Positions 1-64,000 of a stretch of 64,000 nucleotides of DNA are shown one piece after another (position 1 is the stretch's first letter; the number at the start of each line of letters is the position of its first letter). This DNA comes from Leucoraja ocellata (Eukaryota): the NCBI GenBank assembly GCA_036785375.1, contig JAWMAR010000060.1:4960001-5024000 (forward strand), in the 5' to 3' direction. The position numbers were made by a program, and so were the translations under genes. A model generated the notes under the pieces. The model was not told the DNA's origin. It saw nothing but the letters and a program-made list of their open reading frames with translations, and made no database searches.

Positions 1-10720: not shown

Positions 10721-11949
10721 GTTTTGATTCCTACTTTTTGATCCATCTTCCCATATTAAATGTGTAAAAAATTTCAGTTTTAAAGCTTGTGGAAATCAGT
10801 TCACACATCCTGGCTTGTTTCTTACAGCCTCCCTCTCTGTCTTCCGCACACTTGCTGGCTCCTCTTTCTCTGTGTGTTACCGACTGTCACGAAGACGACT
10901 TGCACCTCACAAATCATCTTGCACCTAAATCTGACGCCTAGAGTCATTAACAAAGTAATCCATTAATCTTCAAAGTTTTGACATTGGACCCCAGAACCCA
11001 GCCACATAAGAAGTTACACAAGGCGAAGCTACAGCCATTTGCTTCCATGCTTTCGTTGGGAATTCTGTCCCCCTATTATTATATCTGTACTGTACCGGAT
11101 ATTCCTTGATTTTTGTGCTGTATGGAGGCAATAGTTCACGCAGGAGATCGAATATGGTGGTGATTCTGGAAACTCCATTACATTTTTGTAGTCGTTTGTT
11201 TATGGCCAACGAAAAACGTAAACGGCAATTCATTGCAGGTATTGTATTATCTTATTTTAATCTGTAACGTGCGAGGATTAGCTCATAGTTATAATAGGTT
11301 ATTATATTTAAAACGTTCGCAAAGACACTGACAGACATAACACACAAGCATACGTACAGATAAACGCACGAATCGTGAAATAGATGGAGAGATAGAATTG
11401 TTAAAGACATTACAAAACGAAACCGTTTTAGGAAGAAACGACTTTTCGTAGCGTGGCTAAAGAAGTAAACCTATCGTTTGCTTTCAAGTACTTATATTTA
11501 AATTATATTTGAAAACATTATGGTCTGCTTTCATCTAAATTATAAAGGGCGGGTATGGCGGTGGGACTGGAGAGGGGATGAAAGCCAGGTCACGATATAC
11601 ATATTCGTTCTCCCCACGCAGTATTTTATAAATATACCAGCACCTATTAATAATCGCGAAATCTCATTCGTGAACGAGGAATTCATGGGTACTGGAAGTT
11701 TATTGAAACGAGCAAGATGAAAATGGTGGTGGTTTGCTAGGCCTCCGTTTTGCTTATACCGCAAACAAAGCTGTAAGGAAGTATGTGCGCTATCAATCTT
11801 GTTCGGCTACAGGTCTGACAGCTTCTGGCCCCAAGAACACATTTAAAGCTTCTCGCTGCAATGTCGAATATCATCATGAGTGTGAGAACACTGTTTGCTG
11901 CTTAAAATTGTTGCAGATAATATTTTATTGATCTTCAGAGCATAAGCAA

Positions 11950-12180
11950 CGCTGCTGTATTATTAGGCGAAAGGGTGAGTTCGTTACATAAATAAATATT
12001 TCATGATTAACGCTAGTTTTCCTTCTTCCAAGTTTGGAGTGAGGATTTTGGTGCTAACCTACAAATGGAAAGAGCTTTTGCAATTAAATGAAGCTTTTGT
12101 GTGTGAAATGTGAGTAGGTGTTGGCGTTCTGCACATTTCAGTGTCTCTATTGCGAGGATATGTGGGCGAAAGCCTCTTTT
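11950..12180. promoter_or_regulatory. Candidate HoxA2 upstream r3/r5 (Krox20/BoxA-type) enhancer
   Basis: Two EGR-like sites (GAGTAGGTG at 12112-12120, TGTGGGCG at 12161-12168) next to a BoxA-like CACACAAAAGC (minus strand, 12093-12103), about 1.7 kb upstream of the ATG. Assigned by motif arrangement only. Confidence 0.45.
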
Positions 12181-15034
12181 ATTCAGTTTGTTAGCAACAT
12201 CAAAAGGAACGAAACAGAAAATAGCATGTTTTAAGAGATGGAAATGTTGATTTTATGAATAACGTAAAATTTGTCAATAAAACAGAAACGCGGGGAGAGA
12301 AGTTCAGTGCTGCAACCTAAATATTTTGAGGAAAACATAAAGATCATATTCCTCTACGCTATTTAGCTTTAACTATATTGTGGGTAACCCGGTATTTTGT
12401 TCTGTGATTAAGATTCGGTTTTATTTCATTGAAGCTCTTCAGCATTCATTTAAAATTGTACGTTTGAATGCGCCTAGAAGAAAATAAATATTGAGTTTAA
12501 ATAACACTTTTTCGGGTTGTTTCGTTGCGATTTAACCTTTCAAAATTAAACAAATGAAATTTTACTATATCATTGCACTGAATTGCAGCAATATTTCGGG
12601 TCACATCAAAAGGATGACTACTTTACGTTCAACTAATTTGAGGGAAAGTTGAGGCTTCTCCGAAGATTGCGCGCAGTTTTTTCGTACAATCTGAATTTAT
12701 CAAACTCGAGCTTCATAATAAATTGTTGGCCTGATGCAGTCTACCTTAAACATCAGTTGGATGGGCCGCACTTTAGTTGGATCACATTTAAAACGTTGCT
12801 ACCTGAGCGAAGAAGGTCTCTCATGCATTTTGAGTAGGAAGATAAATTAGACAACGTGTCCTTTGGGAAACACGGGAAGAGAGGATGCCGGCATCATGGC
12901 GTCTCCTTTCTTAGTGCCTGGACATCGTTCAATGGGAAAGAATCCCTTTTATTACAAATATTGCCTAAAGGGTACAAGTTTTCTTTTTTTTTAATTTGTT
13001 TCACAATTTGAGAAACATGTGGGCATAATCTTACGTATTATAATGGCCTTTCTAAAACCACATTTATATCTGTATATACTGCACGCAAATATATTTGGAG
13101 ACATAGATCTTGGCTATGGATTTATTAATGAACGTCTGTTGTATCTAGACTTTAAATCTTTTAAAAATTAATAAACCACATGAGGGGATTTTTAATGCAA
13201 TTATCAGACTAGAATTGTAACGTATCGGGATACTTTTATTCTTTCCAGCTCCTTTGATTGACGCGGGAAACGTGCAATAGGAAGAAAATGCTACCAGAAT
13301 TCACATTAATTTCTGTAAATATTGAATTTCTCAATATTATTTTCGTGGCATTTTTCAGTTTACACGCAAATACTTCTTGATAAAATAGTAAGTGATAAGT
13401 TCAATGGAATTAAAATGATATTTTGAAATGAATAGGGCACACAACAACAACATTGTTTTAAAAAGGGTTCGTTCCCATTTATTCGTCTATTGAACGTTAG
13501 GCGTTTATAGACCTCAACCTGAATGCGTGACTGATGTCACTTCATTATTTAGAATCGGCTTACATATGGATTTTATATAATTATCAGCTGGAATTTTAAA
13601 CCTTTTCAAGTAATGCTTCTAAATCACGTATTAATTTAAACCACATGAGTCAAATATTTTTGAATCCTGACTTTTTTTTCTTTTTCTCTCCTCTCAGCAT
13701 GTGGATTATGTACTGGAGAAGGAACGAGGCGATAATGGCAGTACAACCCGGCTGGTGATCTTTTGAGTGTGCATTGTAATATCTGAACCTTTTAAGATGT
13801 GCTATGTACATGTCTTGATCAAACAATCTATTATTAATAATTAAAGAAAATTAATCCAATATGCATCCTTGTCGAGCTTTATTTTCCTGCATGGAGAAAG
13901 AAAATGAGTCCTTCTGTTTTGGGGCTTCAATAAATGCAGCATTGGAGACAGATGCAAGCCACATGAAAATGGATGATGTTACAGTGTGGGGGTTGAAGCA
14001 CTTGGCTGTAGCTACACAACACAAAGGAATCCTGACTGCAGGGCTGTGTGTTTTGCTGTCTACTGCTGAACTAGCTTACATTTACACACACATTTCAAAT
14101 GGGAAGTAGTGTACAATGTTTTGCAGAGTTAACATTCCAAGCAACGCCATATTGCTGACAAAAAAAATTTATTCTTCAGAACTTGCTGTTCAACGGATAT
14201 CTCATTTGCAGCATGGAATGCATATCTAAAACAAAATTGTGGCAATTCTGTGTTTCATTTTAAGAATACTACAGTTACAGTCTAAATGTTGTTGTCTTGG
14301 CATCATTCCCACAATTGACCAAATTGCATTTCTTTATTACATTATGAACAGAAAACGACTTTTCTGTGTATCTTACAGGAATGAAAAAAAAAACATATAT
14401 ATTTACCATGACTTAAAACACAAGGCTGAACATAACCAAGTAAATAGTTAATGTACAGATCTCTTTATAAATATATGTCAATGGGGATAAATAATATTTT
14501 AAACACTTAGATTATTCTCCTTTGAAAGAGCAAATAAATAAATTTGAATGTTCACCAGCATACACACATACTGAAAGATGGACAAGAAGTCTTATTTGCC
14601 CAGGGAGCCCCTGTACAAATGTATCGATCTTGTTTAACCATCCATTGTAAGGAAGTGCAATATAAACCATTTACTGTTCCTCGTAAGGAAAAATAAAGCA
14701 CGAACAAATTCACGTTCAGGTATTATTTTTAGAAAATTTGTTCATATACCCTGTTCCATAAGAGTAGAAGATATATACGCAAAGTTCTGGAAGCCTTAGT
14801 ACTTCACTTCTACTACTGAATGCTAAGGCTGGAGTCCATGAAAAGAACAACCACTAACCAGAGACAGAGCAATACAAGCAAGGATTGGTTGTCCATAGAA
14901 ACACCATTACATGGAAATTATAAAGAGTGGTACTAAATCAAAAAGGAGATAGGAGTGGAAGAAGGAATGTAATTATAGCTAAGATTACATAAATGCATAA
15001 GAAAGTGATAGTACACCAGCAACCAACTGGTCCA

Positions 15035-15807
15035 TTACAGATGGGTCAGTTTGGGTGCTTCCTGAATTCTTCCCTGAGACGGATGGTGCGAAGAAAGGTC
15101 TGTGTATGTAGGGTGTGGGTCACAAGGTCCATGATGATGGTTGCTGGTCATTGGCCCCGCACTATTATAGTCCATATTCCCAGAAGGAGGGTGGCCAAGA
15201 TGGGTTAGGCTGAAAAGAGAAGGCCCAGAGCTTGGCATGGTTTCTACAAAGTTCCCTCCAACATACACTGGGCTACCCTGTAAATGAGGCGTCCCATAGC
15301 CGCCATTGCCTTGAAGTGGGTGTGTGTCATATTCAGGCGTCACAGCTGTTGTCCCAGCATATCTCTTCTGTAGAGGCGGGCAATTGTTGAGAGGCCCAGG
15401 ATAAGATGTAGGAATGACATATGCATTTTGATGAGGTTTGCCAAATGAAGTAGGTGAGTGAGGATCATATGGAGCACTGGTTGCCAAGGGATGCATCGAG
15501 TTTGCATATCCTCCTGCAGCTGAAGGTGGGATGGGGCTTCTGCATGGTGACTGTCCACCAGAGGAAGTGAGCATGCCTTTTGCTTTCTGATCCTTCTTGT
15601 ATTTCATTCTCCGATTCTGGAACCAGATTTTGATTTGTCTTTCAGTAAGGTTTAACAAATTGGCCATTTCAACCCTCCGGGGCCTACAAAGGTAGCGGTT
15701 AAAGTGAAACTCCTTCTCCAGTTCCACTAGCTGGGCACTGGTGTATGCTGTGCGTGCCCTTTTGGAAGCAGGGCCAGGTGGGCTTTTCTCACCAGCAGAA
15801 CTTTCAA
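15035..15807 (-). CDS. HOXA3: Homeobox protein Hox-A3, coding exon 2
   Basis: Acceptor ttgcag|[63 protein letters not shown]; C-terminus [13 protein letters not shown]. Joined CDS 1236 nt = 411 aa. Confidence 0.97.
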
Positions 15808-17206
15808 CTGCAAATAAAGAAAAACAATCATTGAGTTTATCTATAAAGGTTAGAAATATGTGCATTAATGTTCTAACATATGTAAAGTTACAATAATTCA
15901 TGAGACAATCTGTAAATAGACAATAGACTTACTAAAAAGTACAATGCATGTTATTAATGTAGTTACAGAATATATACATAGCTAATCACAACATTTGGTT
16001 ATGCTTAGAAATAAAAACTAATTTCTAATGCTTAATGTATTCTACATAAAACACTAACAAACCAAATAGAATTCCCCCTCATCCCATATGAGAAAGGTGC
16101 TTGTTTATGTCACCATAGTCCCTAACATGGCATGTTACTTCAAGCTATTGAGTAGTTACTTAAAAATAACACTTCCCACTTGGTTACATACAATTTGCAG
16201 TGGTCCAAGAAGGTGGTTCACCACACATAATCAAAGGCAATTATGGATGGGGAAAAGATTCTGTCTACAGCAATGTACAGTTATAATAAATGAACACAAA
16301 TATATTAAATGTGGATAATGCTAGGTTATATCCACTGATTATAATTTGGAATTATGGCACAGAAAATTTATCAAAGCTCCTTACTAACATATTTTTCAGT
16401 TTGTGAATATAAATAGAGGTTTGCATAATAGTGGCTGGCAACCGCAGATGCAATTCAGATTTCCAAACATTTCTAATTTATTTAAATTTATAATAGCATC
16501 ACTGCTGTCCACAAATCCTGGTACTTCTCATATACATATTTATACATTGGAAATATATGTGTGTATATTAAAAATGTTTGCATTTTGCAACTGACAACTG
16601 AAGTCCAATCACATATACACTGGGCAATAAAACTTGAAATTACATGAAGAATATGTTATTCACTGCCCAATCCAGGGCACTGACAGTATACTTAATTAAC
16701 CATTGGGACATTACGGAAGATTTACAAGCATATTTCAGATCAGTGCGATCATATTCATAAACAACAAACATTCTTAAAATAAACCTGGTATAATTTAGGC
16801 TCAATATTTTTAAGTATTGAACACATGTGTATGCATGTCTGTATGTGTGAAAGATATATAAGAGCAGTGGGATAGAAGAATAGGAGAAACAAGAGAGAGG
16901 GGGGTTGAACAGCAGTAAAGAGAAGGTAGGATGAAGTTTCTCAACTGATATCTAAAGCATACATCTAAATTTACTTAAACTACATTTAGAACATTTGGGC
17001 GTTTATGTTTATAGGCTATTTGTCAAATCATTGTGTGAAAATTACCCCCCCATTTTAACATATGAGTTCCACAACTATTACAATTATTCCATGTTTGTCC
17101 ATATACTGTATGATAGAGAGAATGGGAATCACTTCATTAGCATCTAACTCATTGGCACATTGGCATGACAATTAATGCTCAAAGGATAAGATAGGATACA
17201 ATATAC

Positions 17207-17669
17207 CTGAACTAGAGCTGCTGGTCTTTTGCTTGGTGTTTTGGCGTGATTCTTTCATCCAAGGGAATATTTGTTTACTAATGGTGGTTTGTGAGGTAAG
17301 TGTGGGATTTTTGCTTGTGCTGGATTGAGTCGAGTTGTTGCTGGTATTTTGGGGTGGAGATACAGAAGGTGGGGGTGGGGGCGGGGGTGGTGGAGGTGGT
17401 GGTGGCTTCTGTTGCTCGGCAATAACTGGGAGATGGCTCGTTTGGTTGGCACTGGTTCGCATGCAACTCTCGTTAATATCATTGGGTTTGTGATGAGGGA
17501 CAGTGCTAGCAGGTGACTGCAGAGAGCAGGCAGGCCGGTGATAGTCGTTTTCCACATGGGATGAAGGCGGATATTGCTGCTGATTGGCATTGTAGTTAAA
17601 ACCATTTGCTCCTTGGTATGTGTAACCACCGAAAATTGCAGAGCTGTCGTAGTATGTTGCTTTTTGCAT
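17207..17669 (-). CDS. HOXA3: Homeobox protein Hox-A3, coding exon 1
   Basis: [16 protein letters not shown] start (ATG at 17669), poly-Pro tract, [13 protein letters not shown] hexapeptide, donor TCAG|GTAT. Probable upstream acceptor ctag|G, with the exon starting at 17783. Confidence 0.97.
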
Positions 17670-20600
17670 CTCGTTGTTTCCCAATATTTATTTCACAAAC
17701 TGACAGGGTCTTGTCACCCTTATAGAATAACATTGGCACCCGGTGTCACGTGACTCTTCCTCCAATGGCCTCTTCGGATAGACCTAGTGTTAGAAGAAAC
17801 AAAACCATAATGGTGAAATAGTACAAATCCATCTTACTCTCAATAGCAGCTGACATCAAAAGCCATAAAGGAAAAAGTGTGCAGCAATATATGGTAACAC
17901 ATCTTAGCCCTAGGCATTCTGAGTATAACAGCGTTTTAAACTGCAGCAAAGACTCAATGTGGATGAGAACCAAGGATTTAGTTTCTACAGATTCTGACTT
18001 CTTGCTTTATTTTCTCTGATTATGGAAACACAATACAACACACGATTTTGTGTGAAACATGGATTTCGGTAGGTTGAACTGGAAGCACCCCTTGTCTTGA
18101 GTTTTTAAAAAGAATCACTGCATCTCAATAAAACTTTTTTTTTAAGCTGCTGGTTATTGAGCTTTATGGCTTTGTCATGATTTTTATAAAAATTCTGTAT
18201 ATCTGTTTAAACTGGTCGGTTTTACATGTGTCATTCATTAATTAAGCAAATACAATGAGAAGTTCACACAGATGAAATATCATCACTTGCAATATTTGTT
18301 TTTTTTTTAATGGGAACGAGCCAAAGCGGAAAAGCACAAACTCCTCAGCAATGAAATGTACAAAAAAGTAAACTAGATTTTGCAAAGTTTCGATATATTT
18401 ATTTTAGAATTAAATTGATAATCAAGTTAATTGCCGACAACGTGCGCGAATATAGTATTTAGAACGCCATTGAAAACTATTGACAGACTTCGTCGCAGAG
18501 TGTAGTTTAGTGTTGGCCAGATTTGAACATACCTATCACATGGAAATTAATCGTATTTTTTGCAGCTCTGGAGAGTAAACGCTGTTTTTGACATTCTAAT
18601 GCCCAAAGCTTTGGACAAGAATTTTAGTATGTGCCCCGCATCGAGTGCATTGTTTTCTAAATAATTTAACTCGTGTTTGTTTTGACTCCCCGAACTTCCC
18701 CAGACTGGCTAGTAGAAATGCCTTGCTTTTTGTTAGTTCCACTTTTAACGGGTCACCATTTGGTCGGGCGGAAATTTTCAAGCCTTCCTTTTACTGTTTG
18801 AATTCTACCTGCTAAACGCATGATGGATCGGAAAGCGCCAGGAACCTGAAAAACTGGCGTTCTTCGTCATGACCACGGTGTGAACTTTTCTTCCAACCAA
18901 ACGATAATAGGCTCTGTCTCTGAAACTGCTCGTAATTTGATGTATGGGGGTCACTAGGCCGGGGGAAGAGTTGGAAACCCAGCCTACAGAAAGCGCCTGC
19001 ATCACGAGGAAGCGGCAGTAAACAACCCACTTCAAACCTCAGTTAATTATTATTCCCCACAAAATGCAGCAATCCCCTTAGTTAAATAATAATTATAATC
19101 TGTCGCGTGGAATGTTGAAAGTGTACAATTATTTTCGCAGTAGATGCACAAAGTTTGCCATGACCTCGAGATAACCATTTAATGTAGAAATAATATTCGG
19201 ATAATGGGCACCAGTGCGGTCTTTCGGTAGTTAGGGTATCAAAGGATCCCTGTTTACGTTTGAGTATTATTTTCAGCAAGAAGTTAGCCTAACCCAGCAA
19301 CCTCCATTGTTTTCCAGAGCTTTCTTTGCATCAACCACTCTCATACAAAGCGGGTCTATATGAAATGCAATCAACTGCAGATGATGAAAATCTGAAATAA
19401 AAACAGTAAATGATAGAGCTATCCAGCAGGCCAAGCTGAGACCACTATAAAATTACTCAGACTCCTAGTAAAGCGAGATGCACCGTACAGTTTCAAAGCG
19501 TTCATTTCAAATTGTTTTCTCTGTGCTTTGCATAAAATAATTGGTGGGCAAAATACTAATGAACTGCATGCCCATTTTATATTCTTGCACATCCCATATG
19601 GCCATACAACACATTTAGCAGCATTCCAGTGAATATGACTTGACCATGGTCTTCAAGGCCGCTGTTATTCTGTACATCTACAAATGAAAACGAAACTGCT
19701 GATGTCAGCATGCGAGGACACAATTGCTCTAAGTGCAGGTTTTAAATGACACCTTTGTGTGTGTTTCTGAAAATGGACGCTTTAAGCACCAAATTTAGTT
19801 TTTCAAAGATATGTTTAACCTTCTGTCTTCCGAACGAATTCTCTGCCATTGATTTCAGCAGCGTTTAATTACAACAAAACACTTGGAATATTGAAATCAT
19901 AACAGGAGCATTACGGCGCTGCAGGCTCACGCCAGTTGAGCCTAAACTCCAGGCCGTGGCATATATGTGCTTTAGGACCTAGTTATCACCAAAAGTATTG
20001 TATTATTGGAATTTAAGACGTTGCCACTAATTTACATTAATAACAGCTTATTCTGTGTTATCAAAACGTATTCATAAGCATGCAGTAATAAACTAGCTAG
20101 GAAATGCTGTGATTTACTAATTCCTTCATAAAATCGCTGCTCAAAAAACAAAAAAAAAGATATTTTGGTATCTTGGCCCATGTCCGCCATTTTTCTTGAA
20201 CACAACTTTACTCACCTGGATAAACGCTGTAGATTTAATTCTACCTGATTATACTCAATAACACTCCAATATTTTGCAAAACTATTATTCTTCCATTTCA
20301 CATTTTTAAAGCATCAACCTTAATCTGGATTGTTATTCATTCTCGTTTTGTTTATATGTTTGAGTGTAGCGACAGTTTGTATCAGGGAACCGACATTTGC
20401 ACAGTTATTGCTGCATATTTACGTACGCGCATGTATATTCCAACATTCTGTGTGTGTCTTCAGTTTAAACCAGCATCTACAGTTCCTTCTTATACAAATT
20501 GCCATTTGTCTATTGTCTATTGAAGTAACACACAGTATGTTCTCCGCAAACATTCCACCAAGTTGGAAATCTGTTCAATTGTTAAATTACTAGAGTCCGT

Positions 20601-20953
20601 GGCTAATTAAAGATAGAAATAACATCAAGCTAGACAAATTGTCATGAAAAATGCCACCATAAAAACTTTGGTCGTTCTATATATCCCTAAGGTTAGAAGG
20701 GTAGAAAAAAGTGGGAAGGAAAGCACTGGAACTAAGATTCTATCAAGAACAACAGCATGAGTGTCTTGGTAAATGTGTGGTTGTATGCCTTAGGCGGCAT
20801 TGCATGCAATAATAAATTCATAAAACTTCGAAAATGCGAGGGAAATAGCTCAAAGAAACGGATCAAGGACGAAGGAGAAGCAGAACATTGAAATAAAAGA
20901 CGAATTGGGAGCCTACGGGTATCAGTCACGATATGAAAGGAAACTATAGCATG

Positions 20954-20998
20954 TGAACTTTTCTTGAACCGAGATTTAAGTCATATGGTCATAAATCA
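20954..20998 (-). promoter_or_regulatory. DR5 RARE plus Pbx/Hox site upstream of the HoxA3 coding exon
   Basis: GGTTCA-agaaa-AGTTCA (20954-20970), a perfect DR5; TGATTTATGA at 20989-20998. Confidence 0.85.
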
Positions 20999-21052
20999 CT
21001 GGGACATAAACTCCGCCATTCACGAGTGATAGCCTATTTGTGTCCAGCTTAC

Positions 21053-21229
21053 CTTAGTCTCTGACGATAGACGCAGACCACGGCACAATATTTTCAGATT
21101 CACCGGGGAAATCGATAAGCAGGAGTTTCAAAACTTCGGAATTAATTGGAATGGAGGCAAACAATTACTTTATGCGCTAAAATTCACTCGTTGGCGACAA
21201 CGACAAATGGGGAAAGGAAAATGGTAGAG
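21053..21229 (-). other. Predicted internal non-coding 5'UTR exon of HoxA3
   Basis: Acceptor with a long T tract (ttttttgcag|C) and donor AAG|GTAAGC bracket 177 nt. Confidence 0.55.
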
Positions 21230-24200
21230 CTGCAAAAAAAAAATAACTGGAGAGAAGACTCTAGCTTTTGGATGGTCACTCTTGTGATTATGGTGGCGCG
21301 CCCTGGTCAGGGAGATAGACTACTATCAGCTTCCGTGGCTGCTCTTATCTAATACCAAAGAAATGGGGTATGTTTCTTATGAATATTGAATGCTAAAAGC
21401 GCGGATTTTAAGTTTGCTGTCTGGCAGTACTGAACAGACAGGCTGGGTAAACTCCCCCGAAACATAGCGTCACAAGTGAAAAATTATGCAAATTAACCAA
21501 CACGGAGAACACAAGCGCCTGGGTTTGGCAATCATTGAATCTAGGCAATCAAACTTGAAACCAGTTTTCCCCATGTAAATCAACACACTTTTTAATAATT
21601 ACTCAAATCATAACAGAGCTTTGCATTCTTTATATGGGCACTTAACCCTCCGCATTAAAAGTACTGGCTTAACTTTTATTAACTCTTTGTTGCGAAGGAA
21701 GGCCTTTGTTTGAAGTACAGCATGAGAATAGTTAGGAGGAAATACGGCGCAAGGGTGAAAGTGCAGCCGCTTTCAAACAGGTTCGGTTGGTTCGGAAGCA
21801 AATTCATTTTTTTTAGTATCCCAGAAACTAAAGGTATTAAAAATGCTAAAGTTAAAGTCTTTCAGCTGTAGGAGTGAAAAGTTACACTCCGGAAGAAAAC
21901 AAAACGAAGGGGAGAAGGCGAGCAATGAAAGAGTATATGAGCTATAGTCACCCCTTATGCATACCAATGCTTCTGTCGTTTATGGCTACGTAAGATTTAT
22001 GACTTCATGCACTAAGGCTGTAAACAGAGCACTAAAGAGAAAACACTTGCCCCTATCGCTTATTGCGAAGCAACTACATGAAAGGGGAAGCCAAGCAGCG
22101 TAGGAGGGAAGATAGGGCCAAAAATTCACTCGTTTGCAACTTTACAAGTAAGCCGCTCGATGTTTTTCTGTAGTGAAGTACTTTATTGTCAATGATCAGC
22201 CTTTCCACTTATCTTAATGTGCTGACTCCAACTTTTCTTTTCTCATGAGATCTACGATGGTGGGAAATGGTAACGCCAACGGATGCTGGATATTTTCTTA
22301 AACTTTCTATCTCTGAGTCTGGCTCCACGAATTTCAATTCAGGATCAACTGGATAGAAATTGAAGGCCCCGCTTATGTCAGTGTGCCTTGTGAAACATTG
22401 TCGTTGGATGTAGAGAACTAAAATATTGGATAAGAAATGTTTCATCTCTTTCATTAACGATTTCAGTCAATTGCTACGATTTTAAAAGGGAACGTAAACG
22501 GAGAGAGGAGAATGGACGTAACGTTGATTTGAATTGATATAAGCAATGGATGTTTTTTTACAACAAAAGAGCAGATATCATCACAACTTCCATTTGAATG
22601 TACCTTGCTTGAAATTCTAAGATATAAACGAAAATGTTACATTTTTGTCGCTGTTCTAACGCTTGGATGATGCTAACTATTATGATGGAACATCCAGTTT
22701 ACGACCTATAGTATAGGTTGAATCTAACTTCCCCTATAACTGATATGTTTCTGGGGTTTATTTTCAGATAATCTAAAGCACACGTGATTTAAATTGTAAC
22801 TGCCTATTGCGGTTCTTTAATTAGCTCAGTATTTACCAACCGCTTGGACAGGAACTAATAAAAATGACACCTTGCAGTGAGAACATTTCAAATTCTTAAC
22901 GACCATATATAATTTTACATATTGCAAAAGTTTAGAAAACTCACCGAAAGTTTGTACAGTCTCGGATTTGCTTGTGGAAATGTTATTTAGGACAAAGTCT
23001 GCAACGAAATCGAGAAACCATTAATTTCCCCGCGGAAAAAAAAGAAAGGCGCCGGGGAGCTAAAATCCTCGATTAAGAACATCGACTGATTCTATGTGAA
23101 TTATTAACGGACAGAAACCAAGCTAAGATCTTGAATCGATTATATGAAGTTACAATATTCCAATCAATGGGAAAATAGCGTAAAAAATGTCAGTATCTTC
23201 GTTGAATATTGAACGGTTTTTTTTAGGTTCACGACTTATCGTAAAGAACTGTTGTAGACCTACCGTCCGTTATTGCTAATAACTTATTTTATGTATTTCT
23301 GCCTTTCCCAAATTCATCTGCACCAAACTTCCAATTAACCCTGTAAAACGCTGTTAAGCTGTAGCATTTAAGCTTTGACCAATTGTTTCAAGATTGGATT
23401 GTATGTAAGAAAGGGACTGTAACCGAACTGTAATTAAAACTTTTAAACCTTTACGAAAAATAATTGTCCGTGTTTACATTTAATATTGGGGTGAGAGGGT
23501 TGAAAAAAAAACGGCACTTGCAACACACGAATGGACAAACAAAATCATGCTTTCAGACCTCAGAAAAGGGAGAAAAAATACTACCTGCGGCAATAACTAT
23601 TGTACGCACATGGTACAATATGTGACATTACTATTTGCAAAGTTAAGTTAGTCTTCAATATGTCTATTATTTATTAAATAATCACCCAGGATTCAATAGA
23701 TCCCGAAAACAAACTTTACTCATTGACAATTATACATTTTCCACAACAATACACACCTCCCCCTCTTAACCCACACAACCCCCACACCCACCCACCCCAC
23801 ATTTGGCTTAATTTTGTACGATTGGTAGAATTACTATAGGATACTGATCTAGCTATCAATAATTGCCAATGTGATTTGTCATATATAAAAAAGAAGTAAA
23901 GCATTCGTTAAAGCAGTTTGCATTGGCATGGCTGTCTCAACACACCAAAAACATAAATCAAATCGCAGCACCCTGACCTTTTCTGATCAGGGCACACTGG
24001 TGGATGCAATTTTTTATAACATTTTCACCTCCAGCATAACATAACGAATCTTTTCCTGCCTTTCCATCGCGCACATATCCCTTAAACAATGGAGGTGTTG
24101 GTTCAGGTTCCGTCGCCTATTAATTTATTTCGATAATTTCTTCAATATTCTCACACAATGACGATCTGCTAGTAAATAATCCTCCGATACAACCTGCTTT

Positions 24201-26544
24201 ACACGTTACCTTAATCTGATATTACCACACTGATGGTGAAGCAAATGTGGCCAATGTGATTTTAGATCAACCATGGAGAAGCTTGATTATTATTATTTTT
24301 TGTTATGAAAACACTGTGCAACGTACACAGAATAGAATATTCAACGTCCTTCCATTAAGCGACGTGATTCATTATGATTTCAACAATTCATACATAGTGA
24401 GGAAAAACCTAGTAACCTAATTTCAAGGACACAACAATTCACAAACTAGCTGACAAGGATTTTTTAAAAATGGACGATGAACCTTTCATCAGAGCTTGTT
24501 ATATAATGAATAAAATATCAGAATAGGTAAATGCAGGTTAGTGGCCATGTGTTATCATGTTCATTTTATTAATGGCCTTTTCAACCAGATATATTGGCGT
24601 CGAAATAAATATGATAAACATACATTGTTTTTGTTTGCTCCTATTCGGACAGAGAGCGGCCATTGACAGGATTTTAATATTCAATTGTTCATGTTTTAAG
24701 GAACAACACATACATGTGATCCGCACACTATTTTACAAAATAACTTGGTTTATATTTACCATATGGAGAGCAAAACATTCCTGGAAATGGAGTATGCTGC
24801 GAAACAAGCAGAAAAGGGGAAACTACTCGTGTTCTGGCACAATCTGACACCCGTAAGCTTTTCCACTGACCTTTGCCTTGAACAGCAATAACTCACCACA
24901 TTAATGAACAATCAAAGGAAGCATTTGAAATACCTCAAAATAAAATCCATTCCGCTAAATGCAGCATCTCTCCCTGCTCGCATATATTCCTTCATGTGAA
25001 ATCCGGCGTTCAGAGTGCAATCTCTTTAGAAGAAAAAAGCTGGCTCTTAACAGAAAGTGGAAAAGCGTAATCACAGCCGAAGCCAGCCTGGGTCTCCGAT
25101 CCAAATGCCACAATAATGCGCTGTATTATGTGCTCACGTGGTCATACGTCAACTTAAATCCTTTTATTTGAATTTGGAGATAATTAAAGGAATGCCCTTT
25201 TCAGGCAAAGCCTAACTTTTTACCCAACAAATCCTAACAAGTTTCTTAAGATCAGTTTTGTTGGTATTGCAGAAGGTTGTTCCGTGACGATTCTTTGCAG
25301 GAAATCCTCGATAAGGTAAGTTGGGTCGTCTGTGTCTCATGGTGTGAAAGACCTCCATCCGGAGCCTGTAGGCTGAACTACTTGGAGCAGAAGAATATCA
25401 GTTTATAATGAATTAAAACTAAGGCCTGGAGTTTAAATCGATCTATGAGAAGCGAGCACTCCACATTTTCGACCAAAACAAGCAGGGAAGCCCCAGAGCG
25501 GTTAAGCTTCTATGCGACTCTTCCTTTTCAGGGCGTGCTTTTTAGAGCGCTATTGTATTGGACTTGCTTAACACCCACACGTTACACCAAGCTACTTATG
25601 GGAACTAGAAAAGGTTTGTATTTACCTGACAAAGACAAAGCAGTCACGGAAAGCTAAGGTGATGTTAGTCAGTGCAGCACAGGGTGAGGGGTGGACTTGA
25701 CAAGGATGTGATGGTACTGATTTTTCCACCATTTGTATCGTAAACCGTGCCCGTGGGGACCCTAATGCAAAATGTATGTTTAGATGCTTTAGGGCAATTG
25801 GATAACTCACATACATTTCTTGGCGTAAAAATAGTACAAATACTTTCAAGGCGAAACTTGTTTATTATTCACTGGGAACCTCTGAGGATGATTGAGCAAC
25901 TGCATTAAATTGATAGAATTGAAACTCGGGAGTAAAGGTTTATTCTTTAAGCTATTCATTGGTACACCATTCACTGAAAGTTTAGGAGCATAACTTATCT
26001 AAGGAAATATATTAGTACGCCTATCATTTTCCTGCGAGTGGAATTGTTAAAATACCTTTAATGCAAGAATTCGTAATTAATATATTTCTATTCTACGCAA
26101 GTAAATTAATTAATTTAAAATTGTTTGTAAAACGCTGCTTCCCTTTGTAAATGATATCCTGCACAAATAACCTTTATTATGTTGTTTATACTTTCTTAAC
26201 ATCCTTCCACTCCTACTATCTTGCTATTTCTTATTTCGAAAACACATTATTTAAATATACATTCTAATTTAATCCACACCGTGGATACTCTTAAAGGTCT
26301 ATTCTCGTCAGTGGATATTGTCTAAGGCCAAGATGGCTCTGAATGACACACTCTGAACTTTTTTTGGAAAAACTCGCATATAATTTAAGTTTTCTGGTGA
26401 ACGGATAAGAAAACCCGGTGATAGATTGATTAAAATTATGATCGTTATAGTTTTTTAAATGAAGTGCGTTGACTAATCTATTTTACTTTTAAACTCAGTA
26501 AACTTTTCAATGATTGCATATTCTCAAGATTCATAGTTCCAACC

Positions 26545-27108
26545 NNNNNNNNNNNNNNNNNNNNNNNNNNNNNNNNNNNNNNNNNNNNNNNNNNNNNNNN
26601 NNNNNNNNNNNNNNNNNNNNNNNNNNNNNNNNNNNNNNNNNNNNNNNNNNNNNNNNNNNNNNNNNNNNNNNNNNNNNNNNNNNNNNNNNNNNNNNNNNNN
26701 NNNNNNNNNNNNNNNNNNNNNNNNNNNNNNNNNNNNNNNNNNNNNNNNNNNNNNNNNNNNNNNNNNNNNNNNNNNNNNNNNNNNNNNNNNNNNNNNNNNN
26801 NNNNNNNNNNNNNNNNNNNNNNNNNNNNNNNNNNNNNNNNNNNNNNNNNNNNNNNNNNNNNNNNNNNNNNNNNNNNNNNNNNNNNNNNNNNNNNNNNNNN
26901 NNNNNNNNNNNNNNNNNNNNNNNNNNNNNNNNNNNNNNNNNNNNNNNNNNNNNNNNNNNNNNNNNNNNNNNNNNNNNNNNNNNNNNNNNNNNNNNNNNNN
27001 NNNNNNNNNNNNNNNNNNNNNNNNNNNNNNNNNNNNNNNNNNNNNNNNNNNNNNNNNNNNNNNNNNNNNNNNNNNNNNNNNNNNNNNNNNNNNNNNNNNN
27101 NNNNNNNN
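26545..27108. other. Assembly gap (564 N)
   Basis: Run of n. Confidence 1.
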
Positions 27109-30100
27109 GTATCTTTGGAGAAGGAAACTTCTGATATTTGGACATGGACATGGTCGCATATTCGCCCCCGGAAAAGTTAAAGCAATGCACTGGACAGAAG
27201 GAACCATCCAAGCACTGACTCCCCTTAAAGCCCAAGGCATTTTGTCAGATTTTCCTTTCCAGAGTCAGATTGGTTATCCATTTTAGGATTGTCCGAAACG
27301 ACTTCTAAAAATATATAATTCGGCCATAAATATTCGAGAACGTAACTTTTATCAACACTGGCATTATAAAGAAAGGAGAATGCGAATAAAGGGGCCTTCG
27401 GGCTTGACGATAAGCAATGACTTCCCTTTCCTTAGGTCAAGTTTTGAGCCATCAATTACTAACTAGACTGGAATTTATCCTCTGTGCAGATAGACAGAGC
27501 TACAAAGAAGTCGTATAGCTTACCTGACAATTCAGCCAAATCAAATCCAGCCTCAAAGGACAGATAAAGACTGCTGTGAAATTGATAATGTGCTTTACAG
27601 GGGGAAAGTTTCAACTGTAGATTCTACATTTTCCAAATTATCCGGCTGTTTTCAATATATTGCTGTGTATTTGCTCCAGGCACATTTCCTTTCTGCAGAC
27701 CTCTCTCAAACCAGAAAGGCAAGAGAATGAAGTTACTCCACAAATACTGATTCGGTGCCCTCAAACTGCTGAACTGTTTCCCTTATACGTTTCTGCAGCC
27801 GTCTGGGGTACTCGTTTTCTGTGAGATCTATGTATTAGAGAAGGCGAGAAAAAAACGACCAGCAAACAAGCAGGGCCAAGCCGACAGGAAAAAAACCTAT
27901 GGAATCCGTTCACGTGACTTAAAAATAATTGTTTGCAGAATCTGGATTAAATCTGATTATTAACCGCATACAATAAAGTTTTTGTGGCTCATTGTTAGGT
28001 TAGCATGCTTGCAAACTGGCATTACATTCCGAAACAGTTGATTTAGAAACAGCTGCACCAGTCTTGAGGAGAGCTCAGTCCCAATGTATTAGCAAGGTAA
28101 GGCCGAAGCCGTGCAACATACAGAGTGAATAGGGTTTGCACTTTAAACACCAAACACCGCCACACGTTTATGGAAGATAGGTTAAGTTTTTGTTTAAAAA
28201 GACAACCATTTAGACATTAATAACTAACATATGTAAAACTTCACAGAAAATAATTTATTGCAGTGAAATCGCATAAATAGGTTTTCCGTTCACTTCGCCC
28301 AAGAGCGAATAAAATAAATTATTTTGGACGAAAATATTAGACCTCACAACAGTAAATTAACAGGGATTCCACGAACATTTTCCAGACGTTTATCTTCATA
28401 ACATTGCGTGATGGTTGAATAATTTATAAAAAGCCAATAAACGAGGTCCAAATAAAACATCAATGTTTGGTTATATTTAATTGATGTAAACTTTGAAAGG
28501 AAGTATTCTAAAAATAAGGAGCTAAGGATCAGTAAAATCTTAGCTGCTTTCAGTTTACGAGTGGCATATAAGAAACTAATTTCTGCATGCGGGTGCAATT
28601 GACAAACCCATCACAACAAAGCATTAAGGCCGAGTAATTTATTGCACTCCTCATTCCACGCCATAAAACTACTCCAGTTATCAAACGACAGTTTAAACTA
28701 ACCAGAACATTTGTGCTTTCGTATCACTTGTAAACAAGCTGGCAATACTATTTACTCGATTTACTGCGGACGCAATATTGCCAATAACGCGATAGCTTTG
28801 AAGGAGTAAGCGGACAGACTGAAGACGCCTTTGCCGTTCTTTCCCAAATCAAATCCTTTCTTGTGGCTTCTTCTTACTGGCAGCCTCTTTTTAAAACAAG
28901 AACTTAAGCGTGATTTCCCATGTTACGTGCTGCTGAACATTTTATACTATTTATTGGATTTTCAATGTTCTATCTCGAGATGGCCGACAATGAATATTTC
29001 TCTTTAAACTTTGTTTTCTTTTGCCCGTGATAAAACTGCAAATCAAATCGGAAATGCAGCGAATGGAGATATTTACATGAAATAGAGAGATGAGGGAAAC
29101 GGAAATAGGCGGTGGTTTTTTGATTTCCTTGTGAGTCGGGTAATAATTAAACAAAGAAACATGGTAGTGTTTTCAAACCCTTTCACTCTATTTTGTTGAT
29201 TATAGCTGGGGAATCGCGTGTTAGCTTCAATAAATTACTACGTGGGATAAAACTTGCCTGCTAACTTTATAAACATAGACAGTAGGGAGGTTTACATTGG
29301 AGTAACATTGGCACCATATACAAATAAAGAGGTAGGTGCACAAAGCACTCTCATTTTATGAATCTTCTCGACAACAAATTAGCATTTAAAGGAACATAAC
29401 TCCCTTGCTCAATTGTAGTGAGAGTACCCTTCCCTACCAATGAATATGATGGACGCATAAGCGATATTTAATAATACTTAAAAGTTGTTTTCCTCGAAAT
29501 AACCAGAGTTATTGTGGTCTTGATTTTACTCTCGATTTTTAAAAATAAATCAAGTTCTATGTTTGTGGCTCTTGTGAATTCTTTGAGGTTGCTGTGAACG
29601 CCAAACAAAGGAAGTACCCAAGGCTTTTGTTCCCTCAACTAACCACCAAACTGACACTCTCAAATGGCTCCATGACTACCTTTTGCGACTGGGTAATACA
29701 TTTTAACATGGATGGAATCAGCTCTGTGGAGAGCACACAACCTCTCATCTTATAACGGAGTTGGAAAAATAAATGACATTTTCATTTAGTGTCCACTGAT
29801 TCCGATGAACTGTAGCACCAAACCACCTGTTACACTAAAACAAAATGAGTCTACCTGAAAGTAGACATGAAATTTCAAATACAATTAATTCTTTTTTTTT
29901 AACCTCTTAACTTCGAGCTCTAGACTTTCTCAATGCTCATTGGGGTTATTCTGAAGTTGCTTCTTGGATCGAGAGATAAAGATCTGAAAGAAGCATTTAT
30001 TGTTAAATTATACTATCGTGCATTAGTTGCCACATAGTAACTCATAATGTCGTCGCGCTGTTCTAATTTTAGGAGGTGGATCCAATTACAAAAGTGTTTT

Positions 30101-32563
30101 ATTGGAATGCCAGCCCGGAAGTTCAAGCATTGTACCAGCCGGTGTACTGTTGCAATTGTCTTGTTTTGATTGATCATAACGAATAGTAGTAATAATAAAA
30201 TGTACTTGACTGGAGCGATAAGACATTTAATTAAGTGCTATGTACTTTTACTAATTATCTTTTATTGTAAATATTAGGAGCAGTACTTAATTATGAGCAT
30301 AAGCAAATGCTCGTTTTATGAATGTTCTTTCGCCAGGTAACAACATAAGCACTAGAAAAATGGTGAAAATAAGTTATTTTTTTTCGCGATAACAATTACG
30401 TCCATATGAGTTCTGAGTTTATTCCAATACAGGTGGAACTCAATGAATAAAATATTTGAGCAATATGTAGGACTGAAAATATATCGACAAATATAATGAA
30501 GACAGGTGTTTCTGTGTAACTCTTTAGTCTTATGTGTATTGTCCGGTTCATAGTTACTAGATACAAATCAAGTATAGTCAAAATAAGTGCTGCAGTTTGT
30601 TTAGAATTACATATGTTAGTGCATTTACATGAGTACCATAACTCTGTCGTTTATTGTAAATCGCTCAAATTAATGAATCATAGAGGAATTTAGCTGATGC
30701 CTCTTCATTTCCAAACGCTCCTGCCTACAGTTGCCTTTCAGCCCTGCGCATGTAAGAGATGGTGATTTATTAACGACAGGGAAATTGAACAAAGCAGCAC
30801 AGCTACACCGTGGTATCCAGGCATACATACTGTGAACTAGAACATCATCATATGTGTTTGTATTTGTTGCAATTAATCATGAAAAAATCTAAAATATTAC
30901 TGACACGCGAGAGACTGACTAAACACCATCACAGACATGCCGTGATTTAAATCTGAATACTAAAGGGCGCTATTCATCACATTTATGACAGTTTAAAGAA
31001 ATAAAAAAATCTTAAAACATAAGCAAAATAAAAAACAAATCACAAAGACACTACTTACCACAATTCTGAGCTGATCTGTGCCACTTCACTTTCTCAGACA
31101 GATCTTCCAATTATAGACTTATTTTTTAAGGAAAGTTCATTTTCACATCAGACTGAAACAGATCTAGTGCGAATACTGACGACTACATATCTATTCCGGA
31201 CCGGCTGCATTAATTATTTAATGAGTCACGTGACAAGAGAGATTAAAATTTCAATACATACACGGAGGAGACGCGTGACCCTTTATCTTGGAGTGTGGTG
31301 TTTTTTTTTCTCTTTGCGTCCTTCTTACTTGAATCTTTATTGTTCGGGTTTTCTTTTAGTCTTTGGATACTCGCTGGTAAGTGATAATGCAAAAATGACT
31401 GGCCTGTGCTGATCCCAGATTTGACAGGTCCGCCATTGATGTCACCTACATTTTGAGCTGCCTCGGTCCAACATTCTTGGGCATTTCTTCAAACTGTCTT
31501 TATTGTCCACCTGACAGTTTGATATTGAAGCTCAGTGTTACAGTACCCCGCATACATAACCGTCACACGGAAGGCTAACTCTTTCATATGTGACTTTACA
31601 CCCCCCATAAGGCTGTTAAATTTGACACCGAATCGACCCTCACTAGCCGCAGTCGATATTTTATTATACCACCCAAATGTGTATTAGGTTTTATATTGTG
31701 TCTGTAGGTCTACAAACGCCTAGCATTATCATAGTGCATAAGACTAGTTATTTTAAGTGTGACAGGGAACATTATGCTGTTAAAAATAGTCGATGATCCC
31801 AATAAAATTAACGATTTGTGGCAATTCTGCTTCCTATATCAGTTTAGCTTTAATCAAATCATATTATTGTCAAATGTTGTGCATTTGGCGATTATGCACT
31901 TCCACATATTTCGAATGAAGAAATGTTTTGGAATAATTTTAATCAATTACCAACAACTCTCTAAAATGTCAGCTGCAAAAATGTGTGCAAATATGGTATC
32001 AAGAAAGTAAGAAAGTTAGCAGAAAAACATGTTTCAGTTATTCTCTTCAATAATCAGAACAATGCAGTGCCCCGTGGGTGAATTATCTCTCATTACTCGT
32101 GAAGGATGGAATCCACCCTCTTAAGTCATTAACTACAAAAATGTTCCACACTAAACCATTCAAAACAAGCATAGTTTCTCATCACGTGCAATCTTCCGAG
32201 CTTGTACATAAATCATGGACGATTTTTCTTTACGCAAGCACACATTGCACATCTAAAAAAGTTAAGACATATGCAGTTTATCGATGTGCGTGTGTATGTA
32301 TGTGAGTGCATATGTGGCTGTGAGAGAATGTGCAGGAGTACGGCCGGTTGTGTGTAATATTCAATATCGCTGCACACCTAAATGTAGTTTTAATACATAT
32401 TGCTTACATTTTTGACATTTTAACTTGGATAACGAGCTGTATTATTTTGGCTCCTACCTATAGGCATAGGAAATAGTGGAAAGAGCATTGTCCATCTCTT
32501 AAAGGTCAAGGGTTTGAGGGGGTCAGTCTGCAACGCTAAAAACGGCTAATCGGTCAGAAAAGT

Positions 32564-32580
32564 TGTCCTCTGGGTGAACT
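32564..32580 (-). promoter_or_regulatory. DR5 RARE 3' of HoxA4
   Basis: AGTTCA-cccag-AGGACA; same type and position as the paralog-group-4 3' neural enhancer RAREs. Confidence 0.8.
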
Positions 32581-32854
32581 CACTCTGGTTGCCCAGCCGT
32601 TGACAAACAATGCAACGTTTTATTACAAAAGACCGTTCCTTGTACAATAAAGCAAAAACATCAAAAGAAAAAGATGCAAACGGGGTTTCGTGTGCTCGTT
32701 GCAACAAAAGTTTGGTCATGTAAAGGACAGGGTATTATCAACTTACGCTATCCAAAACTATTTTTACGTTGAAAATTATTGCTCGCCTTTGAAAACATGC
32801 GTTTTATAATATCCTCTTGTAATAAACGTTGCCCAGCTAAAGCACAACTGCGGT

Positions 32855-32875
32855 GGGGGGGGGGGGGGGGGGGGG
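32855..32875 (+). repeat. Poly-G (21 nt)
   Basis: Read directly. Confidence 0.9.
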
Positions 32876-35091
32876 ATTCATGGTGTGTGCCGAGATGGCC
32901 ACATTTTATTCAAGAGATCCAATGTGTTCATACACTCTTCTAAAAGATCACCCTTCAGACTTGCTGTTGAAGTATACAAAGAAGTATTTATTGAATGAAG
33001 TGATTAATGATTCTGGGTAAAATCTGTTATTTTCAATCTGTTTAAAATTCCTTTTTACAGATAAGCAAGCACAGTTGTCTAAAGACTGAAGTTTCTCATC
33101 GCCTTTTCTGTGCCTTTTTATATTCGTTTGTCGTGGTCGTAAACCTCATACAAGCCATATTTTATAACGTGTATGTTTAATGTAAACGTTGTTTATTTGT
33201 AATTCCTTAAACGCAAAGTATCTTCACAGATTACGGTTATATGTACAGGTTTAAAAAGAAAGTGAAGTGTCGAGTCGAGTTTATTTTTTTTCTTCGCAAA
33301 GGTTCTGATTACTTGCAGGAAATATTTGCATAACTACAGAGTATTTCAGTTTCTAGACAAAATAATTTTGGGAAGAAATTACTGCATCATGCTTAATTAC
33401 ATTTCCCTCACCACTCATGGGGTGGATTGAGTATATTGAGATCATTATTTCTTATTATCTGCAGAATTTGCAGAGAAAAATAAAAGCAAGGAATTAATCT
33501 TTCCAGCGTGAATTTTAAACAATTGCTACTCAAAGCCATGTATCAAAATCGACATCAGGATGTTGAAGAATGCATCATTTGTTTCACAAAAATACTGCGG
33601 TTAGCCTGCTTTTCAGGAGCCATGATATCTGTGGGTTTCTTTCAAGCAGATAATATAATGGGACAGATTAGATTATCATAACGTTAGAAATCGTCAACTA
33701 GGACTTTATATTTACATAATTGTTGCTTAATTATTTAGCCCCTTTCAACAAGATGAACAAAATTGTGTCCCAGCAAATATTCGCGTATTTACCCTGGCAA
33801 TTTAAGTTTCCCGGTCCCAGAGAATGAGTGTTGCTGTAAGCATTGATATCGCATTTTAAACGTAACATGTCTCAGGCCCATGGATGCAAAGTCCATCTAA
33901 AACTAATTTCACGTGATTACAGTCTCATTCAGGATCAGAAATACAACAATTAGGGTTATAAAAGGACATTCGCCACCGTGTAGATGACTTATTATTTGAT
34001 CGCTTCACATTTTACTGCATTATTTACGACCTAGTGACGTAGAACTTGATGTGCAGAGGCTGTAGAAAGATGAATTATAGATCTGGACTATAATTTATCC
34101 CCTTTCGCTGAGTTATTCTTCCGAATCACACCCTGTTTTTCCTTTTTTTTTTAATCCGCATTGCTAGGGTAGGAATGTGACCATTTTTTTTGTTAATCAA
34201 TGAAATGTATGGTCATGTTTTAGTGTAGAAGGAAATGTTAGTTTTGGTGTGTTTATTCCATCCTGACTGCAAGTAAATTGCACACGTAAGAACTGAGATG
34301 GTCCACGAATTAACATTTTATTTAAAGCCTTGGGCTTTGTTTTTACACAGTAAATGGTGTCTTCAATTTTAGCAACATTTTGGCACTGCACATAGCACAC
34401 TGAAATATCCACAGAAAATACATAAATCTTACCAATGATTTGTACAGTTTCGTCACATTTGGACTGTACCAAAACTGTTAAATATACAACAACTCGTCTG
34501 AAATCTCTGAATAAGCTCTTTTCACATTCGTACACTGATATCAGTACCACAACTATATAGAGGATACAGATTTAAAATAAAGAAAACACCTTAAATAACG
34601 CTGGCGACATAATTTATTTCCTATATATGTAGCATCTGAACAGTTTATTCGCTCTAAAAAAACATTTCCACATCCACAAATATTGCTGCCTTTCTCATTT
34701 TCTACAAACATGTTTATCCTTATATTCTCACAAATATTTCAACAGACTACACTAGTTGAAATGATGACGCTTACAGTTCTTCACAATATCTATTATTCAC
34801 GGTCCTTTGCTCTTTTTTGCATTGAATATCATGGTAGAAGCCATTTTGACAGAACTTCGCATGTGGGGGTAATGAAGGATACTGAATGTACCCAATCAAA
34901 CAGAAAACATTTTAAAAGTCTGCTGAGAATGGGTTAACACAATATAAATGCTTGACCTCATGAGGTTAGTAGCATATCTCATGGAAGAAAATTTTCCTTG
35001 CAAGAAATCCTTCCCCATTCAAGTCAATTATGTGGCAAACACATTTTGGTCCAAACTATGTTGTGGGAGAGGGGTTGGAGACGCGAAGCAG

Positions 35092-35417
35092 CTATAGGCT
35101 TGATGAATTTGGTGCTGAACCATCTGGCTGTGGGCCCTGGGAGGATACTTGTGTTTGCTGGCTTGCAGAAGATGATGAGCTAGCAGAACGCATCTTAGTG
35201 TTAGGCAGTTTGTGATCTTTCTTCCATTTCATCCTTCTGTTCTGAAACCAGATCTTCACCTGGCGTTCAGACAGGCAAAGAGTGTGTGCAATCTCAATGC
35301 GTCGACGCCTGGTTAGGTAACGGTTAAAATGGAACTCCTTCTCCAGCTCTAATACTTGTTGTCTCGTGTAAGCAGTTCGAGACCGTTTGGGCTCTCCTCC
35401 AGTGTAATTGGGGTTCA
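35092..35417 (-). CDS. HOXA4: Homeobox protein Hox-A4, coding exon 2
   Basis: Acceptor ttcag|[79 protein letters not shown]. Joined CDS 744 nt = 247 aa. Confidence 0.97.
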
Positions 35418-35619
35418 CTGAACAAAAAAAAGTAACCAAACATAAATACAGAGACAAGCACGAATCTGACAATGGGTTTAAATGTACGTGAAGGAAGGTT
35501 ATAAAAGTCAGAGTTTTTTGTCAAGTGTTCTGACAACGGAGAACAATCTACTGCAATAAAATGGCTCTGGGTATTTAGGTTAGAAAAGCATCAAAGACAC
35601 ATGGCCAGAAGCGGGATCC

Positions 35620-35685
35620 AGGGCAATCAAATTTATGGGCTCTGTAATTACCGACCTAACTGTTAGGTGATCGTAAATCTCATGA
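35620..35685. promoter_or_regulatory. HB1-type homeodomain site cluster in the HoxA4 intron
   Basis: aatttatggg, gtaattac and atcgtaaa within 50 nt; a known conserved element of PG4 introns. Confidence 0.7.
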
Positions 35686-35764
35686 AAGGGCTAGTTACAG
35701 AAAGGGTTCCGCACATCCGATTTCAAGTGAATTTTAATTGTTTCAGTTAGCTTTAGTTACTTAC

Positions 35765-36182
35765 CGTTGGTAACGTGAATTTTCTTCATCCACGGATAAA
35801 CTATGGGCTCTTTGCTGAGAGTACCCTTCTGTACAGTGGCATTTTTCGCGTTTTGGCTACACAAAGCTGGTGTGGCTACTGGGACCACTTCACAAAGCTG
35901 ATTCTGTCTCGGTATGTGATTTTGGACGCTAGCCTGCGACTGGATATGACCTCTTTGCGACATGTCTTGGTTGCCAGTGCCTTGGACATTGTTGAAGCTG
36001 TAGGTCGGCTCTGGGTAGTTTGATTGTGGGTATAGTGCCTCATGATGGAATCCAGTGTCCCGCGGCCGCTCGTAGTATTCAGGAGATTGGCTTGGTATGT
36101 AGTTATTTTGAGAATATTCCTCACAAGGTGGAAATTTTGGCTCAACGTAGTTGGAGTTTATCAAAAACGAACTCATGGTCAT
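35765..36182 (-). CDS. HOXA4: Homeobox protein Hox-A4, coding exon 1
   Basis: MTMSSFLINSNYVEPKFPPCEEYSQ start, EPIVYPWMKKIHV hexapeptide, donor AACG|GTAAG, phase 1. Confidence 0.97.
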
Positions 36183-39086
36183 TAATTTCTGAAGTGCAAA
36201 ATACTAATTTTTCTCGCGTTGTCGTTTTTCTGTTCCATAAAACCCTCCTACTTGCTGTCAAGTGTATAAAGTTAGCTGTTCATGTGATGTCGGCAGCCAA
36301 TGGGAAGAGTGGCTGTGGGTCCCGGATAAGGAAATACACCAATGATAAATGCATGGAGTCCAGTGAAAAAATCCATATTATCATTCAAAATCTCGTTTCC
36401 CTGAAATTACATTGCCGCATAAAAAGAAAAAAAGAACTGAAATAGTCAGGAAAAGAAGTACTTGTAAAATAACTTAAAATAAACAATGATGTTGCGATAT
36501 TTTATCGAAACAGATATTTGTAAAATATGTTGTGACGCGGAAAATATCACAAGATAACATCTACAGCGGTCTGATAATGTCTGGAATAGTTCATTCTTTT
36601 CCGAAAATGCGGCGATATAAACAATTTTCGCCCATTTATCGGCGGGACATTAAGGGGATTTGAGAATCAATAATGCCATTAAAGGCATTCTGAGATTCAG
36701 TCCTTGAAAGAAGAATTCCCATAAAATCCTGAAAATAGTATACTTATTATAATAACACATGAGGCTTTTCGAGTATCATAATGCAGAACCTATTGTAAAA
36801 TTACATTAACTAAATGTTCGATAACCCTAGCGAACGTCGGAAGATGTTGTTATGTTTACTTAATGCATATTACAAAACGTTATGTAATCAATTGGTATTC
36901 CTACATGGCTTAATAAAATTTGTTAAAACAAACTGTCAGTTTAATGTTCGATTGTTTTTTAAAGAAAAATGATTTAATTGTGTTGCGTGGAATAAAAATG
37001 ACATGAAACGAACATTGTTATTGGAAATGCCCAGTAAACGTGGATAGTGATTGCATTACTTTTATATATATTTAAAAAAAGGGAATGCATTCAGCACAAC
37101 TGTTCAGTAAAGCAATGAATTTGAATGAATCTTTATTGCAGGGAATTTAGTAAACTTTGTCAATTTTGAACATTTGAATTTTGAAATAAAGTTGCTTTTT
37201 TTTAATCACCCTGTTTAGCTAATAGCTAAAAAAACTGAATACCAGGTGATTCTATCATTTCATGTCACCTCTGCATGAAAACAAAATGCAAACAAAATGC
37301 TATTTTAATATTTGTTACCTGTTATAGAATTGGATTAAAACACCAGTAATATTTGATAACACTTTCTAATGTTTACTTCCTTTTTTTTAAAGGCAGTAAT
37401 AACTTGCGCAAAATTGTACGAACTAATTAACTTTTTGGATTGGTTAACCTGATTAAAATCCTACCATGCTTATATTCGAATTCAGTTCTATCCCAAATAA
37501 ACACAATAAGTAGTTGCCATAACAGAAAAGTGCCAAGTTGGTGCATTGCGCGTTACAGTTCCAAAGTAATCATATGAAATATGCTTTCTGGACTGTAATA
37601 AAAGTGATTCATAACATTCGTTCTTGTCAATAAAAGAAGCGTTAAACTCTCAATTTTATGTGTTGGACGATACACTGCATCCAGACACATTAGGGCACAT
37701 TTGATGAGAGAGAATATTTCCCAACCACTGGAACACGTAGTTAGTAGAGTACATTTACCAACCCACCCTGTTTTGCAGCGCAGTGTAATCGTCCATTAGA
37801 ACGCGTTCAATTAAACACCAAGCTGTAAAATCAATTGACTCTCGATGTAATTAATACATGCTTATTTTCACTGCTCACTATTCAAAGAAGCTATGTGTGG
37901 GACAATTTAAATAGGATCATTAATATTTTGGGCGATTTTATTTTACATACCACTAGAATAACTTAATTAAATGTGTTTATTTAAACAGTGTATAATATTG
38001 TTTGAACATTTTACGAAATAAATTTGTCGAAATTATTTTCATAAAATCTTAGATTCTGCCAAACAAACCCTTTATTCTGACAAACTTCCTAAAATAATTG
38101 TGCCCACCCCTCACCTTCTCTTAGGCAGACTTAGGGTGCATCGCTGTGCACCGACCAAGTAACTTGCCAGTAAATAAAGCAGTCCTGTAATTAGCTTGGG
38201 CCATGTCTATATTTACGCTCTTTGTCGAAAAATAGGGAATTAGAGGCTCATCGTATAAACACAGAACGTTTCTGAAGACGTCCAAATGCAGGTCAGTCGC
38301 CAGAGCATTTTTTCATAATAAACAGAGATGGAGCCAAGACCCCCAAGTGTTACATCGCCTGCTTGCACGTTTGACATTTTTACTGCAAGCCTAGATTTAC
38401 AGCCATTTTAAAAAGAAAGGAAAAGTTAACGCTTTTTACGACATTTCCAAATCATGGGCATTTTAAGAACTTGCATCAAATTTTAATTTTATAAAGAGTC
38501 GTGGTGAAGAAATCCGTTTCACATTAAAGAGAATCCAAGTTCTGAGGTACTGAATTGAAGATTTGTTTCGCGGTTTAATAAATCAGAAATTACACTTTAC
38601 CAGCCTTAACTCTTCCGAACAGCAAATCAGTAGTTTAGTTGATTAAGGGTGTAATTTTTTCTTCATTGACCGTCCGAATCCATCTGCACTGCTCGGGGTT
38701 TATCAAATAGATTGTACCATGCCAAAATGTACTTGTTTCCCATCTCTATCTGGGACATATGGTCAAAACAGCCGGAGTCCGAGTCAAAAACAAAATAAAA
38801 CAAATAAAATTGTACATTTCGAAGATACATCTTCGAGCAAGCTTGCACCGCATCCCACAGAGCTGCACAACTGTGCATTTATTGGACTTCGACCCGGGAA
38901 ACAAAACAAAAGGTTTTATTCAATGAAATGGGATTTCGTAAGGGGTACGCGAAGCTAAGTTTGGAAGTGACCGAAAAGTGACACCGTGTGCATTTTGTTT
39001 CTTATTAATCTTATACATTGACAGTCTTTGTTAAGTAACAAGGCGTGCCATTCGTGAGGCGACATTTTCATATTTGTTAGACGCGG

Positions 39087-39103
39087 TGACCTGAATTTCA
39101 CCT
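39087..39103 (-). promoter_or_regulatory. DR5 RARE 5' of HoxA4
   Basis: AGGTGA-aattc-AGGTCA, 2.9 kb upstream of the HoxA4 ATG; matches the type and position of the known Hoxa4 5' RARE. Confidence 0.85.
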
Positions 39104-42100
39104 CGGCCTTGGACTTAGCTATTTCTAAAAGGCCTATAGTGCTCATTCAAATACCAGGGTGTTTTGCCCAGGTCATTACCTTTGTGGAGGGGAGAAAGTA
39201 GCCAAAATGCATGGGCTCTACACTGCCTATATAGTCTATAGAGACTATTCGATAACCGTCTTTAAACATTTGTAAATATAACTTCGAGTGAAAAAATCAA
39301 TAGATCTGTAAATATCTGTTTGATGATCAGAGAAAAAAACAAATCGGGACCATACCGACTAATATTTAACAACATCCGTGATCGGATAATTTGCTTTTAG
39401 GAATTTGAAATTAATTTAAACTTTCAAAAAAAGTTGCACAAAGCGCTGTATTGTTTCACTAATACATCTGCATTTGATTTCAAATCCTCTTATTTGTGCT
39501 CCCATCCCTATGCTAAGTGTTCCAAATTTAATCCTCAACATTTTATTTGAGAATGTCATCCTTCTTAAAGAAACCTATTTTAGGCAAAAATCGCTTTTAA
39601 TCTATAACATTCAGTTTTAAAATTGTGACACGTAGACCTTTTTTCCCCTCAAATTCACCGGCCGAGTGTTCCCAATCGATTCTATTGCCGTTTAGGAATA
39701 TTTTTTTAATTTCTTACAAACTATTCTAGTAACAAGTGTCAACATTGCAAAACGAAATTATTCGTTTGAAATAAGTTTCCGATCATTTTTTAAGGGGGTA
39801 TAAAGGTCAATTTATGCATGATGGATTTCCTTCTTTTCTTCATTTCTATGTGTTGCACTATAGCATGCCGTTCTCCTCGTTCACCAAAACATGCGACCTC
39901 TCTATACGTTTATCACTTACTCTATCAGCAGCTTTATTCCTATTTGTCCATACATACATAAAGTGAGTGTATGTTGAGATCTGTATTGTAAATGTATATT
40001 ATGTGTTTTAAGAGGAATGCGATCGGGTGGGGTGGGGGAAGAAGAAGGTTAGATGGACTCCGAGTAAAGATGGCTTCTTTACCTACTGAATAATGCATTT
40101 ATGTTCGTACCGCATATGAAATCGTTCGTCTTTTTGCAAACTCTCGGTATACGGGTTATGCCATTCGGCCTGCTCGTAACCAACATTATTTTCGTTTATC
40201 TCTGTAATTTCTGTTATTTCTTTAAACTAACCCATTACCTGTGTACCAATGATTTTCGAAAGCACGCATTCTCCAGTTCCAAGGTAGAACTGTAATGTTG
40301 TTTTGCGAAATACATTGTCTCCAGTTGCTTGTAACTTGCTACCGTGTAAATCCAAAGATCTAACAAACATATATGTGAAAGCTTTATGGTTTCTAACAAT
40401 CTTTATATAAAATGGACTTGATCTTTATGTTTAATATGACGAAACGGCAACAGTGCAACTAACTGTGACCAGACATTCGGTATATCTAAAATTAATGCCC
40501 TAGACAACATTTGTCCTTCTCTGATTCAATTCTGTACTTTGAACACTGCAAGCACAGTCAATATTAATCTGCAACCCATATTTAGCATTAGCCACGAATC
40601 TATAATGGTTCCAGTGCTGACCCATTTGTAAATCATTGCTATTATATATTTAAACGATAAAGAAAACAAGAGATAGTCCTCGTCATATACTTCTTCAAAT
40701 AAATAAAAGTATTCAAGGATGTAAATAAGATTTAAACAACATTATATGTGTCGTTTTGTCTTTAAAGGCTACACGTCTAACCAAGTGAGCAAAACAGAAC
40801 TAAATGAAGTATTGCATAGGCCACATCCCTATATAATTTTATGATTTAAACTAGATGTCATTTCGAACATATGTACCTGTGAAGTCTTCATTAATTCTAA
40901 ATTAGCAGCAGTTGTTCTACATTTCTTTTTTTGCAAGAAGGTTTCTCTGAATCTAAATCTAATTGATGTAAATCTTTGCCTTGGGGTAGATTGTGTACGC
41001 TGCTGTATCGTGGAATTCAACAGACAGACTGCATCTTAACCCCTAAAATGTTTTTCAGGCAGAAAAATGAGAATCTAAATAAAACAATTGTATTTTTTTC
41101 GACAAAAGTCGTTTGGTTTTTGTACAGTTACTGAAGATTTACCTGATACATTTACACAGCAGATAGAAAATATACCGTAGTCGATTATTCAATATGAAAT
41201 ACAATGTGTCTCGATCATGAAAAGAACATTTTTTTCTTTCCTTTCGTCAGTAATTGAGGTCGCTCAGTCGCTAGGGTTCACCTGGAGTCCATAGCATGAT
41301 ACACGGGTAACATCAAAGCAATTTTATCTTTTGTGCTGATAGTCAAGATCGTGCTATAACATTGGACATCAAACTCTGTCCTGAGCAGATGATTGCAAGT
41401 CGTGCAAAACGTAAACTTTTGACCCTCAACTTTTTGACCTATAGTTGTACCGCCCTGCCAACCACCCGTACAGGGGAGCCTTTTTCAAAGGCACCATTGG
41501 GGACTAAATAATATCCCTTTTCGTTCACTATTTTCATGATGTACGGCTAATTTCAAGTTTGGGAAGGCTAAAAGAACCCCCACACCACCACCCCTCCCCC
41601 TCTGCCCTTCACCCAACCCTCTTCCCACCCTCCTGCTCCCCCATAAGCGAAGCGCTCCTTTAATTTCAAAAATGGCATGAACCTCAACAGTCTGCAAGCT
41701 GTTCATTCAAGTGCTCCTTTATTTTGTTGGATATTCCAAACTGGGTAAGTTTTTTTATTGCAGCGACCAGCCGATGTAATTATAGATAGCACAGCGAAAA
41801 AAAACAACTCAATTTAGCGTGAGTTACTTTAGCATATTCGTTTTTTTTCCCTTTACACAGATAGAACAATGGATACGTGAGCTCTTCAGCCCATGCTAAA
41901 ACTGACTGTGAACTTGGTCTAAAGCGAGCTCTGCTGGTGAGTCGCAGAGTGTGCAGATACAATTTCCTTCAATTCCTTCTTTTTCCTTTCTGGAAACATA
42001 TTCTCTGTGATTTAAGGAACGAAAATCCCCCACACCATCAAAACATTTCCAATCCAAATTGTATATTGTAGCAAAAGAGGTGCGCATTTTTATGTCCCTT

Positions 42101-42389
42101 GGCAAGACTGAGGTTCGTTCGTTCTGAAGATAAAACAAAATACAACTACGAATTATCTTAAGTTCAACTACAGACATTAAATATCACTGAGAAGAAATAA
42201 TAAACGTTGTTACGTTTTTTTTTCTGTGATTCTAAACTGTCTCCAAAATACTGTTTCAATTTACCCTTTCCTGCCTCCGCGCGTTAACAAATGCAAACGC
42301 ATAAACACAAAGTAATTCAAATTGCTATTTTTATCGTTGGGCAACCATATCTTAAGGTGTGCATGAGAAATCATTTGTACTCTCCCATA

Positions 42390-42421
42390 CCCCCCCCCCC
42401 CCCCCCCCCCCCCCTCCCCCC
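42390..42421 (+). repeat. Poly-C tract
   Basis: C25-T-C6 read directly. Confidence 0.9.
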
Positions 42422-43996
42422 ACACACACTTTTATTTTATGATGGACAAATCTCTGGTAATAAAATAAAAGACAATACCGGTTTATTTAGTGAGTCCACC
42501 TATGTTTCCCCCTTTCCCACTGCAGCAGGATACAATGAAATGTACACAATTCTTCAGGCGGTTTATTATATCTACTCTACCAGCGAACACAGCAGTTATT
42601 AATGAAAGTATTTCAGGGGCTTAACAAGGTCTCTGTTCTGCAAGGTCATACTGCAGTCAAAACTTTACGGGTGAAAACATCATGGCAGCGTTTTGAATAA
42701 CAATCTATTTCTTAAGATCACTATTTGTCTCGACTGAAATACAGTTAATACCACGAACCTTCGTATCAAGGGACTTCATACAAATAAAGCAATAAAATTT
42801 GAATACGACTCAAGCCCTGAGAGCATATGTGTGTTACTTTCTATTAATATCCTTAATTTTAAGAATTTAGATATTTCATCTAACCATATCGTTAAAAGTC
42901 AAACATGTAAACTAAATACAACAGAAGAAGGAAATCAGTCGGCAAAACACTGATTCAGCTTGCTGGGTAATCTGACATTATGTGTTAGGTTAACACGTGG
43001 ATAATATTCTCACACCTACATTTATATGTATTTACCCTGTGGGTAAGCTGTGTGGTAACGCATAATGTTCACAAACATGAATATTACCACTTACTATGTG
43101 TTATTTTGTGCTGTAATGAATGGCAAACCAATTATCTTACTTTCTCATAAATAGGAAATCTCAATACTGCTAGACGCCCTTTCCACCCCCCAACTACCAA
43201 AAATCCACTGAAGGGTGGGGCCCAGAAATGTGTCGCATAATATAAAGCTGCATTCGTTTCATACATAACATTTAAATTGCACCATTAAATTGCCTGTACC
43301 TTGCTCTAGATTTGAGAAAGAATTTCATGTATACAGTTTAGGGGAAAACTTCTATTCTATCCACAGATAAACTAGCATACATTTCAATTGAAGAACGTGG
43401 TGCCCTTTCGATGCCCTTAGCACAGACGAAACGTAAGCACGTCGCATTCCAGATTTTATGGCGTCCATCTCTTTAGCACACACAACCTTTCATTTGTTTT
43501 ACATTTATATTTGTACCGCGATAAGAGAATTGTTGCCTGAGAGGTACAGAGGCTGCTTTTAATTTTAACCATCGATTAATGAGATGGCGTCTTAAAGGGT
43601 AAATATATGATACGATAAAGCTCTGAATTAAGTTCCTCAAATGAAACTTAACCAATAGCTTATTTAAGAAACTAAAATATTTTTGCAGTTATGTCCTATT
43701 TAGACATTGCAAAGCAGCTTTTTTAAGGGAAATTTGATTCACTATAATTTCAGAATAAATATTCTGTTCTGACGGAAATTTAATTTATTGATAATTTATG
43801 TTTGACTCACTGAACAGATTGCCTTTGTACTGCGTGTATGTCTTTGGCACAAGGGTCTTCTTGAAGAACAACTTCGTAAAAGACGCCCCCAATAATGAAC
43901 CCGTGTTTCTAAAAAAAAATATCGTTCACGTAAAATGGCAGCCTCAAACCATAGAGAGAAATCATCTGAAAGGCAAACACACACAATTCTCCTCAG

Positions 43997-44341
43997 NNNN
44001 NNNNNNNNNNNNNNNNNNNNNNNNNNNNNNNNNNNNNNNNNNNNNNNNNNNNNNNNNNNNNNNNNNNNNNNNNNNNNNNNNNNNNNNNNNNNNNNNNNNN
44101 NNNNNNNNNNNNNNNNNNNNNNNNNNNNNNNNNNNNNNNNNNNNNNNNNNNNNNNNNNNNNNNNNNNNNNNNNNNNNNNNNNNNNNNNNNNNNNNNNNNN
44201 NNNNNNNNNNNNNNNNNNNNNNNNNNNNNNNNNNNNNNNNNNNNNNNNNNNNNNNNNNNNNNNNNNNNNNNNNNNNNNNNNNNNNNNNNNNNNNNNNNNN
44301 NNNNNNNNNNNNNNNNNNNNNNNNNNNNNNNNNNNNNNNNN
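43997..44341. other. Assembly gap (345 N)
   Basis: Run of n. Confidence 1.
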
Positions 44342-46324
44342 CCATAGTTTAGTGAAAATGGAAGGAAGGCTGTGGAGGAAAGCTACCTCCTTGATGCTAC
44401 CTCTTTTAGGAAAGAACCATAAACCATTCTGTGCCATTGGTCCCCACAGAATATCTGCATTGCACAACTGTGAGCGGTTACCAATTTGGGCAGCATATAT
44501 ATAATCTTTTAGCCCTTCATTATGCTCCTCCGCCTTGTTTGCCCAGTTTGGAGACTCTGGTTTTTTAATGAAATGCTTTCTTAAGTTCCGCATATGATAT
44601 CAAATGCACAAACCTTTGGGTATTGTTTGAAACGAAATAATATATTAACACTGATGTTTAGGAATTAGTTCAAGTAAATCAGTAATAACTGTTACAAGTA
44701 ACAAGTAATCTTGGTCTGAATGCCACTCTAGCAGCGAGTGAAACTAAACATCGTTTCGTCTTGTTATAAGAGGAATTTAAGTGATCCGGACAGATGATAT
44801 ATTAAACTGTCATATTTAAATGTAAACTAATACAAAGGAAATTACAACAGATTGACGCGAATGACATGGCCGATCCGGAACTGCTGTACTGATACAGGGG
44901 CCGATTTCCTTTATTTACTGTTGGATTTTTATAGCACATCGTAAAACGGACCTAATTACAGTGGAATGTTTTGAGTGGAAGTTTTGGAGGGTAATTGCTT
45001 TCAACCTCTTTAATCGCGTAGCCGCCTACCAACTCCACTTCATGCCCTATAGTCTGCCTTAGACATTTTAAATGAAATTTGAATATCCATAGAAGGTAAT
45101 AAATTGTGTTCTCAATTGGGGAAACAATTTTCGTAGTTCAGAAATAGTCTCTTCAAGAAGCTTTAGATTATACTTGGAAGTCTCCTACGTACTAGACTAG
45201 CGGAAGCTTCAAAGAATGAAAAATCGGTCATAAAGTTTATGGTTGGTCAGCCACTACTGTGGGAAACCCGCAATTCACCAACAACAATGTTGATGTTACA
45301 ATAGTTACAGTTAAAGTTGCAGCAGTCCTTCCTTTGGCTGCATTTCACTATTTTAAACAATTAATGTGTTACATTCGCACACATGCCTCATCTTAGGTCG
45401 TAAATAAGTTTGTTTCCCCAAATCACACCTTTAGTTATATTACGTTTTCTAATTCCTCAAAGGAATGATGATTGTCGTCATAAAAGTTCAATTTCGTGAA
45501 GGGGGTTGGGGAAGAGAATGGTTTGCCTGAATGTGTGAAAGAATCATGTAGTACACTTTGTGTACCTTAATCAGACCGTGTTTGCCGACTGAGTTTATAT
45601 TGGAACTCTTTAAGCAACACATATCCTGCTCATTAAAGTATCAATGGCCCGCACCTTCCCAAATTGCAGGACAATTAATACATTTGAAACATAAACTTAG
45701 TAATAACACCAATAGGAGACTTGTCACAACAACAGGATAACACTTCCCTCAAGCAAATCACAGATAAGAAAATAAAATAGCACAGTTATCTGAGCTTGCG
45801 GGATAGAAATAGGAATATTCTGTCCACGGTATTGAGGGACTTAACAACACCAATAGCTTTTGGTAAGAAATAATCGTGTCTTTCAAAAACCTGTTACACA
45901 CATTTTTATTAATGAAACCCAAACGCCTCTCTCAAAATTATTTCCTTGCCTAATCTGTCCTTTTTATTTACTGCCCAGTTTGTAAAGTAGAAGCTTCATT
46001 TGAACGCAGAAAGAAATGAATCGGTAGTTTACCCAGGCTCATTTCTGCCTCAATGCACTCTGGGTGCTACTTAAGGCCTGTTCTACTGGGCCAAATTTCT
46101 TTGCGAACTGTAATGATAATATTTCAACAAAAATTACCTTGTGTTGCAAGAAAATACAACTTTCCTGTACACTGGAGTGGTGGAGCTGTGGATAGTCCTC
46201 TGAACAAGAAGATTAGCCATTTGAGTGGCTTGTCTGCACACGCAATCTGCAAAGGAGCCAAATGAAGTCCAGCGTCAGTGAGATTATATGTTATGTAGAA
46301 TATACTGTTGGTTGTCAACTCCCC

Positions 46325-46510
46325 AAAACCATAAAACTTACTTTAATGACACCACGTGATTTTTTATAGCCAGTGAGGCTATCAGTCTGTGCTATGGATG
46401 ATTTTACGATCTAATTCATAGACAAAACCCTATTCATTTGGCACCCAAATGTCATATAGCCGGAACTGAGGTGTATAAAAGTTTACTGTTTATAACTTTA
46501 AAGGACAAGC
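46325..46510. promoter_or_regulatory. Motif-dense element 3' of HoxA5 (Cdx/Hox sites, E-box, TATA)
   Basis: CCATAAAA near 46329, CACGTG at 46353-46358, TTTTACGA near 46402, GGCACCCAAAT at 46440-46450, TATAAAA at 46474-46480. Confidence 0.6.
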
Positions 46511-47944
46511 ACTCACTCAGCAGAAAGGGTGAAAGTGCTGATCTCCTTGCTGTCAGGAGCTAAGTGGTGACTTTTCTGCCCTGCTTTGTCGCGGTAAGTA
46601 AAGTTAACTCTGTAAAGTGAAAATACCTGTTGGAAAAGGTTTACGCTACACTTTAGCAGGGAGTTGAGAGATCGTGACTATCGCCTACCTTCGGGACATA
46701 AGTGTTTGAAATGCTTCAGGGTACAATTTTTCCTCAGACCCACACTATACAGTTTCAGAGAAATCGGGTCTATCAAAAGGGTTTGTTCAAATGCAAGAAC
46801 AGTAAGAGCAGCAACAAAGAAGTAGACGTTGAGCAGTACAGTTGAGCAAACGGTGCGCAAATATCAGTGCGCAAGAAATGGGATTCAAGAGGCGGACGTT
46901 TTCACTTCGAAATGCGTAAAAAACACCATACTACAATTTAGCACCATGTGTAAATATTCAGTGTACTAATTTCTACCGAATTCCGCCATTTGCACTAATA
47001 AGAAAATTTGAAATGCATTGCTTAAAGACCCGCCTTTATAAGTTTGCGCAGCTTCAATACCTACGCTAAACCAATCTGCAGACTTTTCATCCAGAGAAAT
47101 GGGGCAAAGTTATAAAAAATAGGTCAAACATGTACTTTTCTTAGGAGGTTTGGACAAAAACTATGTTAAACGTAATTAGTAGAAATATTTTAATGCACAA
47201 GACAACAAAGGCAAGATAAATACTTATTTGGGAGGCTAAAGAGCAGGAAAGTTACTATAGAAACTTTATTTTAACTTCCAGTCAGTTTTAAAAACAAATA
47301 CAAAAGCTCATCACTAATTTCTTAAACTGCCAGTCTTTTAGGCTTTATATTTATCCTTTGTCACAAAAAACATACACCGACGCTGCGCTAAGAGCCACTT
47401 ATTGGAATTCGTGCAAAGTCATACAAAGGCACAGCATAGACATACAGTTCAAAGTCGCAATACCCTTCACAAAATTCACTGCTCACTAATAACACAGAAT
47501 AGGTAGCATTTCAGTGATTTAACACCACGATATCCAATACAGAGGACGATGGTCTGAAATTAAATACGTATTGCAAGCTTGGAGCTATTTTGACATTTAG
47601 CAACACTAATACATACATACACTTTTTTTTGCAGAGTGCAACACATAATTACATTTTACTGGACGATTTTATACAGTTACTTCAAGTAATACCGCTTGTA
47701 TTAATATAAATAAGTTAAACAGCTATAATTCACAAGGCTATCCTATTCCTAGACAATATACTGTAAGCAATGACTTGTACAGGCAACAGTACGACCAGAA
47801 AGCAGACTAACGATGCAAAGATTGGAATACGGCAATATGGAAATGCTTTTCTTCATAGAAGTAACACGGGAAAAAGAGTTTTGGAAGTCAGTACTGTATT
47901 GACATTATGCTAATTGGTTAGCTACTGCCCAGTGCTTCCATTGA

Positions 47945-48304
<360 letters not shown>

Positions 48305-48664
48305 CTACCACCCGCCTATCTACATTAACCTTTATGCTCCTTGTGCGCCTTCATAGTAAAATGACTTTAGAAACTTAACTGGTACAAAATGTTGAAGTCT
48401 CCACTTGGCCGAACCTGTCCCTATTATCAACCACACCTTTTTCAACCTAACAATTCTTATTTACCCATACCATAGTGACACGTAACTGGATACCTTCCTA
48501 ATATTACCCCCCCCCCCCCCCCCTCACGCAAATGGTTACAAATATAATTACAACTTATAAAATATGATCCTTATAGAAATCTCAGCGAATATATTTAGCG
48601 TTTTGATTTACAGTGTGCAAAGTAATTTGAGATTCCACTAATGCAAAGATGAAAGGTGGTTTAC

Positions 48665-49241
48665 CGTGACTTATGTGCAGTTTTCGCATCCAGGGGTAAA
48701 TCTGAGGCTGCTGCTGTGCTGTGCCTTGTCCGTTCTGTGAACTTGGAGGGTCGCTGCTTGCCGGGGTGTCATCCTCAGTACCAGGCGACGTGCCAACCCC
48801 ATCTCTACTGATTTGACTGCTGCTGCTGCTGGAATTTGAGGAGGTAGTTGGGCTTGCTATGGAGTTTTTGATTCCGGGGTGGTTGTCACTGGCAGGCGGA
48901 CTGACCACGGCGGAGCAGGGCAGAGGGTCAGGTGAAGGAGATTGAGTGGACGTGGCAGGTTGGTTGTACCTGGTGTCTGCTCCTGCTTCTGGTCCTGCTG
49001 CTGCTGTTGTTGCTCCTGCAGGGTAGCTTCGAGATCTTTCACTGGCATTAAAGTGGTTAGATGCTGGACGGCTAATGCTGAGATCCATCCCATTGTAACC
49101 GTAGCCGTACCTGCTGGAATGCATCGTTGCAGAATCCCTGTATTGCTCGCTCACCGAGCTATGATCTCCATAATTATGTAACTGGTAGTCCGGGCCATTT
49201 GGATAGCGACCGCAGAATGAGTTTACAAAGTAAGAGCTCAT
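48665..49241 (-). CDS. HOXA5: Homeobox protein Hox-A5, coding exon 1
   Basis: [21 protein letters not shown] start, [15 protein letters not shown] hexapeptide, donor CACG|GTAA, phase 1. Confidence 0.97.
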
Positions 49242-49279
49242 TTGATTTTTTTATTTATTTATTTTTTACTTGATTTGTG

Positions 49280-49470
49280 GCTCTTGGTCGTTTGTGCGTC
49301 TAGCACCCTGCACAATTTATGATGAATTATGGAAATGACTGGGACATGTACTTCGTTCCCTCCTACGTAGGCACCCAAATATGGGGTACGACTTGTAATC
49401 ACGTGCTTTTGTTGTCCACAGTCGTAAATTCTCGCTGATGACCTCTAGAGGTAAATCCATGCACTGTGGC
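49280..49470 (-). promoter_or_regulatory. HoxA5 proximal promoter / 5'UTR block
   Basis: TTTATG site near 49316, GGCACCCAAAT at 49370-49380, CACGTG at 49400-49405, TCGTAAA near 49422. Confidence 0.7.
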
Positions 49471-49563
49471 TACAAATTGGAAGGTTGCGAGGAAGAAAGG
49501 AAGAAGGGAACGCGCACGGGGGCGCGCCGGCTGCTCCCAGCACTGGCTTTGGGTTGTCCTTGC

Positions 49564-49577
49564 GCGCCACCCTCTGG
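49564..49577 (-). promoter_or_regulatory. Candidate CTCF site between HoxA5 and HoxA6
   Basis: CCAGAGGGTGGCGC resembles the CTCF core; a boundary between Hoxa5 and Hoxa6 is known in mammals. Confidence 0.5.
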
Positions 49578-51265
49578 AGACTGAGGCTATGTGACTGTGG
49601 TTCTGATGAACGGGGAAATCGGCCTCGGGTCGAATTAAGGCTACCACACATTTCAAACTTAACCGTTACATTTCGTAGAATAAATCACATAAACCAATGA
49701 GAAGAGCATCTTTCAAAAAAAGATCCACGCCGCACATCAGTACATTTGTTTAATCCACGAGAGCTGTTTTTTTATATAGAAAAAAAAAGCTAGCGCTGAT
49801 GATGATAGAGAGAGGACTCGACGTTTTCTTGTAGCTGGTTTGTTTTGAAATTTTAAAAATTAGGTTTAATTTTAGATGTGAATTTTGCGATGTTCGCACC
49901 CTTCCTTCGGCTGTCACCGCTGATTAGTTCAGGGGGGGACGGTATTGTGCAGCATCAAAATGCTAATTCTTTTCCTCTCTTAGGTTGCTTAATTTTTTTT
50001 ATTTTGTCTGCATGGCTCATAATCTTAGAGTTCTTCGTGCATCTGCGGAAATATCGAAGCCACCCCGCACTTAAATTCTCAAACCAACCTTCGTTTTCTT
50101 AAAACGCATGTCACGTATGCTGAAAATGCGTTTAAATCTTCCCAGTTTACTTTATTACTTAATGTATTCTAAACCAGAACCCCTTTTCAACTGGTAAATA
50201 AACGTTGTTTTGTGTCCAATTTAGGTGGAATTAATGTTTTTTAGCAGCATTCTGTGTTGGTTCGATTAGCAAATGCTGTATATTATCTAACAAAAGGCAG
50301 CGCACTCTACAAATAGATCTGCCTAATCAAAACATAAGCTTTGTGTCTGATACTATGTCTAGGTTCTCTGTAATAAATATTATGAAGAATGTTTTATAAT
50401 TTAATCGCGGCTCTAGCTACGTCTTTACTTGTGCATTTAGTGAAAACTGCCCTTTTTAATGGACCCAGAAACCAAATAGTCATTCCTACCACGTATACAG
50501 TCCATTTTTTTAACCTGAAACAAGGACATCAACCGATCAATTTCACAGTGCTAAGTTTCCTTTCACAGCTTATTTAATACAAAAGTTTTCGGCAGCTTAT
50601 GTTAAAGGCTAAGCTCAAAAATCGGGCACCTTATTTTCCTTATATATTAATGTATATCTTAATATATATTTAAGACATTTTATCTTCAAATCTTCAATTT
50701 AAAAGCGAAAGCGTTACCAACCTAGCTTGGTTTATCCTACCAATGTCAAGATAAAAGCATATATAATTGTTTTCTTTGTTGGGGAAAGAATGGCTCGACC
50801 TAACTGAATACTGTGCCCTCTTAATTGGCCAAATATAACAGAACATGGAAGCAAATTATGGACATATACAATGCAATATGTATCATTAGCAAATGGGCAT
50901 ATCTACAACATTCATTTATTTTAAGACTGTCAAATTATATCTACGGAGCAAACTATCCATTGAAACAACTGGATCATTATCTGTGGAGCAACCCATCACA
51001 TAGTAACGACTAGAGAAGCAGAAACATTCACACTTCGCATTTATAAAACAATTAATCCTACACCGTATAATTATTGTATCCTATGGAATGCGAATTATTT
51101 GAACACTTCCTCTACCAATTATACATAGACACAAGCTCAAGGGGAGGAACAACGAAAACAAACAGATATACGATTTTTTTTTTCTGAACTGTTTAGCAGA
51201 ATGAGCATGTAATAACTCACTACCAAACAGAAAGGCCCAGGATAACTTCCTTTGAATTTGCGCTC

Positions 51266-51559
<294 letters not shown>

Positions 51560-51728
51560 TCAAGCCAACAAGTAATATTATCAAATGAAACATATTATCC
51601 ATTTATCCGATTCGACTCCATTTAAACATTGTAATTAACAAACGTAGCATTCTATTCGTAAAGTTGAAATTAAGTGTCATAGGTAAAGTTTTTTTCTTTT
51701 ACATTGTATTCTACTAAAATATACTCAC

Positions 51729-52158
51729 TAGAACTTGAATTCATTCGTTGCATCCAAGGATAAATTGGAGTACTGTACTTCCGGTCGTTTCCTTCTTCAC
51801 TTAAAATTTTGTTTTGCGCACAATCTGTTTTGTAATGTTGGTCTGAGGAAAAGAAGTCATCCTGGGGTCTATGCTTTCCACTACCGGATGGCGAAATACT
51901 GGCTAGATCCTTTTCAGGATAGAAACAAGAAGCTCCATAGTCATACGACGCTCGATTGCAAGCTATTACTGAATTAGATTGTTGATAATAACAAGGTGAC
52001 GAGTAACTCTTGTCCTGGAGGGTGGTTGCCCCATAGGAAGCTGGAAAGTGCCTTAGAGCATCATAGCCCGTTGTATAGAGTGGGATCTGTCCGAGGAATG
52101 AGTCCTGGCCACTGGGCAGTGAAACAGGGAAAGTAGGGTTCACAAAATACGAACTCAT
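51729..52158 (-). CDS. HOXA6: Homeobox protein Hox-A6, coding exon 1
   Basis: [24 protein letters not shown] start (ATG at 52158), [10 protein letters not shown] hexapeptide, donor TCTA|GTGAGT, phase 1. Confidence 0.97.
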
Positions 52159-54180
52159 TTGCTCCACACTCTGTAGTAATATGATTTGTTATGTATTAGT
52201 ACACAATGTGGTTTAGCTATTAGTAGTCATCGAGGTGGTTTGTTTCAGGATGGCCGAGCGCCAAAGCGACAGCAGCAAATATAACCAGCTGATCAGTGTC
52301 TAGCCAATAGAAAACGACTTTAGTTCAAAAAACTCCCTGGAGATCCGACGACTGAGCTAGCAAAGTTACAAACAACCAAATCAGTTCTGAACTATAACAG
52401 AGGTGGTTCTAATAGAATATTAGTGGCCCAATGAGAGCCCTATTAGGTTACAGGGTATAACTATGCATACATATTTCATATAGCCTAACACATGGAAATA
52501 TGACTCTGCATTACGTATTCAACAATAGCTGGATCAACAGTGATTAGAAGACAGATGATAGAAAATAAGAAATAGAGTAACACATTATTATTTCAGTAGA
52601 TGTGTTTTATAGGAAGATGCACATGGTTAAATCACAATTGTAAGATTAGGTTAATTATTTTCATGTATTTCTTCATTTGAAATTTTCTTTATACAAGTAC
52701 AATATCCCTTCATGGTAGCTTGTGAGACTACTTGGGAAACATCAAAATCAGTCCATGGAATATTGTTTCTATAACTAGTTTAAATACGAAAAAGAACAAC
52801 AGCGTCTACACGTCCTGAGATGCTCACCACCAATAGTCTGATTTGTGCGTTCAGAAAATTCACCCTGGTAAAAAAAAGGAAAGAACACAGCAACAAGAGT
52901 ATGTATTCAGGAAGATGATTTATAGATTTAATTTTGATATTCCTGTAAAGAAAATCCCAACAGAAGAGCACAACGCCATATCTCAGCTTTGAAAGATTTC
53001 ACAGTAATTGTGTGTGGGAGTGATTGTTATTGCATCAGCGCTCTTCATTAAAGCGTGCATGCATCTACATGTGCATTTGGTATACAAACACTACAGTACT
53101 TCTGGGGGAAAGTATTTAACAAAACGTTCACGGAGATTATTCAAACGTCCAACCGACCTGCAAACATACAAAAGCTGGGTTTTATAGTTGATATTTCCGC
53201 ATATGGCCTCCTTTCCATCAGAATGTAATTTTAATTGCACGCGATTGAAATTTGCTAATACTCCCCAAATCCCAACTTCGATTTTCCATAATTGCACGCT
53301 GTTAAGGTTTTATCGACCATAAAATAGTGGAGTGTTTCTTTTGCAATAATTAGGCATTTTTGAACATCTCGATGGAGTCATTTGTGTTTTGGAATAACAG
53401 AGCACTTACTGCGCCTTGAGCGCGGCATCGCAGTGAAAGGACGGAAGGCAAGGGCTCCTTACTAAACATCTCATTATCTCGTTAGATTCCTGTTCTTGAC
53501 AACAATAGTAACATAGAGATCGAAACATCTGAGCTGGTGTAAACAGTACCTATATACAAAGTATGGGTTCATATATTGTAAATAAGGATAATGTAAGTGT
53601 TGTGGCAAATACAGTTGCAGTCCCTGTAACCGAACAAGAAACAAAGCAAATTTAGGACAATGATTGCAAGTTACGGCGAGTGATAAACGCGGTTGTTTAG
53701 TAGTCTGACAATTTTGAATCTTTAAGTCATAAAAATAAATCTTTAGGGAAGGATGCTATTACATTTACTGCAAGTTGCTAAAATACCTCGAATAATTAAT
53801 GTTCAGCTCTGAAAGCTTATATGTGCCTGTTTTCCCTTAAATATAGACCGGCTAAAAATGGAATGCCTACCGAAATCAAAATCTGTAGCTGTTGGAGGTG
53901 TGAGTATAAATGCAACACGAGTGTGGAGGGAAATGTGCAAGACCACGCTAGTTCGAATCCTCTAAATGAAAGGCCGACGCTTGCCGCTTTCCTCAGTTAC
54001 TGCTGTAGTATTGTACCTTGTGTTGCAATTCTTCATGTGCCTGCTCTTGCAAATGTACATACGATTTTAATAAATTTGAAATTATCTCGTCCACGTTTGA
54101 TCTTTTCTGTTTATGATTTGTTTTAGATATGATTTTAAGCTTTTGTTAATTCGTGCTTCAAGCAGTGCAGGATTTCGAAG

Positions 54181-54230
54181 CACCCCTTCCCACCCCCCAC
54201 CCCCCCCCCCCCCCCCCCCCCCCTCCCCCC
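54181..54230 (+). repeat. C-rich / poly-C tract
   Basis: Read directly. Confidence 0.9.
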
Positions 54231-57200
54231 AACTCCTCCCATCGCACAACTCTCATTGCACACTTAAATGGGATTTTTTTACATGTTGGCAAAGGATAAA
54301 AGCGTAAAATGTAATCTATGCCTATTATTTTCTATTAGATAATATAGTTAATAACCACTTCACAATTGCTGCTGGACCATTTCTTAGGAAACTGGATAAA
54401 ACCAGGCAACATAATGAGAGTATGAACACAGAATGGGGGTAAATCTCAACTGAAAAACTCAGAACATGTATTAAACAGTAACAATCTATGTTTGTCTTGT
54501 GGACGAACACAATGTAAATCAATGTGCATACTGTACTACACTTTTCCATTATTTGGTTTTTAATTTGCTTGCATCATCTGGAAAATACAGCCCCGATTAT
54601 TTTTTTTCTTCTATCGTAACTTACAAATAGATGGTAATTGGATTGGGAAAGGTTAAAATATTACGATTCTGATTTATTCTCTCCATTGAGGTATTTGCAC
54701 TTTTTTTTTGCAAACAGCAAAGCCTTCCCAATAATAACATTAAATAATACACTGCCAACCCGTTGAATCTGGTATTTAATGCTCGGAATTTTCGCACCTT
54801 TGAAGTAAAAGAATGTCAGTCCATTCTTAAAATCAAAGTTTGCTTACTGCCAACCACGCAAATATGTAAATTAGATTTTATCATCTAGTTAATGAGAGGG
54901 GAATTTTGGCAAAGTCTTTTCGTTTTGGAGGTAATTATGGTTGGTCCAGCCTAAACAGTTGCAGCAGATGCAATTCCAGTCGTAAATACCTTTCGTTTAT
55001 CGTGGCCTATTAAATATATCTAGAGCTTTATTCTGGTGCTAATAATTAACTTAAAATGTTATAATCATTGTCCTGCCTAATAGGTATTTTGTAATATAAT
55101 ATAATTTAAACACACATTAAACCACGCATCGTATTTTTTTCCAAATAAAATAACGCCGCGGAAACTCTGAAATTCGAGGCCGTGATTCAAGATGGAAACC
55201 TACCTGGCACTTTATATTACTTCTTGCTGTGCCCCTTGCTTGTTAACATTTTCATTTTTATAAGATTTAATTAGAACATGAGATACTATCATCTCCTAAT
55301 TATTTTCCGACACTTTCCAAAAACGCAGAGTATCTTGGAAGCATTTTAATGATGATTGTAGTATTTGCAGCCTCTGGATGTATGCAGAGTATGTTAAATA
55401 AACTATGTATGTAGTATTTAAAACAAATTTTATCTGTCCACTGAAATCTCGGTTAATCGAACAAACACTGCTTTTTAACTTATTTTTAAAGCACGGGTTG
55501 ATGTAACTTCGCAAAATTCTTATTAACGCTTCTTTCGCTCTCCTATCGGTATCAAAAACGCTATTTATTCCACGTTAATCACATATTATTATTAAATTTA
55601 GGACTATAATTTAGGGTTGCATGGATTTCGAGCAAACGGATCTATTTATCTCAGTTTTCAATAATCAGAAACTCCTTAGATCTTTCATTTAGCATTTCTA
55701 AACATATCACCTGCTACGTTTCACATACATTGCGCGTAAGAGTAAAAAAAAATAGATCAATATCTAAAGTGGGCGTGTTTTGCAGATGTACAAATATTCA
55801 AAATCTTTACATGATTCAAACATGCACTTCACAGGGGTGGGTGTTATTATTCTGCGCGCAATTGAACGCCCATTCTTGAAGACCTTTAACATTTAAAACA
55901 GTAAAACAGTAATAGTAAATAAGCTGCACTCCGCACTTGAATCAAACTCAAAACATTCAGGTATGAGGTAAGCAAAATGATGATTACTGGACGAGTCCAC
56001 AAAACAACTTATATAACGGTTAATTTGAGAGCTGAACTCAACCATTTAATCAGCAACATATGATCAGAAAGAGACGCTGTGCTGGTTTATTCGCACTCCG
56101 AACACACGATGGCAGTATCAAGTCCACAACAGATAGCAAACATCAATAACCACACATTTTCACATTTTAAGTCAGACAACACTGTTTCAGTGCCAGAAAG
56201 ACAACCGCCGTGCTAAGCTCCAACAATAACAGACACGTCTATGTGCTCACACACGAAATAGGATGTATTTGGGTTTTTTTTCCCCATTCAACACAGGAAT
56301 AAACCGCTATCAATTGCGGATGGACCCTCGAAGTGAACGGCGGCAAAGAATGCTCATTAAATAAACTGTTATCAGATCATTTTCAAATACACAATAGACA
56401 TTTTTTTAAATATATATCATTTTAAACTCAAATTATATAATGTTAGAAAAGGCGATTCATAATAAATAATCAGTTGATTGATGAAAGAAACCCGTCACCA
56501 TCGCTGCAACCGGCATCTTATTCATTTTAAACTTGTGGGAGAATTTTCTCGTCCTATAAAATGTGCAACAGCACTTGTTAAAATGACACAGAATTCTTCT
56601 TCAAAGCAATATCGATCAGGCAAGACATTTCACTTAATATTTGCTCCCCTTTCCCCCCCAAACACTTTGAATCCATAAGCCGGTTGTCGATCAGATCAAC
56701 CAGAAGGTACCGCATATTATTCACACTCATTAAAAAACAAGCACATTTCGCAATTCCAAACCATAAAAGAAGCCACTGACAACACTCAAATAGTGTTTTT
56801 GAATGCATATCCAATGGATATTTGGAATTAGATATTTCGAAGATTGTTGTCCTTTTTACATCATATACTCTAACTTTGACAAATTAAATAATTTTAGAAA
56901 GTAGGTTTTAGCAAAATATCTTAAATATATATTTTTTTCGGAATTGCAAAGTGGCCGATGACGAATGGGCCCTACCTTGCCGCTGAATCGATCTCTCGGG
57001 CTGGCTTTCCCGGGCTCTGCTCAGGCCGTGCGCAGGGTTAAGTCAGCCCCAGAGAGAGTGTTTGTAGAGTCCGTGTTAGTTTGACAGCTGTCCGTTCAGC
57101 TCCAGCCCAGGCCAATGGCTCTCGCATTCCGCCAGCGGCGTTTAGTGACGACTTGCAGGAAACTGTCCTGCGGATAGCAGCCGGCGCTTTTTAGTCCAAT

Positions 57201-57399
57201 GCTCCACCTTCTGTGGAGGAATTCGTGGTTGCCAGCCATGAGATCTGTGCTGAAAGCTTGGATGTATTGAGGCTCCATGGGCAATAATCAGTGCGCTGGG
57301 AAGGGGAAAAAAGAACAAAATATGCGGCGAAAAAAAAGCCTCCAAGCTCTCACATCCGAACCAAGACGCGTTTAGCACAAGAATGCAGCCCTATAGTCG

Positions 57400-57580
57400 C
57401 AAGGGAAATTATAAAAAGTTCATGTTCACGGTTACTCTCCACATGACTTTCAGCGGCCAATGGAAAAACCGAACAACTCGTAAAGTTCTATTGCAAAGTT
57501 GTAAATTTTCATAAAACAACAACGGATTTATGACATTTCCCCATGACTATTAGGAGGCAGGTCCTAGACGCCATTTTTAA
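57400..57580 (-). promoter_or_regulatory. Intergenic promoter-like element between HoxA6 and HoxA7
   Basis: TTATAAAA near 57409, CACATG at 57440-57445, CCAAT at 57457-57461, then TCGTAAA, TCATAAAA, GATTTATGA and a YY1-type CGCCATTTT at 57569-57577. Confidence 0.65.
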
Positions 57581-58948
57581 CAAAGAGACAAGTTAAAATT
57601 GCGAAATTATAAAAGATTTTTTCCACAGTTTAACTATAATTTTTTCAGTTTTGGAAGACAAGTTATCATGACCATAATATCCATCTGCAAATTTTAGCTT
57701 TTTAAAAAACGGGTCAGTCTTATTTCTACACACATTCTGTTATTTAACCGTATCAAGACGATGTTACGTTTAATCGCAGCTTTCTATCCATATTTTCTTT
57801 CCAGTTTACCATTTCCTTAAATATGCTGCAATTGGAAAATGAATATTTCCTCGCATATAATGTATGATTCAACTTCAGGTTCTACTGCCGCAATGCATCC
57901 ATCACATATTAAGATGCACTTGCCCGAACATTCGTTCAAAGATCGGCGATGACAGTGCACTCGGCTCTTCTCCCCACTTCTTTTTTCTATTTTATATTGA
58001 GTCCGAATATAAAATTATGTCCCTTTTAAAAACTTTTCTAACCGTGCTCGCAAATTGATAAATGGGCACGATTTGGAATCGAACGCTAATTACTCAAGTG
58101 TAACTTTTGCCCAAATTCCTCCCCAACTCGAACGCATCTCGACTCAATATTGTCATGCTCAGAAAATAATCTGGCCAATTAAAATCACACTCACGCAGTT
58201 TTAATAATCTATTTTCCTTACATGGGGTTCAATTAAACTTTAAAAGCTTTGTTTCATTTTATGTCATTAAAATCAGATTACTTGAATATGAGGGGGTACG
58301 GTGTGTGGGGATTATGAGTAAAATTTCTGACAGTTTATATTCAATTCCTGTCAGTTATTATTTAACCCAAGCCTTTATCCGAATCATATACCCACTCATT
58401 TGGTGGGAGGTGTTTGGATGCGACAAGAAATCCAGACCATATTTATTTAAGCACCGTTTAATGTTTTTTTTGACGTTTGTTTTCTTACATTGTTTCCATT
58501 CAAAGTATACATGTCGAGAACGAATATATATATTTTAAATAGATTGCACCTTAAACCGTTAACATTGGTTATTATTGAACAACACATACACAGATTACAA
58601 AGCAAACTTTCGATTGACAGATACCACACCGAATATGGAACCACAATATATTCAGTTGACAATGCAGTTCGGGTTTTCTATTATTACATTTGGTTATTAC
58701 ATGTTTTTATATAATTTAAACAGTGCACATGTCTAAGACAACTGATACAACACTTGAGGAAACACGATTACACCATTCAATAGTACATGGTTTATTGAAA
58801 TCTTTAGCAGGTATATATTTTAATGACATCCATCAAAAAGTAATAATGCAATTTCTCCCGCCTAATACAACTATTTTACTTTTTACAGCATAGTATTGAA
58901 GCGTATTGCGAAAGGAATCCATTCGCGTTAAACGTAAACGGGTATCTC

Positions 58949-59955
58949 TAGGTAGTATTCACTATTTTCCTGTAATAAAGTGGCTACATACACACCTCAT
59001 TAAAATACACACATCGGAATATATTTCACTATTTTACTCTCATATTATGGTACTGTTATAAGAAGGGCGGGTATTCAAGCCCCCAGAACAACATTCTCTG
59101 TCTAGAAACGAATTTTAAATTAAAACATTTAGGTAGTTTCAATAAACGTGCAAGATGTCCACTATTGTGGTTTAGGTAGTTACATTTATTTGCCAAGTGA
59201 AAACAGAACATTGCTTTATATCCTTATTGGGACGATACATATATGAAATAAAAGACACACTCAAAACACAATGAAGAATGTGGATAAAAAACGAGGAATT
59301 GAGCAAAAATAAAGTATTTTACTCATGACCGTCTTCTATCATGACTAATAATAGGTGATAGGCTGGTTCGGAGGTTTCCCATTGGATTTGAAAGAAGCTT
59401 CTAAAATCATAACGCTCTTATTTTGTGAACAATGTGCAGAAATGTTTTAAATGCGTTCAGAATGTGAATTAATGAGGATGAAATAAGTTTGATGAATGGC
59501 TCAGTGCATGAGATATATCTAATATCACATAGTGGTAAGTGAGTTACAGACAACAATGGCTACAGCTTGTTTTTTTAGGCTCATATTTTTCCTATCGCTA
59601 CAGTATTAGAGACCCAGAGTCGAATCCCAGTCTCTTATTTACGTGGAGTGCATGGATTAAGAACTATATTCCCATTAATGCATTTATTGCAACAAGAGAC
59701 CGTCAAATTAGCTAGGGAAAATATATGACGACCGGGAAAATGGTCTAAATCCATTGGCTTTCACTTTAATTCTGAACCCATTTCCGAATAATTGTTTTAC
59801 TATTGCCGATAAAGATTTTGCATTTTTTTTTATTAAAACCAAATCAGAGAAAGTAAAGTTAGTTTTTATTTCAGAAGATTATTGAAACATATAGGTAGTA
59901 TAATGAGTGCCACTGCACTGCATCGTTTAATAGTCCACGATTGTGACTAGGTAGT
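58949..59955 (-). promoter_or_regulatory. Five miR-196 8mer seed sites in the HoxA7 3' region
   Basis: TAGGTAGT on + (ACTACCTA in the mRNA) at 58949, 59130, 59173, 59892 and 59948; HOXA7 is an established miR-196 target. Confidence 0.85.
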
Positions 59956-60024
59956 CAAATGTCATTGTTAGCTGGTGGAAAACAGCTTTGCACATTCGCA
60001 CAGTTCAAGCTTTAGCCGGACGTC

Positions 60025-60411
<387 letters not shown>

Positions 60412-60827
60412 TTAAATAGTGATGAATTGTTTTAAGATGCAAAAGAGCAATCTTGATCGAAGCGATTACTTCTTCCAACCATGTATTTAAAGACCAAGAT
60501 TATTTAACAAGGTTGAGTAAGGCCTCTGTGGTCTTCAAGTATTGTCATTGAATATTAGTGTTGAGTGAAATAAGGTTAGAGTTCTCCACATTTCACTCAG
60601 ATGACAGCGATGGTAATAATTCCGACCAAGAAATTACAGGTAAATTAAGTCTTAAACTTCCAGATAAGATGCTTCGAGAGTTGACTTGTTCAATACAAGC
60701 AGAATCACAGAAATCCACTTCACTGGCCAGACCACTTGCATTATGGTACTAAATGGTGCTATTTAATCACGAAAACACATTTATAAGAGATGAAGCTTTA
60801 CAGAAGTCAATGGATCTTCCTTGAGAC

Positions 60828-60857
60828 TATATAGATAGATATATATATATATATATA
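60828..60857. repeat. (AT)n microsatellite in the HoxA7 intron
   Basis: tatatagatagatatatatatatatatata read directly. Confidence 0.85.
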
Positions 60858-61034
60858 TTCAGTTTCTCGACGTTGTTTTAGGTTTTAAGTTACATTAGGC
60901 ATGGAATATCTCATCCCACTCGCCCGAGTATATTGTTTCCCGCGTATCTGTTTAAAAAAACTTATTTGATGTTGATAAAAGTGAGTAAATAAGCAATATG
61001 TGCCTTGCTGTTAACTTTAAATGAGCGGATGTCG

Positions 61035-61090
61035 AGTGCTTTTACGAGGATTGTACTGATTAATTGTGCAATAAAACTTTTATGATTGCT
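61035..61090. promoter_or_regulatory. HB1-type homeodomain site cluster in the HoxA7 intron
   Basis: TTTTACGA, GATTAATTG, CAATAAAA and TTTTATGA within 50 nt. Confidence 0.7.
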
Positions 61091-61234
61091 ATCTGCATAC
61101 AATGCCACATGCGTTTGAGGAACTGTTCCGTAGCTATCATTAAAACTCTTTAACTACTTTCAGGATGTACTGGCACTCATCTTAACTGGCCGTTTGCACG
61201 TCTCCCATAGCCATGTTACATTTATGTCCCATAC

Positions 61235-61628
61235 CTGCATTCCTCATCCAGGGGTAAATCCGGAAATTGCTCTCTGCTTGAGGGTGCACGTTTGTCTGAT
61301 CCAATTTTTCGCAGCCCTGTTTGCTCAGATCGCTGCAAAGTACTGGAATGTTCTGGTCTAAGGCAGAGCAGCGCAGGTTGTAGGAATCTGAATTTAGGTT
61401 ATAACCTGTGTTGTACATGGAAGGGCCGTGATAGATTGCACTGTTAACATTGTACAGCCCGGCCATCGGGGTTGGGAAGGCGCTCGCGCCCGCTCCATAG
61501 CTCGATCTTTGTGAGTTCGCAGCAAAGGCGCAAGAAGTTGCTTCTGAAAAGCCACTCGTGTTCTGGAAAACGGATGTCCCCGCCGTATATTTGGGAAAAA
61601 GAGCATTCACATAATACGACGAACTCAT
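61235..61628 (-). CDS. HOXA7: Homeobox protein Hox-A7, coding exon 1
   Basis: MSSSYYVNALFPKYTAG start, NFRIYPWMRN hexapeptide, donor GCAG|GTATG, phase 1. Confidence 0.97.
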
Positions 61629-62643
61629 AATTTTGTCTGGTGATTTGTTGGCCGAGACTCTTCAGTGTCGGTTTTACGAGATAGCGTGATATATGGCAGC
61701 ATTACACCCCCGATTTACACCAAACACCCATTTTCCTTCGGTCCGACTTATTTCTATTCACGTGACCCGACCATGTGATCCCGTCACCCAATAGCATCTC
61801 ACATCACAGGTGGTAAATATCATGTTATTCGACTATTTTCAAAATAAATTATGCAAGAATCATATAAAATATTACATTATTAATAAAGATGGGTTGTGGA
61901 ACTTTCCAAAAGTAAGTATCTTCTAACAAGTTCATGACAAGTCAACCCCCCACACGTATGTGGAAAATTTCACAGCGCAGGTATGTTCCCAACGCTTTTG
62001 AATATGAGATGCACGATGAATTTGGAAATGTAATGAAAGGTTTTCTTTGACACAAAAAAAAAGAGACATGCTGATTTGACCATAGAAATAAACAAGATTC
62101 GTGCACAGAAAAATATCGATCAACATTAGCAAGTCCTTTCTGCAATTTGCTTTAAAAAACGATTAAATGGTTTCAATTAAAAGACAAGCGCTCTTCCATT
62201 GTCCCTCACACCCCCTGCGCGAGTTTGCTGTTATTTCAGCAATATGAAATCCTGCAGGAATCTGGGGGGTGGTGGGAGTTAGGTAGGGGCTGGGGACCTG
62301 TGGTACTGCAACCTTACTGAATTACTGATTAGGGTTCATCTAATCTCTAGATTACAGGATAATCTACGTGGTTTTAGTGAGGACTAGAAATGGGAGAGGT
62401 ATAAACCGCAGTAATGCTGCAAGGGGATTGGGCGGGGCATCACTGAGAAATCAGCTCCTGCTAGGAGCTCTCCATCTTTTTATAGATCCAGTCATGTTTG
62501 TATATTGATTTACTGAAATACATAACTTCATTTTGTAAACTACCGCACTTCCTCTGCCGTTTCAATGCTACCGCTATTCCGTGGAAACCTCTTGGAGTTG
62601 CTAGGTAATCTGACTAGATCCCCGCAGGGGATTGAACCCGGCA

Positions 62644-62965
62644 TCATTTCCTCCTTTTGTTTTACAACTTTTTACTCTGTCTCTTTCTCTCAGTAGATCA
62701 TGGAAGGTGTCTCCGAAAACAGTTTCCTTGCAATTGCGACAGTTACTCTACTTTGGCTTTGGTTACTTCCTAGCGGAATTGTTGCCTTAATGCACAAGAT
62801 TCAGAGTTATATTTGTTCGATGTTACACGTAGGCAAGGAAACCCAGGCCACTGTATTTACAGCAGATACACAACGATGCACCTGGTACGTTTAAAGTAAA
62901 GGCTTATTGCAATAAAATATGTTTCTGCATTTGCGTCTGAAACCCTTAAGGAAGTATAAGCTCAT
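62644..62965 (-). pseudogene. Possible decayed Hox8 (HoxA8) relic
   Basis: Collinear degenerate motifs: MSLYFLK....KCR (cf. MSSYFVN....KYK), FPCLR (cf. FPWMR), QSQSR (cf. QTYSR), KE-LF, TER..QVK, *NKRRK* (cf. QNRRMKW), with indels and stops. Aligned by eye only. Confidence 0.45.
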
Positions 62966-63547
62966 ATTATTAACTGCGATTTTCTTTTGAACTCTGGGTC
63001 TCTTCGGCTAGAGGCAGTGCTAGTTTTATGCAGAAAGGCTTTCCACCAGCGATGATGTTTTATCGGGAGATTATTGGATTGCATTCGTCCCTCGCTCGTT
63101 AAAAGAACAATCTTTAGTTAATATACCTCCAGCCTATAAAACTGTCGGCAATCTCCATGTTTCCTGTACATACCTAAAACGAAACGGCGTGCTAATGTAA
63201 ATATCTCTGAAACGCATGAAGGATGGCTTTGTCTTCTAAACTTTTCATACGTTACAAATGATTTAAAATAAATCCGAAGTCGAGCTGTAAACGAGTTTAG
63301 CAGTGCGACGGAATGCCAGATGATTGTTTAAAAATTAAAAAAATAAGTTTAATTAAAATTAGTTAGGGAAATACATAGCATGGGGTTGTCGAGCAGAGAA
63401 TATATAACGCATAACGTGTAAAACAGTCATATTTTCGAAGTTTAAACATTGCTCGCTGAAAATAGGTTACCGCTACCGATTTTGCTTAGATTGGATCTAA
63501 CGGCTCTCCGACGAAAACACGAGTGAAAGGAAGGGGGTAATGAAATA

Positions 63548-63577
63548 AAAACTAATGGAATTAAAACTAATGGAATT
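63548..63577. repeat. Perfect 15-nt tandem duplication
   Basis: AAAACTAATGGAATT twice. Confidence 0.9.
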
Positions 63578-64000
63578 CAACTGAATAAAATCTGCAATCA
63601 GTCCAAGTAATCCTACTTTAATAAAAAACAAAAAAAATGCCCTTAAATTAAGTCAAAATGTGCAAAGATCACCGACACTTCTCAAAGTTGCATATATTAA
63701 TTTCCAAATAATATGCAGCAGGAATTTGCCAAAACTGTTTTTTCCACTTATATTTGGTACTTTATTTCCCCATTTCCCAGGAATTCTAGTTTCTCCGTAC
63801 TGTTGCCCTTTGAACATTGCGACCGCGTTGCCCTAGATGCACGTTCATATATTTGGCTAAAATTAAAACACTCTATCCTGCATATTAAGTCCGATTGTAT
63901 TGGAGTATCTAATAAAATTGTGTATTCGCTAATAAAACACTGATATTGTTTGTGTAGCAATAATGTTGAATTCTTATTTTCTTTTATTACCAGGAGTCAG

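Follow-up and report, generated by a model that had tools for sequence, protein, structure and literature searches.

The window analysed here is a stretch of 64,000 nt of Leucoraja ocellata DNA, in which open frames for HoxA1 to HoxA7 all lie on the minus strand and mark a HoxA cluster. Exon 1 of HoxA5 shares 95% identity with a ray protein cluster, 89% with chimaera, and at most 73% with the 118 further proteins among the 120 matches listed, which places the window in a cartilaginous fish. The interval under study, HoxA3 to HoxA5, contains two N gaps (26545-27108 and 43997-44341). The hexamer CACGTG occurs 15 times across the whole window. The sole Rfam match in the window is HOTAIRM1_2 (7123-7365, plus strand), which rules out a structured RNA family at the boxes described below. 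Coding landmarks and an internal comparator are as follows.

4648..4944, plus strand: HoxA1 promoter E-box (4648) and strong plus-strand donor 4939 (11.5 bits), internal comparator
17207..17784, minus strand: first coding exon of HoxA3; acceptor 17784 (8.7), and an E-box of its own (17747) accompanied by CCAAT
35092..36185, minus strand: HoxA4 coding exons, between box 31227 and box 46353
47945..49241, minus strand: HoxA5 coding exons; candidate poly(A) signals 47189 and 47265

The HoxA3 exon 17207..17784 is expected to be the landing exon of upstream leaders, and a stretch of it is similar by eye to a primer for the zebrafish hoxb3a long leader.

Intergenic E-boxes and their splice donors

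A preliminary description of the window had singled out four intergenic CACGTG boxes (25135, 27911, 31227 and 46353), each with a minus-strand splice donor on its left and a plus-strand donor on its right. All four boxes and all eight donors were found again at the same coordinates and on the same strands. They are listed here with the exons and the promoter discussed below; ‘sense’ refers to the HoxA genes.

24896, minus strand: sense donor (8.9 bits) that ends candidate exon 24897..25046; a second donor lies at 24870 (8.4)
24897..25046, minus strand: candidate HoxA3 leader exon, with donor 24896 and acceptors 25024 and 25046 (8.8 each)
25135..25140, no strand: E-box 1, CACGTG, HoxA3-HoxA4 intergenic, without a CCAAT partner
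25313..25321, plus strand: antisense donor, intron start 25316, 12.8 bits, the best plus-strand donor of the window
27518..27526, minus strand: sense donor, intron start 27523, 11.2 bits
27911..27916, no strand: E-box 2, TCACGTGAC, USF-type
28094..28102, plus strand: antisense donor, intron start 28097, 11.4 bits
31053..31061, minus strand: sense donor, intron start 31058, 9.7 bits
31225..31234, no strand: E-box 3, palindrome GTCACGTGAC, with a CDX/Hox-like TTTAATGA 10 nt leftward
31374..31382, plus strand: antisense donor, intron start 31377, 10.7 bits
46137, minus strand: sense donor, 9.3 bits, that ends candidate exon 46138..46247
46138..46247, minus strand: candidate distal HoxA3 leader exon of 110 nt, with acceptor 46247 (10.4) and donor 46137 (9.3)
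46313..46456, plus strand: putative HOXA-AS3/HOXB-AS3-type promoter, with CCATAAA at 46329, TTTAATGA at 46342 and E-box 4 at 46353
46591..46599, plus strand: antisense donor, intron start 46594, 9.4 bits

Donor scores come from a rough matrix built on round-number frequencies rather than from MaxEntScan. On this scale the eight box-flanking donors reach 8.9-12.8 bits, and the seven best-scoring HoxA coding-exon donors 5.4-10.2 bits. Among the plus-strand donors of the window, 25316 ranks 1st, 28097 4th, 31377 5th and 46594 17th, and the first three of these are situated 150-186 nt to the right of their boxes. The four boxes share no similarity past the CACGTG core (12-13 nt at most), so a duplicated repeat unit was ruled out. 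Separately, the HoxA1 box and donor, which lie upstream of the HOTAIRM1 conserved region (7123-7365), repeat the layout of an E-box with an antisense donor.

E-boxes are familiar elements of Hox promoters. They are needed for the promoter activity of mouse Hoxa3, a5, a7, a9 and a11 (bioRxiv 10.1101/2022.02.10.479744), and mutating them in Hoxa3 and Hoxa5 lowers promoter activity (PMC9456764, Akirtava et al. 2022). bHLH factors including USF1/2 bind the E-boxes of mouse Hox promoters (bioRxiv 10.1101/2022.02.10.479744, PMC13060157, PMC2193192). In the window, an E-box-like site with a CCAAT 9-11 nt away lies upstream of HoxA1, A2, A3, A4 and A7, and an E-box plus CCAAT module also occurs at 57440. 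The flanks of boxes 17747 and 49400 resemble by eye the primers around the mutated mouse Hoxa3 and Hoxa5 E-boxes (PMC9456764 supplement 3). The four intergenic boxes share the CACGTG(AC) core with the USF1/2-bound Hoxa promoter E-boxes, which come with a CAAT box (PMC9456764; for HOXB4, PMC2193192). Unlike those, none of the four has a CCAAT near it (0/4), and they are 7-29 kb away from the HoxA3 coding exon. CCAAT as a switch of direction was ruled out, as HoxA1 has a CCAAT together with a strong antisense donor.

A probable HOXA-AS3-type promoter at box 46353

Degani et al. (2021; PMC8330917) placed the starts of HOXA-AS3 and HOXB-AS3 500-900 nt past the 3′ end of Hox5. Their promoters are paralogous with 73-80% homology, carry tandem CDX sites and are similar down to elephant shark, and S3 Fig of that paper aligns them with 5′ splice sites marked. 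When positions 46313-46378 are set against opossum HOXB-AS3 (PMC8330917 supplement), 57 of 66 are identical without gaps, as counted by eye. The match takes in CCATAAA and the CACGTGA core. The likeness carries on, with small gaps, as far as position 46451, whose GTCATA is the beginning of the human HOXB-AS3 model. CDX sites are in tandem, one per strand: one is CCATAAA at 46329, and the second, on the other strand, is one base off the published CCATTAAA. A candidate antisense start near 46451 would lie some 750 nt away from the putative poly(A) signals of HoxA5 (47189 and 47265) and fits a position 500-900 nt beyond the Hox5 3′ end and antisense to Hox5.

Because the opossum HOXB-AS3 match includes the E-box as well as CDX, we assign 46353 to a HOXA-AS3-type promoter, and judged by its sequence it is very probably the HOXA-AS3 promoter orthologue. 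It has in common with the HOXA-AS3/HOXB-AS3 promoters the location 3′ of Hox5, the CDX sites, the antisense orientation and the sequence match with its E-box. Box 46353 is in this respect a new-species example of an already published ancient element. The available text of PMC8330917 mentions neither the E-box nor a divergent HoxA3 leader, and its identification of HOXA-AS3 RNA covers human, mouse, opossum and Xenopus but no cartilaginous fish. The conserved E-box in these promoters is a candidate bHLH input beside CDX. Donor 46594 may end a HoxA-AS3 first exon of about 140 nt. We also consider it somewhat more likely than not that box 46353 fires both ways using donors 46137 and 46594. A human HOXA3 isoform begins head to head with HOXA-AS3.

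Candidate sense-side HoxA3 leader exons

The preliminary description had each box make a sense first exon. Donor 31058 agrees with this: the best acceptor between it and its box scores 0.7, none being usable, and it is the best first-exon candidate of the sense donors. Donors 24896 and 46137 speak against it, with good acceptors 110-150 nt upstream, so their exons may be internal or hybrid rather than pure first exons. At donor 27523, the weak acceptor 27828 (5.7) would yield a 305-nt exon. The acceptor score used here rates the true HoxA1 and HoxA2 acceptors at only about 6.

Two other vertebrates are known to make long Hox3 leaders from these intervals. Zebrafish hoxb3a splv2 starts 3′ of hoxb5a, has a single exon in the interval from hoxb4a to hoxb5a and two between hoxb4a and hoxb3a, and is a long-leader form with more posterior expression (PMC2148072). 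Mouse Hoxa3 has a distal exon, located between Hoxa4 and Hoxa5, that transcripts starting at an upstream promoter carry as an internal exon (PMC2868907), and candidate exon 46138..46247 fits this exon, orthology being argued from position. Like hoxb3a splv2 and mouse Hoxa3 Y11717/AK051552, the skate candidates would place a single non-coding exon in the Hox4-Hox5 interval and further ones between Hox3 and Hox4, joined by splicing to the coding exon of Hox3. The likeness is one of position, and the available texts of PMC2148072 and PMC2868907 describe no divergent antisense partners for their leader isoforms.

The internal use of the interval's exons in these zebrafish and mouse transcripts (PMC2148072, PMC2868907) favors a reading in which only 46353 works in two directions, while the minus donors of the other three would end ordinary HoxA3 leader exons that are internal, or alternative first exons that fire one way, and their plus-strand counterparts would be unused chance motifs or belong to internal exons in an antisense RNA starting elsewhere. 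The acceptors ahead of minus donors 24896 and 46137 suit it, as do those upstream of plus donors 28097 (8.7, 7.6) and 31377 (9.0, 7.6) and the plus side alone falling short of significance (p = 0.06). Such acceptors are common, however, since one of at least 8 is present within 40-320 nt at 29% of positions, and of the window's five strongest plus-strand donors, three lie 150-186 nt to the right of these boxes. We regard this one-way reading as the strongest competitor, though an unlikely one.

Boxes 25135, 27911 and 31227 between HoxA3 and HoxA4

Boxes 25135, 27911 and 31227 occupy the region that in mammals holds HoxA3 leader exons and HOXA-AS2, a positional match only. The antisense RNA HOXA-AS2 maps between A3 and A4; the review PMC8293171 lists orthologues of it in primates only, and PMC1831499 gives ‘A AS2’ a homologue in mouse. 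An antisense RNA in A3-A4 is what the boxes would share with HOXA-AS2, and the window holds the HOTAIRM1 conserved region of the HOXA1/HOTAIRM1 pair; the link of the three boxes to HOXA-AS2 is by position. Going by the within-window statistic given below, the three boxes most likely mark alternative promoters or exons of the HoxA3 leader, with antisense partners positioned like HOXA-AS2. The narrower claim that at least two of them fire both ways with these donors we put a little short of even.

Searches for outside material returned little on these boxes. A metagenome scan with HoxA4 exon 1 gave 34 loci with no match at the four boxes, and outside Hox exons and proximal promoters these loci gave three weak matches only, of 40-51 nt. 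The intergenic sequence is absent from the supplements of PMC2080641 and PMC4470032. A sequencing-run search with 27200-37100 returned no RNA run among the 24 listed; presumed-RNA contigs contained 0.08-0.39 of the words and were not counted as evidence. Our literature search, in which subscription papers were little covered, found no account of E-box promoters firing both ways in the HoxA3-HoxA4 interval of cartilaginous fish, and the available texts of PMC8334257, PMC8892498 and PMC8172242 have nothing on the four boxes. Shark Hox non-coding DNA evolves slowly, so conservation among sharks alone proves little (PMC2746220).

Enrichment of outward-facing donor pairs

Divergent donors (at least 8 bits, within 400 nt) flank 5 of 15 CACGTG boxes compared with 4.8% of positions (p = 5e-4), and the convergent arrangement of the same strength and distance is seen at 0 of 15 compared with 4.9%. 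Box 49400, the fifth paired one, represents the HoxA5 promoter; its pairing depends solely on a coding-exon motif and on another motif 51 nt away. In a stricter test donors closer than 60 nt were left out, and the same four boxes alone of the 15 stayed paired. With 4/15 boxes then paired, the background rate is 4.5% among non-coding CpG sites (n = 1391; p = 0.004) and 5.7% among GC-matched ones (n = 664; p = 0.009), and circular shifting gave p = 0.004 in 20,000 shifts. CpG-island or GC bias behind the pairing was ruled out, the matched null still giving p = 0.009. Between A3 and A5, half of the eight CACGTG are paired against a background of 5.4% (p = 5e-4), and the remaining four are unpaired.

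The proposed enrichment holds at strict thresholds (p = 0.004-0.009) and is lost at lax ones: the effect is absent at 6 bits or more (p = 0.075-0.39). The donor thresholds were chosen after the donors had been seen. With a U1-pairing energy score in place of the matrix, p ranges from 0.0009 to 0.31 over 16 settings, and box 46353 drops out at −7 kcal/mol or stricter. Single sides are weak (plus donors 6/15, p = 0.06; other side 6/15, p = 0.025), and inward-facing minus donors are also raised (5/15, p = 0.075). Other E-box hexamers are rarely paired (1/37, 0/14, 0/26, 0/18 and 8/80). On both sides a donor comes ahead of a poly(A) signal at 3 of 15 boxes, compared with 1.7% of 2320 positions. 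Among the four, these are 25135, 31227 and 46353; box 27911 fails on the plus strand, where a poly(A)-signal hexamer, roughly 60 nt away, precedes antisense donor 28097. As an out-of-sample set we used 30 of the 34 metagenome Hox-bearing loci (4 under 1500 nt dropped), which are non-orthologous. None of their 31 CACGTG is paired, an uninformative count given that only 0.7 was expected at a 2.2% background, so the pairing is at least not general to Hox-region E-boxes.

Could the A3-A4 pattern at three boxes be chance combined with selection by the reader? CACGTG ranks 1 of 2549 hexamers for pairing, about what the best of so many tests would give, and its rank fails correction for that number; moreover, significance vanishes at lax thresholds, and 10 of the 15 divergent-donor regions have no CACGTG. 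Against this, CACGTG is the motif that was expected beforehand at Hox promoters, its rank of 1 among 64 palindromes survives correction (about 0.03), it is found in 5/15 divergent-donor regions and 0/11 convergent ones, and one of the four boxes, 46353, was identified independently. We find chance improbable here, and take the layout of donors around CACGTG to be non-random on moderate evidence.

Discussion

The reading that we prefer, at about even odds, is that the boxes are Hox-type promoter E-boxes of the bHLH-ZIP (USF/MAX) class serving non-coding start sites within the cluster. In the mechanism that goes with it, the motifs, the enrichment and the homology of 46353 are observed, while initiation, the use of every donor and factor binding are what we infer. 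A bHLH-ZIP dimer on the palindromic box, together with CDX at 46353, would open a start region that fires both ways. Leftward (sense) transcription would produce long HoxA3 leader isoforms spliced to acceptor 17784, the minus donors ending first exons if the local promoter fires and internal exons if transcription starts further upstream. These long leaders may go with more posterior expression, as for hoxb3a splv2. Rightward transcription would produce spliced antisense lncRNAs, namely a CDX-driven HoxA-AS3 orthologue from 46353 and HOXA-AS2-position RNAs from some of 25135, 27911 and 31227. On each side a donor 150-390 nt out would recruit U1, protect the nascent RNA and favor elongation, an effect discussed for divergent promoters of developmental regulators (PMC3882496). 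The antisense products may act in cis, as human-cell HOXA-AS3 does on HOXA5-7 (PMC8330917).

Least probable, and quite unlikely, is that the boxes are enhancer cores (E-box plus Hox/CDX sites) giving bidirectional, partly spliced enhancer RNAs and no HoxA3 mRNA isoforms; the lack of CCAAT at all four, the CDX/Hox-like sites adjoining 31227 and 46353, the shared Hoxa4-Hoxa5 regulatory sequences (PMC2868907) and the existence of spliced enhancer lincRNAs (PMC7035876) lean that way, but the element paralogous to 46353 has been documented as a promoter of an lncRNA (PMC8330917), and zebrafish and mouse are both known to make long Hox3 leaders from the intervals in question (PMC2148072, PMC2868907).

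As for the chain of bidirectional promoters put forward in the preliminary description, the link at 46353 is well supported as a promoter by HOXA-AS3/HOXB-AS3 promoter homology, and the other three have the within-window statistic behind them. The suggested ancestral sense/antisense system divides along the same line, its 46353 element being already published (PMC8330917). That the jawed-vertebrate ancestor already had, between HoxA3 and HoxA5, four E-box promoters in a chain, all lacking CCAAT and each flanked by U1 sites on both sides, giving nested HoxA3 leaders and matching spliced antisense RNAs, is a doubtful proposition. Nested leaders and antisense units have been proposed as one reason for Hox clustering (PMC1831499).

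One of the four elements is already in the literature, so it would take confirmation of the remaining three to make the gain more than incremental. The finding amounts to real, largely known Hox biology plus a testable lead that HOXA-AS2-like promoters are ancient. The predicted junctions in slowly evolving cartilaginous fish offer a cheap test of whether mammals added the HOXA-AS2 region and the multiple HoxA3 promoters or these are ancestral. If the ancestral chain of four promoters is true, RNAs in the HOXA-AS2 position would be as old as HOXA-AS3, and the combination of an E-box and an outward donor pair would provide a sequence signature by which any Hox cluster could be screened for such promoters.

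Candidate splice sites and leader exons

Beyond the donors that flank the intergenic E-boxes (CACGTG), three very strong minus-strand donors have no CACGTG nearby, and acceptor-like sites precede three strong plus-strand donors.

Splice-site features
20215, minus strand: donor, 12.1 bits
21052, minus strand: donor, 11.1 bits
38114, minus strand: donor, 10.6 bits
25300-25315, plus strand: acceptor-like site before donor 25316
31359-31376, plus strand: acceptor-like site before donor 31377
4923-4938, plus strand: acceptor-like site before donor 4939

The minus-strand donors are candidates for further leader exons of HoxA3 or HoxA4. The acceptor-like sites, lying 16-18 nt ahead of their donors with scores of 7.3-8.9, could have arisen by chance or could delimit micro-exons.

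At the HoxA7 promoter box (61759-61990), two strong plus-strand donors were found, 61912 (9.8 bits) and 61981 (10.1 bits), which may belong to an upstream antisense first exon.

Promoter-type elements and other motifs

At 57400-57465, CCAAT lies 11 nt from an E-box variant and is accompanied by a TATA-like run. No coding gene adjoins this element, which is separated from the stop codon of HoxA7 by about 2.6 kb; its location fits that of the distal Hoxa5 promoter D2 of mouse, placed 2.3 kb beyond Hoxa7 (PMC2868907).

Other regulatory motifs
20970, minus strand: DR5-type retinoic-acid response element match, 5′ of HoxA3
39103, minus strand: DR5-type retinoic-acid response element match, 5′ of HoxA4
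9748-9770: CCAAT with E-box variant, HoxA2 intron

Among the loci retrieved from metagenomes with HoxA4 exon 1, L003 (9955-14307 of its contig) holds a gene of Hox4 type whose intron spans 4 kb; the non-coding sequence of L003 showed no similarity to the window except one 51-nt match.

HoxA1 side

The E-box of the HoxA1 promoter is accompanied by a strong plus-strand donor at 4939 (4648-4944), and HOTAIRM1 conserved region 2 lies downstream of it at 7123-7365. The two segments likely represent a spliced HOTAIRM1 orthologue in a cartilaginous fish.

What the first reader, a model, noticed from the sequence alone, without database searches (positions are those of the whole stretch)
62644..62965. 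Possible fossil of the lost HoxA8 gene upstream of HoxA7
Seen, on the minus strand and in gene order: ATG AGC TTA TAC TTC CTT AAG GGT TTC AGA CGC AAA TGC AGA from 62965 (MSLYFLKGFRRKCR); TTT CCT TGC CTA CGT then GTAAC at 62841-62822 (FPCLR plus a donor-like GT); CAA AGC CAA AGT AGA near 62761; AAG GAA a CTG TTT near 62729; CAT GAT CT; ACT GAG AGA [AAGAGA] CAG a GTA AAA; TTG TAA AAC AAA AGG AGG AAA TGA ending at 62644. Established: PG8 proteins start MSSYFVNxLFSKYK, have an FPWMR hexapeptide and a homeodomain [36 protein letters not shown], and gnathostome HoxA clusters lack a functional PG8 gene. Most aligned codons differ by 0-1 nt, and the residues retained (SR, LF, QVK) are those that separate PG8 from PG5-7. 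Inference: a deletion-collapsed (about 320 nt) HoxA8 remnant in the right slot and orientation. Caveats: by-eye alignment with many indels, strong compaction and great age. I cannot tell whether it has been reported before.
Basis: partly seen in the sequence, partly recalled or inferred. Interest (0 to 1): 0.85.

Follow-up and report, generated by a model that had tools for sequence, protein, structure and literature searches.

The report
Faint possible fossil of lost HoxA8
In this shark-or-ray genome, the slot where jawed vertebrates lost the body-patterning gene HoxA8 holds a faint, non-coding trace of a Hox start and homeobox end that is possibly the gene's decayed remains, but the match is only borderline above chance.

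Summary
The window is an elasmobranch HoxA cluster. With a codon-level profile, the best group-8 start match (62965-62924) and best homeobox match (ending 62645) in the 7.6-kb A7-A9 gap both fall here, in gene order. The spacing resembles HoxD8 and HoxB8. Significance is borderline: 5 of 250 shuffles with a fixed background, 33 of 400 with local composition; 3 to 13 of 231 other real 2.5-kb windows score as high. Stiff-gap scoring gives nothing. The claim of group-8-specific residues fails: groups 4-8 fit the homeobox equally and group 5 fits the start better. The hexapeptide and middle blocks are not above chance. Controls split: the same method finds a HoxA14 pseudogene clearly but no HoxD7 coding trace. 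Verdict: about even odds of a real HoxA8 unitary pseudogene; it cannot encode a protein. No report of it in ten library searches, but the key early papers were not held. Orthologous DNA from other species, the decisive test, was out of reach.

The parts
62924..62965 (-). ATG block resembling the start of group 8 and group 5 Hox proteins; reads MSLYFLKGFRRKCR; the frame stops after 24 residues
62822..62841 (-). hexapeptide-like FPCLR followed by GT; not above chance on its own
62644..62702 (-). purine-rich block resembling homeobox helix 3 ([20 protein letters not shown]), frameshifted; best homeobox match in the A7-A9 gap
62280..62286 (-). single CTACCTA heptamer (miR-196 seed match; seed recalled) about 360 nt after the helix-3 block; D8 and B8 carry their miR-196-type sites 411 and 386 nt after their stop codons; weak, about 6% by chance per kb
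61632..61734 (-). HoxA7 promoter and 5' UTR element, conserved before HoxB7 (81%) and downstream of HoxD8 (72%); used as positional anchor
61235..61628 (-). HoxA7 exon 1 (context)

Best explanation
The stretch is possibly the eroded remnant (unitary pseudogene) of HoxA8, a copy that was likely made redundant by the early vertebrate genome duplications and then lost; it encodes no Hox protein. Shown: it lies in the empty group-8 slot on the gene strand, has start-like and helix-3-like blocks in gene order, and has no open frame (24 residues from the ATG). Inferred: after loss of function, deletions removed about 280 nt of exon 1 and about 240 nt or more around the intron, and point changes and small indels eroded the rest to roughly 0.45 substitutions per site. 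Inferred: the trace survives because elasmobranch Hox clusters change slowly and take in few repeats. Untested: part of it may now be held as regulatory DNA for HoxA7, 1.0-1.3 kb away.
For: Top group-8 start match and top homeobox match of the 7.64-kb gap coincide, 280 nt apart and in order; chained score 13.0 bits, 5 of 250 shuffles, 3-10 of 150 with 200- to 40-nt shuffle blocks, 8 and 13 of 500 in the proximal 2.5 kb. Of 5 ATG blocks with at most 11 changes in 598 kb, only this one has a homeobox-like match above 10 bits downstream. Real homeobox DNA of A5, D5, A7 and D8 each picks the same end point 62645 (0-3 of 200 shuffles). Geometry: A9 helix 3 to this ATG 6.38 kb, D9 to D8 ATG 6.53 kb; homeobox end to the group-7 promoter element 0.9 kb here, 1.2 kb in D, 1.7 kb in B. 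The same method finds a HoxA14 remnant in this cluster (22.5 bits, null maximum 13.0 in 20 shuffles), so old Hox fossils do persist here. Simulated decay of D8 to 0.45 substitutions per site gives median scores of 13.8 and 10.5, close to the observed 13.0 and 9.4.
Against: Stiff-gap Viterbi scoring is not significant (group-8 homeodomain 235-377 of 500). With local composition the homeobox alone gives 122 of 400 and the chain 33 of 400. Real DNA reaches the chain score elsewhere: 5 other loci in 598 kb with fixed background, 15-21 with local background. Group 5 fits better than group 8 (start plus homeobox: B5 17.3, D5 15.1, A5 13.7 versus B8 12.4, D8 11.8, C8 10.9 bits). B8 homeobox DNA gives only 28 of 200, and A6, B5 and B6 give about 200 of 200. 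Direct DNA alignment of the start region to D8 and B8 exon 1 has z about 0. The upstream element shared by B8 and D8 is not found in A (156 of 300). HoxD7, a loss of similar age, leaves no detectable coding trace even with an exact anchor. The A14 remnant is not compacted (exons 3.1 kb apart), whereas this reading needs about 950 nt or more to shrink to 320. Several models and settings were tried, and the proximal window was set after the site was known.
Confidence: 0.5

Rival explanations
1. Chance resemblance in ordinary, slowly evolving HoxA7 upstream DNA. A purine-rich patch mimics the purine-rich helix-3 codons once several indels are allowed, and an unrelated ATG block happens to lie nearby. 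Any function is cis-regulatory and has nothing to do with a Hox8 origin.
For: The homeobox score drops from 10.8 to 6.4-7.3 bits with local background, a level reached by 81 loci in 598 kb. 13 of 231 other real windows match the local chain score. A site in the HoxD8-D5 gap scores higher with the group-8 homeodomain model under local background (12.9 bits) where no group-8 gene is expected. In 7 of 81 real 7.64-kb windows the top start match lies within 400 nt upstream of the top homeobox match. The by-eye D7 alignment failed. No group-8 specificity.
Against: Only 3 of 231 other windows reach both scores. The ATG-anchored block is rare and the only one with a downstream homeobox-like match. 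Strand, order and distance all match the paralogues. Local-background scoring also penalises true helix-3 remnants, which are purine-rich.
Confidence: 0.43
2. A real Hox-derived fragment that is not HoxA8: a decayed partial or intron-less copy of a group-5-like or other central Hox gene that landed in this gap.
For: Group-5 starts and A5 and D5 homeobox DNA score best. The distance from the hexapeptide-like F to the final W-like codon is 198 nt, the spliced length in B8, C8, A7 and B7.
Against: The middle of those 198 nt is no closer to a homeodomain than shuffles, and a spliced model does not beat the homeobox alone. Group 5 and group 8 starts share MSSYFVN, so a 3-5 bit lead among 13 models is weak. 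Gnathostome Hox clusters rarely accept insertions (PMC2746220, parts 1-3 of 4 read). The stretch is single-copy.
Confidence: 0.07

Closest known systems
HoxA14 and HoxB14 pseudogenes of cartilaginous fishes (PMC3707753 and PMC3509897, passages read)
   Same: Decayed Hox coding DNA left in its own slot of the cluster after loss of one paralogue; a HoxA14-like remnant is detectable in this same cluster.
   Different: The A14 remnant scores 22.5 bits, clear of the null, with exons 3.1 kb apart. The candidate scores 7-11 bits for the homeobox, is compacted to 320 nt, and concerns a gene with no intact copy described in the A cluster of jawed vertebrates (PMC3394115 legend lists Hoxa8 as non-existent in mouse and human; wider absence is recalled).
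Intact HoxB8, HoxC8 and HoxD8 (own D8 = L020, own B8 = L018, proteins P0089, P0096, P0100, P0102)
   Same: Start-like block, helix-3-like block, strand, order, distance from group 9 and from the group-7 promoter element.
   Different: No open frame, no recognisable middle of exon 1 or intron, no shared upstream element, no group-8-specific score.
Bowfin and gar hoxd14 pseudogenes (PMC8423624, passages read)
   Same: Dead Hox gene in situ; shows that such remnants can stay transcribed.
   Different: Those keep a recognisable homeodomain motif and splice junction; expression of the candidate was not tested.

Membership tests
Hox group-8 gene or unitary pseudogene (HoxA8) | Located between group 9 and group 7 on the cluster's coding strand, at paralogue-like distances | tested here: met
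   6.38 kb from A9 helix 3 (D: 6.53 kb); 0.9 kb to the group-7 promoter element (D 1.2, B 1.7)
Hox group-8 gene or unitary pseudogene (HoxA8) | Homeobox similarity above chance | tested here: inconclusive
   best in the gap; 10 of 250, 122 of 400 with local background, 235-377 of 500 with stiff gaps
Hox group-8 gene or unitary pseudogene (HoxA8) | Homeodomain closer to group 8 than to groups 4-7 | tested here: not met
   groups 4-8 score 10.7-11.3 bits alike; A5 and D5 DNA best. Expected after heavy decay, so it lowers the label more than the fossil reading
Hox group-8 gene or unitary pseudogene (HoxA8) | N-terminus of MSSYFVNxLFSKYK type | tested here: inconclusive
   fits group 8 (8.7-9.4 bits) far better than groups 4, 6, 7 (0.2-4.7) but group 5 better still (10.4-12.3)
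Hox group-8 gene or unitary pseudogene (HoxA8) | FPWMR hexapeptide followed by a splice donor | tested here: inconclusive
   4-6 bits with group-8 models versus -1 to 5 for others; not above chance in the gap
Hox group-8 gene or unitary pseudogene (HoxA8) | Upstream element shared by HoxB8 and HoxD8 | tested here: not met
   found between B and D (0 of 100 shuffles), not in the A7-A9 gap (156 of 300)
Hox group-8 gene or unitary pseudogene (HoxA8) | Coding capacity destroyed (pseudogene) | tested here: met
   ATG frame stops after 24 residues; stops in all three frames
Hox group-8 gene or unitary pseudogene (HoxA8) | Orthologous remnant in other chondrichthyans with an ancestral state closer to Hox8 | not testable with these tools
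   near-identical DNA exists in other organisms but their letters could not be obtained

The most novel reading that the evidence does not exclude
This is a surviving molecular fossil of HoxA8, shared across elasmobranchs. It would be direct physical evidence that the post-duplication HoxA cluster carried a group-8 gene, that the gene decayed in place at or shortly before the origin of living jawed vertebrates, and that its remains may have been kept as HoxA7 regulatory DNA.
Probability: 0.45. Interest if true: 0.62.

Novelty: new member of a known kind. Interest (0 to 1): 0.4.

Why it matters
Reconstructions of the ancestral jawed-vertebrate Hox set infer losses such as HoxA8 from absence alone. 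A physical remnant would show the gene existed in the A cluster, help date its loss relative to the genome duplications and the shark/bony-fish split, and show that slow-evolving elasmobranch genomes can be mined for genes dead for over 400 million years. It would not reveal a new mechanism: in-situ Hox pseudogenes are known for group 14.

Tried and rejected
Plain blastn of D8 and B8 exons against the gap: best exon-2 hit at the candidate but E = 0.12 and 0.85. Stiff-gap Viterbi profile: not significant for group 8; its best exon-1 hit (62221) lay downstream, in the wrong order. Intron-less (spliced) reading, prompted by the 198-nt spacing: rejected. Paralogous flanks: 17 tiles of D8 upstream and downstream DNA gave no convincing colinear match in A; one 28-nt AT-rich match (24 of 28, E = 0.003 in blastn) gave 5-8 of 40 shuffles. 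A HoxD7 exon-1 remnant seen by eye failed. RNA structure: z = 0.64; no Rfam family at the site. Repeat origin: single copy in two own-genome searches. The promoter scan is for bacterial promoters and was ignored. Earlier scan findings: nothing relevant. Literature: ten searches found no report of a HoxA8 remnant. The horn-shark, bichir, elephant-shark and coelacanth cluster papers were not held, and PMC2746220 has no readable supplement.

Full report
Setting. The window holds HoxA1 to HoxA7 on the minus strand; the HoxA7 exon-1 product is 93% identical to chondrichthyan HoxA7. It is G000:C60:4960001-5024000. HoxA9, A10, A11 and A13 follow beyond the window, and no intact group-8 gene lies between A7 and A9. 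The genome has an intact HoxD8 (L020) and a HoxB8 with frameshifts that look like assembly errors (L018); no HoxC8 was found among 150 of 159 candidates scored.

Observation. All quoted fragments are at the stated coordinates. The ATG at 62965 opens a frame of 24 residues; all frames contain stops. The stretch is single-copy, has no Rfam match and no unusual fold. Near-identical DNA is held by runs of several organisms: 20 of 24 listed rows hold part of 62300-63300, with organisms B to F at shares of 0.62-0.85 in rows listed as DNA or of unknown kind. High identity is normal across elasmobranch HoxA intergenic DNA (PMC2746220, parts 1-3 of 4 read), so this says little about origin.

Is it more than chance? 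I built profiles from 49 full-length Hox8 and 52 Hox7 proteins (taken from the 120 listed of 233 hits) and scanned the 7.64-kb A7-A9 gap. With stiff gaps nothing is significant (group-8 homeodomain 235-377 of 500 shuffles). With summed, indel-tolerant scoring the best homeobox match on the gene strand ends at 62645, with 9-60 of 300 shuffles reaching it across six settings. A codon-level model gives 5-7 of 100 for groups 4-8. Real homeobox DNA from 19 models, one a spurious control and one frameshifted, gave 0-3 of 200 for D5, A5, A7 and D8, 28 of 200 for B8, and about 200 of 200 for A6, B5, B6 and the posterior genes. Chaining start, hexapeptide and homeobox gives 13.0 bits, 5 of 250, and 3-10 of 150 with smaller shuffle blocks. 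The helix-3 block is purine-rich; with a local background the homeobox falls to 7.3 bits (122 of 400) and the chain to 9.4 (33 of 400). Against real DNA, 299 kb of exon-masked HoxA, B and D regions on both strands, 5 other loci reach the fixed-background chain score and 15-21 the local one. In 2.5-kb windows, 5, 13 and 3 of 231 others reach the fixed, local and both scores. An ATG-anchored, ungapped measure is kinder: 4 of 11,169 ATG blocks need at most 10 changes to the group-8 start, and of 5 with at most 11 only the candidate has a homeobox-like match above 10 bits downstream. That measure was chosen after seeing the site. In sum the chance probability lies roughly between 0.005 and 0.08 depending on the test, before allowing for the number of settings tried.

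Which parts carry signal? Only the ATG block and the helix-3 block. The hexapeptide-like piece is beaten somewhere in the gap by 250 of 250 shuffles. The distance from its first codon to the final W-like codon is 198 nt, equal to the spliced length in B8, C8, A7 and B7, but the 44 codons between are no closer than shuffles (73 versus 71.9 changes, 3129 of 5000) and a spliced model does not beat the homeobox alone.

Is it group 8? Not by sequence. Homeodomain models of groups 4-8 score within 0.6 bit. The start fits group 8 (8.7-9.4 bits) much better than groups 4, 6 and 7 but group 5 better still (10.4-12.3). Among 13 gene models, start plus homeobox ranks B5 17.3, D5 15.1, A5 13.7, A6 12.9, B8 12.4, D8 11.8. 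With the hexapeptide added and a local background, B8 (10.0) joins B5 (12.2), D5 (10.4) and A5 (9.6) at the top. The label therefore rests on position. Position is good: A9 helix 3 to the candidate ATG is 6.38 kb, against 6.53 kb from D9 to D8. The group-7 promoter element, conserved in A, B and D (I recall it being called the H8/7-6 four-cluster sequence, unverified), lies 0.9 kb after the candidate's homeobox end, 1.2 kb after D8's and 1.7 kb after B8's. A lone miR-196 seed match (seed recalled) lies at 62286-62280, at a distance similar to the D8 and B8 sites; it is weak. The upstream element that B8 and D8 share is not detectable in A.

Controls. Positive: scanning 46 kb beyond HoxA13 with own HoxD14 exons finds an exon-2 remnant at C60:5074223 (22.5 bits, maximum 13.0 in 20 shuffles) and an exon-1 remnant 3.1 kb upstream (12.7 bits, maximum 10.9 in 6 shuffles); exon 3 was not found. 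Group-14 pseudogenes are described in cartilaginous fishes (PMC3707753 and PMC3509897, passages). By pairwise DNA alignment in chosen windows this remnant has z = 3.3 and the candidate's homeobox part z = 2.6. Negative: the DNA right after the group-7 promoter element in HoxD aligned by eye to HoxA7 exon 1 but was no better than shuffles (208 of 500; anchored 246 of 300). So fossils of this age can survive here, can also vanish, and by-eye alignments mislead. Simulated neutral decay of D8 shows that scores like the candidate's are typical at about 0.45 substitutions per site (band probability 0.16-0.21 versus 0.04-0.06 for shuffles), a likelihood ratio of about 3-4 at the most favourable divergence and near 1 beyond 0.8 (the indel settings were my assumption).

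Mechanism. Most likely reading: a unitary pseudogene. After the vertebrate genome duplications the A copy of Hox8 was redundant with B8, C8 and D8 (established background, recalled), lost function, and shrank by deletion: ATG to hexapeptide 124 nt against 405 in D8, hexapeptide to helix-3 end about 200 nt against about 430. It persisted because the cluster evolves slowly and excludes most repeats (PMC2746220). Location, order and lack of a frame are shown; descent from Hox8, the deletions and any regulatory reuse are inferred. I put this at 0.5, chance resemblance at 0.43, and a non-group-8 Hox fragment at 0.07.

Novelty. Ten searches found no paper describing a HoxA8 remnant. The term HoxA8 occurs in 11 held papers (listing); I read passages of two, both irrelevant or stating absence. 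The skate and horn-shark comparison has no occurrence of pseudogene or Hoxa8. Passages on pseudogenes in PMC3707753, PMC2080641, PMC1845163, PMC3509897 and PMC8423624 do not mention it. The primary cluster papers were not held, and I have an uncertain recollection, not checked, that an early shark or zebrafish paper may have drawn a pseudogene in this slot. If real it is a new member of a known kind. Orthologous sequence from other chondrichthyans would settle it and could not be obtained here.

Noticed in passing
L034 / G000:C60:5074182-5074336 and 5077350-5077404, minus strand: HoxA14 pseudogene remnant about 7.7 kb beyond the HoxA13 homeobox: exon 2 at 22.5 bits and exon 1 at 12.7 bits, in order; exon 3 not found. 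A kind described in other cartilaginous fishes.
   Followed up: partly
L020 / G000:C53:6467057-6467159, minus strand: The HoxA7/HoxB7 promoter and 5' UTR element survives in HoxD, 1.1 kb after HoxD8, although HoxD7 is absent; no coding trace follows it.
   Followed up: yes
G000:C53 near 6462799, minus strand (L021): A homeobox-like match in the HoxD8-D5 gap: 11.1 and 12.9 bits with the group-8 model (4 and 0 of 60 shuffles) but 7.1 with group 7. Chance, or a trace of a lost HoxD6/D7 homeobox.
   Followed up: partly
window near 25485, minus strand (between HoxA3 and HoxA4): Highest chance-type match to the group-8 homeodomain model in the masked Hox regions (17.4 bits fixed, 13-15 local), in a slot where no gene is expected.
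   Followed up: no
G000:C53, 6.43-6.49 Mb and 6.74-6.77 Mb: HoxD genes appear twice, about 290 kb apart, with nearly identical sequence; probably an assembly duplication.
   Followed up: no
L018 (G000:C4716:1484-7200): HoxB8 and HoxB7 show single-base frameshifts in coding DNA on a short 41-kb contig, probably sequencing errors; no HoxC8 found in the assembly.
   Followed up: no
window 7123-7365, plus strand: Rfam HOTAIRM1_2 match (106 bits) between HoxA1 and HoxA2.
   Followed up: no
window 63844-63871, minus strand: 28-nt AT-rich match (24 of 28) to DNA 1.6 kb upstream of HoxD8, colinear; E = 0.003 by blastn but 5-8 of 40 shuffles by profile.
   Followed up: partly
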